64,000 bases of DNA from Candidatus Krumholzibacteriota bacterium (GCA_963764625.1 CAVXTH010000009.1:1062292-1126291); one strand, 5' to 3'; counted from the first letter of the stretch, positions 1-64,000 are shown. Notes: generated from the sequence alone by a model not told the origin. Translations and numbers: made by a program.

Positions 1-33
1 AGCGACGGGCCGCTGAGCGGCGGGAGCGACGAG

Positions 34-720
34 TTGCTCATCGAGATCGAGAACGTGCACAAGATCTACGAGCTCGGAATCCACCGAGTTCACGCCTTGG
101 GCGGGGTCACCCTCCACATAGAAGAGGGCGAGTACCTGGCGATCATGGGTGCGTCTGGCTCGGGCAAATCCACTCTCATGAACATCCTTGGCTGTCTTGA
201 CACCCCCACCAGCGGATCGTACCGTCTGAAGGGATCGCAAGTCGATCAATTGGACGACGACGAGTTAGCCGGAATTCGAAATCGGGAGATCGGTTTCGTG
301 TTCCAGACTTTCAATCTGCTCCCGAGGTCGACCGCGGCCCAGAACGTCGAGCTCCCACTGATCTACGCGGGGAAGAAGGCGGCGGAACGCGAGAGTCGAG
401 CGCGGGAAGCGCTGCGGGCGGTGGGCCTTCAAGAACGAATTCACCATCGCCCCAACGAGTTGTCGGGAGGCCAAAACCAACGAGTGGCCATCGCTCGGGC
501 TCTCGTCAACCAGCCTTCCATTCTCTTGGCCGACGAACCCACTGGGAACCTGGACTCCAGGACCAGTGACGAGATCATGGAGCTCTTGGATGCGCTACAC
601 GGGCGGGGACACACCGTCATCATCGTCACCCACGAGGAAGAGATCGCGGCGCACGCCCGGCGCATCGTGCGTCTTCGCGACGGAACCGTCGAATTGGATC
701 AAACCGTCGGGTCGATCTAG
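34..720 (+). CDS. ABC transporter ATP-binding protein (MacB/LolD-type)
   Basis: Walker A GASGSGKS, signature LSGGQNQRV, Walker [14 protein letters not shown]-loop VTHE. The frame is open to the window edge, so the start is uncertain. Confidence 0.93.
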
Positions 721-724
721 CTCG

Positions 725-2053
725 GTGAGGCCTTCGGTGGCCCTGTTCTGGGCGCTGGTGGTCTTTGCGCTGTTCGCAGCTCTCCCCTCTTTCGCCCAGC
801 GCCGTTTCGTCGACGGCGATTGGGGCGGCGGACCGCACGCCTGGTACGACAGCGAAGTCAAAGCCGGATTCGACGATACCGGACGCGCGGAGGCCGTGGT
901 GACCATCACGGTTCCCTATCGCCATCTCATCTTCCTGAAACAGGCTGACGGACGATTTCGCGCGGGGTATCACCTCAGAGTGGTACAGCGGGACGAATCC
1001 AAGAAGGCTCTGCGCTCGCAGGAGTGGAACGGCGAGGTCTACGTGGAAGACTATGCTCAGACGCGAGTCTCGACCGTGCTCAAGCGCGAGTTGAGGTTTG
1101 CCCTGGCGCCCTCGGCAGCCAAGCAAGTCCTCGTGAATGTCAGGATGGACCTGGAGGGAAGTCATCGCTGGGGCAAGCGAGAGTTCACGCTGGGACTTCC
1201 CCACCTCCCTCCGGGGGGAGTCGCACTCGGCGATGTCGCGCTCTACCACCCTCGCGAACCAGGGGAATACACCGCCCGCGATACCAGTCTGATCGGCCTC
1301 GCGCCGGGACAGCTCGCGAGAGACTTTACCCGTTCCGCCTACCCCCTTTTCGACCTCTCCTCGGGCGAACCCTATGCGTTGGTGCAGGTCTACGATTTTC
1401 GATCCAGTGGCGATCGTGACTCGCTCACCCTCGGCTTTCAGATCCGGGAAGATCGAGGTAGTGGCAAGGTTCACTGGACGAGGCGGGTGCGCGTCGCCAG
1501 CCAGGAAAAGGAACGATCCTTCCTTCTGAGGCTTCCCCCGGGTGCGTGTACTCGAGGCGAGAACCTGCTGCGTATCACTTTGATCGGCGGTGACGAGCGG
1601 AAGCTCGAGTTTCAGAACTTCGGACTGGACGCGAACTCGGACAAGCAATGGGAAGAGAATCTGAGGGTCATCGAGGCGATCGCGAGCGACGCCGAGCTGC
1701 AGAGCTTGCGCGATACCCCGGCGGGGGAGAGGATCGCGGCGTGGAACGCGTTCTGGCAGCGGCGTGATCCCGACCCCAATACGCCGGGCAACCCCCGTCT
1801 GAAGGCGCACTACGAGCGCGTGAGCCACGCACGAGAGAATTTCAAGGACGGGACCTCCGACGGAGCCACCAGCGATCGAGGGCGCGTCTACGTCCGCCTG
1901 GGTCCCCCTGACAGCATCGAGAGTCAAACCATGCTCCAGAGCAGCAGTGCCGAGTATGAACTGTGGCACTATCTGGATCGGGGAGAGACCTTTTACTTCC
2001 GCGACGACGATGGCCTGGGACATTGGGCTCTGGTCTGGCGAGAACAGGACTGA
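725..2053 (+). CDS. Secreted GWxTD-domain protein
   Basis: Signal peptide after GTG 725 (VRPSVALFWALVVFALFAALPSFA). The C-terminal FWQRRDPDPNTPGN...HYERV...SDRGRVYVRLGPPD...WHY matches the GWxTD domain pattern. Confidence 0.8.
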   Translation: MRPSVALFWALVVFALFAALPSFAQRRFVDGDWGGGPHAWYDSEVKAGFDDTGRAEAVVTITVPYRHLIFLKQADGRFRAGYHLRVVQRDESKKALRSQEWNGEVYVEDYAQTRVSTVLKRELRFALAPSAAKQVLVNVRMDLEGSHRWGKREFTLGLPHLPPGGVALGDVALYHPREPGEYTARDTSLIGLAPGQLARDFTRSAYPLFDLSSGEPYALVQVYDFRSSGDRDSLTLGFQIREDRGSGKVHWTRRVRVASQEKERSFLLRLPPGACTRGENLLRITLIGGDERKLEFQNFGLDANSDKQWEENLRVIEAIASDAELQSLRDTPAGERIAAWNAFWQRRDPDPNTPGNPRLKAHYERVSHARENFKDGTSDGATSDRGRVYVRLGPPDSIESQTMLQSSSAEYELWHYLDRGETFYFRDDDGLGHWALVWREQD

Positions 2054-2066
2054 CAAGGAGGACGGC

Positions 2067-3040
2067 TTGATCGATCCCAGCCTAGGGTTTTCGCTTCGCG
2101 AAAAGATGGATGCCCTGCCCATCGACTGGCGCAATGCGTATCTGGGGTTCGACGCGCGCGGAAAACCGTGCGGCTGGCCCGGGTCGGCGGCCGAGCTCGC
2201 CGGCGTTCCCACGATCACGGTGAGTGCGGAGCTCGTGGTTGAGACCCCGCTCGAAGCGCTCCGGGAGTCCCCTTCACATCGTGCCGGGCTCTTGAGCGAG
2301 GCGCGCATGGGCGAACTCTTCCAGCTGATTCAAGAACGCGGGGAATGGTCTCTGGTCGCCGGAGAGGACGGCTACGTCGCCTGGATGCGGTCCTGGTCCA
2401 GCCGCAAGTTGAGTCAAAGGGAAAAAGAAGAGCTCCTCTCCCGACGCATCGGGCTCTTCGAACCGGTGCTGGGGACTTTCGATGCCCGTGATGGTATGTG
2501 TCAGGCTCTTTTGCGCGGCACGCCTCTGCTCCAGGTCGAGGACACCCGCCTCGATTCCTCGCCCATCTCGGTGGGTCTGGTGGATGGAACCAGGGGGCGT
2601 TTGCCCCTACAGGCAGTGCGCTCGAGCCCCCCAAGGCGGAGGTGTCCGCGCTGGTGGGGGAGGCCAGTCGGTACCTGGGCGCGCCGTACCGGTGGGGAGG
2701 CCGGAGTCCTCTGGGACTGGATTGCAGCGGATATACCCAGCTCGTCGCTCGCTCGTGCGGGTTCTTTCTCCCCCGTGATGCCCTGCAGCAGGCAAGTTGT
2801 GGGAGCGCGGTCGCCTCGGACCCTGCGGGCTGGCAACCGGGCGACCTCCTCTTCTTCCACGAGCCGGTGGACCATGTCGCGTTTTGGGCCGGAAGCGGCA
2901 CACTCCTTCACGCGCGGATTCGGGTCTGCCAGCAGAAGAGCGCGGAACTCGCCGAGCTCATGGACTCCCTCGTCGCGGTGAGGAGACTGGGCGCCGCGGA
3001 TCGACTCTCGCGCGAGAGTCTGTGTGCATGGATCGGCTGA
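2067..3040 (+). CDS. SH3b + NlpC/P60 peptidase (YkfC-like), split by a frameshift near 2627-2632
   Basis: RBS AAGGAG 2055-2060, TTG 2067. SH3-like part LRESPSHRAGLLSEARMGE...EDGYVAW lies in one frame. NlpC/P60 part YLGAPYRWGG...DCSG...PGDLLFF...HVAF...LLHA lies in the -1 frame. Adding one C to the C6 run joins them. Confidence 0.82.
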
Positions 3041-3047
3041 GAGGGCC

Positions 3048-4244
3048 TCAGTGCTTCAGGAGAGACTGATGGAGGCTCGCCAGCCAGGCTGAGCCTTCCG
3101 ACTCGGGCACGACGAAGGCCCGATGCCGAGGTCCGTGAAAGGTGAAGAGCGGGGGCCCGAGCTGTGCGCCGGTGTGTTCGACCGCGGTACTCGCCTTTCT
3201 TCCCGACACCCCAAGACCCACCATGGTCACGCGCCGGCGGTTGCGTTCGAGCACGATGGTGACCGAACTCTCCTCGCGGAGAAAATCGGTCACCTGTGCC
3301 TTGAGGGTTTCCCCGTCCATCTCCGGCACTTGAATGCTCATGCACAGTTCGTCATGACCGCGGTAGAGCGCCGCGTCGAGCGGAAGGTCCGTGCGATCGA
3401 GCAGAGCGGTGAGACGAGAGAGGATCCCGGAGTCGAAGGGAAGTCCCTCGAGGGTGAGCAGTCCTATCGGCGGTGAGAGACACAGGCTCCAGACTGGATG
3501 GGGAGAGGGAATGGGACCCTCGGTGACCAGGGTGCACCCGCCCGCTTCCCGGAAACTGCGGAGCTCCAGTTCGAGTCCGTGAGCCTTGGCGATCTCGAGC
3601 GCCTGAGGGTGCAGAATCGGAACTCCCGCTTCAGCCAGGTCGATCATGTGCGCGTAGTCCAAACGATCGATTCTGCGCCCGCGAACCGACAGCAGCTTGG
3701 GGTCGACGCCGTAGATCCCATCCGCGTCGCGGTAGTACACGATCCGATCGGCCCTGAAGTGAACGCCCAGAACCGCGGCCGTGATGTCGGTGCCTCCCCT
3801 TCCCAAGGTCGTGATCCGGCCGTCTTCGGTTCTCCCCTGAAAGCCCGCCACGACGGGGATCTCGCCGGCTTCCAGAGAGGCGGTGACGGCGGCAGCGTCC
3901 ACCCGCAGCACGCGGGCGCGCCCGAAATCATCGTCGGTGATCACTCCCGCCTCGCTTCCGGTGAACGAGCGCGAAGCCAAGCCCCGCTTGGCCAGAGCGA
4001 TGGAGAGAAAGGCGGCCGACTGCATCTCTCCGGTGGCAAGGAGACGATCGAGCTCGCTTCCGGGGGCTTCAGGATGAATGCGTCGGGCGGTGGAGAGCAG
4101 GCGATTGGTGGTGCCGGACACGGCGGACACCACCACGACCGGTCGCATGCCGCTCTCCAGCACGTGGTGCACGCGCTCGGCGGCGGCTGTGATGAGTTCA
4201 ACACCGGCTAGAGATGAGCCACCAAATTTCAAAATCCGAGCCAT
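3048..4244 (-). CDS. lysC: Aspartate kinase
   Basis: ILKFGGSS, VVVVSA, TGEMQS, VAGFQG, TTLGRGGTD, DADGIYGVDP, followed by a C-terminal ACT-like region. Confidence 0.9.
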   Translation of the reverse strand: MARILKFGGSSLAGVELITAAAERVHHVLESGMRPVVVVSAVSGTTNRLLSTARRIHPEAPGSELDRLLATGEMQSAAFLSIALAKRGLASRSFTGSEAGVITDDDFGRARVLRVDAAAVTASLEAGEIPVVAGFQGRTEDGRITTLGRGGTDITAAVLGVHFRADRIVYYRDADGIYGVDPKLLSVRGRRIDRLDYAHMIDLAEAGVPILHPQALEIAKAHGLELELRSFREAGGCTLVTEGPIPSPHPVWSLCLSPPIGLLTLEGLPFDSGILSRLTALLDRTDLPLDAALYRGHDELCMSIQVPEMDGETLKAQVTDFLREESSVTIVLERNRRRVTMVGLGVSGRKASTAVEHTGAQLGPPLFTFHGPRHRAFVVPESEGSAWLASLHQSLLKH

Positions 4245-4374
4245 CACGGCCACCCTCGAAGCTGAAATCGATTTCCCCTGGAGGGCGAATCGCAAGGATC
4301 ACGCCGTCTTTTCAGGGGCCAGAGATCCGGCTGCGGAGAAGGTACCCCAGCTGCTTCCCATGTCCAAATAAGTG

Positions 4375-4404
4375 TTGCTACTGCCTGGCGGGCTCTGCTA
4401 TCTT
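4375..4404 (+). promoter_or_regulatory. Putative sigma70 promoter for the radC-mre operon
   Basis: TTGCTA-18 nt-TATCTT with an extended -10 TG. Confidence 0.4.
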
Positions 4405-4507
4405 CCCCTCACAGCTGGCGGGTAGAATGTTCTCATGCAATCACTTACGAGCGTGAGCGCCCCCGCGGAGCCCCCCCTGGTGGACGCCCCCCCTTCTTGC
4501 TGTGAGT

Positions 4508-5176
4508 ATGAGTTCCATCTATGAGGTGGTGGACGCGGGCGAGCGCTGTCGGCGATGGGGGCCCTCCGCACTCTCGGCGGCGGAACTTCTGGCGTTGGTG
4601 TTGACTCGGGGAGGCAGTCGAAGCAGCGCGCTCGAGCTGGCGCGATCAGTGCTGGCTCGATTCGGCGACCTGCGGCATCTTTCCCGTGCTGAGGCGCGTG
4701 AGCTCACGAAGCTGGACGGAATTGGAGCCGCCCGGAGCGTGACTCTGAGCGCCGCGTTCGAGCTGGGGCGTCGAGTGGAGCACGGGGATGCGGAGTCTCT
4801 CGAACTGATCGAGGGACCCGACAGCGCCGCGCGTCTCTTGCGCACCGTGTTGGGGGGTCTGAAGCAGGAGGGAGTGGCCGTTCTCCATCTGGGAGCGCGA
4901 CACCAGGTCCTGCGCGTGCAGTTGGTCGCCTTGGGAACCCTCAACGCCGCGAGCGTAGAAGCGCGGGAGATTTTCCGCGGAGCCATCGCGGTGGCAGCGG
5001 CGGCGATCGTGCTCGGCCACAATCACCCTTCGGGTTCGCCCGAGCCGAGCCAAGACGATCTGCGCCTCACGCGTCGCATTGCCGGCTGTGGCGAGACGCT
5101 GGGGGTGACTCTCTTGGACCATCTGGTCCTGGGCGAGGGAAGCTACGTTAGCCTGCGAGAGCGGGGAGTTCTCTAG
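4508..5176 (+). CDS. radC: RadC family JAB-domain protein
   Basis: [13 protein letters not shown], HhH-like GIGAARS, JAB motif [22 protein letters not shown]. Confidence 0.93.
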
Positions 5177-5195
5177 CGTGGGCGCCGGAGGAACG

Positions 5196-6266
5196 ATGAC
5201 GAGCACGACCAAGGGATTGGGCAAATTGAGTCTTTGGAGCCGCTTCAACAACCTCTTCACCAACGACATCGCCATCGATCTCGGGACGGCGAATACTCTG
5301 GTCTACATCAAGGGGAAGGGCATCGTTCTGAACGAACCGAGCGTGGTCACGGTGGACAAGACGAGCCGGAGAGTTCTCGCTGTCGGTTCAAAAGCCAAAG
5401 CGATGTTGGGCAAGACCCCGGACAAGATCGAGGCCATCCGTCCGCTCAAAGACGGAGTCATCGCCGACTTCGAAGTCACCGAGTACATGCTGCGTGAGTT
5501 CATCAACATGGCGCAAAACAAGCGCCACTTCATCGCCCCGCGAATCATCATCTGCGTTCCCAGTGGAATTACCGAGGTCGAGAAGCGCGCGGTGCGGGAT
5601 TCGGCCAAGCACGCGGGCGCGCGCGAAGTATTTCTGGTGGCCGAACCCATTGCAGCCGCGATCGGGGTGGGGCTTCCGGTCGACCAGCCCAGCGGCAACA
5701 TGATCATCGACATCGGTGGCGGCACCACCGAGATCGCGGTGATCGCACTGAACGGAATCGTTTGCGATAAATCGATTCGAGTGGGTGGAGACGAGATGGA
5801 CGAGGCGATCGTCGGCTACGTGAAGAAGAACTACAACCTCCTCATCGGCCTCCCCACCGCGGAAACGATCAAGAAGGAAATCGGCAGCGCGTACAAATTC
5901 GACGAGGAAGTCGAGTGGGAGGTGAAGGGGCGCGATCTCGTGGCGGGGATTCCCAAGACTCTGAGGATTTCGAGCGACGAGATCCGGCAGGCGCTGCAGG
6001 AGCCGATCGATCAAATCGTGGAAGCGGTGAAAGAGGCGCTCGAACACACGCCCCCCGAGCTGGCAGCCGATATCGTGGATCGTGGTATCGTCATGACCGG
6101 CGGAGGAAGCTTGCTCAAGGGTCTCGACATGCTGCTCAAGGAAGCAACGAATCTTCCTCTCAACATGGTGGATGATCCTCTGTACTGTGTGGTCCTGGGT
6201 ACCGGCAAGATCCTCGACAACGTGAGCTCCTATGAGGATGTGATCATTCACTCCGCCAAGGATTGA
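5196..6266 (+). CDS. mreB: Rod shape-determining protein MreB
   Basis: [39 protein letters not shown] before ATG 5196. Confidence 0.98.
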
Positions 6267-6267
6267 G

Positions 6268-7125
6268 ATGGCGAGACTTCCCGAGGGCCTCTCGCGCTTC
6301 CGTGACCAGATCGTCCTGATCATCTGCGTGGCGCTCTCGCTGTGGGCGATTTCCCTCGACAACCCCAAACGGCTGGATGTCGGGACGCGACTCGCGCACC
6401 GCGTATTCACGCCGGTGGAATGGATCGCTCGCGTCGTCGACGATCTGGGTTCGCTGAGGCGCGAGAACGAAGTGCTGCGCGGTAAGATCGCGGCGATGGA
6501 TTTGGATGCGGTCCAGATCGAGCTGCAGCGGCATCGCTTCGAGGAGTTGCAGCGCCGCGCCGGATTTTTCGAACACAACCGGGGAAGACTGGCGCCGGCC
6601 ATCGTGCTGGAGCTCACGGTGAACCGCATTCCGGTGCAGGCGAAGATTCGCATTCAGAGCGAAGACAGCCTCGCGGTCTGGCAGCCGGTCGTCACCGAGA
6701 ACGGGCTCGTGGGAAGAGTGCGAGAGCTGCTCGACGACAAGACGGCCCTGGTGGAGCTTCTCACCGAAGCCGACGCTAGAATCAGCGTCGAGTCCCTCGC
6801 GAGCGGGGTGACCGGACTTCTCCGCTACAACGGCCGCATCTTCCTCATGGATCATGTGCCCCAGGGCGACCCTCTCGCGGTGAACGACCAGATCGTCACC
6901 AGCGGTTTAGGTGGGACGGTTCCGCGAGGAATTCCGGTGGGCCGCATCTCACGCGTGGAGCTTTCCAAGGTCGAGCTCTTTCAACACGTGGAGATCGAAG
7001 CCGCGGTCCATTTCAGCGCGCTATCGCAGGTCTACGTGATCACGCGACCCGGTCCCTGGTACTCCCGCCACGACGACAGCGTCTTGCCCGCGAAGAGCGA
7101 CGATGCGCAGGGAGCAACGCCGTGA
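6268..7125 (+). CDS. mreC: Rod shape-determining protein MreC
   Basis: N-terminal TM, coiled coil LRRENEVLR, GLVGRV, VTSGLGGTVPRGIPVG. Synteny with mreB. Confidence 0.93.
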   Translation: MARLPEGLSRFRDQIVLIICVALSLWAISLDNPKRLDVGTRLAHRVFTPVEWIARVVDDLGSLRRENEVLRGKIAAMDLDAVQIELQRHRFEELQRRAGFFEHNRGRLAPAIVLELTVNRIPVQAKIRIQSEDSLAVWQPVVTENGLVGRVRELLDDKTALVELLTEADARISVESLASGVTGLLRYNGRIFLMDHVPQGDPLAVNDQIVTSGLGGTVPRGIPVGRISRVELSKVELFQHVEIEAAVHFSALSQVYVITRPGPWYSRHDDSVLPAKSDDAQGATP

Positions 7126-7631
7126 ACTCCCTCCGCCTCACCCTCACCGCGCTTTTCGCTCTGCTGCTGCAGCTCACCCTCGTCGAGCGCATGGCGTTCT
7201 TCGGAGTGCGGCCGGATTTCACGGTGCTCGTCGTCGTACTGTTGGGCCTGAGGGGTGGTCCCCTGACCGGCACTCTGGTGGGGTTCTTCCTCGGCCTGAT
7301 CCAGGACCTCCTGACCCCGGCCACTCTGGGCATGAGCATGCTCGCCAAGACCATCCTGGGAAACATCTCCGGGCGTCTGAGTTCCAGTTTAGTGCTGCCG
7401 GCGCTTCCTCTGTACGGCCCGCTATTCGCGGTCGCGGTTCTGACCCACGACTTCATCTACCTGCTGGCCTACACTCGCCTCGAACCGGGTCGTTTTCTGC
7501 GAATTTTCCTCACTCAATCCTTTCCCACCGCCCTCTACACCGCACTGGTGGGCGTCCTTCTCCTTCTCCTCACCTCTCTTTTGGGAGGCGGTGCGTTGGG
7601 CCTGAGGAGGGAGGTGGGAGGTGGCCATTGA
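7122..7631 (+). CDS. mreD: Rod shape-determining protein MreD
   Basis: Hydrophobic protein with GVRPDFTVLVV and GFFLGLIQD. Synteny. Confidence 0.92.
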   Translation: MNSLRLTLTALFALLLQLTLVERMAFFGVRPDFTVLVVVLLGLRGGPLTGTLVGFFLGLIQDLLTPATLGMSMLAKTILGNISGRLSSSLVLPALPLYGPLFAVAVLTHDFIYLLAYTRLEPGRFLRIFLTQSFPTALYTALVGVLLLLLTSLLGGGALGLRREVGGGH

Positions 7632-9423
7632 GCTCAGCGCTCGAGAATCACGAGCCCACCTTCTGGTTCGTGGGGTTCTGATCGCCTACGGCATCCTGAT
7701 CCTCTCTCTGATCGCGACTCAGGTGGTTCGCAACGAGTACTACGTGGGATTGGCCCGGGAAAACCGGCAGACCACCATGCGGATCGACGCGCCGCGAGGG
7801 ATCATCGCCGACCGCAACGGCATCGCTCTGGCGGACAACGTCCATCAAGCACGGCTGACCATCTCGAAGCAGCGCGCCCACGAGGGAGACGCTTCCCTGG
7901 AGGCTCTGATCCGGCTGCTGGGCCTGGACCGCGACTTCATCCTCTCCCGAATGGCCGATTCGGGCGAACCCAGCCGAGTCACCATCCTGCGCCACGCTGA
8001 CCCGAAGCAGATCGCGGTGGTGGAGGAGCACCGCGCAGTGCTTCCGGACGTGCAGCTCGAGGTCGAGCCACGGCGCCGCTATCACTTTGGATCACTGGCC
8101 GCGCACCTCCTGGGATACGTGGGCGAGGTGAATAGCGCCGACATGAGACGCGATCATCGCGGCTTCTACGAACCGGGAGACATCGTCGGTCGAACCGGAG
8201 TGGAGAGCCTGGCGGAAAATCAGCTTCGTGGAGTCCACGGCCGTCGCGTGGTGGAAGTGAACGTCGCGGGGCATCTGGTGGGAGAGGTTCCCGAGGGTTT
8301 CTCCCAGGCCATTCCGGGGGTGAAGATCTATCTCACCCTGAGCCAGCCGCTCCAGGCGCGACTGGAAGAGCTGCTGAAAGGGAAGCGTGGAGCCGGCGTG
8401 GTGATCGAGGTGGCGACCGGAGACATCCTGGCCATGGCCTCGTCTCCCACTTTCGATCCCAACGAATTCACCGGCGGGATCAGCAGCGAACGGTACGGTG
8501 AGCTGCGGGACGATCCGGGCAAGCCCCTCTTCAACCGTACTCTCCAGGGCACCTATCCCCCCGGAAGCCCCTACAAATTGATCACGGCCGCCGCCGCTCT
8601 CGAGTACGGAAAGGTGACGCCTTCAACTCGCTTCGAGCCCTGCACCGGAGGGTACCGTCTGGGCAACCGCGTCTTTCGCTGCTGGAAGCCGGAGGGACAC
8701 GGAAGTCTGAACCTGAAGGAGGCCATCGCCCAGAGCTGCGACGTCTACTTTTACCAGTTGGCGGAGAAACTCACTCTGGAGGAACTGGATGAGACGGCGC
8801 ATCGCTTCGGACTGGGCCGGCCGACCGGAGTCGAACTGAGCGGCGAGGCCTCGGGCCTTGTTCCCGACAGGAAGTACTACAACCAGCGATTCGGGGTGGG
8901 ACACTGGACTCGGGCCGTGCTTCTGAACAACGGCATCGGACAGGGTGAGCTTCTGGTCACGCCTCTGCAGATGACGCGGACCTTCGCCGCCATCGGAGGA
9001 GATGGCTATCTGTATCGGCCGCATTTAATCCTCGCACGCGAGAACGCCTACGGGGTCATCGACAAAAGACTCGTGCGAAGACTGAACCAGAAGATCTGTT
9101 CGGACAAAACCAGGCACTTCCTGCAGAGTGCTCTGGTGGACGCGGTGGCGGCGGAGGAGGGGACCGGAGGACTGGCGCGTATCCAGGGTGTGAACGTCGC
9201 CGGAAAGACCGGCACGGCCGAGAACGCCTCTGGGGAAGATCACGCCTGGTTCATCGCCTACGCTCCCGCGGAGGATCCGGAGGTCGCGGTCGCAGTCATC
9301 GTCGAGAACGCGGGACATGGTGGATCGGTGGCGGCTCCGATCGTGGGTGATCTGCTCAAGACCTATTTCGACTGGCAAGACCAGGAGGGCCAAGCGAGCT
9401 CCGAGCAGGGAGTACAGCCATGA
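7621..9423 (+). CDS. mrdA: Penicillin-binding protein 2
   Basis: APRGIIADRNG, SxxK (GSPYK), SCD, KTGT motifs. Lies between mreD and rodA. Confidence 0.96.
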   Translation: MAIELSARESRAHLLVRGVLIAYGILILSLIATQVVRNEYYVGLARENRQTTMRIDAPRGIIADRNGIALADNVHQARLTISKQRAHEGDASLEALIRLLGLDRDFILSRMADSGEPSRVTILRHADPKQIAVVEEHRAVLPDVQLEVEPRRRYHFGSLAAHLLGYVGEVNSADMRRDHRGFYEPGDIVGRTGVESLAENQLRGVHGRRVVEVNVAGHLVGEVPEGFSQAIPGVKIYLTLSQPLQARLEELLKGKRGAGVVIEVATGDILAMASSPTFDPNEFTGGISSERYGELRDDPGKPLFNRTLQGTYPPGSPYKLITAAAALEYGKVTPSTRFEPCTGGYRLGNRVFRCWKPEGHGSLNLKEAIAQSCDVYFYQLAEKLTLEELDETAHRFGLGRPTGVELSGEASGLVPDRKYYNQRFGVGHWTRAVLLNNGIGQGELLVTPLQMTRTFAAIGGDGYLYRPHLILARENAYGVIDKRLVRRLNQKICSDKTRHFLQSALVDAVAAEEGTGGLARIQGVNVAGKTGTAENASGEDHAWFIAYAPAEDPEVAVAVIVENAGHGGSVAAPIVGDLLKTYFDWQDQEGQASSEQGVQP

Positions 9424-10691
9424 GGCGCGGAATCCAACTCGTCTCTCGCATGGATACGGCCGCGCTCAGCGCGTGGTTCGCTCTCATGGTGATCGGCCTG
9501 GCCACCGTCTATTCCTGCACCCAACCGCTTCCCGGGGGGGCGGAGGGGGTGCACCGGCTCATCGGCATCACGATCGTCTACAATCAGATGATCTGGCTGG
9601 TCTTGGGAATCGGCGCCGCGCTTCTCTGCCTGCTCGTTCCGATTCGTTTCTTCGAGACCTTCGCCTTCGTGTTCTACGGCGCCTCCATCGCGGCGCTGTT
9701 GGCCGTCTTCGTCATCAGTCCCGAGCGGGCGGGGACCCACCGCTGGCTCACTCTGGGCCCCTTTTCGTTGCAGCCGTCGGAATTGGCCAAAGTCGCGTAC
9801 CTGTTCACACTCGCGCGTTTTCTCGCGGTGCGGGAGGGAAAGGGCCCCTTCTTCACGGTGGTGGGGGTGTTCCTCCTCTCGCTACCGCCCTTTCTGCTCG
9901 TGCTCAAGGAGCCCGATCTGGGGACCGCTCTGGTCTTTCTCATCCTGGGCGTGCCCATGATGTTCTGGTCGGGAGTTCGCGCATCGTTCCTGCTCGCGAT
10001 CTTCTCTCCGCTTCTGAGCGGGCTCACCATGTTCTACGGGCAGCAGGTTCTGCACAGTGATTGGCCCTGGGCCATCTACGTCGTCGTGCTTCTCTTCGCG
10101 CTTTTCTATTCGCGTCTGTACATGCTTCACAGCGTTCTTCTGGTGGTGGCCAACCTGACGACCGGGCTGGGGATTCCCTTGATCTGGGACAAGCTGCAGA
10201 GCTACCAGCAGCAGAGAATTCTCACCTTCTTCAAGCCGGGAGAGACCGATCATCTCGGCGTGGGCTATCAGGTCTATCAGAGCAAGGTGGCGATCGGATC
10301 GGGCGGCATCTTGGGGAAGGGCTATCTCCACGGCACGCAGAAGGGTCTCGCGTTTCTGCCGGAACGGCATACCGACTTCATCTTCAGCGTCCTGGGAGAG
10401 GAGCTTGGACTCGTGGGAGCGTTGGTCGTCATCAGCCTGTTCCTGCTCATCTTCGTACGCGCGATGCGCATCGCGGTGAAGGCCAAGCGGCCCTTCGCCA
10501 GCCTGCTTGCGGTGGGAGTGGGGTCCTACTTCTTTCTCCAGTCCTTCGTGAACATCTCGATCACCCTGGGTTTGTTACCGGTCACCGGATTGCCCCTTCC
10601 CTTCATCACCTATGGAGGATCCTCCATGCTGGCCTCGTGCCTCATGATGGGCCTCTTGCTCAGTGTCTCCGCCCGTTGGTCGGAGGTCTGA
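9420..10691 (+). CDS. rodA: SEDS glycosyltransferase RodA
   Basis: LQPSELAK, EPDLGT, AIGSGG, FLPERHTDFIF, PVTGLPLPFITYGGSS. Confidence 0.96.
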   Translation: MRRGIQLVSRMDTAALSAWFALMVIGLATVYSCTQPLPGGAEGVHRLIGITIVYNQMIWLVLGIGAALLCLLVPIRFFETFAFVFYGASIAALLAVFVISPERAGTHRWLTLGPFSLQPSELAKVAYLFTLARFLAVREGKGPFFTVVGVFLLSLPPFLLVLKEPDLGTALVFLILGVPMMFWSGVRASFLLAIFSPLLSGLTMFYGQQVLHSDWPWAIYVVVLLFALFYSRLYMLHSVLLVVANLTTGLGIPLIWDKLQSYQQQRILTFFKPGETDHLGVGYQVYQSKVAIGSGGILGKGYLHGTQKGLAFLPERHTDFIFSVLGEELGLVGALVVISLFLLIFVRAMRIAVKAKRPFASLLAVGVGSYFFLQSFVNISITLGLLPVTGLPLPFITYGGSSMLASCLMMGLLLSVSARWSEV

Positions 10692-10692
10692 G

Positions 10693-11589
10693 ATGGAGGG
10701 CGAAACCCAGGGCGACCGCGGCGAATCGATCGAGGTCCTGAACTTTGAGAACGGGATCCTGCGCGCTTCAAATGGAGAGCAGGCGAGCTGGCCGCGTCTG
10801 GCCCTGTTGGGTGATCCGGTGGAGCACAGCCTGAGCCCGGCGCTTCACGGGGCGGCGCTGCAAGGCGCGAACCTCCCCGGCCAGTATCGTTGCGTGAGAG
10901 TGGCCGGCGAGGAGTTCGAGGCCTGCCTCCGCTCCGCCCTGAAGGCCGAGGCCGTGGGCCTGAACGTCACCCTTCCGCATAAGGAGCGCGCGCTGCGCGC
11001 ATGCCACCAGAGTTCCTCTCTGGCCGGGCGTGTCGGCGCGGCGAATACTCTGGTGCCGGTACCGAACGGATGGGAGGCCCACAACACCGACGTGGGAGGC
11101 TTGAAGGACGCGCTGCGACTGGCGTTTCCCGGCCGCCCTTGGCGGGGAGAATGCGTGGTGGTGGGAGCGGGTGGCGCCGCGCGGGCCGCGGTGGTCGCGC
11201 TATTCGAGCTGAGCGCGCAGCGGGTGAGAGTCTTCGCGCGCCGGGTGGAACGCGCAGGGTGGGCCGCATCGTTCGGCGCCTCCGCCGAAGACCTTCGCAC
11301 CGCTGCTCTGGATTCGGCCACCCTGCTCATCCAGGCCACTCCTCTGGGATTGCTTCCTGAGGACCCCAGTCCGCTCGACCCGGGCCGGATTCCAGATGGG
11401 TGCGCGCTGATGGATCTCTGCTATGGCGCGACTCCCTCTGCTCTCTTGCGCGCGCACCGCACCAGAGGCCCCGTGGCGGACGGAAGGGAGATGCTCTGCG
11501 CCCAGGCGGCGCGTTCCTTCCGCCTCTGGTTTCCTGCAGCGCAACCCGAAGAATTCATTCGTCGCGCTTGCCCCAAGTCTCCTCTCTGA
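10693..11589 (+). CDS. aroE: Shikimate dehydrogenase
   Basis: GDPVEHSLSP, NVTLPHKE, AANTL, NTD, GAGGAARA, DLCY. Confidence 0.92.
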   Translation: MEGETQGDRGESIEVLNFENGILRASNGEQASWPRLALLGDPVEHSLSPALHGAALQGANLPGQYRCVRVAGEEFEACLRSALKAEAVGLNVTLPHKERALRACHQSSSLAGRVGAANTLVPVPNGWEAHNTDVGGLKDALRLAFPGRPWRGECVVVGAGGAARAAVVALFELSAQRVRVFARRVERAGWAASFGASAEDLRTAALDSATLLIQATPLGLLPEDPSPLDPGRIPDGCALMDLCYGATPSALLRAHRTRGPVADGREMLCAQAARSFRLWFPAAQPEEFIRRACPKSPL

Positions 11590-11613
11590 GTTCTCCCGGT
11601 GAAAGTATGAGCG

Positions 11614-12351
11614 ATGGGAATTCGCGAGTCCGCCCTCTCGTGGCGGCAAGGATTGATCGATTTGGCTTGGCCTTCCCGATGTCCCGTCTGTGAATCCTGG
11701 TTGGGAGAGACTTCGAGTTCGCGCGGCGAGGGAGAGGACTTCGCGCTTTCGCGGCTGATCCACCGCGAGTGTCTGGAGAGCCTCTCTCCCTCGGGGCACG
11801 CGCTCGACCGGCCGAGCAACGCGCCGGCGTCGTGTCCGGTCGCCTGGCGCTACCGAGACGATTCGCGGTTCTTTCGCATCCTCCACGCGATCAAGTACGG
11901 CGGCCAGTATCCTCTCATCGAGGCGCTCTGCGACAGTTTCGCCGCCTGGGCCGCGCCCCTCCTGCCGCCTCTTTCGACGGGAAGGATCGTCCCGTTGCCG
12001 GAGGATCCGCTGCGACTGGCTCGGCGCGGGCATTCGCTTCCCCGGGCCCTGGCGGCGGCGTTGGCGCGTACTGCGAACTTGCCGCTGGTGGAGGGGATAC
12101 TTATTAGAAGAAAGGCGGCCCTGGGACTGGCAACTCTCGCGCAGAAGAGCGAGCGTGAGGCCGCGCTGAAATCTGTCTTTGGGGTGAGCCGTCTGGCGGA
12201 ACTTCCTTCGGGCGTCCCCCTGATTTTGGTGGATGACCAGGTGACGACGGGAGCGACTCTGGCCGCATGCGTGCTCCTCCTGCGTTCGCGAGGGCACCCT
12301 CTCTTGGCCCTGGCTCTGGCCGGCGCCAAGGCGGCGCCACGGCGAGTGTGA
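11614..12351 (+). CDS. comF: ComF family phosphoribosyltransferase-domain protein
   Basis: N-terminal CPVC...HREC zinc-ribbon-like motif, AIKY, PRT motif LVDDQVTTGATL. Confidence 0.85.
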   Translation: MGIRESALSWRQGLIDLAWPSRCPVCESWLGETSSSRGEGEDFALSRLIHRECLESLSPSGHALDRPSNAPASCPVAWRYRDDSRFFRILHAIKYGGQYPLIEALCDSFAAWAAPLLPPLSTGRIVPLPEDPLRLARRGHSLPRALAAALARTANLPLVEGILIRRKAALGLATLAQKSEREAALKSVFGVSRLAELPSGVPLILVDDQVTTGATLAACVLLLRSRGHPLLALALAGAKAAPRRV

Positions 12352-12353
12352 CC

Positions 12354-12383
12354 TTGACACTTCGGGACTCGAGTCTCTACTAT
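12354..12383 (+). promoter_or_regulatory. sigma70 promoter for pgk-tpiA
   Basis: TTGACA-18 nt-TACTAT. Confidence 0.7.
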
Positions 12384-12497
12384 GATCCAGGAGTCATCGA
12401 GAGTATAAGCATTTGAAACACAACGAGATACCGCATCAACTCCGGCGCCGATAGGGGAAGCGACCGCGGGAAGACGAGCCGGGAGAATCGGGGAATC

Positions 12498-13709
12498 ATG
12501 AAGAAGCTCTCAGTCCAGGACATCGATCTTCAAGGGGTACGCGTGCTCACCCGGGTGGATTTCAACGTGCCGATGAACGAGGCGCAAGAGATCACCGATG
12601 ACACGCGGATCCGGGCCTCGCTCTCGACCCTCGATCTCGTCCGAGCCCGGGGGGGGCAGCTCATTCTCATGAGCCACTTGGGCCGGCCCAAAGGGCAACG
12701 CATCGAGTCGATGAGCTTGCGTCCCGTCGCGGATCGACTCGCGGAGCTGTGCAAGGCTCCGGTACGATTCGTTCCCGACTGCGTGGGGGAGGAGGCCAAG
12801 GCCGCGCTCTCGAGCCTGAGTGGCGGTGAGATCGTGCTTCTGGAAAATCTCCGCTTCCATGCGGAGGAAACCGCGAACGATCCACAGTTCGCATCTGCCT
12901 TGGCCCAGTGGGGGGACGTCTACGTCAACGATGCCTTCGGGACCGCCCATCGGGCGCACGCGAGTACGGTGGGAGTGGCTCCGCACTTCGACCTACGCGT
13001 CTCGGGCCTTCTCATGGCCAAAGAGCTGGACAACCTCCAAGGCTTGCTCGAAAAGCCGGCGCAGCCCTTCGTGGCGGTCCTGGGCGGTGCCAAGGTGAGC
13101 GGCAAGATCGAGGTCGTCGCCAACCTCTTGGATCGTGTCGATTCGATCCTGATCGGCGGAGGCATGGCCTTCACCTTCTTCAAGGTGCATGGATTGGAGG
13201 TGGGGGCGAGCTTGGTGGAGGAGGGCCTCACGGATACGGTGCGGGAGATTCTGGAACGGGCCAAGAATTCGCGCACCCGGATTCTCCTGCCGCAAGACGT
13301 GGTCGTGAGCAGCGAGTTCTCCGAGAAGGGGACGCTGAAAGAAGTGCTCGTCACCGACATCCCGGAATCATGGCAAGGACTCGACATCGGTCCGCGGACC
13401 ACGAAGTTCTTCGCCGAGGAGATCGCGCGGGCGCGGACCGTGTTCTGGAATGGGCCCATGGGAGTCTTCGAAATGGCCCGATTTGCCCGCGGCACCCGGG
13501 CGATCGCTCGCGCCATTGCGCGCGCAACGGAACAAGGAGCGCGCACGGTGGTAGGAGGCGGGGACTCCGTGGCGGCGGTGAATCAGCTGGATCTCGCCGC
13601 CTCGATTTCGCACCTCTCCACCGGCGGGGGCGCCTCGCTGGAGCTCTTGGCGGGAAAGACCCTGCCCGGGGTGGAGGTGCTGTCCGACGTGAGCTCCTCT
13701 CCCGTCTGA
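12498..13709 (+). CDS. pgk: Phosphoglycerate kinase
   Basis: RVDFNVP, SHLGRP, LLENLRF, NDAFGTAHRAHAS, WNGPMGVFE, STGGGASLE. Confidence 0.98.
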   Translation: MKKLSVQDIDLQGVRVLTRVDFNVPMNEAQEITDDTRIRASLSTLDLVRARGGQLILMSHLGRPKGQRIESMSLRPVADRLAELCKAPVRFVPDCVGEEAKAALSSLSGGEIVLLENLRFHAEETANDPQFASALAQWGDVYVNDAFGTAHRAHASTVGVAPHFDLRVSGLLMAKELDNLQGLLEKPAQPFVAVLGGAKVSGKIEVVANLLDRVDSILIGGGMAFTFFKVHGLEVGASLVEEGLTDTVREILERAKNSRTRILLPQDVVVSSEFSEKGTLKEVLVTDIPESWQGLDIGPRTTKFFAEEIARARTVFWNGPMGVFEMARFARGTRAIARAIARATEQGARTVVGGGDSVAAVNQLDLAASISHLSTGGGASLELLAGKTLPGVEVLSDVSSSPV

Positions 13710-13743
13710 GGGTGAGCGCCAGCTTCGCCAAAGGGGAATCGTC

Positions 13744-14499
13744 ATGAGACGCCCACTGATCATCGGGAACTGGAAGATGAACTTGGGGCTCGCCGAGAGT
13801 CTCGGCTTGGCCCGCGATCTCAAACGGCAGCTGGCCGGAGTCTACGCGGGTCCTGAAGTCATGGTCTGTCCCTCCATGCCGTTTCTGTCTTCCGTCATGG
13901 ACGTGCTCCAGGGAAGCGTGATGGGAGTGGGGAGTCAGGATCTCGCCCATCAGGAGAGGGGTGCGTTCACCGGTGCAGTGAGCGCCGAGCAGCTCAAGGA
14001 ACTGGGGATTCGCTGCTGCATCCTGGGCCATAGTGAGCGGAGGCAGTTTTTCGGGGAAACGGACGAGCTCGTGGCCGCGAAACTTCGCGCGACCTTCCGG
14101 GTGGGGCTACTCCCGGTGGTGTGCTTCGGCGAGAGCGAGGAGATCAGGCTTCAGGGAAAGACCGAATCCTTCGTGAGTGGGCAGATTCATGCCGCTTTGG
14201 GAGGTTTGCACGCACCTCAGGCCGCCGCCGTCGTGCTGGCATACGAGCCGATCTGGGCCATCGGGACCGGCAACAGCGCGCAACCGGAGGACGCCGAGGC
14301 GGTGCATCGCCTCGTGCGGGGAATCCTCAAGGAGCGTTTCGGCGACGAAGTCTCCCAGAACGTCCGCATCCTCTACGGAGGCAGCGTCACCCCGGAGAAC
14401 ATCGTTCAGTACATGCACTGCCAGAACATCGACGGGGCGCTGGTGGGTGGCGCGAGCCTGAAAGCCGAGTCGTTCCGGCGGATCATCGAGTATCACTGA
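13744..14499 (+). CDS. tpiA: Triosephosphate isomerase
   Basis: GNWKMN, GHSERR, AYEPIWAIGTG, LYGGSV, LVGGASL. Confidence 0.98.
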   Translation: MRRPLIIGNWKMNLGLAESLGLARDLKRQLAGVYAGPEVMVCPSMPFLSSVMDVLQGSVMGVGSQDLAHQERGAFTGAVSAEQLKELGIRCCILGHSERRQFFGETDELVAAKLRATFRVGLLPVVCFGESEEIRLQGKTESFVSGQIHAALGGLHAPQAAAVVLAYEPIWAIGTGNSAQPEDAEAVHRLVRGILKERFGDEVSQNVRILYGGSVTPENIVQYMHCQNIDGALVGGASLKAESFRRIIEYH

Positions 14500-14548
14500 G
14501 AGGGAGAATTCGGGCCGTATCGCCCCTCTGCACCCCCGATCGGCCCAT

Positions 14549-14577
14549 TTGACACCGAGAGAGCGGCATGCTACTTT
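14549..14577 (+). promoter_or_regulatory. sigma70 promoter for secG-tRNA-Leu
   Basis: TTGACA-17 nt-TACTTT with an extended -10 TG. Confidence 0.7.
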
Positions 14578-14646
14578 ACCCTGCTCTTTGCGGAGACGGC
14601 CTTCTATGGTCGTCTCCTCGACCGATCTAGATCAAAGGTCAGAACC

Positions 14647-15117
14647 ATGTACGGACTCGCAATCATCGTTCATTTGCTCATCTCCATCGTGCTCTGCGTA
14701 GTCGTGCTCCTGCAGTCTTCCAAAGGAGACGGTCTGGCGGGCGCGTTCGGTGGCGGCGGCGCGGGGCAGGCCGTGTTTGGCGCGCGGGGCGTGACGACGA
14801 TTTTGCACAAAGCAACGATTTATCTGGGCGCGGCCTTCATGATCAGCAGCGTGATTCTGGTCTTTCTGACGATCAATGAGGGAACCCCGGGCACGCAAAG
14901 CCGACTCAGCCGCCAGGCGGCGGAAAGGGTTCCGGTGGAGAGCGCGCCGCTTCCCCAAAGTGGGGGAGTTCCGATCTCACCCTCCGATATTCCCACGGCC
15001 GATCAATCACCAAAGGGAGTCGAGAAACCTCAATCAAGTGCGCCGAGTTCTGCGGACAAGAACGCCACGGGAGCTTCTTCAGGCAAGGAAAAGCAATCCA
15101 GTGGTGGCGGACAATAG
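14647..15117 (+). CDS. secG: Preprotein translocase subunit SecG (long low-complexity C-terminal tail)
   Basis: VLLQSSKGDGLAGAFGGGG loop between two TM helices. Canonical tpiA-secG-tRNA-Leu order. Confidence 0.95.
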   Translation: MYGLAIIVHLLISIVLCVVVLLQSSKGDGLAGAFGGGGAGQAVFGARGVTTILHKATIYLGAAFMISSVILVFLTINEGTPGTQSRLSRQAAERVPVESAPLPQSGGVPISPSDIPTADQSPKGVEKPQSSAPSSADKNATGASSGKEKQSSGGGQ

Positions 15118-15133
15118 GTGAGCATGCTCATGC

Positions 15134-15218
15134 GCCCGGGTGGTGGAATTGGTAGACACGCTATCTTGAGGGGGTAGTGGCGAGAGCCGTGCGGGTTCGA
15201 ATCCCGCCCCGGGCACCA
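15134..15218 (+). tRNA. tRNA-Leu(GAG)
   Basis: Acceptor GCCCGGG/CCCGGGC-ACCA, anticodon arm CTATC-TT GAG GG-GGTAG, long variable arm, T-loop GTTCGAATC. Confidence 0.97.
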
Positions 15219-15226
15219 TGTCTGTT

Positions 15227-15260
15227 GAGGTCTCGAGTTCATCGAGACCTCTATTTTTTT
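15227..15260 (+). terminator. Rho-independent terminator after tRNA-Leu
   Basis: 10-bp stem GAGGTCTCGA/TCGAGACCTC, 5-nt loop, followed by TATTTTTTT. Confidence 0.88.
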
Positions 15261-15262
15261 GT

Positions 15263-15291
15263 TTGACACGAAAAACTGAGATCCGAATAAT
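15263..15291 (+). promoter_or_regulatory. Putative promoter of the Lys/Arg-repeat gene
   Basis: TTGACA-17 nt-AATAAT directly after the terminator. Confidence 0.55.
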
Positions 15292-15397
15292 CCGGATGAT
15301 TTCCGATCTGGAACGTGAGTTGCTCATAATTTCCAGTTCGGGAACCGTTCCGAGGGGCGTCGCCCCTCAAGGCTGCACACAAAAGCGAGGCATAAGA

Positions 15398-15754
15398 ATG
15401 GAAGACGGAATCATCATGGAAGCGGCGGCTAAGAAGCGAACCGCTCGCAAGAAGAAGACCACGGGTCGTAAGAAGAAGACGACGGCCCGCAAGAAGAAGA
15501 CCACGGGCCGCAAGAAGAAGACGACCGCCCGTAAGAAGAAGACCACTGGTCGCAAGAAGAAGACTACGGGCCGCAAGAAGAAGACTACGGCCCGTAAGAA
15601 GAAGACCACGGGCCGCAAGAAGAAGACGACCGCCCGTAAGAAGAAGACCACTGGTCGTAAGAAGAAGACGACCGCCCGTAAGAAGAAGACCACTGGCCGT
15701 AAGAAGAAGACTACGGCCCGTAGAAAGAAGACCACGGTTCGCAAGAAGAAGTAA
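15398..15754 (+). CDS. Highly basic histone H1/protamine-like repeat protein
   Basis: GAGG RBS then ATG 15398 (alternative ATG 15416). 14 x RKKKTT(G/A). Repeat units vary mostly at synonymous third positions, which supports coding. Confidence 0.82.
   Translation: MEDGIIMEAAAKKRTARKKKTTGRKKKTTARKKKTTGRKKKTTARKKKTTGRKKKTTGRKKKTTARKKKTTGRKKKTTARKKKTTGRKKKTTARKKKTTGRKKKTTARRKKTTVRKKK
15446..15751 (+). repeat. 21-bp coding tandem repeat, 14 units plus a partial unit
   Basis: Unit approximately CGY AAG AAG AAG ACN ACN GSY. Confidence 0.95.
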
Positions 15755-15776
15755 CCGCGGCATTCTTTCCCGACGT

Positions 15777-15811
15777 AGAAGAGGCGCCCTGTGTGGGCGC
15801 CTCTTCTCTTT
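15777..15811. terminator. Probably bidirectional terminator between convergent genes
   Basis: 13-bp stem AGAAGAGGCGCCC/GGGCGCCTCTTCT with a 5-nt loop, then CTTT. Confidence 0.8.
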
Positions 15812-15863
15812 GAGTGTGGGTCCGGCAGGGACCGAAGTTCAAGCGGAACGGAATGAGGGCGGC

Positions 15864-16775
15864 TCAACCCCCCGCGCCGGTCGGGGGCTTCTGGGCGCCG
15901 GCCGGCTGGGGGGACTGGTCAGCGGGAGGATTCTCGTAGATCTCTTCGGGGACCTTGTGTTTCCAGACGACCCCAATGCTGGCCATCGGGTACTGCACGG
16001 CGCGATTCAGATCGACCTCGTCCTGGGTCCAGGTGAAGAGCGCCGAGGAGACTCCCAACTTGAGCGCAAGCCTCTCGTTCAGCTCGTAGCGAAGCCCGGT
16101 TCCGTACTGAAAGTAGAGCGCGCCCACGCTGTCGGAGTTGGGGAAGCTATTGAGGAGGCCTCCGAGACCCAGGAGCAGGTAGGGCCTCAGAGTTCTCTTC
16201 CCGAAGATGAACGTCATGTTGGCGCCGCCCTGGACCCAGCTCACGGTCGAGCGATCCCACTCGAAGCGACCGTCGGCCTGGGAGGGATCGTAGAACGGGT
16301 TGTTCGTGTCGACCCCGGTGGGGTCCTGATACTGGCCGGTGATCTTGGCCTGAGACTGTCCGAAGGCGCCGATGAGCTCCAGCCCGAAGGCATCGGTCAG
16401 AAAGAAGGTGGCGCTCATCCCTCCAAAGTGCCCGCTTTCAATGCTCTTGTGCGTCGCGTCGATCTGTCCCGGGTACTTCGGTTGCGCCAGCAGGTCGCCG
16501 TCGTAGTCCAGGATTTGGGCCGCTCCCAGGTCGGTCGTCTGGGGCGCGATGGGAGGGAGACTCAGATAGGTCACCCCCCCGAACATGCCCCCGAAAAGCG
16601 AGAGCTCGATGCGATGGATCTGCCCCAGTTTGTGGCTGGCATCGTCCTTTTTCATGGGCTGGGCTAGAGCACCGAGCGGTCCGAGCAGCAGGAGGCTCAA
16701 AAAAACGGCCACCGGAAACAGCGAGCGGGCAGGCCGACGCGCGGGAAGGAGCTGCGAATGAGTGATCTGAAACAT
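15864..16775 (-). CDS. Outer-membrane beta-barrel protein (8-strand OmpA/OmpW-like)
   Basis: Signal peptide (VAVFLSLLLLGPLGALA) and amphipathic strands IELSLFGGMFGG, FGLELIGAFG, RPYLLLGLGG, YGTGLRYELNERLALKL. Confidence 0.7.
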   Translation of the reverse strand: MFQITHSQLLPARRPARSLFPVAVFLSLLLLGPLGALAQPMKKDDASHKLGQIHRIELSLFGGMFGGVTYLSLPPIAPQTTDLGAAQILDYDGDLLAQPKYPGQIDATHKSIESGHFGGMSATFFLTDAFGLELIGAFGQSQAKITGQYQDPTGVDTNNPFYDPSQADGRFEWDRSTVSWVQGGANMTFIFGKRTLRPYLLLGLGGLLNSFPNSDSVGALYFQYGTGLRYELNERLALKLGVSSALFTWTQDEVDLNRAVQYPMASIGVVWKHKVPEEIYENPPADQSPQPAGAQKPPTGAGG

Positions 16776-17052
16776 GTGAAGGGCCCGGTCGAGGGGCGGG
16801 CTAGGGTGAATAAAGGTCGCATAGGCTGCGAGCGGGACCCATCTCCTCTCCGAGCGCGGCGCGCGAGAGGAAGCGAAATCGATCGTCACCCGCTGAGCTA
16901 GCAGCCGGAAGAATCTATCCTCTCCGGTAGCGGACTGTAAAGACCTAAGCCCCGGGGGAAAGCCGACTGCCACCGATGGCTGGTCCAATATACGGTGGTG
17001 AAATGGCGAGGGAAAGCCCAACACAAAGTGCGGCTTGCGTACGCGCGCCACG

Positions 17053-17082
17053 TTGACACTCTTTTGTCAAACGCGCTAGATT
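17053..17082 (+). promoter_or_regulatory. sigma70 promoter of the fusA-paralog operon, with -35 embedded in a palindrome
   Basis: TTGACA-18 nt-TAGATT. TTGACA-N6-TGTCAA spans 17053-17070. Confidence 0.6.
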
Positions 17083-17196
17083 AGCGTGCTCTGACGCTCG
17101 ACTCCGCCTTGTCTCCGCGCCTTTCCAGTGCTTCGTGGAGACCTCAGGGGCGGGGACGCTTCCTTTCCCACGACCAAGAGTCGGGAGGCATCCGCC

Positions 17197-19276
17197 TTGA
17201 AGACCTATGAGCCCTCGAAAATCCGCAATGTGGCCCTCCTTTCCCACCAGGCGGCCGGAAAGACCACTCTGGCAGAAGCTATTCTCTACAAGACGAAGGC
17301 CATCGGACGGATGGGCAGCGTGGACGAGGGAAGCAGTAATCTGGACTATCACCCCAACGAAATCGAACGCAAGACCAGTATTTACCTGGCCTTAGGCGCT
17401 TGTGAATACGAGGGGACCAAATTCAACCTCCTCGACACCCCTGGCTTCGAGGACTTCCGCGGCGACGTGATGGCGGCGCTCTCGGTGGTGGAGAGCGCCA
17501 TCGTCCTGGTGCGCGCCGACGGGGGGGTGGAGGTGGGCACCGAGAGTCTCTGGGAGAAGCTCGATGAGAGGAAGCTCCCCAGCATGATCGTGGTCTCGAA
17601 GATGGACAAGGAGCACGCCGACTTCACCTCGTCCCTGGAGCAGATCCACTCGCAGCTCAGCAAGAAGGCAATTCCCATTCAACTCCCGATCGGAGAAGGC
17701 GAAGACTTCAAGGGCGTGATCGATGTGGCACTGGGCCAGGCGTATCTCTACGACGACAAGGGGGAGTCGAGGGAAGCGGAGGTTCCCGAGGACATGAAAG
17801 CCCTCTACGAGTCGACCCGCGAGGAGCTGCTCAACGCCGCGGCGGAGCACGACGATGGTCTGGTCGAGAAGTTTCTCGAGGAGGGAACGCTCAATTACGA
17901 GGAAATCGTCAAGGGCATCCGCATCGGAGTCAGAGATCGCTCGTTCATTCCCGTGTGTGCGGTGAGCGCGCACTCGCTCCGCGGAATGAAGCAGATGCTG
18001 CACTACGTGAAGGAGTATCTCCCCGCAGCCGATGCCTTCGGCGAGATCGGCGCCGTCGATTCCAAGGGGGAGGAAACCAAGATCAAGATCGGTAAAGACG
18101 CCCCTCTGGCGGTGCGCGTCTTCAAGATCTCGCTGGAAAAGGAGGCCGGGGAGTTCGCTCTGATGCGGGTCTACGCTTCGCAGCTCTCTGCGGGGGACGA
18201 AGTGAGTAACCGGAACCGTGGACATAGCGAGCGGCTCACCCAGCTCTTTCAGCTCGAGGGCAAGAACCGGGAGAAGATCGAGTCCATTGGATGCGGGGAT
18301 TTCGGCGCCGCGGTCAAGCTGAAGAACACGCACGCGGGCGACACTCTGGGCGCCAAGAGTTCCACGGAACTCTTCCGGCCCATTCCCTATCCGGAAACGA
18401 ACAGCCGAATGGCGATCAGCCCGGTGGGGGCCGGTGACGACGACAAGATGGTCAACGGTCTGCACAAGCTCCGCGAGGAGGATCCGACTTTCTCGATCGA
18501 AATGGACCCGCAGACCCACGAGCTGGTCATGCAGGGCCAAGGCGAGCTGCATTTCGACATCATCCTGCAGAATCTAAAGGAAGCTACCGGCGTCGAAGTG
18601 CAACGCCGCGAGCCGAAGATCCCCTACCTGGAGACGATCAAGGGAAAGACAGAGATCCAGGCGCGTCACAAGAAGCAGACGGGAGGACGGGGCCAATTCG
18701 CCGACGTGAGTCTCCGCTTCGAGTCGCTTCCGCGCGGTGAGGGTTTCGAGTTCGTGAACGCGATCGTGGGCGGCGCGATTCCCGGCAAGTTCATTCCGGC
18801 GGTGGAGAAGGGTCTGAAGGAGTCGATGCAGAAGGGGCCCCTGGCCGCCTGTCAGGTGGTCGATCTGAAGGCTACTCTGTACGACGGCGGATTCCACGCG
18901 GTGGACTCCAGCGAAGCCGCGTTCAAGACGGCGGCTTCCACCGCCCTTCGCGAGTGTTTCGCCAAGACGCAGGCCGTCCTGCTCGAGCCCATCTACGAGA
19001 TCGAAGTGAAGTGCCCCGACGAAGTCATGGGCGACGTCATGGGAGACCTGAGCTCGCGGCGGGGACGCATCATGGGGACCGAGACCCAGGGGCACTTCGC
19101 GGTGGTCAAGGCGCACGTACCTTTGGCCGAGCTCTATCGCTACAGCACGACTCTGAGGAGCATGACCCAGGGTCGCGGAACCCATACTCGCAAGTTTCAG
19201 GGCTACGAAGAAGTGCCGGGCGATTCGATGAGCAAGATCGTCGAGGCGGCCAAGAGAGGATCACGAAGAGGCCTAG
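17197..19276 (+). CDS. fusA: Elongation factor G paralog (EF-G2-like), with an apparent indel near the 3' end
   Basis: RBS GGGAGG then TTG 17197. AGKTT, DTPG, HKKQTGGRGQF, VDSSE, LLEPI, LRSMTQGRG. The likely true stop is TAG 19274-19276 in the +1 frame. Confidence 0.9.
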
Positions 19277-19307
19277 AGCGCGTTTCACCGGTACTAGGAG
19301 GAGCACG

Positions 19308-20066
19308 GTGTCAGGACATTCCAAGTGGGCCACCATCAAACGGAAGAAGGGTGCGGCCGACGCCAAGCGAGGCAAACTCTTCACGCGCCTGGGCAAGGAA
19401 ATCACCATCGCCGCGCGCGACGGTGGGGGCGAGCTCGAGACAAATCCGCGGCTTCGCAGCGCCATCGAGACCGCGCGCGCTCAGAACATGCCCAAGGACA
19501 ACATCGAGCGGGCCATCAAGAGGGGCACCGGAGAGGTCGAGGGCGCACGCTACGAGGAGATCACTTACGAGGGCTACGGACACGGCGGAGTGGCGATTCT
19601 CGTTTCGACTGTCACCGACAACACCAATCGAACCGCGGCCGACGTGCGCCACGGGTTCAGCAAGTACGGCGGAAAGATGGCCGACCCCGGCAGCGTAGCC
19701 TACCTCTTCGAGACCAAGGGGATCTTCAGTCTGGACGCGACGGTGGCCGACGAAGAACGCGTGATGGAAGTGGTGATCGATGCCGGCGCAGAGGACGTGC
19801 ATGAGGAAGGCGGAACGGTGGAAATCACCTGTCCCCGCGAGGCATTTCACGCGGTGAGCTCGGCTCTGGCCGAAGCCGGACTGGCAACCCTCTCTGCCGA
19901 GCTCACTCCGGTGCCCTCGACCTTGATCACGGTGACCGGAGAAGATGCCCGGCGCCTCCTGAAACTCATCAATGCCCTGGACGACCTGGACGATACCCAG
20001 CAAGTCAGCGCGAATCTGGACATTCCCGAGGATGAAATGGCCGCTTTGCAGGATGAGTTGGCATGA
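19308..20066 (+). CDS. yebC: YebC/PmpR family protein
   Basis: RBS AGGAGG then GTG. SGHSKWATIKRKKG, NPRLR, YEGYG, TDNTNRT. Lies upstream of ruvC. Confidence 0.96.
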   Translation: MSGHSKWATIKRKKGAADAKRGKLFTRLGKEITIAARDGGGELETNPRLRSAIETARAQNMPKDNIERAIKRGTGEVEGARYEEITYEGYGHGGVAILVSTVTDNTNRTAADVRHGFSKYGGKMADPGSVAYLFETKGIFSLDATVADEERVMEVVIDAGAEDVHEEGGTVEITCPREAFHAVSSALAEAGLATLSAELTPVPSTLITVTGEDARRLLKLINALDDLDDTQQVSANLDIPEDEMAALQDELA

Positions 20067-20584
20067 CTCTGATCGTCGGTATCGATCCGGGAAGCCAGCG
20101 GTTGGGCTACGCCGCGATCGAGGCCGAAGGCCACAGCTTGAAGCATCTCACCCACGGCACCCTGAAAGCTCCCTCGCGCCAACCCCTGCACCAGCGGCTG
20201 GCCTTCCTGCACACGCGACTTCGCGAGGTGCTGGAGGAGTCGAGTCAGCTCGGGCGGGGAGCGCCGATCGAGGTGGCGATCGAGCGGGTTTTTACGGCCA
20301 AGAACTACGCCTCGGCATTGACCCTGGGCCATGCGCGCGGGATCATCCTCCTCGCGGTGGGCCAATGTGGCTACGAACTCGCCGAATACGCGCCCGCGGC
20401 AATCAAGAAGGCAGTCACGGGAAACGGCCGGGCGAGCAAGGCGCAGGTGGCCGCCATGGTAGGGCGCATCTTGGGAATCAAGGTCTCTGCGGAGGAGAGT
20501 GACAGCACCGACGCCCTCGCCATGGCGATCTGTCACGCGGCGAATTTGCAGGCGCGGAGTCTGGCGGACCGGCTCGAGGTTTGA
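20063..20584 (+). CDS. ruvC: Holliday junction resolvase RuvC
   Basis: GIDPGS, AIE, LGHARG, KKAVTGNGRASKAQV, DSTDALA. Confidence 0.96.
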   Translation: MTLIVGIDPGSQRLGYAAIEAEGHSLKHLTHGTLKAPSRQPLHQRLAFLHTRLREVLEESSQLGRGAPIEVAIERVFTAKNYASALTLGHARGIILLAVGQCGYELAEYAPAAIKKAVTGNGRASKAQVAAMVGRILGIKVSAEESDSTDALAMAICHAANLQARSLADRLEV

Positions 20585-20601
20585 ACTCCTTTGGAGGATC
20601 G

Positions 20602-21195
20602 ATGTACGCATTCATCTCGGGACGTCTGGAGGATGTCTCCAGCGGGGCGGTCGTCGTCGCCGATGGCGGGGTGGGCTACGCGATCCTGGTCCCCGAGCGC
20701 TTGCGCCGTCGCCTGCCCCCCGTGGGACAGGAAGTGAAGCTCTTCACGCATCTTCACGTGCGTGAGGATGATTTGACGCTCTACGGTTTTTCCAGTCCGT
20801 CCGAGCGGGAGATGTTCAGGGCCCTTCTTTCGATCAGCGGCGTGGGTCCCAAGCTCGCGCTCGCCATTCTGGGCGATGAGGACTTCCAGCTCATCCTGGA
20901 CGGGGCGCGCCGGGGCGATGCGGGACCTCTGACGCGCATCAAAGGGGTGGGCAAGAAGACGGCCGAGCGGCTGGTGGTCGAGCTGCGCGATCGCGAGCTT
21001 GCGCCCCTCCCGGCTTATCCGGGCGCGGCGGCCGGTCCGGGAACGACCGACGAGGAGGCGACGCTGGCCCTCATCGGAATGGGCTTGAGTCTGGAAGCCG
21101 CCCGGCGCGCCGTGGGCAGTTTGACGATTCAGGAGCGCGAGAATGCGCCGGTGGAGGACATCGTTCGTCGAGCCCTGCGCGCCGTCGCCATATGA
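20602..21195 (+). CDS. ruvA: Holliday junction branch migration protein RuvA
   Basis: GVGY, VREDDLTLYGF, SGVGPKLA, GVGKKTAER. Confidence 0.96.
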   Translation: MYAFISGRLEDVSSGAVVVADGGVGYAILVPERLRRRLPPVGQEVKLFTHLHVREDDLTLYGFSSPSEREMFRALLSISGVGPKLALAILGDEDFQLILDGARRGDAGPLTRIKGVGKKTAERLVVELRDRELAPLPAYPGAAAGPGTTDEEATLALIGMGLSLEAARRAVGSLTIQERENAPVEDIVRRALRAVAI

Positions 21196-21217
21196 TCCGC
21201 CAGCCAAGGAAGATCTG

Positions 21218-22249
21218 ATGCAGCCCAAGGAGAGACTCACCGATCCTCGCCCCCAACCAGGGGCGGAGGCGGACAGGGACCGGGCGCTGAGACCGAAGAG
21301 CCTGGCGGAGTTCATCGGACAGGAGCGACTCAAAGTTCAGCTCGCTCTCTTCATTCGTGCGGCCAAGGAAAGAGGGGAAGCCCTCGACCATCTGCTCTTA
21401 CACGGTCCTCCCGGCCTGGGGAAGACCACCCTGGCCGGCATCGTGGCCAGGGAGATGGGGGCACAGCTACGCGTCACGAGCGGTCCCGCGTTCACCAACG
21501 GCGCCGAACTCCTCTCCATTCTGACGCGTGAAGAAGGGCGGCAGTGCGTCTTCGTCGACGAGATCCACCGGCTGAATCGCGTGGTGGAAGAGCACCTCTA
21601 TCCGGCGATGGAGGATTTCCGCGTCGAGCTGGTCATCGACAAGGGTCCGGCGGCGCGTCACTACCAGCTCGATCTCGAACCCTTCACGCTGGTGGGCGCG
21701 ACGACGCGCGCCGGTCTTCTGACCCCAGCCCTGCGCTCTCGCTTCGGCATCGTGCTGCATCTGGAATTCTATCCGCCGGCCGAGCTCGCCCGCATCGTGG
21801 CCCGCAGCGCCGAGCTGCTCGAGATGGAGTTGAGCGAGGACGGGACCATCGAGATCGCGCGCAGGAGTCGCGGGACGCCCCGGGTGGCGAATCGCATTTT
21901 ACGCCGCGTGCGTGATGTGGCCCAGGTGGAGGGGCTTCGTACCGTGGACAAAGGCCTGGTGCAGAGGGCTCTCGACCTGCTCGAGGTCGATCATCTTGGA
22001 TTGGAGAGTCTGGACCGATCGTACCTGCGGGTGATCACCTCCGATTTCGACGGAGGCCCGGTGGGTCTGTCCACCCTCGCCGTCAGTCTGGGCGAGGAGA
22101 CCGACACGCTCGAGGACGTGGTGGAACCCTTCCTCATTCAGGAAGGACTGGTGCACCGGACTCCCCGCGGTCGCGTGGCGACCCCGAAGGCCTTTGCTCA
22201 TCTGGGTCTTGCGCCGCCCACGAAACAGAGAGAGCCCGATCTCTTCTGA
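21218..22249 (+). CDS. ruvB: Holliday junction branch migration ATPase RuvB
   Basis: LRPKSLAEFIGQ, GPPGLGKTT, DEIHR, LYPAMED, GATTR, RGTPR. Confidence 0.97.
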   Translation: MQPKERLTDPRPQPGAEADRDRALRPKSLAEFIGQERLKVQLALFIRAAKERGEALDHLLLHGPPGLGKTTLAGIVAREMGAQLRVTSGPAFTNGAELLSILTREEGRQCVFVDEIHRLNRVVEEHLYPAMEDFRVELVIDKGPAARHYQLDLEPFTLVGATTRAGLLTPALRSRFGIVLHLEFYPPAELARIVARSAELLEMELSEDGTIEIARRSRGTPRVANRILRRVRDVAQVEGLRTVDKGLVQRALDLLEVDHLGLESLDRSYLRVITSDFDGGPVGLSTLAVSLGEETDTLEDVVEPFLIQEGLVHRTPRGRVATPKAFAHLGLAPPTKQREPDLF

Positions 22250-23295
22250 TGCCTCACTTCGACGAACTCGACTCCTACGACTTCACTCTCTCTGAGGAGA
22301 GAATCGCCCAGCGGCCTCTGCCGCGACGGCGTGATGCCAGGCTTCTGATCTGGGAGCGCGATGGGAAATTTTGCGATGGTGCAGTCCGGGACCTGCCACG
22401 ACTTCTGCGACCAAGTGATCTTCTGATCCTGAACGACACCAAAGTCTTTCCCGCGCGCCTGTACGGACGCAAGAAACGGGGCGGGGCGAGAGTGGAAGTG
22501 CTGTTGACGGATCCCCTCGCCGACGAGAGCTGGTCGGCTTTGGTGCGCCCGGGCCGGCGGCTTCCGCCAGGTACGGAGATCGAGTTGGAAGGGGGCCCAG
22601 AGATGATGATCGAAGAGGCTCTGGGCCGTGGTCTGCGCCGCGTCCGCCTGACCGGCGGTGCGTCGTCGGCGCTCGACTACGCCGTGCACCACGGTCACGT
22701 TCCCCTGCCGCCCTACATCCGCCGAAGTGACGACGAACGGGACACCGAGCGCTATCAGACCATTTTCGCGCGCGCGAGCGGTTCGGTGGCCGCGCCCACC
22801 GCCGGATTGCACTTCGACGCCGAGCTCCTCGACGAGCTGAGACGAAAGGGCGTAGCGTGCGCGTTCGTGACTCTTCACGTGGGACCCGGCACCTTTCTTC
22901 CCCTGAGCGGGGTGGAGCTGAAGCGGGGCTCGCTGCACGCCGAGCGATTCACCGTTCCAAGCGAAACCGTTCGGGCGATCCTGGAATGCAAGAAGCGGGG
23001 CGGCCGCGTGGTGGCCGTCGGCACCACCGCATGCCGCAGCCTCGAGAGCCTTCCCGCCGACGCGACAGAGGGGGTCTCAGGGACCACTTCGCTGTTCATC
23101 CGCCCTGGGCATCACTTTCGCTGGGTGAACGTTCTGCTGACCAACTTTCATCTTCCCAGAAGCAGTCTGCTGATCTTGGTCGCGGCCTTCGCGGGCGAAC
23201 GATGGCGCGAGGCCTACGCCCACGCCCTGCGCGAGGGCTACCGCTTCTACTCCTACGGCGATGCCAACTGGATCGAGAGGTCGCATCCTCAATGA
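22249..23295 (+). CDS. queA: S-adenosylmethionine:tRNA ribosyltransferase-isomerase
   Basis: [43 protein letters not shown]. Confidence 0.96.
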
Positions 23296-24438
23296 GTGGC
23301 TTCTCCTTCGAAGTGTTGAACGAGAGCGGGTCGGCGCGGCGCGGACGGCTACACACCGATCACGGCTGCGTGGAGACACCGGTCTTCATGCCGGTGGGGA
23401 CGCAGGCCACGGTGAAGGGCCTCACGGTGGATCAGGTGAAGAGCACCGGAGCTCGCATGATTCTGGCGAACACCTATCATCTCTACCTGCGACCCACCCA
23501 CGATCGCATCGAGCGACTGGGTGGCCTGCATCGCTTCATGGGCTACGACGGGGCCATGCTCACCGACAGTGGCGGATTCCAGGTCTTTTCTCTCTCGAGC
23601 TTGAACCAGTTGAGTGAAGAAGGGGTCAGCTTCCGCTCGCACCTCGATGGTTCCCCGCACTTCTTCTCCCCCGAACTCAGCATGGAGGTGCAAGCCGCTC
23701 TCGGCGCCGACGTGGTGATGGCTTTCGATCACTGCCTGGCTCTGCCGGCGGAGAAGGAAGGGAGTGGCGCAGGCGGTGGACCGCACCACGCGCTGGGCCC
23801 AGCGCTGCCTCGATTCCTTCGGACTGCGGCGCCAGAGCGAGGCGGGACACGAGCAGGTGCTGTTCGGGATCATGCAGGGTGGGGTGTCAAAGTTCGAGAG
23901 AGAACGCAGCGCGCGCGAGCTGACGCGCCTCGGCTTCTTGGGGTACGCGATCGGCGGACTGTCGGTGGGCGAGAGCAAGGAGGAGTTGCATCGACTGAGT
24001 GCGTTCAGCGCGTCTCTTTTGCCCCTGAGAAAACCGCGCTACCTGATGGGAGTCGGATTCCCCGAGGACATACTGGCCGCGGTGGAGGGTGGAGTGGACA
24101 TGTTCGACTGCGTATTGCCCACCCGCATGGCGCGCAACGGAACCCTGCTGACGCACGATGGGCGTCTCGCGCTTCGCAACGCGCGCTTCGCCGACGACGA
24201 AGCTCCCCTGGAGGAGGGCTGCCCCTGCCTGGCCTGCACGAACCACACCCGTGCGTACCTGCGCCACCTCGTGATCGCCGGTGAGATCCTCGGTCCGGTT
24301 CTGAGCACCATCCACAATCTGACTTTCTATCAGTCTCTGATGGCCGAAATTCGCGAGGCGATCGAACGGGATGGTCTCCCGGAGTACCGGGAGCGGTTCC
24401 TGGCCCGTTTTGCGGCGCGGCGAGGCCACGTTCCCTGA
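23292..24438 (+). CDS. tgt: tRNA-guanine transglycosylase, split by a frameshift near 23760
   Basis: [25 protein letters not shown] in one frame. [28 protein letters not shown] in the +1 frame. Removing one G at 23760-23762 joins them. Confidence 0.93.
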
Positions 24439-24570
24439 ACCACTCGTTCGAACGCATGCCCATGCTCGCGAATTCAGAGCGATCGAGAATCGAAGCGGAG
24501 CCAGGCCGAGGCTTGCCTGAAGCTGGTGGCACACCTAGACTGAGCGCCGAACCCCTTCTGGAGGTGACTC

Positions 24571-24918
24571 TTGAGCCCGATTCACTCTGCATCCCTCGCC
24601 GCGCTCGTTCCCGCGTTCGCGGCTTCCCCCCAGGGAGGTCAGTCGGCATCACCCTGGTCGATGATGCCGCTCTTTCTCGCATTTCTTCTCATTTTCTATT
24701 TTTTGATGTGGCGGCCACAGGCGAAGCGCCAGAAAGAGCACAAGGCCATGCTCGCTGACTTGAAGAAGGGAGATCGCATCATCACCAGCGGTGGCCTTCA
24801 CGCGACGGTGCTCAGTATCAAGGAAGATCGCGGGATCGTGGTGGCCACGATCGGCGAGGGAGTGAAGGTCGAGATTTCCCGCGGATCCGTGGCGGGAGTG
24901 GTCGTCGAGAAGAAGTGA
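24571..24918 (+). CDS. yajC: Preprotein translocase subunit YajC
   Basis: FYFLMWRPQAKRQKEH...LKKGDRIITSGGL. Canonical position after tgt. Confidence 0.95.
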   Translation: MSPIHSASLAALVPAFAASPQGGQSASPWSMMPLFLAFLLIFYFLMWRPQAKRQKEHKAMLADLKKGDRIITSGGLHATVLSIKEDRGIVVATIGEGVKVEISRGSVAGVVVEKK

Positions 24919-24937
24919 CCTCAGCCCCTGGGAACCC

Positions 24938-25456
24938 ATGAGCGACGAACTGGAGATCTTTCTCTACGGAAGTGAGATCCTCAGGTCTGCCTGCCGGCCG
25001 GTGGAGCGTTTCGACGACGAGCTCCGAGAGCTCTGCGACGGAATGATCCAGGCGATGACCCGCGAGGACGGGATCGGTCTGGCCGCGCCGCAGGTGGGAA
25101 GAGATCTGCGTATGCTCATCGCGCGCGATGAGCGGGATGGATGGCCGCGCATTCTTCCCCTGGTGAATCCCGAATTGAAGGTCCTCAGTTCCGAACGTGC
25201 ATCGTTCAGCGAGGGGTGTCTCTCGCTTCCGGGAATCACAGCCGAAGTCGATCGTCCGGCGCGGATCACGGTGGCCTTTCAGGACCTCGAGGGTACCAGC
25301 CACGAGCTCACGGACGACGGGCTTCTCGCGCGCATCATCCAACACGAATCGGACCATCTGGAGGGGATCCTCTTCGTCGACCACTTGCCCTTGCTCAAGC
25401 GCAAGCTCCTGGCCAAGAAGCTCAAAGCTCTCGCGCGTCGGTCGAAGGTGGGTTGA
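24938..25456 (+). CDS. def: Peptide deformylase
   Basis: GIGLAAPQVG, EGCLS, QHESDHLEG. Confidence 0.97.
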   Translation: MSDELEIFLYGSEILRSACRPVERFDDELRELCDGMIQAMTREDGIGLAAPQVGRDLRMLIARDERDGWPRILPLVNPELKVLSSERASFSEGCLSLPGITAEVDRPARITVAFQDLEGTSHELTDDGLLARIIQHESDHLEGILFVDHLPLLKRKLLAKKLKALARRSKVG

Positions 25457-25458
25457 TC

Positions 25459-26418
25459 GTGCGCCTCGTCTTCCTCGGCTCTCCTGAGTTCGCGATTCCG
25501 TCCCTGGAGGCACTGGTAAAGGAAGGCCACGAGGTGCTCCTGGTGGTGACGCAACCGGACAAGGCGAGAGGACGCGGACGCGAGCCCCTTCCCACCCCCA
25601 TTCGCCGCCGGGCCATGGAGCTGGGCCTCGCCGAGACGACCCTGAAGCCCAAGGACCGTGAGAAGTGTTACCGCCGCATCCTGGAGCTCTCTCCGGAGAT
25701 CGTGGTTGTCGTCGCGTTCGGTCACCTCATCAAAGAGCCCCTGCTGCACGGACCCACTTTGGGATGTTTGAACGTGCACGCTTCGCTGCTTCCGCGCTGG
25801 CGAGGAGCGGCGCCCATTCACCGCGCCGTCATCGCCGGAGATCGCACGACGGGTGTCTGTACCATGCAGCTGGAAAAGGGGATGGATACCGGTCCCGTTT
25901 ACGCGCGGGTGGAGACAGAGATCGGGCCCGAGGAGACCGCGGGAGAGCTGCACGATCGCCTGGCCGTTCTGGGGGCAGAGCTCCTGATCCGGACCCTGGC
26001 GGAGATGAAAGCCGAAGGACTGAGAGCTTCCCCTCAGACAGAAGAGGGCGCCGTCTTGGCGCCGCTCTTGCGCAAGGAAGAGGGAACGGTCGACTTCGCG
26101 CGAGGCGCCGACGAGGTTCACGACCGCATTCGCGGCCTGAGTCCTTGGCCGGGAGTGGCGGTCGAAACGGCGGGCGAGATCCTCAGACTCCGCGGTAGCT
26201 ACCTTCTTTCGGAAGGACGCGGAGAGGCCGGACGGATTCTCTCCATCGACGGCGAAGGGATGAGCGTGGCCTGCTCGAGGGGAGCGGTGGGGATTCGCCT
26301 CGTGCAGCGGGCGGGCGGGCGTTTCATGTCTCCTCTGCAATTCTCGCGAGGCCACGAGTTGAGAGTGGGGGAGAGCTTCTCTCCTCTGGCCGAGGTGCCC
26401 CCACGGAAGCCGAACTGA
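25459..26418 (+). CDS. fmt: Methionyl-tRNA formyltransferase
   Basis: VFLGSPEFA, VTQPDK, NVHASLLPRWRGAAPI, MDTG. Confidence 0.96.
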   Translation: MRLVFLGSPEFAIPSLEALVKEGHEVLLVVTQPDKARGRGREPLPTPIRRRAMELGLAETTLKPKDREKCYRRILELSPEIVVVVAFGHLIKEPLLHGPTLGCLNVHASLLPRWRGAAPIHRAVIAGDRTTGVCTMQLEKGMDTGPVYARVETEIGPEETAGELHDRLAVLGAELLIRTLAEMKAEGLRASPQTEEGAVLAPLLRKEEGTVDFARGADEVHDRIRGLSPWPGVAVETAGEILRLRGSYLLSEGRGEAGRILSIDGEGMSVACSRGAVGIRLVQRAGGRFMSPLQFSRGHELRVGESFSPLAEVPPRKPN

Positions 26419-26419
26419 A

Positions 26420-27799
26420 ATGGGCGCGCGTCGTCCGTCCACTTCCCGTGGTTCAGCGCCGCTCGATCCCCTCCGCCTGTACGCGGCGCGCATCCTCTTG
26501 CGCTGGCACGGCGAAAAGGGCTACGTCCGTGATGTCCTGGAGGAATTCGAACGCGGCGACGGCGGGGCGGCGGTGCGACTCGCCGAGGTGGAGCAAAGGC
26601 GGCTCCGCGAGCTGGTGTACGGATGCGTTCGACTCCGCGGCCGCTACGACTTCATCCTGAATCAGCTGGCGAAGCAGAGTCCCAAGCCCCCGATTCGCAT
26701 CACTCTGTGGCTCGGACTCCATGAGATCTGTGAACTGAGGACCGCGCATCACGCCGTGGTCTCCCAATGCGTCGAGTTGGCGCGCGCTCTCGGCTCCGCG
26801 CATGCGGCCGGTTTCGTGAATGGGGTCCTGAGGCGCGTCGCCAAGGAGGGGTGTTCGCACTACTTCCCCGTCGCGCAAGAAGATCCCATCGGGTACGCCG
26901 CGAGCTGGCTCAGCCACCCCCGCTGGCTGGTGGAGCGCTGGGCTGAGGCGCTCCCACCCGAAGAAGTTCTCGCGCTCTGCGAAGCCAACAATCGACGCCC
27001 GGCTCTGGTCCTGCGAGCGAGTCATGGTCGCCGCGAAGAATTGCTCGAAGCCGCGCGTGAGCGAGAGTGGGACGCGCGGCCCGGGCAGTGGGCGCAGGAT
27101 TCCGTGGTCTTGCAGACGCGCGTTCCCGCCATGCGAGCGCTGCGAGAGCTCGGGGCAAAGGTGACGATTCAAGACGAGGCGGCCCAACTCGTGCCCGCGC
27201 TCTTGCCGGAAGATTTCACTGGTTCGATCTTGGACCTGTGCGCGGCGCCGGGAGGTAAAACGGCCCAGCTCGCCGATCGTTTCAAGACGAGCGCGACCGT
27301 GGTGGGTCTCGATCTAAACTTTCGTCGGCTCCTGCGAGTGGGGGATACCTTTCGTCGACTCGAGCTTCCGCCGCTTTTCGCCGTCGCGGCGGACGGGAGC
27401 AAGCCCCCGTTTCGGCCCGGTGCTTTCGACGCGGTGCTGGTGGATGCGCCGTGCAGTGGAACCGGCGTGCTCGCGCGGCGGCACGAGGCGCGTTGGCGCA
27501 GGAAACCCAAGGATCTCAGCGAATTGCCCGCTTTGCAGCAGAAACTCCTGAACTCCGCGGTTGAACTCTGTGCTCCGGGAGGCATCATCGTGTACGCTAC
27601 CTGCTCGCTCGAGTTCGAGGAGAACGAAGCGGTCGTCGACGCGGTCCTCCAAAGCCGCGCGGACTTGGTGGAAGTGGGGGCGGAAGGCCGTGTTCCGGCA
27701 GAGCTGCTGCAGAACGGGCGCCTGCGCGTTTGGCCGCATCGTCACGGTTGTGACGGCGCATTCGCGGCGGTGCTCAGGCGCAAGGAGTTGAAACCGTGA
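26420..27799 (+). CDS. rsmB: 16S rRNA m5C967 methyltransferase (Sun/RsmB)
   Basis: NusB-like N-terminus (FVNGVLR), SHPRW, QDEA, DLCAAPGGKT, DAPCSGTG, YATCS. Confidence 0.94.
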   Translation: MGARRPSTSRGSAPLDPLRLYAARILLRWHGEKGYVRDVLEEFERGDGGAAVRLAEVEQRRLRELVYGCVRLRGRYDFILNQLAKQSPKPPIRITLWLGLHEICELRTAHHAVVSQCVELARALGSAHAAGFVNGVLRRVAKEGCSHYFPVAQEDPIGYAASWLSHPRWLVERWAEALPPEEVLALCEANNRRPALVLRASHGRREELLEAAREREWDARPGQWAQDSVVLQTRVPAMRALRELGAKVTIQDEAAQLVPALLPEDFTGSILDLCAAPGGKTAQLADRFKTSATVVGLDLNFRRLLRVGDTFRRLELPPLFAVAADGSKPPFRPGAFDAVLVDAPCSGTGVLARRHEARWRRKPKDLSELPALQQKLLNSAVELCAPGGIIVYATCSLEFEENEAVVDAVLQSRADLVEVGAEGRVPAELLQNGRLRVWPHRHGCDGAFAAVLRRKELKP

Positions 27800-28521
27800 C
27801 GGTGGGACGATTCTTTCTGACCCTCTTGCTGCTCGCGGTCGCGATCGTGGGTGGAGTGGCGCTCGCCAACTCGACCTTCCTCCCCTGGATGGTTCACCGC
27901 CAGAGAGCGGTGCTTGTGCCCGAGCTCACGGGTCTTTCGCTCCAAAAGGCCAAGAAACAAGCCAAGCGAGTGGGCCTGGAAGTGGAGGTGGGCGACGAGG
28001 TCTACCAGGACGGCACGCCGCCGGGAGTCGTTCTCGAACAGGTTCCACGCGCTCTCCGCTCGGTTCGCAAAGGCCGGGGAATTCGCCTGGTCGTCAGCAA
28101 GGGCGAAGCCTACGCCCGCGTTCCCGACCTCTTGGGAATGAGCCTGCGTCAGTGCGAAATTTCGCTCTTGCGGGAGAATCTCAAAGTGGGGCGGGTGGCG
28201 CGCTCTTACGATCCCGTCGGGCGCATCGGAATCGCGGCACAGCGGCCGCAGCCAGGCGCGCAGATCCCGGGCGGCTCGGTGGTGGATGTGCTGCTGCGAG
28301 AGGAACACGAACCGCGCTACTATCGAGTGCCCTCCTTCGTCGGCCGGAGTCTGGTCAAAGTGCGGGCGGAGTTGAATGCGGCCGGCTTCGAGCTCCGGCG
28401 CATCACCTATGCCTCCAACCAGGGCGCGTTCCCGGGCACGATTCTCAAGCAATGGCCCGAGGCCGGTTCGCGGATCGTGGGAGGGGGTAGCATTGAGCTG
28501 GTGGCTAGCAAGCAAGACTGA
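27796..28521 (+). CDS. Membrane-anchored protein with three PASTA domains
   Basis: N-terminal TM and three repeats: VPELTGLS, VPDLLGMS, VPSFVGRS, each followed by Q-x-P. Confidence 0.88.
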   Translation: MTVGRFFLTLLLLAVAIVGGVALANSTFLPWMVHRQRAVLVPELTGLSLQKAKKQAKRVGLEVEVGDEVYQDGTPPGVVLEQVPRALRSVRKGRGIRLVVSKGEAYARVPDLLGMSLRQCEISLLRENLKVGRVARSYDPVGRIGIAAQRPQPGAQIPGGSVVDVLLREEHEPRYYRVPSFVGRSLVKVRAELNAAGFELRRITYASNQGAFPGTILKQWPEAGSRIVGGGSIELVASKQD

Positions 28522-29179
28522 GACTCGCATCGCGGTGGCGCCTTCCCTTCTCTCGGCGGATCTGTTGCGACTGGGAGAGGAGCTGAAGGCGGTACAGAAC
28601 GCGGGGGTGGACTTGCTTCACCTGGACATCATGGATGCCCACTTCGTCGACAACTTGAGCTACGGCCCTCGCCTGGCCAAGGCGATCTGTTCGAGCACTC
28701 CTCTGCCGGTCGAATGTCATCTCATGGTGGAAGATCCGCATGACTACGCGCAGCGATTTCTCGATGCCGGCGCCGCGTGCGTCAGTTTTCATCTCGAGCT
28801 TCCGCTCGACCATCGGGAGCTTCTGCGGCTGATCCGAAAGAGAGGGAAGAGAGCCGGCCTGGTCCTCAACCCCTCCACGCCGCTCGACGAACGCGAGCAC
28901 CGGCCCCTGCTTCAGGACTGCGATTTCTTCCTGGTGATGTCGGTGCATCCCGGATTCGGGGGACAGGCCTTCGATCCCTCGGTCCTGTCCAAGCTTCGCC
29001 TTTTGCGCGCCTGGCGTGAAGAGGACGGACACGAATTCGCTCTGGAGATCGACGGGGGCATCGACCCCACAACCGCCTCCCTGGCCCGCGAGGCGGGGGC
29101 CGACATCCTGGTCTCGGGTTCCTCGTTCTTCGGGTCCAAGGACTACCGCGCCATCACGCGCGCCCTGAGGGGGAACTGA
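28493..29179 (+). CDS. rpe: Ribulose-phosphate 3-epimerase
   Basis: APSLLSAD, HLDIMD, HLMV, MSVHPGFGGQ, IDGGI. Start uncertain. Confidence 0.95.
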   Translation: MSWWLASKTETRIAVAPSLLSADLLRLGEELKAVQNAGVDLLHLDIMDAHFVDNLSYGPRLAKAICSSTPLPVECHLMVEDPHDYAQRFLDAGAACVSFHLELPLDHRELLRLIRKRGKRAGLVLNPSTPLDEREHRPLLQDCDFFLVMSVHPGFGGQAFDPSVLSKLRLLRAWREEDGHEFALEIDGGIDPTTASLAREAGADILVSGSSFFGSKDYRAITRALRGN

Positions 29180-29238
29180 GCCGGCCGCGGACGGCCCCGC
29201 GGGGGGTCGAGGCGGGGATCTCCTTGTGCCGCGCGGCC

Positions 29239-29267
29239 TTGCGCCAGACCCTTTGAACTGCTATCGT
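29239..29267 (+). promoter_or_regulatory. Putative promoter of the ffh operon
   Basis: TTGCGC-17 nt-TATCGT with an extended -10 TG. Confidence 0.45.
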
Positions 29268-29367
29268 GCCAGGCTGATTCCGTTTGCCCGCCGTGCGGCC
29301 TGGCCGTCGGGGCCTGAGCAGCGCATTCACCCCGGACGGCGTGAGAAACCTACGCCTCGTTGTCACC

Positions 29368-30702
29368 ATGTTCCAGGATCTCCAAACCAAGCTCGAAGGA
29401 GTCTTCAGGAGTCTCTCCGGACAGGGGAAACTCAGTGAAGAGAACATGGCGCAAGGCCTGCGAGAAATCCGCCGCGCCCTGCTCTCCGCCGACGTCGAGG
29501 TTCAAGTCGCGCGAGGCTTCGTGGAGCGTGTGCGCGAGAAGGCGGTGGGAGCCGAGGTCTTGAAGAGCCTCAGTCCGGGACAGCAAATGGTGAAGATCGT
29601 CCACGAGGAGCTCGTCGCGCTCTTGGGCGGCGCCACTGCGGACTTGAAATTGGAGGGAACACCTCCGATCTCGGTCCTGGTGATGGGACTGCAGGGCTCG
29701 GGAAAGACCACCTTCAGCGCGAAGCTCGCTCTGCACCTGAAATCGATGGGCCGACGTCCCCTTTTGGTCGCGTGCGATCTCCAACGTCCCGCCGCGATCG
29801 AGCAGCTCGAGACCCTGGCCGCGGCGTGCGGAGTGCCGGTCCACACCAACCGAGAGACCCAGGACGTGGTGCAGGTCGCGCGCGAGGCGCAGCGGCGCGC
29901 GCTGGAGGAGCTGTGCGATGTCCTGGTGGTGGACACGGCCGGGCGGCTCCAGATCGATGAAGCCCTCATGGTTCAGCTGGCCGCGCTGTCGGACGCGCTC
30001 AATCCGAGCGAGCGGCTCCTGGTCCTCGATGCCATGACCGGCCAGGAAGCGGTCTCGATCGCCAAGACCTTCGACGAGAAGATCGACGTCACCGGCGCCG
30101 TCCTGACCAAGCTCGACGGGGACGCCCGCGGAGGCGCCGCTCTCAGCATGGTCGAAGTCACCGGGAAGCCCATCAAGTTCGTGAGCACCGGCGAGAACCC
30201 GAGCGACCTGGATGTGTTCCATCCCGATCGGATCGCCGGTCGGATTCTCGGCATGGGCGACATGCTCAGCCTCATCGAAAAGGCGCAGCAGGACATCGAT
30301 GAGGAAAAGGCCAAGCGCATGGAGCAGAAGCTCCGCAAACAACAGTTCGATCTGGGAGACTTTCTCGACCAGTTGCGCCAGGTCAAGAAGATGGGTCCGC
30401 TCAAGCAGGTCCTGGGACTGATGCCCGGGATGAATGCCAAAATGCTCAAGGAAGCGAAAGTCGACGAGAAGCAAATGGCCCGTACGGAAGCCATCATCTC
30501 CTCGATGACGCTGAAGGAACGGCGCCGGCCCGAGATCATCAACGGCAGCCGGCGCAAGAGGATCGCCAGGGGCAGCGGCACGCAAGTCGTGGACGTGAAC
30601 CGCCTGCTCAAGCAATTCCGCGACATGAAGAAGATGATGAAGGTTCTGGCCAAGCCAGGATCGATCGACCGCCTCGGCAGGGGGATGTTCCCGCGCGTCT
30701 AG
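29368..30702 (+). CDS. ffh: Signal recognition particle protein
   Basis: GLQGSGKTT, DTAGR, TKLDGDARGG, RILGMGD, M-domain SRRKRIARGSG. Confidence 0.98.
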   Translation: MFQDLQTKLEGVFRSLSGQGKLSEENMAQGLREIRRALLSADVEVQVARGFVERVREKAVGAEVLKSLSPGQQMVKIVHEELVALLGGATADLKLEGTPPISVLVMGLQGSGKTTFSAKLALHLKSMGRRPLLVACDLQRPAAIEQLETLAAACGVPVHTNRETQDVVQVAREAQRRALEELCDVLVVDTAGRLQIDEALMVQLAALSDALNPSERLLVLDAMTGQEAVSIAKTFDEKIDVTGAVLTKLDGDARGGAALSMVEVTGKPIKFVSTGENPSDLDVFHPDRIAGRILGMGDMLSLIEKAQQDIDEEKAKRMEQKLRKQQFDLGDFLDQLRQVKKMGPLKQVLGLMPGMNAKMLKEAKVDEKQMARTEAIISSMTLKERRRPEIINGSRRKRIARGSGTQVVDVNRLLKQFRDMKKMMKVLAKPGSIDRLGRGMFPRV

Positions 30703-30754
30703 TGCGCGTGAACCGGACCCGGCCGCACGAACTCGACGAAGGAGTTGATTTGAG

Positions 30755-31333
30755 ATGCCCGCTACCATTCGCTTGACCCGCATGGGTCGCAAGAAGCATC
30801 CCTTTTACCGCCTCGTGGTCCTGGACAGTCGCGTGCGCCGCGATGGCGACTACATCGACAAGCTCGGCCACTACAATCCCTTCGTGGAGCCGCGCGAGGT
30901 CGTGATCGACCACGACAAGGCGATCGAATGGCTCCAGAAGGGCGCGGGCATGTCCGACACCGCTCGCTCCCTCCTGCGCAACGAAGGTGTCCTCTATCGC
31001 TGGCACCTCAAGAAGAGCGGCCTCGCAGTGGGGGAGATCGAATCGAAAGTCGAGGAATACCGCGCGCGCCACGGCTCACGCCTTCAGGCCACGCGCGAGC
31101 AGTTGAGTCAATCCCGCGCCGCGGAGCTTCAGAAACGCGAGGACGCCGAGAAAGCCTACCTGAAGGCGAAGATCGCCAAGGCCGAGGGCTCCGCTCCCGA
31201 GGAGGAAGCGGGCGAAGCGGCTCCGGCGGAGGCCAGCGCTCCGAAGGAAGTGGAGGAGGAGAGCAAGGCTCCAGCTTCAGAGGCCCCGGCCGAGGTAGCG
31301 CAGGAGCCCGAGAAGGGATCGGACGAGTCGTGA
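30755..31333 (+). CDS. rpsP: 30S ribosomal protein S16 with a long C-terminal extension
   Basis: IRLTRMGRKKHPFYRLVVLDSR...RDG...LGHYNP...WLQKGA. Confidence 0.96.
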   Translation: MPATIRLTRMGRKKHPFYRLVVLDSRVRRDGDYIDKLGHYNPFVEPREVVIDHDKAIEWLQKGAGMSDTARSLLRNEGVLYRWHLKKSGLAVGEIESKVEEYRARHGSRLQATREQLSQSRAAELQKREDAEKAYLKAKIAKAEGSAPEEEAGEAAPAEASAPKEVEEESKAPASEAPAEVAQEPEKGSDES

Positions 31334-31560
31334 GGAAGCTCGTCGAAACCGCGGTGAAGGGAATGGTCTCCCACCCGGAGCGCGTCAAAGTGGTGGAGAA
31401 CCGTGAGGGACAAGTCCAGCAGTTCAAGGTCCGGGTCGATCCTGAGGATCGGGGGCGAGTCATCGGCCGCCACGGAGCGACCGCTTCGGCCCTGAGAACG
31501 CTCGCTTCCGGAGTCGCGCGGCGAAATCGAATTCGCGTGGAGATCGACATCATCGACTGA
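31330..31560 (+). CDS. khpA: KH-domain RNA-binding protein KhpA (UPF0109)
   Basis: GTG overlaps the rpsP stop. DRGRVIGRHGAT KH GxxG motif. rpsP-khpA-rimM synteny. Confidence 0.9.
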   Translation: MRKLVETAVKGMVSHPERVKVVENREGQVQQFKVRVDPEDRGRVIGRHGATASALRTLASGVARRNRIRVEIDIID

Positions 31561-31578
31561 AGTTCGGTCGTGAGAGCC

Positions 31579-32109
31579 ATGTTCGTGAGTATGGGTGAGC
31601 TTGTTCGCGCGGTGGGCCTTCGCGGGGAGCTGAAGTTCCTTCCTGACGGAGACTTCCTGGCTGAGGTCATGGAGAGTCCCTATCTGCGAAGTCGGCGGGG
31701 TCAGGGTCCTCCCCACGCGCTCACCCTGGAGCGTGCGCGCACGCAAGCGAACGGTCTCGTGCTGAAATTCGCGGGAGTCGACGACCGCGACGGTGCGGAA
31801 GCGATGGTGGGGGAGAGTCTCGGTTTTCTGGCGGAGGATTACGACCGCCCTGATTTCCCCCGGCCTCGAGAGCCCCATCCATTCGTCTACCACGGACTGC
31901 GGGTGGAGACGGTGCAGGGAAAGCTCGTGGGGGAGGTGGAGGGTGTGATGGTCCTTCCCGCCAACCTGGTGTTGCAAGTGCGCGAGGCGGATGGAACGAC
32001 CGAGCATCTCATCCCGGTCATTCCTCCGGTGATCAAGAACTTGGATCGTGAGGAAGGACTTCTTCTCATCGAGGCCATACCGGGCCTCTTGAGTGAAGAG
32101 GACGAATAG
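31579..32109 (+). CDS. rimM: Ribosome maturation factor RimM
   Basis: VRAVGLRGELK, KFAGVDDRDGAE, HLIP, IPGLL. Synteny. Confidence 0.92.
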   Translation: MFVSMGELVRAVGLRGELKFLPDGDFLAEVMESPYLRSRRGQGPPHALTLERARTQANGLVLKFAGVDDRDGAEAMVGESLGFLAEDYDRPDFPRPREPHPFVYHGLRVETVQGKLVGEVEGVMVLPANLVLQVREADGTTEHLIPVIPPVIKNLDREEGLLLIEAIPGLLSEEDE

Positions 32110-32131
32110 AGCCTCCACGAGAAGGCCGGTC

Positions 32132-32830
32132 GTGCGTATCGATCTCGTCAGTTTGTTTCCCGAGATGTGTCGGGCCGTGCTGAGCGCGGGAGTGGTGGGA
32201 AGGGCCATCGAGGCCAAGCTGGTGGAGGTGGTCGTCACCGATCCCCGGCAATTTTGCGAGGATCGGCACGGAGTGGTGGATGGCCCGCCGTATGGCGGGG
32301 GACCGGGTATGATCCTCCGGGCGCCGCCGCTGGTCATGGCTGTCGAATCCGTGCGGCGGAGGGGAGCCCAAGTCGTCTTGATGAGTCCCACAGGCCGGAC
32401 CTTCGACCAGGAGCTGGCCCAAAAGTGGACGAACGAGGACCAGCTCATCCTGGTCTGTGGGCGGTACAAGGGGTTCGACGAGCGAATCGGAGAACTCCTG
32501 AACGCGCAAGAGCTCTCCCTGGGCGATTTCGTTCTCTCGGGAGGAGAGCTGGCGGCGCTGGCGGTGCTCGATGCCGTCATTCGCAGAATCCCCGGAACTC
32601 TGGGGGACATGGATTCCGCGGACGGAGATTCTTTCAGCCGCGGACGCGAGGGCCTTCTCGACGCGGCGTGCTACACCCGACCGCCGGAGTATCGCGGTCT
32701 GGAAGTTCCGGAAGTTCTGCTTTCGGGCGATCACGCCGCCATCGAGCGATGGCGCAAGCAAAGCAGTCTCACTCGAACGCGAGCGAGGCGCCCCGATCTT
32801 CTGGACGACCGCAAGGACGAGTCCGGATAG
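32132..32830 (+). CDS. trmD: tRNA (guanine37-N1)-methyltransferase
   Basis: SLFPEM, VDGPPYGGGPGM, CGRYKGFDER, GDFVLSGGE, YTRP, LSGDH. Confidence 0.97.
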   Translation: MRIDLVSLFPEMCRAVLSAGVVGRAIEAKLVEVVVTDPRQFCEDRHGVVDGPPYGGGPGMILRAPPLVMAVESVRRRGAQVVLMSPTGRTFDQELAQKWTNEDQLILVCGRYKGFDERIGELLNAQELSLGDFVLSGGELAALAVLDAVIRRIPGTLGDMDSADGDSFSRGREGLLDAACYTRPPEYRGLEVPEVLLSGDHAAIERWRKQSSLTRTRARRPDLLDDRKDESG

Positions 32831-32844
32831 CAGGAGGTAGGAAA

Positions 32845-33219
32845 GTGAGCATCATGGACGCGATTCGCAGGCAGGGCCTCAACCCCGAGGTTCCGTCCTT
32901 CGGAGTGGGTGACACTCTGAAGGTGCACGTTCGCGTGCAGGAAGGGCAGAAGACGCGGACGCAGATCTTCCAGGGCATCGTCTTGGGCAAGAGCGGCGGC
33001 GGAATCGAAGAGAGCTTCACCATTCGCAAGGTGAGTTCCGGAATTCCGGTGGAGAGAGTGTTTCCACTACACAGTCCCAGCGTGCAGAAAATCGAGCTCG
33101 TGAAGCGAGGTCGGGTGCGGCGCGCGAAGCTGAATTATCTGAAGGGTCGCATCGGAAAGTCCGCGCGCATCGCCGAAAAACGCAATCACAAGAAGGACGC
33201 GGACAAGGCGGAAAATTGA
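32845..33219 (+). CDS. rplS: 50S ribosomal protein L19
   Basis: RBS AGGAGGT then GTG. FGVGDT, VERVFPLHSP, GRVRRAKLNYL. Confidence 0.97.
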   Translation: MSIMDAIRRQGLNPEVPSFGVGDTLKVHVRVQEGQKTRTQIFQGIVLGKSGGGIEESFTIRKVSSGIPVERVFPLHSPSVQKIELVKRGRVRRAKLNYLKGRIGKSARIAEKRNHKKDADKAEN

Positions 33220-33854
33220 ATTCTCGACTCGCTCGCTTCGATCGCAGACTCGCGCACGGCCTAGGCACGCGCTGCTTGGCCGGAGTCGACGAGGTGGGCC
33301 GAGGTTGCCTGGCTGGACCGGTGGTCGTCGCCGCCGTCGCGCTTCCCATCGGGGCGGAGATCGAAGGGGTCGACGATTCGAAGCGACTGAGCGCCCTGGC
33401 GCGCCAGCGCGCGTTCGATCGTATCATCGCCTCGTGCGTTGGTTGGAGCGCGACCGCGGTCTCCGCCGCGGAAGTCGACGAGAGGAACGTACTGGCCGCC
33501 TCCCTTCTGGGAATGGAACGCGCTGTGGGGCGGCTCAAGCTTCCTGTCGATTTAATCCTGGTCGACGGCAATCAACTTCCAAAGGATTTGCCGACCACCG
33601 CCCTGGCATTGGTCAAGGGGGATGGAAAGAGTCTCTGTGTCGCCGCCGCCAGCATCGTGGCCAAGGTCCTGCGCGATCGGATCATGCGCCGCTGGGACCG
33701 GCGCTATCCGGGCTACGGTTTCGATCGCAACGTCGGATATCCCACCCCCGAACATCAGCGCGCGTTGCTTGCGAAGGGACCTTGTCCACTCCATCGGCGC
33801 AGCTTTGCTCCCGTGCGCGCCGCGATGGCCCGTCAACTCCAACTGGCAGGTTGA
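33216..33854 (+). CDS. rnhB: Ribonuclease HII
   Basis: GVDEVGRGCLAGPV, DSK, VDGN, KGD, AASIVAKV, HRRSF. Confidence 0.96.
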   Translation: MNSRLARFDRRLAHGLGTRCLAGVDEVGRGCLAGPVVVAAVALPIGAEIEGVDDSKRLSALARQRAFDRIIASCVGWSATAVSAAEVDERNVLAASLLGMERAVGRLKLPVDLILVDGNQLPKDLPTTALALVKGDGKSLCVAAASIVAKVLRDRIMRRWDRRYPGYGFDRNVGYPTPEHQRALLAKGPCPLHRRSFAPVRAAMARQLQLAG

Positions 33855-33929
33855 GCGCGCGCGACCACGCTCTTTGAGCTCTTACCCCAGCCTCCTCGCA
33901 CCTGTCCCGTCCTCCCTTCGACCAGAGAC

Positions 33930-34304
33930 ATGAATCAGGAACGACGAGCCGTGTATCGAGGGGCGCTCGCCCAAGAGATGGCCGCTCTCTATCTGCGCCT
34001 GCGCGGGTATTCCATTCTGGATGCCAATCGAAGGGGAGGGGGCGGGGAGATCGATCTTTTGGCGCGGATTGGCACGACCCTGGTTTTCGTGGAAGTACGC
34101 TTGCGCGGCAGGGGATCATGGAGCAGCGCGGCGGAGTCCGTCGGACGGCAGAAACGGGCTCGCCTGCGAGCGTGTGCCCGGCACCTTCTCTCGCATCGTG
34201 AGGACTTGCGCTGGCCGGGTCGCCAACTGCGCTTCGACGTGGTCGCGCTCGATCTCGGCGAGGACGGATGCCGCCTTGCGCACCTGAAAGCGGTCGCGAT
34301 ATGA
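33930..34304 (+). CDS. yraN: YraN family (UPF0102) endonuclease-like protein
   Basis: GEIDLLA, LVFVEVR, RFDVV. Follows rnhB. Confidence 0.9.
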   Translation: MNQERRAVYRGALAQEMAALYLRLRGYSILDANRRGGGGEIDLLARIGTTLVFVEVRLRGRGSWSSAAESVGRQKRARLRACARHLLSHREDLRWPGRQLRFDVVALDLGEDGCRLAHLKAVAI

Positions 34305-34377
34305 GGGCCATTGCTCTGAACGCCCTTGTGGCGGTAGCTTGTAGAGGATTCGACTCTCCCCTGACTCGGCAGCCGCC

Positions 34378-37300
34378 ATGACCAAGTACTTTCCGGTCCT
34401 CCCGTTCGTGTGTTTTGCGCTGGTGCTCCTCAGCGCAAAGGGGAATGCCGAGGTCAGGCCCTTGGACGCCGATCATGGCGCATGGCCAACTCCCGATTTC
34501 AAGTCCTCGCTACCCTTGCGCGTGCGTTGGTTCTTCACCCCCGACGATCCGATGATGGCTGAGGCGCGGTTGAAACAGTCGAGCAGCGTGCAGCTGAAGG
34601 GTGTGCTCACGGGCCTCGATGGTCGCTGGATTCTGGAGGCCGAATTCGACAGCCTTCAGGCGGTGGAAGCAAGCTTTGGACTGCTCGGCACTCTGGTGCG
34701 TGATCGCAGTGGCACCCCCGCTCTCTCGCGGACCACCGCGCTGGTGGGGGTCAGGCCGCGGGTGTGGGACCAACTCGATCTGAGAGGCGACATGGCGTCC
34801 ACCGTGGCCATCCTGGACAGCGGATGCGACGCGGCGTGCGACGACTTGGGCGACATCGACTACGACAATGTCGATGAGCCGTTGCTCCATGCGGGGGATG
34901 CGGACGACTGGAGCGATGCGCTCGGTGGCATCAGTCCTGATCCACGCATCCGAATCGTGGGTTGGCACGACGTCACCAACGACGTGAGCGGATCCGACGG
35001 TCCCTATGACTATCACTACCACGGGACGGCATTGGCCAGTGCCGCCTTTTCCTCGGGGCGAAGCGGCGACGAACATCGCGGCGTCGCGCCTGAAGGACGA
35101 TTCGTAGTGGTCAAGACCTACAATTTCGAAGGGCGCTGGGAAGTCTGGGCCAGCGATTTGTTGCTGGGTATTCAATGGGTCCTGGACCACGTGCAGAGCC
35201 ATCACATTCACGCGTGTCTCATCGGCGCGGTGTGGGACCAGGACTTGGGGATTTCGACCGCGGTGCAGGCTCTACTCGACGCGGGCGTGGTGGTGATCGC
35301 ACCGGCGGGGAACGACCGCAACGGGAGCATGGGATGGCCGGCGCGCCTGGATGGAGTGATCTGCGTGGGCGCCACCGACGCGGACGGCCGAGTCGCCGCC
35401 TACAACACGCCCGGCTTGACGGCGAACTCGCGCCCCGACCTGGTGGCGCCGGGCGGCGGGAGCGACCCGTTGACCGGCCCCATCGTCTGCGACGACAACG
35501 AGCCCGACGACACCTTTCGGGGTCGGGTCGGCACCAGCATCGCGGCGGCCCACGTCGCGGGTGCGGTCAGCTTGATCTCTCAGGCCCTGCGCGAGAGCGG
35601 CAGACCGTGGAGGTATCAACTCGAGCAGACGCAGTGGATCCAGCAGCTCTTGCGAGCCACCGCGGTCGAGACCCAAGCCGCAGAGCCGGGCGCGGCTGGC
35701 GTGCCCCCTCTGGATCACGGGGGCTTCGACCCGATCGAGGGCTACGGTCTGCTCCAGGCGGATGCGGCGGTCAACGCGGTGAGAAGGTCGCTCTGGCCGG
35801 GAGAAGCGGAGGACTTTAGCCTGGGGTCGCCGGTGAATTCTTCCGCGGTGTGGGCGGCGCGGATGCCTCTCTCTGGAGCCACGGATCTGCGTCTGGAACT
35901 CACCGTTCCCGGCGCGGCCGACTTCGACCTGATGCTCTACCGCGAAGACCTCGATGGCTTCGTCCTCGTTGACAGTTCGAGCACGCCGGCCCTCGGCGCC
36001 CTGGAGAGCCTCGACTTGGCCGGGCTTTCGCCTTCGAACTATCTGCTGGTGGTCAAGCGTATCGCGGGCGAGGGACAGGCCCGCCTCAAGTCCATCGTGA
36101 ATTTCTTGGGAGACACTGCGTGGCCGATCCTCCTCTCCGACCAGGCCGCGAGTGAACCGGTTCCCCATGATGTCGATGGGGACGGGGCGGAGGAGATCTT
36201 CCTGAGCTACAACGTGGCGATCCTCGACACGGGCCATTTGATTTCGATGAACGCCGCCAACGGGCGGCCACGCTCCCCCTTTCCGCGTGACTTCTTCACC
36301 CCCACCACGCGACCCGGTCAGTTGAGTGGGGTCGCGGTCGGAGACTTGGGTAGTGGAGAGGAAATCGTGTTCGGTTCGCAGTTCGGGTCGGTCTATGCGA
36401 TGGATTTCGCGGGGCAGTTCACCCTCCAAACCGAAGTAACTCCGGCCCTCCCCACGAGCGCGCCTTCGCTGTGGGGAGATGGGGCGCAGACCCGCATCCT
36501 GGTGGGAACGACCGAGGGCGCCGCCATCCTGGATCCCGCGGGTCAGGTGGTGGATCGTTGGCTCCTGGGCGGTACGAGCAATGGTGAGCTCGCCCTCGGA
36601 GATTTGAACGGAGACGGCGCCGAGGAAATCGTGGTCGGTGTTGCCTCGACGGTACACGCGCGCACCATCGACGGAAGTCCCGTCAACGGGTGGCCGGTGG
36701 TGGAAGACGCGTCCTCCCGAATCACTGCCCCCTCGATCTTCGGGGGAACGGGGGGACCCGCGGTCTTCGTGGGAGAAATTCAAGCCAGCGGCGCCGCCCG
36801 GATCTTGGGGCTTTCGGGCGGTGCGGCTTCTCTTCCCGGATTTCCCGCCGCGCTCTCCGAAGAAGGTTCGGTCATCGCGATGGGGGATCCCGTCGTCTCG
36901 CAAGTGGGGGGCGCGGGGCCGGTCGTGCTGTGTGCGGTTCTGGTGGCGCGTGCCGACCAGAGTCTCTACGCACGGATCCACGAGGTGGACCTCTCGGGCA
37001 GGGACCAGCCGCTGGCTTCGTTGGAACTCGCCGGACCCGTGTTTCGTGACTCGGTCTTCGAGATCCTCCGAAGCGATCTCTCTTCGGTATGTGTTGGTGA
37101 CTTGGTGGAGGGGGCGGACCCCGAACTCTATTTCAGCCTGCAGCTCGCGTGGCGGGAGAAGCAGGCGCAACCGTCGACGGAATTGCGGTACGGAAGCACC
37201 CGCCGGATCGTGGCCTACCGTGAGGGCGTGATCGATCCTCGCCTCCAATGGGATTTGGCCAGCTCGCACCCGATCGACGAGGCCAAGGCGCAAAAACTTC

Positions 37301-37806
37301 CGGCGATCGCGTGGAAGCTCGCTCCCGTCATCACGGATCTGGACCAGGACGGCCGGTCCGAGATGCTGATCGACCGCGGCTTCCGTGTCTTCCTGCAGGA
37401 AGGCGAAGTAGGGAGCACCACGCCCGCGAGCTACTGGAGCACGCCCCGCAATGGTCCCAAGAGAAGCGCCTGTTACGAATGCGGCCAACAGCCCAAGCTC
37501 GAAAGCGGCGCAACCCCGACCCCCTCGCCGCGTGCCCTGAGCTTGAAAGTTCTTCCAAATCCCTTCAATCCGAGAACGGTGCTCGAGCTGACCAGCACCA
37601 GGGCGGGATGGGCCAGACTCTCCCTCGTCGATGCGCGGGGACGCAGGGTCAAGGAGTGGGGTTGTCAGCTGGAGCCCGGCGTGCCGCTCAGGGAAGTGCT
37701 GGAAGGCACCGACCACGAGGGGAGGAGCCTGGCCAGCGGAGTCTATCGGGTGGTGGCGGAGGTGGACGGCCAGCGCGTCATTCGTGCGGTGACTCTGGTG
37801 CGCTGA
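34378..37806 (+). CDS. Secreted S8 subtilase with PPC-like domain, FG-GAP-like repeats and FlgD-Ig/T9SS-type C-terminal domain
   Basis: Signal peptide. Triad ILDSG / HGT / GTSIAAAHVAG with oxyanion AGN. DFDLMLY. DxDGDG repeats. C-terminal PNPFNP...DARGRRV...LASGVY. Confidence 0.9.
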   Translation: MTKYFPVLPFVCFALVLLSAKGNAEVRPLDADHGAWPTPDFKSSLPLRVRWFFTPDDPMMAEARLKQSSSVQLKGVLTGLDGRWILEAEFDSLQAVEASFGLLGTLVRDRSGTPALSRTTALVGVRPRVWDQLDLRGDMASTVAILDSGCDAACDDLGDIDYDNVDEPLLHAGDADDWSDALGGISPDPRIRIVGWHDVTNDVSGSDGPYDYHYHGTALASAAFSSGRSGDEHRGVAPEGRFVVVKTYNFEGRWEVWASDLLLGIQWVLDHVQSHHIHACLIGAVWDQDLGISTAVQALLDAGVVVIAPAGNDRNGSMGWPARLDGVICVGATDADGRVAAYNTPGLTANSRPDLVAPGGGSDPLTGPIVCDDNEPDDTFRGRVGTSIAAAHVAGAVSLISQALRESGRPWRYQLEQTQWIQQLLRATAVETQAAEPGAAGVPPLDHGGFDPIEGYGLLQADAAVNAVRRSLWPGEAEDFSLGSPVNSSAVWAARMPLSGATDLRLELTVPGAADFDLMLYREDLDGFVLVDSSSTPALGALESLDLAGLSPSNYLLVVKRIAGEGQARLKSIVNFLGDTAWPILLSDQAASEPVPHDVDGDGAEEIFLSYNVAILDTGHLISMNAANGRPRSPFPRDFFTPTTRPGQLSGVAVGDLGSGEEIVFGSQFGSVYAMDFAGQFTLQTEVTPALPTSAPSLWGDGAQTRILVGTTEGAAILDPAGQVVDRWLLGGTSNGELALGDLNGDGAEEIVVGVASTVHARTIDGSPVNGWPVVEDASSRITAPSIFGGTGGPAVFVGEIQASGAARILGLSGGAASLPGFPAALSEEGSVIAMGDPVVSQVGGAGPVVLCAVLVARADQSLYARIHEVDLSGRDQPLASLELAGPVFRDSVFEILRSDLSSVCVGDLVEGADPELYFSLQLAWREKQAQPSTELRYGSTRRIVAYREGVIDPRLQWDLASSHPIDEAKAQKLPAIAWKLAPVITDLDQDGRSEMLIDRGFRVFLQEGEVGSTTPASYWSTPRNGPKRSACYECGQQPKLESGATPTPSPRALSLKVLPNPFNPRTVLELTSTRAGWARLSLVDARGRRVKEWGCQLEPGVPLREVLEGTDHEGRSLASGVYRVVAEVDGQRVIRAVTLVR

Positions 37807-38668
37807 GCGGATCCGGCTCGAGATGGCGATCGATGCCGCCCTTGAGCTTTCGTTTCATCCTACCGAGCAAACTGCTCCGCTCCTCGATGAGCTCGCGGAC
37901 GCGTGGGATCCCCTCTTTGGCGGTTTGATACCCGATCTCAATCATCTCCTCCGCCGCGCCGAGATCGAATCCACCGAAATTCGAAAGGTCCGGCCGCAGG
38001 ACCAGATCAGCCAGCCTTCCCGAGGCGCGCGCGTTGCGGGACGCGACGAGACTCGTGACGCGAAGCATCATTCCCAGTAGGTTCTTGGGCGCCTGACTGT
38101 AGTTGCGATACGCGCCCAGGTTGACGCCCACGTTGACGGCGGCCCGCGCGGTGAGCAGGGTCTCGATCGGCATGTATTCGATGACGCCACCGTCGGTGTA
38201 GAGGCCACCGTCGATCTCCACCGGCGCGAAGATCTGTGGAATGCTGCATGAAGCGCGCACTACCGGCGCGACCCGACCCTGACGGAAGACGGTCTTGGCG
38301 CCCGTCAACAGATTGGTGGTGACGACGAGCACCGGAGGGTCCAGATCTTCGAAGCGAATGTCGCCCAACAACTCCACCATGAACGCTTCGATGGGATGAC
38401 TCGAGAGCAGTCCAAGGCGCGGCACTCCCACTGCCGCAAGCTTGCGCCAGTTGAGAACTTTGGCACGCTCGACCAGCTCCTTGGGGGAGAGTCCGGCCGC
38501 GTACGCCACCGCGATCACGCTGCCTCCGCTGGTGCCCGAGAGCACGTCGGGCCTCAGATTCTCCTCCTCGAACGCCAAGAGGACGCCGATATGAGCCAGG
38601 ACTTTCGCGGTTCCGCCGGATAGCGCGAGGCCGAGGGCTGGTGGATTGGATCGTGTGGTCGTTCCCAT
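37778..38668 (-). CDS. Patatin-like phospholipase
   Basis: LALSGGTAK..AHIGV, GTSGG nucleophile, ASCSIP, DGG. 3' end overlaps the S8 gene by 29 nt. Confidence 0.92.
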   Translation of the reverse strand: MGTTTRSNPPALGLALSGGTAKVLAHIGVLLAFEEENLRPDVLSGTSGGSVIAVAYAAGLSPKELVERAKVLNWRKLAAVGVPRLGLLSSHPIEAFMVELLGDIRFEDLDPPVLVVTTNLLTGAKTVFRQGRVAPVVRASCSIPQIFAPVEIDGGLYTDGGVIEYMPIETLLTARAAVNVGVNLGAYRNYSQAPKNLLGMMLRVTSLVASRNARASGRLADLVLRPDLSNFGGFDLGAAEEMIEIGYQTAKEGIPRVRELIEERSSLLGRMKRKLKGGIDRHLEPDPLSAPESPHE

Positions 38669-38971
38669 GTGCACCTCGGAGAGAGTCGCGAACCGCGCCG
38701 CGAGTGGGTGGTTCGCGGCGAAACCTCCAGCCGGAGGCTTCCGCCACTATCCTCGCCTGCCTTGCTCTCGCATGCAAGGATTCCGCCGGAGGCCGAACCG
38801 TTCGGAGCGCACAACCCCTTTTCATTTGGCCGCCCTGATGGCGATGCGCTACATTTCATGACTTCGAACGGCATCGGAAAGGGCTGAGAGGCGCGAGGGC
38901 TAGAGGGCTTCCGCGATGAGCTGTGACCTCCCCTTCAGAGGCGAAGCGGGCCGCGCCCCCCAATCTCGGAA

Positions 38972-41473
38972 GTGAGTGAAGCCATGGCGGGCTACCATCC
39001 GCACGAAATCGAACCCGAGTGGAGACGTCGTTGGGACGAGTCGGGAAACCACGACGCGCACTTGGAACAGGAGGACGGGCGTCCTCACTGCTATTGCCTC
39101 GTCATGTTCTCGTATCCCTCGGGGAACAAGCTCCACTTGGGTCATTGGTTCAACTACGGCCCGACGGACACATGGGCCCGCTACCGGCGCATGCGCGGGG
39201 ACAAGGTCTTTCAGCCGATGGGCTTCGATTCGTTCGGGCTTCCCGCGGAAAACTACGCCATCAAGAGCAACGTTCACCCCAGAATCCATACCGAAGAGAA
39301 CATCGCTTTCATGCAAGAACAATTGAAAGTGCTGGGAGCGATGTACGACTGGAAGCACGAAATTCAGACCCACACTCCCGAATACTACAAGTGGACCCAG
39401 TGGCTCTTCCTTCGCCTGTACGAGGGCGGCTATGCCTATCGGGGAAAGGCGCCGGTCAACTGGTGCGACCACTGTCAGACGGTGCTCGCCAATGAGCAGG
39501 TTTCGGGAGGGCTCTGCGAACGATGCGATCACGAGGTGCGGCAGAGGGAACTCACGCAGTGGTTCTTCTCGATCACGAAATTCGCCGACGAGCTTTTGGA
39601 AGGCCTCGAGCTCATCGATTGGCCGCACAAGACGGTTGCCATGCAGCGCAACTGGATCGGGAGGAGCGAGGGCGCACGGATCCGCTTCACCATCGAGGAA
39701 TCGCCTGCCGCTTCGAAGAAGGGCGCTGAACTCGATCTGAGCGTGTTCACGACCCGGCCTGATACCGTTTTCGGCGTCACCTATCTCGTACTCGCCCCCG
39801 AGCATCCGCTGGTGACCGAGATCGTCACCGAGGAACAGAGAGCTGCGGTGGACGCGTACGTCCACGCCGCAGCCAAGTTGAGCGAGATCGATCGCACCAG
39901 TTTGGCGCGCCAGAAGACCGGTGTGTTCAGCGGGGTGTGGGCGATCAATCCCGTGAACCGAGAGAGAATCCCGGTGTGGATCGCGGATTATGTGCTCGCC
40001 ACCTACGGCACCGGCGCCGTCATGGCGGTACCCGCTCACGACGAACGTGATTTCGCATTCGCGCGCGAATACGGACTGACGATACGGCGTGTAATTCTGG
40101 GAGAGAAGAAGGATCAAAACGAGCCACTAGAGGAGGCGTGGACCGAAGACGGTCCCATGTGCGCAAGTGGAGAATTCGACGGCGAACAAGGCGACGCGGC
40201 GCGCGCCAAGGTCATCGCGTGGCTGGAAAGAGAACAAAAAGGTGAGGGCACGGTGAACTATCGCCTCCGCGATTGGTTGATCAGCCGCCAGCGCTATTGG
40301 GGGGCGCCGATTCCCATCATCCACTGTTCCCATTGCGGAGAGGTTCCGGTTCCGCTCGCCGACCTTCCGGTGGAGTTGCCACAGGACGTGGAATTCAAAC
40401 CCACCGGAGAGAGTCCTCTCGCGGCCCATCCTCACTGGAAGTTCACGAGCTGTCCGAAGTGCGGCGGAAAGGCGGAGCGGGAGGTGGACACCATGGACAC
40501 TTTCGTCGATTCGAGTTGGTACTACCTCCGCTACCTGAGTCCGCATCTCTCCGACGCGCCCTTTTCCAAAGAGATGGTGAAGGAATGGGTGCCGGTGGCG
40601 CAATACGTGGGAGGAGCCGAACACGCGGCCATGCATCTGCTCTATGCGCGCTTCATCGCCAAGGCGCTGAAGAGTCTGGGAGAGGTGGAATTCGACGAAC
40701 CATTTCAGAAATTGGTGCATCAAGGTGTCATCACCAGCGATGGCGCGCGCATGAGCAAGAGCCGGGGCAACGTGGTGAACCCGGAATCCTATCTGAAGAA
40801 ATACGGGAGCGACACGCTGCGCACCTACCTGATGTTCGGATTCGAATACACCCGCGGGGGAGATTGGGACGACAAGGGTATCCACGGCATGTTCAAGTAC
40901 CTCAGCCGCGTTTACCGCTTCGTCGAGTCTCACGCCGCCGAACTTTCCGACCCGAAGGGGAGGGACGAAAGCGAGGCCTTCGAAGAGCTGCGGTATACGC
41001 GCCATTTCTCGGTGAAAATGGCGACCCTCGATCTGGACCGCTTCCAGTTCAACACCGCGCTCTCTCGCCACATGGAGTTCACCAACGAGCTGCACGCCTA
41101 CGCCAAGCTCAGGGCAGTCTCCACCTGGGGTGAGGAGGCGCGAGAGATCGTGCTCGACTGGGCGAGAATGCTCGCGCCGTTCGCGCCTCACCTCGGCGAG
41201 GAAATCTTCAAGATGTTGGGTGGAAGGGGAACGGTCTTCGACCAACCCTGGCCGTCTTGGGAGGAGGGCGCGCTTCAACGCGACGTGGTCACGGTGGTCA
41301 TTCAGGTCAATGGCAAGCTGCGCGATGAGATGGAGGTGAAGAGGGGGACCAGCCGGGAGGAACTGCAGAAGAAATCCCAGTCCCACGGCCGGATTCCCCA
41401 GTGGCTGGAGGGGAAAGAGATCAAGAGAGTCATTGTTGTTCCTGACAAACTCGTGAACATCGTAGTAGGATAG
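38972..41473 (+). CDS. leuS: Leucine--tRNA ligase
   Basis: MFSYPSG..LHLGH, QRNWIGRSEG, FTTRPDT editing domain, SRQRYWG, RMSKS, QVNGKLR. Confidence 0.98.
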   Translation: MSEAMAGYHPHEIEPEWRRRWDESGNHDAHLEQEDGRPHCYCLVMFSYPSGNKLHLGHWFNYGPTDTWARYRRMRGDKVFQPMGFDSFGLPAENYAIKSNVHPRIHTEENIAFMQEQLKVLGAMYDWKHEIQTHTPEYYKWTQWLFLRLYEGGYAYRGKAPVNWCDHCQTVLANEQVSGGLCERCDHEVRQRELTQWFFSITKFADELLEGLELIDWPHKTVAMQRNWIGRSEGARIRFTIEESPAASKKGAELDLSVFTTRPDTVFGVTYLVLAPEHPLVTEIVTEEQRAAVDAYVHAAAKLSEIDRTSLARQKTGVFSGVWAINPVNRERIPVWIADYVLATYGTGAVMAVPAHDERDFAFAREYGLTIRRVILGEKKDQNEPLEEAWTEDGPMCASGEFDGEQGDAARAKVIAWLEREQKGEGTVNYRLRDWLISRQRYWGAPIPIIHCSHCGEVPVPLADLPVELPQDVEFKPTGESPLAAHPHWKFTSCPKCGGKAEREVDTMDTFVDSSWYYLRYLSPHLSDAPFSKEMVKEWVPVAQYVGGAEHAAMHLLYARFIAKALKSLGEVEFDEPFQKLVHQGVITSDGARMSKSRGNVVNPESYLKKYGSDTLRTYLMFGFEYTRGGDWDDKGIHGMFKYLSRVYRFVESHAAELSDPKGRDESEAFEELRYTRHFSVKMATLDLDRFQFNTALSRHMEFTNELHAYAKLRAVSTWGEEAREIVLDWARMLAPFAPHLGEEIFKMLGGRGTVFDQPWPSWEEGALQRDVVTVVIQVNGKLRDEMEVKRGTSREELQKKSQSHGRIPQWLEGKEIKRVIVVPDKLVNIVVG

Positions 41474-41522
41474 CGGCGGGTATTCCTCACTTCACACGCA
41501 ATCTCATGCTGGGCGTGATTGC

Positions 41523-44500
41523 ATGAGCTATTGGTCTCAACTCGAGGAATCACGCCGCTGTTTGACGGCGGGGGATTTTCTCGCGGCAGAACGACACTAT
41601 TTTGAAGCCCGTGAGAATCACGGTCGCTCGCGGCTGCGCGCGCCTCTCATGGAAAAGGGAGTCGAGCCGCTCCTGCGCAGCGTTCGCCGTCTCGTCCAGA
41701 AGCAGGAGCCGAATGAAGAAGGCCCCGCCTTTCCCGCCGCGGCCGAGCGCCTGTTCAAGGATCTACAAGACGTAGCCACTCTCCACGAGAGCGATACCCG
41801 GGCTCGACTGGGTGAAAACTGGGAGAGCCTCGATCTCGACTCGACGGCTCGACTCGGAATCGCGCTGAGCTTTCAGGCAAAATCTCGACTCTTCCACCTC
41901 AGTCCCGCCGAGCACTGGGCCGCGGTGCGAGCCTATCTCAATGGTTGTCTCCGTCACGGCATGGGGGTGGCTCCCGAACTGCTCGATCCGCAAGTCGACG
42001 GCGGAGAGGAAGGCCGGAGGTGGCTGTGCGCTCTCCTGGACGAGTGCCTGAAGGACCAGACTCGCATCCTGCAGCCCATCTCATCCTGGCTCCTGACTCA
42101 ACTCTCTCCCTTGGCCGACCGTGAGGGCGATCCTCTCCAAGGGCAGGCGCTCGCCTTGCGCTGTCAGATTCTGCTCCTGGATCCACTGGGCGCACCGGCT
42201 GCCCTCCGGGAAGGCATCTTCGCCTTGCAGTCGGTCTACCCGCCCCATGATCCCGCCGGGCTCTTGCGCCTCGTGGCCGGCCTGGCGTGCAACGAGAGAC
42301 GATTGGCTGCGGCGTGGGCCGACGAGTCCACTCTGCTCGCCCTACAGCCTCTGGCCAAGCACTTCGGTCTCATCTGGCCACCGAGCGACCTGGTCGCGCT
42401 TCTGGCGAGCCGGCGTCCGCCCCAAGGAGCGTCGGTTCTGGCCGCGGTGGCGTGGGAAGGGGAACCGGGCGGACGCGTGCTGTTGCTCAAGCAGAACGGC
42501 CGTGCTCCGATCGATCTGTTGCTCCTGCGTCCCAGCGACGAGATGACCAAGCTCGCCGATCCCTTCGCGCTCTCGATGACCGAAGCCCTGGCCGCAGTCG
42601 ACCGTTGGCTTCCCGAGGAGTGCCTCGTGCTCTGCGGTCCCCCACCTCCGCCCTGGTTGCTGTCTCTGTTGGGAGAACGACCCCATCTCTGCGTGGGAGC
42701 TCTCGACTCGGTCTTCCCCGCCCTGCAGCCTTTGGCAGAGCGTGCGGCACCGGCGGCGGCACACCCTCTCTTCGCGCAGACGAGGGACGCACTCAGCGAG
42801 GAGTGGGTTTCGCTGGTGCACGCAGCGCGCGAGCTGAGCCCGCGCGTTCTCTCCCTGGCCAACTCGGAGGCCCTGGGAAGCGACTGGGGGCTTCGAAATC
42901 TCGAGGCTCTCGGTGCGGTGGGACTGGCGATTCCGCGGCGTCTGTCGCATGCCCTGCGCGCTCTCGGGGCTCCCTCCACGGTGGAGTTCATGGCGCTCGA
43001 GCAACTGGGGGGAGTGGCGAGTCTGGAGTGGCCCTCCCTGGCCGATCGCGCCTGGCCTGGCCACCAGCTTCCGTACATCCCCATGGATCTTCCCCAGACC
43101 GATGCCCTGATCGCCGGCCATCCCAGCTCAGGAGAGTTGATGGGGAGCGCGCTTTCGGCCATGCCCTGCACCGTGCTGGGCTGCACCGAGGAGAGTGTGT
43201 TGCAGTTGGCCGCGGGATTGGTCGGCCAGGTCGATCCTCGCCGCATCGGCGTGACGCCGCAGGAGAGTCTCTGTCCCGAGAAGGTCTTCGCGCTTCTGGA
43301 CGCGTGGATCGAGGAGAGCCTGGTGGACGAGGCGCGCTCGCTGGACGTGCTGTGGCTCTACCACGCTTTGGCCACCACTCCGGACGGAGACTTGCGCCGC
43401 TGGCTCTCTTCGAACGGAACGAGCGCCGCGCGCGAGGAACTTCTGGCGCGACTGGAAGAGTGCGGGCCCTGTCAGGGAGAATGCCGTCTCGCGCAGAATC
43501 AACTCTGCTTCGCCGATCAGCTCGCGGCGCGGAGGAGGCAGAGCCAGGTCTGGTTCGAATGGACCGAGTGTCTCGAGTCGGCCGTGAGTGAGAGCGCCGC
43601 TGGACGTCGCCTGGTGTGCGATGATCTTGTGCAGCTCTTCGCCGAAATGGAAGACGAACGCGCGTTGAGGGTTCTCGACGCTCTGATGGAACGTGCGGCC
43701 GCGGCTGAATCGGTGCTCGCGTGGTCGCAGAGCGCATCCTTTTGCGACGCGCTGGCGCGCGAGCTCTCTCTCCGTCTTCCGGAAGGAAGGAGCTTCGCGG
43801 TGGCGGCGGCCGAGGATGCGCGCGAGCTAGCGCTGCATCTCTCTCCCGCTGGTTACTCTCCCGGGAGCTGGGTCCTCGATGCGGAATCGCGCGCCCTGAT
43901 CCGCGCCCGGGTGCAAGCGTGGACGAAGCGTTCGCGCGCGGCGCGGGCCTGGATCGCACCCGCATCGGTTTCGGGACCCTGGAAAGACGTCGCCGGCGCG
44001 CATCCTCTGAGCGGTATGGGCAAAGCCGCGCACGAGGCCGTGGTGGTCGCATTGCTCGGACCGCCCGGACTTCTCGATCGCGTACTCGCGCTGATGAGAT
44101 TGTCCGCCGCGGCGACCTTCGCTTCCCGGGAGTTGGCCTGTGTCGATCCCCGGCTCGCTGAACTCTTCGGGGACGCGTGGTCCGTCTCGCCCAACGCATC
44201 CATTCTCACCGATCCCTCCCTGGTGACCGGAGGAGCGCAGTTGCTCGACAAGACTTCGAGCCGCGCGGTTCCGGACTGGACCCAACCCTTCGTGGCGAGC
44301 CGACTCGAAGCGGTCAGCAAGCGATTGGGACCGGCGCGTTCCGTGGCGAAGGAGAGAATTGCCTGGCTGGCCGATGCGCTCGCCCCTCTGGGAAGAGGGG
44401 GGCGGCGAGTGCTCGGCGCGGCCCTGAGCGAGGACCGGGTGCTGCTGGCGTGGACAGTCGCCGGTCTCGCCGAGCAGAGTCGCGACGGAGGCCCGCTCGA

Positions 44501-47500
44501 CGCGCGCTTCGTGATCTGGGTCGGGGCGGAAGATCCGGACCTCTTCGCCGGCGCGCCCTTCGGGGTGGCGGTTGCCGGACGAGAGGGGCACCAAGGGCAA
44601 GAGCTCGCGGCGGAACTCGAGACGGGACGGATCCAGCTTCTGGTCGTCCCACCCCTGCTCCTCAATTCAGAACAATGGCGCGCCTGGCTCACGGGACTGC
44701 GCCACTATCTCCTCTTTCTCGCCGAGGCTGACCTCGCGCTTCCCACGCATCCGGCGCACGACCCCAACCTTTTGGAGACGCTTCGCTCGCTCGAGTTCGA
44801 TTCGTCCGTGAGCTGTCTTGCCTGCGCCGACCAATCCGATCCGAGCGCGCAGGGACCACTCGCCGCTCTGGCCGCGGAGATTCGGGGACATGCGGCCTTG
44901 ATCGGTCCCAATCAGGAGCTGGAAGGTTGGAGTTGGCAGCGAGTACGGCTGGAGGATCCGCTCTGGCGCTGCGGGAACTGTCAACGGGAGCAGACCCTAC
45001 CCCATCTCCATGCTCTCTGTACCCAGTGCGGCCATGCTCTGCTCGATTCGCTCTCCGATCGGGCTCAGGGCGAGCAAGCGCTTCGCGGCAGCCAGGTACA
45101 CTGGCTTTCCCGGCAGGGCTTCGAGAACGAGCTCTTGGTCGTGGTGGAAAACGCGGCGGAACACGAGGCCCTCACCCGTGACCTGGGCATCGTCTCTGAG
45201 GACGAGCTTGCGCCTCTGCTCGGAGGAACCTGGTCGGTGCGCGTCATGGTCCTTCAGGAACTTTGGAAAGAAGAGCCTCCGGCCGGAGAGTTGATCTTCG
45301 CTCGGCTTCCTCTGGATCCCGAAGCGTTGCGCGCTGCCCTGGCCAGGCTGAAGGCACGCGGTCGCCAGCACGGGGTCCTGCGCTTCATGGATCATCCTCT
45401 CATGTGGGGTGCTCTCGATCCTTCGCGTTCTCACGAGCACGCGGAGGAGTTGCCCCCGCTCTTCGAGCTGCGCTGGAAAGTCGCGCGGGCCGAGGTGGAA
45501 TTCCGCTCGCGCGAAGCCCTGGGTCGCATCGAGCGAGCCCTGAGGGCGCGAGGCCCCGTGAAGGGACGCCTACGCCGTGGACTGGGTCCGGTGGCCGATC
45601 CCCACCAGGATCTCAGGGTGTCTCGGCTCGCCGACGCAGTGGAGATCTGGCGCTCGCTGGCCAGTGAGGGCTTTGCCGTCGAGGAGATCCAGGAGCGGGG
45701 CAACAAGGAGGTGGCCAAGGCCCTGGACACCCTCGCCGCGGCGGGACTCGCCTTCGGGTCGGCCGAACCCGCGGTTCCCTCGCTGGCCGATCTCTTCGCC
45801 GATTCCGCCAGGCGCGAGGCCTCGCGCGCATTTCTTTCCTGGTGCGTGACCGAGGGTCTTCTGGAAGCTCCGTTCCGACCGAGCGAGGAATCGAGACCCC
45901 CGCGGCCTGTGGCCGAGGGAAGCGAGGTTCTGCACTGGCGGGACATGGCGCGCACCGCGCCCACCGGAGTGGCGAGCGTGCTGGCTCCCTGGCCGAAGAC
46001 GCCGCCACCCACGGAAAAAAGCGCCGCCAAAGACGCGGAGTTCTCCGCGAGCGGAGCCTGGCTGCTCGGCGTGCCGGGATCGGGAAAGAGCGGTGGACTC
46101 TTTGCGCGGCTTCACGCCGAGCGTGAGAGTCCGGTTCCTTTGGTCGTCGTCTCGAGCCACACCGGGCTCTTGCGCTGGGACGAGATGGCCAGAAGGAACG
46201 AGTTGCCGGCCGGTCGCATGCTGGTCGTCACGATGCACGAACTCGTGCTGGATTTTCTCCGTTGCCACTACGAACTCGGCGGATTCTCCCGCCTTCCGAG
46301 AATCCTGTCCGTGACACCCGAGAGCGAAGATTTGCGGCGCAGACTCATCCAGCAGACGAGCCGCCGCTACGCGCGCGAGGCCGGCGTAAGTCCGCCGGTG
46401 GATCTGATGGACATGCGCCGCGTGGTCGAGGGAGGCGACGGGTTGGCGCTGGCCGCCTCGGGATCGGCCGAGCTGGATTTTTCCCTCCTGCAGAAGAGCG
46501 CGGCCGAAGTTCGACGAGAGGGAGGCTTCGTGCTCCCCAACGAGTTGGGGATTCTCTCGCGGCGTTGGCTGGTGGAACACCCCTACGTGGGCGAGGCCTG
46601 GCGTGATCGCTACCCGCGCGTCTTCGTCGACGATCTCGACGATATGCGCGCCGACGAAGCGGCGTTTCTCGACCGCCTCTTTCCCGAAGGGTTCCGCATG
46701 GCCGCGGCGGACCCGGGCCTCTTGCCGGTGGGCTCGGCCATGCGCGGAGACATGGGGGTTCGCAAGAGCCATCGTTTGCCCCGCGAGCTCGCGCGCGCCG
46801 CCGAAGTGCTCCTACGCGAGGACCTGCTCGGGCGTGGTTCGATCAAGGCGAGAAGCCGCGAGAAAGGTCGGCTCGCGCGCCAGCAGGTGCTCAATCTCGA
46901 GGCGTGCGTTCACCACATCGAGAGCGCCCTGAGCGGAGAGCAATGGCAGAGACAACGGGTGGGGATCGTGATCACCTACGACGGAGATCTCCCGCGACTC
47001 GCGTCACGTCTGCGAGAGGCCGAAATCGCGGTCTGGCCCGCGGCGCAAGTGATGCCGGCCTGTGTACCCGGGCCTCGTGATTTCCTCTTGGCGCTGGCTC
47101 TGGCGGCGAAGGGGCCCAAGCTGGAGCCGCTGGTCGCCGGTTCGCTGGCGCTCACGCTGCTGCAGATCGCGGAGATTTCTCCCGGCCGACGCGATCCGGC
47201 CGAGCTCGGCCTCTGGCTGGCGAAACTCTTCGAGGCGCAGACCCTGCGGCCGCGCGATCCGGCCGAGGCGTTCCTGCAGCCGCTCGGGCTCGCGGCTCGC
47301 GCCCTGGATGGGGCCGAGACCCTCTGGGACGTGGCGCAGATCGTCCAGGCCACGCGCCTCTTGCCCCGTCTCGAGACGGACGATGCCGCCGCGGCCCGCC
47401 TGGCCTCGTACCTCGAGGAGAGGGCGGGCATGCCCTGGCAGGGGGTTCTCTTGGGTCTGGATCCGGCCGGACTCGTCGATCCGCTGGCTCCAGGAGCGCG

Positions 47501-47669
47501 GGTCTGGCTGCTGGGCACCGAAGAACTCGCCGGCCTGGAGCTGGATCGGGGATTCTACCTCTGCACCGGGCACGAGCCGGCCGAACTGCACTATCGTGTC
47601 CTCGGCCGTATCAAGGAGAGTCTGACCGTGCTCTACTCCGAGCGCGATCCCTTCGCCTCCCGCCTCTAG
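41523..47669 (+). CDS. 2048-aa multidomain protein with degenerate DnaQ-exonuclease-, DinG-, RecQ- and UvrD-like modules
   Basis: Uninterrupted 6.1-kb ORF. UvrD-like motifs in order: GVPGSGKS, VTMHEL, RVFVDDLDD, SHRLP, GLELD, LGRIKESL. RecQ-like GRIQLLVVPP...LFLAEAD. DinG-like Cys cluster. ORF confidence is high, domain calls are by eye. Confidence 0.7.
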   Translation: MSYWSQLEESRRCLTAGDFLAAERHYFEARENHGRSRLRAPLMEKGVEPLLRSVRRLVQKQEPNEEGPAFPAAAERLFKDLQDVATLHESDTRARLGENWESLDLDSTARLGIALSFQAKSRLFHLSPAEHWAAVRAYLNGCLRHGMGVAPELLDPQVDGGEEGRRWLCALLDECLKDQTRILQPISSWLLTQLSPLADREGDPLQGQALALRCQILLLDPLGAPAALREGIFALQSVYPPHDPAGLLRLVAGLACNERRLAAAWADESTLLALQPLAKHFGLIWPPSDLVALLASRRPPQGASVLAAVAWEGEPGGRVLLLKQNGRAPIDLLLLRPSDEMTKLADPFALSMTEALAAVDRWLPEECLVLCGPPPPPWLLSLLGERPHLCVGALDSVFPALQPLAERAAPAAAHPLFAQTRDALSEEWVSLVHAARELSPRVLSLANSEALGSDWGLRNLEALGAVGLAIPRRLSHALRALGAPSTVEFMALEQLGGVASLEWPSLADRAWPGHQLPYIPMDLPQTDALIAGHPSSGELMGSALSAMPCTVLGCTEESVLQLAAGLVGQVDPRRIGVTPQESLCPEKVFALLDAWIEESLVDEARSLDVLWLYHALATTPDGDLRRWLSSNGTSAAREELLARLEECGPCQGECRLAQNQLCFADQLAARRRQSQVWFEWTECLESAVSESAAGRRLVCDDLVQLFAEMEDERALRVLDALMERAAAAESVLAWSQSASFCDALARELSLRLPEGRSFAVAAAEDARELALHLSPAGYSPGSWVLDAESRALIRARVQAWTKRSRAARAWIAPASVSGPWKDVAGAHPLSGMGKAAHEAVVVALLGPPGLLDRVLALMRLSAAATFASRELACVDPRLAELFGDAWSVSPNASILTDPSLVTGGAQLLDKTSSRAVPDWTQPFVASRLEAVSKRLGPARSVAKERIAWLADALAPLGRGGRRVLGAALSEDRVLLAWTVAGLAEQSRDGGPLDARFVIWVGAEDPDLFAGAPFGVAVAGREGHQGQELAAELETGRIQLLVVPPLLLNSEQWRAWLTGLRHYLLFLAEADLALPTHPAHDPNLLETLRSLEFDSSVSCLACADQSDPSAQGPLAALAAEIRGHAALIGPNQELEGWSWQRVRLEDPLWRCGNCQREQTLPHLHALCTQCGHALLDSLSDRAQGEQALRGSQVHWLSRQGFENELLVVVENAAEHEALTRDLGIVSEDELAPLLGGTWSVRVMVLQELWKEEPPAGELIFARLPLDPEALRAALARLKARGRQHGVLRFMDHPLMWGALDPSRSHEHAEELPPLFELRWKVARAEVEFRSREALGRIERALRARGPVKGRLRRGLGPVADPHQDLRVSRLADAVEIWRSLASEGFAVEEIQERGNKEVAKALDTLAAAGLAFGSAEPAVPSLADLFADSARREASRAFLSWCVTEGLLEAPFRPSEESRPPRPVAEGSEVLHWRDMARTAPTGVASVLAPWPKTPPPTEKSAAKDAEFSASGAWLLGVPGSGKSGGLFARLHAERESPVPLVVVSSHTGLLRWDEMARRNELPAGRMLVVTMHELVLDFLRCHYELGGFSRLPRILSVTPESEDLRRRLIQQTSRRYAREAGVSPPVDLMDMRRVVEGGDGLALAASGSAELDFSLLQKSAAEVRREGGFVLPNELGILSRRWLVEHPYVGEAWRDRYPRVFVDDLDDMRADEAAFLDRLFPEGFRMAAADPGLLPVGSAMRGDMGVRKSHRLPRELARAAEVLLREDLLGRGSIKARSREKGRLARQQVLNLEACVHHIESALSGEQWQRQRVGIVITYDGDLPRLASRLREAEIAVWPAAQVMPACVPGPRDFLLALALAAKGPKLEPLVAGSLALTLLQIAEISPGRRDPAELGLWLAKLFEAQTLRPRDPAEAFLQPLGLAARALDGAETLWDVAQIVQATRLLPRLETDDAAAARLASYLEERAGMPWQGVLLGLDPAGLVDPLAPGARVWLLGTEELAGLELDRGFYLCTGHEPAELHYRVLGRIKESLTVLYSERDPFASRL

Positions 47670-48125
47670 GGACCCGCGTCGCCTGGGGTCTTTCGGGCTC
47701 GCATGCGCAAGAGCAGGTAGATGCAACCCCCCGCTCAGGACCGCCAGCGCCAGGCCCACCGGGATCGCTCCCACCCAGGCCGCGCCCAGGTAGGGCGCCA
47801 GAGTCTCCCAAGTCCACTCACCGGAGAGCGAGGGGAGATTTCTTCCGAGCATCCAGCTCCCGCAACGGATCTCCAGCAGAGTCAAGGGAATGAAGGTGAG
47901 GGGATTGGAGAGATTGCTCCCGAGCACCGCGGCGGCGGGGGGAAGTCGCAGAGCCCCCGCGAGCACGGCCGAGAGCCAGGTGTGAACCCCCAGAATCGGG
48001 GTGGCGCCGACGAGGGCGCCGAGGCCCACGCTGGCGCTCGTCCGCGCGGGACGCCTCGGATCGCGCAGCAATCCGGCCCAAACGGACGGATGAGGGAGGA
48101 GGCGGGAGGCGCGACGAAACGGCAT
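47666..48125 (-). CDS. DUF2062 family membrane protein, with an apparent frameshift near 47727-47732
   Basis: ASVGLGALVGATPILGVHT, SNPLTFIPL, GSWMLG. Removing one G from the G6 run gives ...GGCIYLLLRMRARK...stop at 47666-47668. Confidence 0.8.
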
Positions 48126-48306
48126 GGCTTATGCGCCAGAGCTCGGCGTGGGCCTGCGGAAATCCCTCCACGGGAACTCTGCGGTGCAAAACGGGAGGTC
48201 CATCGCCCCATCGCTTGCAAAGCGCAAGAGAGGGCCCTGCCGCCACCGGAATCGCCGGGGTTGGTGGATAGCGGACCCGAATTCAATCTCCAAGGAGTCG
48301 ACCATC

Positions 48307-48882
48307 ATGAAAAGCTTGCGCTTGGTTGGTTTGATGCTGCTGATCAGCTGCCTGGCCACGCCGGCCGTCGCAGCCAAACTGGGTATATTCTTCGACACTA
48401 ACGCCACCGTGGACAACATGGTATTCCAACCTGGGACCCCCTTCGAAATCCATGTGATCATGTACGACATGAATGACTCCGCGCTAGGTGTGGAGTTCAA
48501 AGTGGATCTGCCCCCCGAGCTCGTCGTCCTGCAACAGACTTGGCACGACGGCACTCTCGTGTTCTCCTACTACAACCAGGCCGGGGGCGCCACGGTGGGC
48601 GTTCAGGTCGGAATGGGAGAATGCACTTTCATGACCGACGGCTGGAACCCGACCTACGAGGTTCTGACCATGCTGGTCTATTGCCCAACCACCATGCCCG
48701 CCTCGACGATTTCGCTGACCGGGTTCCCTGGTGACACCGGTGACACGATGCCGCGCTACGCGCAGTGCCCGAGCATTGCTCCTCCCCTGATCCAGATGAC
48801 TCCCACGGACGGTACCGTCAGAGTCTCCGTCCCCGCCGAGACTTCGACCTGGGGTTCGGTCAAAGCTCAGTTTGGAGAATGA
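48307..48882 (+). CDS. Secreted beta-rich (cohesin/Ig-like) protein with C-terminal TWGSVKAQF tail
   Basis: RBS AAGGAG then ATG 48307. Signal peptide MKSLRLVGLMLLISCLATPAVA. Confidence 0.8.
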   Translation: MKSLRLVGLMLLISCLATPAVAAKLGIFFDTNATVDNMVFQPGTPFEIHVIMYDMNDSALGVEFKVDLPPELVVLQQTWHDGTLVFSYYNQAGGATVGVQVGMGECTFMTDGWNPTYEVLTMLVYCPTTMPASTISLTGFPGDTGDTMPRYAQCPSIAPPLIQMTPTDGTVRVSVPAETSTWGSVKAQFGE

Positions 48883-49010
48883 CGCCGAGAGCTTCTCGCA
48901 TCCTATCGGATTCGATTGCCGTACGGGGAAGGGTCCGGGCCATGCCGCTCGGACCCTTCGTCGTTGTAGGAAGCGCAGATCCAATGCTAGCTTGCCGGCA
49001 GGAGGATATC

Positions 49011-49634
49011 ATGCGAACTGAAGTAATCCCCGAGCAGTTTCCGCAACGCGTCCTGCTCGAGGAGAGCGCCCGTTTGGCCGCGGCCAATTTGGAAATGTCC
49101 TCCCGTCTTTCGGTCCTGAGGTTGGTGTTGGACGCCCCTGAGTTCGAGTTGGGCGGATATTGGCAGGTCGAGAGCGAACGCGACGGACTCCATGCGATCA
49201 TCTACGCCTCGATCCTCGACCTTCTCACCCCGCGCAGCGCCACCGAGAGCCGCGTGCGCGACCTCGATGAGGAGCTTCTCCAGGAGCTCGGAGTCGAGCG
49301 TATCGACCGGCTCCGCATCGATCGTTGGCTTCACCGCAATCTGCTCCAACTGGATGATCTTCTGTGCAAGCGTATTCAACCCTCGACCCTTTCCCGGGCC
49401 GACGCGGCCGCGTTCCAGGCGTGTTGGGAGGTTTGGACCGACGGACGGTTGAAAGCGCTCTCCTTGCCTGGGATCTCCCTGGCCGAACGGCGCAGAGTGT
49501 TCTTCCGTACCTTTGCCGGCAGAGGCTTGCTGCTTCCCCGTCACTGGAAAGTGTTTCACGGCCTGTGGGACGGTGACTTCCAGGACCATCGCGGCTTGAT
49601 CGAGGCGAGCCGCAGACTCCCTCGTCTCAGCTGA
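49011..49634 (+). CDS. Hypothetical protein (possible inactive zincin-like fold)
   Basis: RBS AGGAGG then ATG 49011. Globular composition with a WEVWTDGRL motif. Confidence 0.65.
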   Translation: MRTEVIPEQFPQRVLLEESARLAAANLEMSSRLSVLRLVLDAPEFELGGYWQVESERDGLHAIIYASILDLLTPRSATESRVRDLDEELLQELGVERIDRLRIDRWLHRNLLQLDDLLCKRIQPSTLSRADAAAFQACWEVWTDGRLKALSLPGISLAERRRVFFRTFAGRGLLLPRHWKVFHGLWDGDFQDHRGLIEASRRLPRLS

Positions 49635-49810
49635 GCGCGGCGCGCCTTTCGCTCAACCCCAGATCACCCGCATGCGAGGGTGACCGATCCCCGGGTGTAC
49701 GGAACTCTCGAACTGGGTTACGGTGATGTGGTGGTGGACGCGGCCGAGGAGGCGCGCGACAGCTACCGCGGCAGCTTGGTCCGGATCGCTTCTGTCAGGG
49801 GGGATGGATC

Positions 49811-50323
49811 ATGTACTCGTTTCCTCATCGCGTTCGTCGAGTTCTGCCCGCGTGGGGCGTGGTGATTCTTCTCCTCTCGGCGCCGATCGGCTCGAGGGCT
49901 CCCGCCCGCGCCCAAGACGACTCTCGCCTACTGGCCCAGGACGCCTTGGGAGAAGTGAACTGGCTCTGGGTCGTGCCCAGGATCGAGCTCCACCCGCAGG
50001 AGGAGTGGATCCTCAGCGCATACTACAGCCACCTGGGCAGTTGCGAGCTCGACATGGCCCTGCTCGATCGCAAGGGGAACTCGATCGCGCGCGCGCGGCT
50101 GAAGCTTGTGGCGGGCCAGCCCAACGACTATCGTCTCCGCGAATTCGAGGGCATCGCGACCGGAGTTCCTCTGACTCTCGTCATTTCGGGCCTGCGGGCG
50201 AGGCCGGAGGCGGTCGCGTTCACGCTCACCGCCAGCCCGGCGGGTGGCTGCGAGCGGGAATTGCGCGGATCGTGGCTGCAGGGCGATATTGAGTGGGTCC
50301 CGGGCCTCAAAGGAAAGCCCTAG
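49811..50323 (+). CDS. Hypothetical exported protein
   Basis: Basic N-region, hydrophobic stretch and ARA-QD cleavage-like site. Beta-rich mature part. Fills the gap between neighbours. Confidence 0.55.
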   Translation: MYSFPHRVRRVLPAWGVVILLLSAPIGSRAPARAQDDSRLLAQDALGEVNWLWVVPRIELHPQEEWILSAYYSHLGSCELDMALLDRKGNSIARARLKLVAGQPNDYRLREFEGIATGVPLTLVISGLRARPEAVAFTLTASPAGGCERELRGSWLQGDIEWVPGLKGKP

Positions 50324-50329
50324 CAGCGG

Positions 50330-50359
50330 TTGACAGCCCGAGGGGGCGGACCGTATCGT
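50330..50359 (+). promoter_or_regulatory. sigma70 promoter for the lipoprotein-ychF unit
   Basis: TTGACA-18 nt-TATCGT. Confidence 0.6.
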
Positions 50360-50452
50360 ACCCGGGTTGTTCGGGCAGCCACTCTTGCCGCGCCTGCCGG
50401 AATTTATGCCAAGCCTTCAAGGCAGTTTGCTCAAAGTACGGAGGAAGACTCG

Positions 50453-51313
50453 ATGAGTTCGACACACCGTTTAGGTTGGCACCGCTTCAGCGTTGGGATC
50501 TTGCTCATCGCCGTGGCCGCTCTGCTGACCCTGGCCAACGGTTGTAGCAAGAAGAAAGAGGTCGATCCCTACGTCTACGGGAGTCTCCGTGAGGTGACCC
50601 GGGGGAAGGTGGAGAGCATCGGCTTTCTCTTCGAAATCGACTGCCCTGAGTTCGTCTACATCGACGGAAACACCGCGATCGTTCGCGATCCCAGCGATCC
50701 CAACCTGCTCGAGCTCCTGGTCGCCAACGACCTCGAGAATCGCGCTCCGAGTTGGCAAGGCAAGATCCTCGGGGTTCAGAAGTTCTTCACTCCGTCCGTC
50801 TACCTCATGGTGCGTAGAGTGAAGGATGGAATGACCACCACCGATGTGGACTCCTGTACCGAATTCGTCCTTCCCAGCTTCACCGATCCGAAACTGGAGG
50901 AGATCTCGGGCTTCGATCTGAGCAAGATGCCGTACAATTTGAGTCGAAGCCACGAGAAGGATCTCGATGATCGAATCGGAAGCGCGTTCCAGACGGCAGG
51001 GCACGTAGAGCTCCGCCCCGATTACGAGTGGAAGGCCCCGGAGGGCGAAGTCAAAGAGGGTGAAGAGGCTCCGCAGGCTCCCATGGTCTGGTACCTCATC
51101 TCGGCGGACGACGACAAGGCCGTATTCAAGATCAAGAACGTCACCAAGAGTCTCGACTTCGCACTGAAACTTTTGACGGCGCAGAATCTGCCTTTCGTGG
51201 GAGGCGTGAAAGTCGACGACATCAATCCCTACCGGGAGCGGCGTCGGCTGGAAGTCACCGGTAACCTGGACATCGAATTCGTGACCTACGCCAATCGCTA
51301 TTTGGCGCCCTGA
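50453..51313 (+). CDS. Hypothetical lipoprotein
   Basis: RBS GGAGG then ATG 50453. Hydrophobic core and lipobox LANG-C followed by SKKK. Confidence 0.8.
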   Translation: MSSTHRLGWHRFSVGILLIAVAALLTLANGCSKKKEVDPYVYGSLREVTRGKVESIGFLFEIDCPEFVYIDGNTAIVRDPSDPNLLELLVANDLENRAPSWQGKILGVQKFFTPSVYLMVRRVKDGMTTTDVDSCTEFVLPSFTDPKLEEISGFDLSKMPYNLSRSHEKDLDDRIGSAFQTAGHVELRPDYEWKAPEGEVKEGEEAPQAPMVWYLISADDDKAVFKIKNVTKSLDFALKLLTAQNLPFVGGVKVDDINPYRERRRLEVTGNLDIEFVTYANRYLAP

Positions 51314-51403
51314 GGAGTTGCGCTAGGTATTTCGGCCCACTTCGCGCTCGACGTGGAGTGGGCTTTTTCGTGCGTATCGAGCTGGATCTCGAGGAGGAAT
51401 CGC

Positions 51404-52444
51404 GTGAGATTCGGAATCGTCGGCGCGCCGCAGAGCGGTAAGTCCTCGCTCTTTCTTCTTCTGATGGCGGGGGAGTCGGCTCGGCGCGGCCGACAGGACA
51501 ACGAAGCGGTGGTGTCGATTCCAGATGAGCGGCTCGAATGGTTGGCCCAGCTCCATCAGCCCAAGAAGGTGACCTACGCCACCCTGGAATTCGTGGATCT
51601 CGGAGCTGATCCCCGCCATGCCGGAGAAGACCTGTCTCATCTTCTGAGCATCCAGGATCTGCGCGTGTGCGAGGGAATCGCGCTGGTGCTCGATCACTTT
51701 TCCAGCGCGGAGGCGACGGTGGACTCTCTGGGAGAGTTCGAACTCGCGGCGGCGGTCTGCGATCTCCAGCTGGTCGAAAATCGTCTGGAGCGTCTTGCCG
51801 CCGATCGCAAGCGGGGCAACAAGGACGCCGAGAAGGAAATGGCTCTCATGGAGCGACTCAAGGAGCACCTCGAAGGCGAGCAGCCCTTGCGCGTGATGGA
51901 GCTGAACGCAACCGAGCGCGCGCTCATGAAGGGCTATCAGTTTCTTTCGCTCAAGCCGGTGCTCGTCGTGGCGAACGTGCGGGAGGAGAACGCCGGCCAA
52001 ACCAGTCCGCCGAATTTGCACAGAGCCTGCGAACAAGCGGGTCACCAGCTGTGCTCGCTCTCGGCCGCGCTGGAAGCCGAGATCGCGTCACTGCCCGAAG
52101 CGGAGCGCCGCGAGTTCATGGAGGAACTGGGCATCGAGCGTCCCGCGATCGAGAGGTTCCTTCAGTCCGCGTACCGGAGTCTGGGCCTCATCTCCTTCCT
52201 CACCGCCGGCAAGGACGAGTGTCGCGCGTGGAGCCTCACCGCGGGCTCGACCGCGCCGCAGGCCGCGGGAAAGATCCACAGCGACCTCGAGCGGGGATTC
52301 ATCCGAGCGGAAGTGGTGGCATTCGAAGATCTGAAGACGCACGGCAGCGAGAAAGCAGCCAAGGCAGCCGGAGTCTACCGTCTCGAGGGGAAGGACTATC
52401 TGGTGAACGACGGCGACGTGATGGAGATTCGCTTCTCGGTGTGA
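51404..52444 (+). CDS. ychF: YchF/Ola1-family ATPase (divergent G-domain, TGS/DUF933 C-terminus)
   Basis: RBS GAGGAGG then GTG. GAPQSGKS, PDERL, AAGKIHSDLERGFIRAEV, LEGKDYLVNDGD. Confidence 0.9.
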   Translation: MRFGIVGAPQSGKSSLFLLLMAGESARRGRQDNEAVVSIPDERLEWLAQLHQPKKVTYATLEFVDLGADPRHAGEDLSHLLSIQDLRVCEGIALVLDHFSSAEATVDSLGEFELAAAVCDLQLVENRLERLAADRKRGNKDAEKEMALMERLKEHLEGEQPLRVMELNATERALMKGYQFLSLKPVLVVANVREENAGQTSPPNLHRACEQAGHQLCSLSAALEAEIASLPEAERREFMEELGIERPAIERFLQSAYRSLGLISFLTAGKDECRAWSLTAGSTAPQAAGKIHSDLERGFIRAEVVAFEDLKTHGSEKAAKAAGVYRLEGKDYLVNDGDVMEIRFSV

Positions 52445-52526
52445 GCGGGAGCGGCCCGACTCCGCGGATCCCCCTCGAGCACTTGATCCACCGCGCCACC
52501 CCCACTGGTCATCACAGTGATCGGCC

Positions 52527-53876
52527 TCACGTAGTGTCTCCCGGAGTGGGATGAGCGAGCCGCCAGGCCTCGCGCAGCCGCTTGGCCGCCTCGGCCTCGA
52601 AGCCTCGCTCAGTGGGGCGGTAGAATACTCTTCCCTCCAGGGAGGCGGGAAGACAGTCCATCGCGGCCACGCCCTCGCTCTCGTCATGGGCGTAGCGGTA
52701 GTTGGCGCCGTAGCCGAGTTCGCCCATGAGTTTGGTGGGAGCGTTGCGCAGATGCAGCGGCACCGGCCCCGAGGCTCCCTCCCGAAGCGCTTGTTTCACC
52801 GCCCCGTAGGCCCGATAGAGCGCGTTGCTCTTGGGCGCCTGCGCCAGGTAGACGGCGGTCTGCGCCAGGGCCAGAGCTCCCTCGGGCATTCCGATCTGGT
52901 GCACAGCCGTAAAGGCGGTGGTCGCTTGCACCAAGGCCTGCGGATCGGCCAGTCCCACGTCCTCGCTCGCGAAGCGAACCAGACGGCGGGCCACGTAGAG
53001 TGGGTCCTCACCGGATTCGAGCATGCGCGTGAGCCAGTAGATTCCGGCCTGCGCATCCGAATTGCGCAGCGACTTGTGCAGAGCGCTGATGAGGTTGAAA
53101 TGTTCCTCGCCCTGCTTGTCGTAGATCAGGTGCGCCTCAGCCAGGACTTTCTCCGCCAGCGTAGTGTCGATGCGTCGACGCCTTGCCTTCTTGGTGGAGG
53201 AGACGGCCAGCTCCAAGCTTCCCAGGGCGAAGCGGGCATCGCCGCCACAGCGCTCGGCGAAAATCCGCAATGCCTCCACCTCCGCTTCCACCGACTCTAA
53301 CTTCAGTCCCCGCTCCTCGTCCTGAAGCGCCCGGTGCAACAGTTCGAGGATGGCGTCCGGGGTGAGAGGTTCCAGGACCACGACCCGGCAGCGTGAGAGG
53401 AGGGCTGCATTCACTTCGAAGGAGGGATTTTCGGTGGTGGCGCCGACCAGGATCACGTCGCCCGCCTCGACGAAATGCAACAGGGCGTCCTGTTGGGCCT
53501 TGTTGAAGCGATGGATCTCGTCCAGGAAGAGCATGGGAGCTTTGCCCCCCATGCGATGCAGCTTCTGCGCCTGGGTCATGACGGCCTTGAGTTCCTTGAC
53601 GCCGACGCTCACCGCCGAATAGCCCAGGAACTGCACCTCGACCGCTTCGGCCAGACAGCGGGCGAGCGAGGTCTTTCCGCAGCCGGGAGGACCCCAGAGC
53701 ACCAGACTCGGAAGCTCGTGCTGCGCAATCGCGGCTCGTAGAATGGTGCCTTCGCCCAGCGCGCGTTCTTGGCCCACGATCTCCGCGAGTTTTCTGGGAC
53801 GCATGCGTTCCGCCAGAGGCGCGCGCGAGCTCTTGTCCGAAGGGGGGGGAGTCGAGGATTCGAAGAGATCATTCAT
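52527..53876 (-). CDS. rarA: Replication-associated recombination protein A (MgsA/RarA)
   Basis: PLAERMRP, WGPPGCGKT, DEIHRFNKAQQD, ATTENPSFE, SALHKS, SEDVGLADP, VPLHLRNAPT. Confidence 0.97.
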   Translation of the reverse strand: MNDLFESSTPPPSDKSSRAPLAERMRPRKLAEIVGQERALGEGTILRAAIAQHELPSLVLWGPPGCGKTSLARCLAEAVEVQFLGYSAVSVGVKELKAVMTQAQKLHRMGGKAPMLFLDEIHRFNKAQQDALLHFVEAGDVILVGATTENPSFEVNAALLSRCRVVVLEPLTPDAILELLHRALQDEERGLKLESVEAEVEALRIFAERCGGDARFALGSLELAVSSTKKARRRRIDTTLAEKVLAEAHLIYDKQGEEHFNLISALHKSLRNSDAQAGIYWLTRMLESGEDPLYVARRLVRFASEDVGLADPQALVQATTAFTAVHQIGMPEGALALAQTAVYLAQAPKSNALYRAYGAVKQALREGASGPVPLHLRNAPTKLMGELGYGANYRYAHDESEGVAAMDCLPASLEGRVFYRPTERGFEAEAAKRLREAWRLAHPTPGDTT

Positions 53877-53957
53877 GGGCGAGAGTCTGCCACATTCCTG
53901 GCCGCGTTGACAGTCTTGGCGCGAGAGGCTACCGTTGCGCTGCACAAAGGGGGATCC

Positions 53958-54368
53958 ATGCTCGACCAGGCCCAGATCCAGCTTCTCGGTGACGCCGCGC
54001 TCGAGGCTCTGAAGCACGCCCACGTACCGTATTCGGGGTTTGCGGTAGGGGCCGCGCTCCTGGACTCTCAAGGGAAGGTCCACTGCGGATGCAATGTCGA
54101 AAACGCCTCCCTGGGACTCTCGGTCTGCGCCGAGAGAACGGCCATCTTCAAGGCGGTCAGCGAGGGTGCTCGCTCGTTCCTCGGGATCGCGATCGCTACT
54201 CTCGCTCGCGAGCTGACGCCTCCCTGCGGTGCGTGCCGCCAAGTCCTGCGCGAATTCGCCTCCGATCTTCCGGTGGTGCTCGTGAATGACAAGGGGGACA
54301 CCGCAAAGTATCAACTCTCGGAATTGATGCCGTTTGCCTTCACCGATTTTCGTGAGAAGGAGAAGTGA
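53958..54368 (+). CDS. cdd: Cytidine deaminase
   Basis: [32 protein letters not shown]. Confidence 0.96.
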
Positions 54369-55240
54369 TGGACTCCGCCTCCCGCGCCACCCTCGTCGAA
54401 CGCATCACCGATCGAGTTCTCCTCCGTCTCACCCAGGGAGATCCCTCAGGTCTTGGCGCCACCGCGAACTCCTGCGGCTGCGGCCTGACCTCACCCACCG
54501 ATGCCCACCTGCGGGCCATGGTCGATCAGGGAGCGTGTCGACTCTCCTGCGATCTGAAGGCGCGGAGTTTGCCACCGGATCTGGCCGGGGCCATTGATCA
54601 TACTCTGCTCAAGCCGCAGGCGAGCGAAGGTGAGATTCGCACCCTGTGTGAAGAGGCGAGGGCCAACCACTTCGCCTCGGTCTGCGTGAATCCCTATTGG
54701 GTAGGGCTCTGTGCTTCCCTACTCGCCGGCGCGGGCGTCGAAGTCTGTTCGGTCATCGGTTTTCCTCTGGGCGCCACGACCTCCACCGCGAAGGCCTTCG
54801 AAGCCGGTGAGGCGGTGCGCCGCGGCGCCACGGAAGTGGACATGGTGTTGAACGTGGGAGCCCTGAAGGACAAGAACTACGAGGCGGTTCACGAGGACAT
54901 CCGTTCGGTGGTGCAGAGCGTAGAGGGTGGCGCTTGTGTCAAGGTCATCCTGGAGACCGCGTTGCTCTCGGACGACGAGAAGATCGCCGCCTGCGCACTG
55001 GCCAAGGAGGCGGGTGCGCACTACGTAAAGACTTCGACCGGATTCGGCGGGGGTGGAGCCACCGTGGCGGACGTCGCGCTCATGCGGAGCGTGGTGGGTA
55101 GCGAGATCGGAGTGAAGGCGAGCGGCGGAATCCGGGACCGCGAGACCGCCGAGGCGATGATCAAAGCGGGTGCGAATCGGCTGGGGGCGAGTGCCGGGGT
55201 CAAGATTCTCTCGGGGGGAAGTGGGAGTGCCGGCTATTGA
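54368..55240 (+). CDS. deoC: Deoxyribose-phosphate aldolase with a ~70-aa N-terminal extension
   Basis: [48 protein letters not shown]. Confidence 0.96.
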
Positions 55241-56541
55241 AGACTCCGTACGAACTCATCTCCTGGAAGAAACAGGGTAAGGAGCATTCGCCCCAACAAA
55301 TCGCGCAGCTCGTGGATGCGATCACCGATCGCAGCATTCCCGAGTATCAGTTGGCGGCCTGGCTGATGGCGGTCTGGTTTCGTGGCATGTCGGTGGAGGA
55401 GACCTATCAACTCACGGAGTGCATGAGCTCGAGTGGAATTCGTCTCGATCTCTCCGCGCTGCCCGGACCCACCGCGGACAAACATTCCACCGGCGGAGTG
55501 GGGGACAAGGTCTCCCTGCTTCTGGCTCCTTTGGCGGCGGAACTGGGGCTCTACGTTCCGATGCTCTCGGGCCGTGGATTGGGTCACACCGGGGGAACCC
55601 TCGACAAGCTGCAGGCCATCCCCGGCTATCGGATCGACTTGTCTCCGCAAGAGTTTCTGCGAATCGTGGGGGAAGTCGGCTGCTCGATCACCGGACAGAC
55701 CAAGGACATCGCACCGGCCGATCGTCGTCTCTACCATCTGCGTGACGTCACCGCGACCGTCGACTGCGTGCCTCTCATCGTCTCGTCCATTCTCTCCAAG
55801 AAGATCGCGGCTGGCCCAAAACATCTCGTGATCGACTTGAAGTGTGGCAGCGGCGCGTTCATGCGCGACCTCAAGAGCGCCCGTACCCTGGCCAAGTCTC
55901 TCATCGAAACGGCGAGCCGAGCCGGCCGGAGCATCTGTGCTCTCATCAGCGACATGGGACAGCCTTTGGGATCCAGCGTCGGCCACGCACTGGAAGCCGA
56001 GGAGGCGCTCGAAGGACTCATGGGAAAGGGTCCCGCCGAACTCCGAACCCTCACCATCGAGCTGACCGCCGCGATGGGCAAGTTAGCGGGCGTGGGACCG
56101 ATCGAGGAGCTGAGACAGCGCTGCGCGCAGCATCTGGACGACGGCACGGCTCTGCAGCGATTCCTGAGGATGGTGCATGCGCACGGCGGCGCGATGGACG
56201 AGAACGACCCCTCGGCCTGTCTCTCGATCGCGCCCGAATTCCCCCCTCTGCTCGCTCCGAAAAGCGGATGGGTCCAGCCGATGGACGCGGAGCAGGTCGG
56301 ACTCTCGCTGGTCGAACTGGGGGGCGCGCGCCGTCGCAGCGACGACGAGCTCGATCTCGGCGTGGGTTTGAAAGTGGGGGTGCGCGTGGGGGACAAAGTG
56401 GACGAGGGACAGCCCCTGGCACGTATCTTCGCTCGGGACGAGAGCGCGGCCGAAGCCTGCCGCCAGAGGTTGAAGGACGCCATGCCGGTCGGCGACGAAG
56501 AGTGCTCCCCGCATCCTCTGATTTTCGAGAGAGTGGACTGA
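55237..56541 (+). CDS. pdp: Pyrimidine-nucleoside/thymidine phosphorylase
   Basis: [47 protein letters not shown]. Confidence 0.96.
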
Positions 56542-56544
56542 GGC

Positions 56545-58735
56545 TCAGCCGCCTCCGCCGTCGCCGGTCTTCGGGGTGAACTCGTCTCCCCGTTGCGACT
56601 GACGGTCGAGGCTCTCGAAGTCGCCGCTCTGCTGCGGCATGTCCGTGCTCTGTGGCTGGTGCAGCTCGCAGAGCCGGGTGGGGGCCATGCCCTCCACGAA
56701 GATTTCCTCGTGCACATTCGGACAGTTTTCGGTGGCGAGTTGCCCGCTCTGCGAGCAGACGAGTCGCGAGACGATGCCGGCCGGTTTCATGAAATGCGGC
56801 TCGGGGGTTCCTTGGTAATAGGCGGTCATGGTGCGTGCCCAAATGGGAAGCGCCATGACGGCGCCGGTTCGCTTGCGGCCCATGCTGATCTTGTCGTCGA
56901 AACCGACCCAAACTCCGCACACCATTTCGGGGGTGAAGCCGATGAACCAGGCATCGGTGTTGCGGTCGGTGGTGCCCGTCTTTCCGGCCGAATCGCGCGT
57001 CCAGCCGTAGGCAGTGGCGGATCGTCCGGTGCCCTCCTTGATCGCGGATCGCATCATGTCGACCATGAGGTAGTTGATTCGCTCGTCGAGCACTTCCTCC
57101 TGGTACACTTTGCTCTCTTCGAGAGTTTCCCCCCGGCTGTTGGTGATGCGCTCGATCATGATCGGCCTGGTTCGAATGCCCCCGTTGGCGAAGGTGGAAT
57201 ACGCTCCGACCAATTCCAGGAGGTTCGCTTCTCCCGAGCCCAGGGCAATGGAATAGACGTCGGGGATCTCGCTCGTGATGCCCATGCGGTGGGCCGTTTC
57301 CAGAACCGGCTGGGGACCGATCTTCAGGATGAGACGGACCGCCGGGATGTTGATGGAGTTCGCGAGCGCGTAGCGCACGGTCACCGGACCACGGAAGGTC
57401 TCGTCGAAATTCACAGGACGCCACAGCTCTTCGCTTCCAGTGTCGACCTCGACCGGCGCGTCGAGCAAAATGTCGGCCGGCGTCCAACCCCGCTCCAACG
57501 CGGTGGTGTAGAGGAACGGCTTGAAAATGGATCCGGGCTGCCTCTGCGCTTGCATGGCTCGATTCCATCGGCTTGCTTCGAAGTCGCGACCGCCCACCAT
57601 GGCGCGGACCTCGCCGGTGCGCGCGTCCATCGCGACCAGCGCTCCCTGCAGATAGGTGGTCTTGGGTTTCTCGGAGATCTCGGCGTTGAGGCTGTCATAG
57701 AGCGTGCGACTCATCGGGTAGTGGCTCTCGGTCTCGCGCCGATGCAGCTCTTCCTCGAGGCAGGTCTCGGCCAGGCGTTGGAAGCGAGGATCCAGGGTGG
57801 TATAGACCCTGAGACCTTCCTCGTACAGTTGCTCGGTGCCGTAGTTCTGCTCGAGGTACTGCCGGACCGTTTCGAGGAAATACGGAGCGATGATTTCGCG
57901 CTGGGTGGGAGGTACGATGACGACTTTCTCCTGCCCGATCTTCTCCGCTTCCTCGGCGCTCAGGTACCCCGCGCGAACCATGCTCTTGAGCACGAGGGCG
58001 CGTCGCTGGTAGGCGCGATCGAGGTGGTGAACCGGCGAGTAGAAGCCGGGGTTGGCCAGGATGCCGGCGAGCATCGTGTACTCCGGTGGCTTCAGGTCGG
58101 CTACCCCTTTGCCAAAGAAGGTCCTCGCCCCCGATTCCACTCCGTAGGCACCGCCGTGCCCGAAGTAGATGGTGTTGAGGTACATCTCCAGGATCTCATC
58201 CTTGGTGTAGGTGCGCTCGATCCGCAGGGCAAGAAGCAGCTCCCGCAACTTCCGCTCCCAGCGTTTGTCCGGCGAGAGAAAGAGACTTCTCGCCAACTGC
58301 TGGGTCAGGGTAGACGCGCCTTGCGCCGCGCTGCCCGGTGCGGACGTCGACGAAGATGGCTCGCAGAATTCCCCCGAGATCGACGCCGTAGTGTTGGTAG
58401 AATCGCCGGTCCTCGGTGGCGATGACCGCGTGGATGAGTCCCTCGGGGACTTGTTCCAGCGGTAGGTTGACCCGGTTCTGCGTGAAGTACTCGTGGAGCG
58501 TGTCTCCGTTGGCCGCGAAGATGAGGGTCTTGCTCGGTGGTCGGATGGTCTGGAGACGAGCCGGGGAGGGCAGGTCGCGCGAGAGGACGCGCAGTACCAC
58601 GAAACCGGCACCCACGCCCAGGCAGAGCACGACGAGCGCGCCCAGAGAGATCCCGCGGACCACCCGCTTGGAAATGCGCCGCTGGAAGAATCTCCTCTGG
58701 GTACGCGTCGAGTTGTTGTCCTGGTCTGCTTCCAT
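56545..58735 (-). CDS. Class A penicillin-binding protein (PBP1A family), split by a frameshift near 58335
   Basis: TM and EDRRFYQHYGVD in one frame. QGASTLTQQ, RKLRE, YLNTIYFG, SxxK (GSIFK), SIN, KTGT in another. Removing one G restores the frame. Confidence 0.92.
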
Positions 58736-58811
58736 TCCCTGCTCTTGTGGGCTGAGGTCCCTCGCGGCACCCTACGATCAAAGCGCCCCGGGGGCAAGGC
58801 CGGCGGCCTCC

Positions 58812-58841
58812 TTGACACGCGGGGGTGGCGGTTGATAGCGT
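58812..58841 (+). promoter_or_regulatory. Putative promoter for tyrS
   Basis: TTGACA-18 nt-TAGCGT with an extended -10 TG. Confidence 0.45.
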
Positions 58842-58904
58842 GTCGCGACCTTTGCGCGGTTCGAGCCGATGCGGCTCCTCTCCTTTGAAGAACGGTATGA
58901 GGGC

Positions 58905-60137
58905 ATGAATTCGATGCTGAGTGTCTCCGATCAGATGCGCCTGATAGAGCGAGGGGTGAGTGAAATTCTCCCCGCCGGCGACCTGGAACAGAAGCTGGAG
59001 GCCGCTCGCAAGGAAGGCCGGTCTCTGCTCGTCAAGGAGGGCTTCGACGCCTCGGCCCCCGACCTCCACCTGGGACATACTGTTACCATTCGCAAGCTCC
59101 GTCAGTTCCAGGATCTGGGCCATACCGTGATTTTCCTGATCGGCGACTTCACCGGCATGATCGGGGATCCGACGGGGAAGAACGAGACCCGGCCCATGCT
59201 TAGCAAAGAAGAGGTTGCGGCCAACGCGGAGACCTACAAGGAACAAGTCTTCAAGATCCTGGACGAGGACAAGACCCTCATCCGCTTCAACAGCGAGTGG
59301 AGCGAGAAGATGAACAGCGTGGACGTTCTGCGTCTGGCGAGCCGCTATACGGTGGCGCGAATGATCGAGCGAGACGATTTCGCCAAGCGCTACAAGGCGG
59401 GCGCGCCCATCAGCATTCAGGAGTTTCTCTATCCTCTCTTCCAGGGCTATGACTCGGTGGCGTTGAAGTCGGACGTGGAAGTGGGCGGTACCGACCAGAA
59501 ATTCAATCTCCTAGTGGGAAGAGACCTGCAGTCGCAGTACGGACAACGCCCCCAGACTGTGTTGACGATGCCGCTGCTAGCGGGCACCGACGGGGTCGAG
59601 AAGATGTCCAAGAGTCTGGGCAATTCGATTGGAATCACCGACCCGCCCGACGAGATGTTCGGAAAGGTCATGTCCATCCCGGACCCTCTCATGCTGAGCT
59701 GGTACGAGCTCTTGAGCGATCTCGATGCCGATGCGATGGACACAGTTCGCGCGCGTCTGAACGACTCCACGGAAAACCCCGCGAAGCTCAAGCGCGGACT
59801 GGCGCGGAACATCATCCGCCAATACCACGGGGGAGAGTCAGCCCACGAAGCCGAAGCCGCGTTCGACCGCATTTTCGTGGACAAGGGAGAGCCCGAGGAG
59901 ATCGAATGCCGGCGGCTTGCCGCCCAAGAGGAGGACTACTGGCTGGTCAAACTCCTGAGCGATCTTCAGCTCGTCAAGAGTCGCGGGGAGGCGCGGCGGC
60001 TCATCGAGCAGGGTGGGGTCTCGGTTGACGGGAAGCGGGTGGAAAGTCCGCAAGAGGAGCTGCCAGCCGGGGCGGGATCTCGCTACCGTCTCAAGGTGGG
60101 CAAACGGGTCTTTCTCGACGTCGAGTTCGAATCGTAA
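58905..60137 (+). CDS. tyrS: Tyrosine--tRNA ligase
   Basis: [34 protein letters not shown]-terminal S4 domain. Confidence 0.98.
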
Positions 60138-60210
60138 TTTCCTGCCAAACAAAGAGTTGAAAAAGAGCGCCCGCGGGGACGGGAAGTTCGCCTTTTCTGC
60201 TCGAATCCCC

Positions 60211-60247
60211 TTGACGGACCCTGGCCCCCTCACTATATTGCGCCTCC
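60211..60247 (+). promoter_or_regulatory. rrn P1 promoter
   Basis: TTGACG-17 nt-TATATT followed by a GC-rich discriminator GCGCCTCC. Confidence 0.8.
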
Positions 60248-60314
60248 GCTGCTCCTGAGGAGCGCAGGCGCTCCGCGGAGGGCGCCGGTCGGCCCCGATT
60301 CCAAGCGCTTTTGC

Positions 60315-60343
60315 TTGACGGCCTCCGACCGCATCCTTAGTAT
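60315..60343 (+). promoter_or_regulatory. rrn P2 promoter
   Basis: TTGACG-17 nt-TAGTAT, about 100 nt downstream of P1. Confidence 0.7.
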
Positions 60344-60408
60344 TAGCAGCCGTGCTTGAAAAAGCAGTCGAGGCCGCTTCTAGCGGTGGGGCCAAATCCA
60401 AGCGCCCG

Positions 60409-60419
60409 GTTCTTTGATA
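60409..60419 (+). promoter_or_regulatory. Leader boxA antitermination site
   Basis: GTTCTTTGATA. A second copy TGTTCTTTGACAA lies in the spacer at 62414-62426. Confidence 0.7.
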
Positions 60420-62190
<1,771 letters not shown>

Positions 62191-62222
62191 CGTCTTAGAG
62201 CCGGGCATGGGCTCTGGCCACG

Positions 62223-62299
<77 letters not shown>

Positions 62300-62312
62300 T
62301 TTTTCTGGGTTC

Positions 62313-62388
62313 GGGGATATAGCTCAGTTGGGAGAGCGCCGGCTTTGCAAGCCGGAGGTCACCGGTTCGATCCCGGTTATCTCCACCA
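62313..62388 (+). tRNA. tRNA-Ala(TGC)
   Basis: GGGGATA/TATCTCC-ACCA with G3:U70, anticodon loop TT TGC AA. Confidence 0.97.
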
Positions 62389-62474
62389 GTTCAAGTCCTG
62401 GCACCGCCAGGTATGTTCTTTGACAACCGTATATCGGGTAAGCGATAAATAAGGCACCTTTAGGAGCTTTTTTG

Positions 62475-64000
<1,526 letters not shown>

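What the first reader, a model, noticed from the sequence alone, without database searches (positions are those of the whole stretch)
41523..47669. Giant intact fusion of four eroded DNA-processing enzymes (DnaQ-exo + DinG + RecQ + UvrD) behind leuS
Seen: a 2048-codon ORF with no stop, 49 nt after leuS on the same strand. By-eye comparison with family motifs gives four modules in series after a helical N-terminus. (i) aa ~305-375, RVLLLKQNGRAPIDLLLLRP...EALAAVDRWLPEECLVLCG, resembles a DnaQ/DEDDh exonuclease without the acidic residues. (ii) aa ~580-880 is DinG-like: ESLCPEK for NYLC, TPDGDL for TETGDL, LVCDD for IIDEAH, CVDPRL for ILDPRL. (iii) aa ~1030-1080 is RecQ-like: GRIQLLVVPPLL for GEIKLLYVAPER, LFLAEAD for AVDEAH, AHDP for GHDFRP. 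(iv) aa ~1510-2048 carries UvrD/PcrA motifs I, Ib, II, IV, V and VI in correct order. Inference: a pseudo-enzyme scaffold that keeps nucleic-acid-binding folds from both SF1 and SF2 helicases while losing catalysis. It could act as a DNA-structure sensor, a repair hub or a decoy for phage inhibitors. I know of no described protein with this architecture.
Basis: partly seen in the sequence, partly recalled or inferred. Interest (0 to 1): 0.9.

Follow-up and report, generated by a model that had tools for sequence, protein, structure and literature searches.

The report
Giant fusion of three silenced helicases
A real, conserved 2048-residue protein found in one little-known bacterial lineage strings together DinG-like, RecQ-like and UvrD-like helicase folds, most of whose ATP-using motifs are gone, so it probably binds rather than unwinds nucleic acids.

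Summary
The ORF 41523-47669 (+, 2048 codons, 49 nt after leuS) is real, and every quoted peptide is present. It is under purifying selection along its whole length, with dN/dS 0.09-0.13 in close pairs.

No sequence method places it in a known family. Pfam and NCBIfam gave 0 hits, PDB profile searches gave nothing, and hhalign gave <5% probability.

- helical N-terminus;
- small RNase-H-like domain, not searched on its own;
- full SF2 core. Its best Foldseek hit is S. aureus exonuclease-DinG, but VIA-align ties it with other SF2 helicases;
- zinc ribbon, then an untested stretch (aa 1131-1507);
- complete UvrD/Rep fold (E 4e-12).

Modules i-iii lack Walker A/B in all 28 aligned relatives. The UvrD-like P-loop is intact in this protein, but Lys is Arg in 58 of 71 relatives.

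The family has 111 clusters among 1.84 billion proteins. It occurs in two families of one phylum (f1 9/9, f7 85/91) and was not found in 107 other genomes. Canonical DinG and UvrD coexist with it.

Best reading: a helicase-derived binding scaffold or switch. Function is untested.

The parts
41523..47669 (+). Whole gene, 2048 codons plus stop
   Evidence: conserved full length in relatives; dN/dS 0.09-0.13
41523..42410 (+). N-terminal all-helical domain, aa 1-296, with the family signature SYW..L..A...L..GDF..AE
   Evidence: AF2 helices 2-296, pLDDT mostly >90; Y3, E23, A29, E44 invariant in 28 sequences; no informative look-alike
42420..42722 (+). Small alpha/beta domain, aa 300-400, RNase-H/DnaQ-like strand order without a DEDD set (pseudo-exonuclease candidate)
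   Evidence: DSSP order b305-312, b318-325, b328-338, b349-351, h352-362, b368-371, h377-383, b388-390. The first strand reads AWEG in f1 and AWAS in f7 where DxE would sit. W311 in 67 of 71 and D331 in 70 of 71. Not searched as a single domain.
42990..44222 (+). SF2 two-RecA helicase core, aa 490-900, DinG/XPD-like
43116..43139 (+). Remnant P-loop of the DinG-like core, GHPSSGEL (aa 532-539): Glu where Lys would be, Leu where Ser/Thr would be
   Evidence: sits between strand 528-531 and helix 536-545; no GK[ST] in any of 28 sequences
43272..43508 (+). Four cysteines C584, C650, C654, C662 at the place of the DinG iron-sulfur domain
   Evidence: They lie between the P-loop remnant and the Walker B remnant. 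The genome's canonical DinG has C297, C356, C361, C367 between GIGKS (234) and DEAH (409). In the giant family they are present in 18-21 of 71 members only.
43611..43625 (+). Remnant Walker B of the DinG-like core, LVCDD (aa 697-701)
   Evidence: strand 696-701; DD in the f1 rows of the 28 (7 of 8; DG in L009); the 20 f7 rows have no acidic pair in these columns, but the alignment is uncertain there and the f7 string WVFLD, two to nine columns on, may be the equivalent strand
44139..44156 (+). CVDPRL (aa 873-878), counterpart of the LLDxRL motif that ends canonical DinG
   Evidence: D875 in 70 of 71, R877 in 69 of 71; canonical DinG of the same genome has LLLDKRL at 848-854
44268..44906 (+). 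RecQ-type RecA-like domain 1, aa 916-1128, no P-loop, AEAD in place of DEAH
44970..45029 (+). Zinc ribbon CxxC-x12-CxxC, aa 1150-1169
   Evidence: two CxxC pairs in 44 of 71 family members, one in 8, none in 19; Zn_ribbon_3 hit below cut-off in relative P0018
45120..46043 (+). Alpha/beta segment (aa 1200-1295, possibly the second RecA domain of the RecQ-like module) and helical region to aa 1507; fold not identified
   Evidence: DSSP alternation of strands and helices. All three fold-search lists on this model covered only model residues 373-918.
46044..47666 (+). Complete UvrD/Rep/PcrA-like SF1 core, aa 1508-2048
46068..46091 (+). Walker A GVPGSGKS (aa 1516-1523), canonical here
   Evidence: at the Lys position the family has R 58, K 8, other 5 of 71; Ser/Thr follows in 17 of 71
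46620..46634 (+). Walker B VDDLD (aa 1700-1704)
   Evidence: position 1703 is D 65 / E 6 of 71; position 1704 is D 16 / P 47 of 71
47556..47642 (+). SF1 motif V/VI-like end, YLCTGHE....HYRVLGRIKESLTVLY (aa 2012-2040)
   Evidence: G2016 and E2018 in 71 of 71, R2029 in 63 of 71. The assignment to motifs V/VI rests on recalled UvrD motifs and on the phylum UvrD consensus.
38972..41473 (+). leuS, directly upstream on the same strand
   Evidence: Pfam. leuS is directly upstream of the giant gene in loci L001-L006 and in 4 of 20 f7 loci.
34378..37806 (+). Subtilase (Peptidase_S8), conserved upstream neighbour
   Evidence: Pfam. Homologues were found upstream of the giant gene in 17 of 20 f7 loci. 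A long same-strand ORF abuts the giant gene in 16 of them. Three of those ORFs were confirmed as Peptidase_S8.
47004..48125 (-). Convergent DUF2062 membrane-protein gene; its open frame runs 666 nt into the 3' end of the giant gene
   Evidence: Pfam DUF2062 E 4.6e-16 on aa 23-131. In relatives the tail lies in a separate alignment piece with lower identity.

Best explanation
The gene encodes a lineage-specific giant protein assembled from three different helicase cores. After a helical N-terminal domain come, in order:
- a pseudo-exonuclease-like domain plus a DinG/XPD-like SF2 core, which in this clade still carries four cysteines at the iron-sulfur position;
- a RecQ-like SF2 module with a zinc ribbon;
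- a complete UvrD-like SF1 core.

The first two cores have lost Walker A and B and cannot burn ATP. They most likely survive as clefts that bind nucleic acid, or as docking surfaces, in the way RecC, AddB or the inactive cassette of Brr2 do.

The UvrD-like core keeps a glycine-rich P-loop with a basic residue, one Walker B aspartate and a motif VI-like arginine. Its Lys is usually Arg across the family. It therefore most likely binds a nucleotide and acts as a slow switch rather than a processive motor.

Shown: the gene is real and constrained; the fold order; the motif states; the distribution. Inferred: nucleic-acid binding, nucleotide binding and the scaffold or switch role.
For: Gene is real and constrained:
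- dN/dS is 0.09-0.13 and even across six regions.
- Colinear homologues occur in 28 fetched genomes.

Folds (AF2 pLDDT 87.2 and 77.3):
- S. aureus DinG is the top Foldseek hit at E 3e-7.

Motifs:
- No GK[ST] and no DE pair in modules ii and iii in any of 28 sequences.
- D875/R877 are in 70 and 69 of 71 and match the LLDxRL end of canonical DinG.
- The 4-Cys pattern is colinear with the canonical DinG pattern.
- At the P-loop Lys position of module iv the family has R 58, K 8, other 5 of 71. G2016 and E2018 are in 71 of 71 and R2029 in 63 of 71.

Not a replacement for the real enzymes:
- Canonical UvrD and DinG are in the same genome.
- In the phylum, DinG is in 90 of 101 genomes, UvrD in 41 of 41 and RecQ in 39 of 101.
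Against: - No experiment or computation here shows binding of DNA, RNA or nucleotide.
- This window's own protein has a canonical Walker A (GSGKS) and VDD, so its UvrD-like core may be a working ATPase.
- RecQ leads the next family by only about 1.7 Z.
- The exonuclease-like domain and aa 1131-1507 were never searched on their own.
- hhalign finds no sequence kinship with the phylum's RNase_T, DinG, RecQ or UvrD; the best is 4.8%.
- The models rest on 28-sequence alignments.
- Neighbours are leuS, a subtilase, a DUF2062 membrane protein and secreted or unknown proteins. None is a repair gene.
Confidence: 0.45

Rival explanations
1. It is an active single-motor machine. The UvrD-like core hydrolyses ATP and translocates, at least in lineages with Lys in the P-loop such as this one. 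The dead DinG-like and RecQ-like cores act as accessory strand channels or pins, like RecC in RecBCD or AddB in AddAB.
For: - The window protein has GVPGSGKS, VDD and R2029.
- The fold covers all of UvrD.
- AddB, AdnAB and RecB are among the Foldseek hits at E 6e-10 to 3e-6.
Against: - Lys is Arg in 58 of 71 relatives, including L002 and L003 at 77% identity.
- Ser/Thr after it is missing in 54 of 71.
- The second Walker B acid is Pro in 47 of 71.
- K and R swap between close relatives, which argues against strong selection for hydrolysis.
Confidence: 0.3
2. The protein acts on a protein partner rather than on free nucleic acid. One option is an RNA-polymerase-binding factor in the manner of HelD. 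Another is a role tied to its conserved secreted or protease neighbours, in which the helicase folds are purely structural.
For: - Subtilase homologues lie upstream in 17 of 20 f7 loci, abutting the giant gene in 16.
- Homologues of two downstream unknown proteins lie beside it in all 20 f7 loci.
Against: - No HelD-specific or SecA-specific insertion was examined.
- Synteny may reflect common descent, because leuS also travels with the gene.
- In this genome the next gene is convergent, so no downstream operon partner is evident.
Confidence: 0.15
3. The specific labels are over-read. The chain holds generic RecA-like pairs of uncertain origin. The resemblance to DinG and RecQ in particular is convergence or an artefact of modelling and ranking. 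Only the UvrD-like assignment is safe.
For: - No Pfam, NCBIfam or PDB sequence hit.
- hhalign <5%.
- VIA ties for aa 515-900.
- The ESM Atlas score is only 0.77, a lead only.
Against: Three independent kinds of feature agree with DinG:
- the Foldseek gap, 3e-7 against 2.3e-4 for the next family;
- four Cys between the P-loop and Walker B remnants, colinear with the canonical pattern;
- the near-invariant DxR end motif.

RecQ-family chains fill the top 11 and top 7 rows of two searches. All of the ten best Atlas hits that carry a family share a family or clan with the best of them, whose cluster is DEAD/ResIII/Helicase_C_2; the tool notes that a third of shuffled proteins give that too.
Confidence: 0.2

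Closest known systems
ExoDinG / pExoDinG subgroups of DinG-like SF2 helicases (S. aureus DinG, PDB 8zef; predicted Caulobacter pExoDinG)
   Same: - An N-terminal small exonuclease-like domain is followed by a DinG-type two-motor-domain core.
- S. aureus DinG is the top Foldseek hit.
- Like pExoDinG, the domain has one helix between strand 3 and strand 4 and lacks a full acidic set (review PMC11981726, section 3.6 read whole).
- Four Cys sit at the FeS position and the core ends in a DxR motif.
   Different: - pExoDinG is described as keeping its ATPase site. Here Walker A and DEAH are gone in all 28 sequences.
- The core is about 410 aa, against about 650 aa after the Walker A of the genome's own DinG. 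No Arch domain was identified.
- It is only the first third of a 2048-aa chain.
- There is no Helicase_C_2 or DEAD Pfam hit.
RecQ family helicases (D. radiodurans RecQ 4q48, WRN, RECQL5, BLM)
   Same: - RecA domain 1 is the best structural match for aa 916-1128.
- GRIQLLVVPPLL and LFLAEAD lie in the same order and at similar spacing as LLYxAPERL and DEAH in the phylum's RecQ consensus.
   Different: - There is no P-loop, AEAD stands for DEAH, and there is no TIGR00614 or RecQ_Zn_bind hit.
- The zinc ribbon lies between domain 1 and the presumed domain 2, not after domain 2.
- Domain 2 and any winged helix are unverified.
UvrD/Rep/PcrA SF1A helicases and their relatives AddB, AdnAB, RecB, HelD
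   Same: The whole core fold is matched. The motif-like strings run in UvrD order: GSGKS, TMHE, VDDLD, YDGDLPRLASRL, GHE, R2029.
   Different: - No PF00580 or PF13361 hit.
- A profile of the region finds no canonical UvrD among 1.84 billion proteins.
- Family-wide the P-loop Lys is Arg and the second Walker B acid is Pro.
- The gap between motif V-like and motif VI-like residues is only 11 aa.
Helicase-derived pseudoenzymes: RecC, AddB, the C-terminal cassette of Brr2, D. radiodurans PriA
   Same: - Helicase folds are kept after loss of catalytic motifs and reused for binding or regulation.
- AddB is among the Foldseek hits.
- D. radiodurans PriA is called a pseudohelicase in PMC4504706 (search listing only).
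   Different: - Those proteins each contain one helicase family, or two cassettes of the same family.
- Here three different families (XPD/DinG-like, RecQ-like, UvrD-like) are in one chain.
- The roles of RecC, AddB and Brr2 are recalled, not read here.

Membership tests
UvrD/Rep/PcrA (SF1A) helicases | Complete helicase core fold (the 1A/1B/2A/2B subdomain names are recalled) | tested here: met
UvrD/Rep/PcrA (SF1A) helicases | Sequence-profile membership (PF00580, PF13361) | tested here: not met
   0 Pfam families at E<=1. hhalign against 30 UvrD of the phylum gave 4.8%. The A3 profile found 111 proteins, whose lengths and matched ranges fit full-length family members or fragments of them; 14 of the 111 went through Pfam, 12 with no hit and 2 with weak ones.
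UvrD/Rep/PcrA (SF1A) helicases | Walker A GxxGxGK[ST] and Walker B DE | tested here: inconclusive
   The window protein has GSGKS and VDD. The family has K in 8 of 71 and R in 58 of 71, and the second acid is D in 16 and P in 47 of 71.
UvrD/Rep/PcrA (SF1A) helicases | ATP-dependent translocation or unwinding | not testable with these tools
   needs a biochemical assay
XPD/DinG (SF2) helicases | Two RecA-like motor domains with best structural match to the family | tested here: inconclusive
XPD/DinG (SF2) helicases | Walker A and DEAH box | tested here: not met
   GHPSSGEL and LVCDD; no GK[ST] and no DE in 28 of 28. Canonical DinG of the same genome has GIGKS and DEAH.
XPD/DinG (SF2) helicases | Four cysteines of the FeS domain between Walker A and Walker B | tested here: met
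   C584, C650, C654, C662 are colinear with C297, C356, C361, C367 of canonical DinG. They occur in only 18-21 of 71 family members. Cluster binding itself is not testable here.
XPD/DinG (SF2) helicases | Pfam DEAD_2 / Helicase_C_2 | tested here: not met
   no hit; hhalign 0.3%
ExoDinG / DnaQ-like DEDD exonuclease domain | RNase-H-like fold placed before the DinG core | tested here: inconclusive
   The strand/helix order fits, and the S. aureus DinG alignment spans 1052 columns for an 887-residue chain. No single-domain search was done, and hhalign against RNase_T gave 0.1%.
ExoDinG / DnaQ-like DEDD exonuclease domain | Four conserved acidic residues (DEDD) | tested here: not met
   The first strand reads AWEG or AWAS. 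Only D331 is near-invariant.
RecQ helicases | RecA domain 1 of RecQ type | tested here: met
RecQ helicases | Walker A, DEAH, and the RecQ C-terminal zinc-binding and winged-helix region | tested here: not met
   No P-loop, and AEAD for DEAH. No TIGR00614 or PF16124 hit. A zinc ribbon exists but lies before the presumed domain 2.
Helicase-derived pseudoenzymes (RecC/AddB/Brr2-C type) | Helicase fold retained with nucleotide-hydrolysis motifs lost, under purifying selection | tested here: met
   For modules ii and iii: folds, motifs absent in 28 of 28, dN/dS 0.09-0.14 in these regions for close pairs

The most novel reading that the evidence does not exclude
Two families of one bacterial phylum keep a single-chain 'fossil repairosome'. 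A pseudo-exonuclease-DinG, a RecQ and a UvrD were fused and then silenced. The chain is kept under selection as a new kind of nucleotide-gated hub that reads nucleic-acid structures or stalled polymerases. Its P-loop uses Arg instead of Lys. In one clade it may also carry an iron-sulfur cluster as a redox input.
Probability: 0.25. Interest if true: 0.85.

Novelty: new variant of a known kind. Interest (0 to 1): 0.72.

Why it matters
Helicase folds that have lost catalysis are known one at a time, for example RecC, AddB, the second cassette of Brr2 and D. radiodurans PriA. Here three different helicase families, plus a pseudo-nuclease, sit in one 2000-residue chain.

The protein is present in nearly all members of two bacterial families. 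It evolves under constraint and is invisible to every sequence library I tried. Three things follow:
- It shows how far fold-level searches can reach where Pfam and HH comparisons fail.
- It gives a natural case of a P-loop with Arg in place of Lys that is kept family-wide.
- It marks a lineage-specific, probably nucleic-acid-related function in a phylum known only from metagenomes.

If it proves to be a sensor or hub, it would be a new use of helicase scaffolds.

Tried and rejected
Sequence searches that gave nothing useful:
- Pfam and NCBIfam on the whole protein: 0 hits at E<=1.
- Pfam on three relatives: none. Pfam on 14 further relatives: two weak hits only, Viral_helicase1 at E 0.009 and Zn_ribbon_3 at E 0.0014.
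- PADLOC: only GajB at E 1e-3 and weaker, over aa 1645-1723.
- PDB phmmer and profile searches: nothing significant. The best was PRP16 at E 0.5, over the P-loop.
- BLASTP against the genome's own DinG and UvrD: nothing, E >= 0.14.
- hhalign of eight slices against RNase_T, DinG, RecQ and UvrD alignments built from the same phylum: all <5%.

ESM Atlas:
- aa 1-1130 scored 0.77 to DEAD/ResIII/Helicase_C_2 clusters, a lead only.
- aa 1-300 matched only unnamed helical proteins.

Fold searches, coverage limits:
- They never covered aa 1-296, 296-420 or 1131-1507 as single domains.

Pseudogene idea: rejected by dN/dS.

Defence-system idea: no support. The gene is single-copy and sits at a conserved chromosomal place beside leuS.

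The leuS-lptE-holA idea (order recalled from E. coli) for the downstream genes: no Pfam or NCBIfam support.

Expression: no RNA holder was listed among 20 runs.

Calls that did not complete:
- One Pfam call failed on references with stop codons.

Literature:
- No paper holds 'DinG-like', 'RecQ-like' and 'UvrD-like' together.
- 'Krumholzibacteriota' plus 'helicase' gave two unrelated papers.
- The DinG review has no occurrence of 'RecQ'.
- Supplementary tables of that review, which list the taxa of pExoDinG, could not be seen.

Full report
**Observation**

leuS (38972..41473, five tRNA-synthetase Pfam families) ends 49 nt upstream on the same strand. All quoted peptides are in the translation at about the stated positions. 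No terminator-like site lies between leuS and the ORF.

**A real, constrained gene**

- A word-based search of 5.8 billion proteins found six full-length homologues of 2002-2053 aa and 97-34% identity. One source labels one of them a Candidatus Krumholzibacteria MAG protein. They align end to end.
- Nei-Gojobori dN/dS is 0.088 for L002/L003 (dS 0.71) and 0.12-0.13 for the window against each of them. It is 0.23-0.28 for more distant pairs, whose dS is near saturation.
- The six regions of the protein give similar values, 0.06-0.20 in the closer pairs. The pseudogene alternative is rejected.

**Distribution**

| Query | Genomes with a match | By family |
|---|---|---|
| Single protein | 55 of 208 | all 9 other genomes of the window's family f1; 44 of 91 in f7, where only the two ends of 2000-2300-aa open frames matched |
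| Profile of aa 1131-2048, alignment A3 | 95 of 208 | f1 9/9, f7 85/91, 0 of 107 in the seven other families |

- I fetched 20 f7 loci. All 20 hold a colinear 1984-2290-aa homologue.
- The zero for the other seven families means 'not found with this profile'.
- The same profile, run over 1.84 billion representative proteins, found only 111 at E<=0.001. By length and matched range they look like full-length family members or fragments of them; only 14 were put through Pfam, with no strong hit. No canonical UvrD was among them.

So this is a small, closed, lineage-specific family. It is near-universal and mostly single-copy in two bacterial families.

**No sequence-level family**

- Pfam and NCBIfam give nothing at E<=1. 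PADLOC gives a GajB (UvrD-like) hit at E 1e-3 over aa 1645-1723.
- PDB sequence and profile searches give nothing significant.
- I built alignments of the phylum's own RNase_T domains (27 sequences), DinG (28), RecQ (30) and UvrD (30). I compared them with eight slices of the 28-sequence family alignment by hhalign.
- The best result was 4.8% probability, for the UvrD-like slice against UvrD over the P-loop.

**Folds**

Two AlphaFold2 models were built from 28-sequence alignments:

| Model | Residues | Mean pLDDT | pTM |
|---|---|---|---|
| N-terminal | aa 1-1130 | 87.2 | 0.66 |
| C-terminal | aa 1131-2048 | 77.3 | 0.64 |

C-terminal model:
- Foldseek against the PDB puts UvrD, Rep and PcrA first, at E 3.8e-12 to 5e-10, probability 1.0, with about 620-660 columns.
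- AddB, AdnAB and RecB follow.

N-terminal model:
- Foldseek's two best hits are S. aureus DinG (8zef_A at E 3e-7, 9ii8_A at 2.3e-6, probability 1.0). The alignment has 1052 columns for an 887-residue chain. The next family stands at 2.3e-4.
- S. aureus DinG carries an N-terminal 3'-5' exonuclease domain before the helicase core (PMC12345164, abstract and passages).
- RecQ-family chains fill rows 1-11. The first other family scores 12.6.
- The Foldseek-independent search repeats this with RECQ1, RECQL5, RECQL4, DrRecQ, WRN and BLM in rows 1-7.
- In the same search aa 515-900 aligns as a complete two-domain SF2 core.

Parts not covered by any list:
- aa 1-296 are all-helical.
- aa 300-400 have the strand-strand-strand-helix-strand-helix-strand order of an RNase-H/DnaQ-like domain.
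- Neither of these was covered by any list, nor was aa 1131-1507.

**Motifs**

The genome's canonical DinG (891 aa) has the following features:
- GIGKS at 234;
- four cysteines at 297 (in NYLC), 356, 361 and 367, conserved in 28 of 28 phylum DinGs;
- DEAH at 409;
- LLLDKRL at 848.

The giant protein has the same order of features:
- a P-loop-shaped GHPSSGEL (aa 532-539), with Glu for Lys;
- C584 (in ESLC), C650, C654 and C662;
- LVCDD (aa 697-701);
- CVDPRL (aa 873-878).

D875 and R877 are present in 70 and 69 of 71 distinct full-length family sequences, some of which are near-duplicates. The four cysteines occur in 18-21 of 71, that is, in the f1-like clade.

- None of the 28 aligned sequences has GK[ST] or a DE pair in the DinG-like or RecQ-like modules.
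- In the exonuclease-like domain the first strand reads AWEG (f1) or AWAS (f7) where DxE would be. Only W311 (67 of 71) and D331 (70 of 71) are kept.
- The phylum's RecQ consensus contains LLYxAPERL and DEAHCvSQWGHDFRPEY. The giant has GRIQLLVVPPLL and LFLAEAD...AHDP in the same order.
- A CxxC-x12-CxxC zinc ribbon follows at aa 1150-1169. Both pairs are present in 44 of 71.

In the UvrD-like module the window protein has a canonical GVPGSGKS and VDD. Across 71 sequences:

| Position | Residues found |
|---|---|
| P-loop Lys (1522) | R 58, K 8, other 5 |
| Next residue (1523) | Ser/Thr in 17 |
| First Walker B acid (1703) | D 65, E 6 |
| Second Walker B acid (1704) | D 16, P 47 |
| G2016 and E2018 | 71 of 71 |
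| R2029 | 63 of 71 |

K and R alternate between close relatives. The window and P0002 have K, while L002 and L003 (77% identical) have R.

**Context**

- The genome also encodes a canonical UvrD (767 aa, eight Pfam families) and the canonical DinG. No RecQ was found in this 96% complete genome.
- In the phylum, DinG is in 90 of 101 genomes, RecQ in 39 of 101 and UvrD in 41 of 41.
- The giant protein therefore coexists with the real enzymes and does not replace them.

Synteny is old:
- A subtilase homologue was found upstream in 17 of 20 f7 loci.
- A long same-strand ORF abuts the giant gene in 16 of these. Three of those ORFs were confirmed as Peptidase_S8.
- leuS intervenes in 4 f7 loci and in L001-L006.
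- Homologues of two downstream unknown proteins occur in all 20 f7 loci.
- In this window the next gene is a convergent DUF2062 gene.

Nothing nearby is a repair or defence gene.

**Mechanism**

Shown:
- the fold order;
- the loss of ATPase motifs in two of the three helicase cores;
- a half-kept nucleotide site in the third;
- constraint over the whole chain.

Inferred:
- The dead cores serve as binding clefts or docking surfaces, as in RecC, AddB or the inactive Brr2 cassette. Those roles are recalled, not read here.
- The UvrD-like core binds nucleotide as a switch.

The main rival is a working UvrD-like motor in K-type proteins such as this one. A protein-directed role (HelD-like, or linked to neighbours) and over-reading of the DinG and RecQ labels remain possible.

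**Comparison and novelty**

- The review of DinG-like proteins (PMC11981726; passages, and section 3.6 read whole) lists ExoDinG and pExoDinG.
- pExoDinG has an incomplete nuclease centre and one helix between strands 3 and 4, as here, but is described as keeping its ATPase site.
- The review has no occurrence of 'RecQ'. Its three mentions of UvrD concern cooperation, not fusion.
- No paper in the library holds 'DinG-like', 'RecQ-like' and 'UvrD-like' together.
- I found no description of this architecture. Subscription journals and supplements were not searchable.

**Limits**

- The models are predictions from shallow alignments.
- Family-specific labels for the SF2 modules rest on modest margins plus motif colinearity.
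- Three regions were not tested as single domains.
- No binding or activity was measured.

Noticed in passing
window 47004-48125 (-): A DUF2062 membrane-protein gene converges on the giant gene. Its Pfam match covers aa 23-131, yet the open frame has no stop for 373 codons and overlaps the giant gene's 3' end by 666 nt. In relatives the tail is a separate alignment piece with 39-52% identity, against 72-88% for the domain.
   Followed up: partly
window 34378-37806, 48765-49634, 50330-51313; loci L031-L050: The gene order is conserved across two bacterial families: subtilase, then (leuS), the giant gene, an unknown cytoplasmic protein of about 207 aa, and an unknown lipoprotein of about 286 aa. 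The neighbours are 30-57% identical where the giant protein is only about 19%.
   Followed up: partly
window 48307-48882, 49011-49634, 49811-50323, 50453-51313: Four downstream proteins have no Pfam or NCBIfam family. Two have signal-peptide-like starts, one a lipoprotein-like LANGC site, and one is cytoplasmic.
   Followed up: partly
window 47721-48401 (+): A 226-codon ORF of low-complexity Arg/Gly/Pro-rich sequence lies antisense to the DUF2062 gene. It is probably not a gene.
   Followed up: partly
L055:1320-3992 (own genome, contig C6): The canonical DinG is 891 aa, with about 215 residues before the DEAD match that have no Pfam family. It may be a pseudo-exonuclease DinG and a possible source of modules i and ii.
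   Followed up: no
own genome G000: No RecQ (PF16124, TIGR00614) was found in this 96% complete genome or in the 2 other genomes of its genus that were searched (of 4 held), while 29 of 39 f7 genomes have one.
   Followed up: partly
genomes G145, G149, G198, G009, G199: The canonical UvrD match contains one in-frame TGA in four genomes and one in-frame TAG in a fifth.
   Followed up: no
window 60534-64000 (+): A ribosomal RNA operon: 16S, two tRNAs, and the start of 23S, cut by the window end. Another tRNA lies at 15134-15215.
   Followed up: no
window 37778-38674 (-): A patatin-like phospholipase gene on the opposite strand lies between the subtilase and leuS.
   Followed up: no
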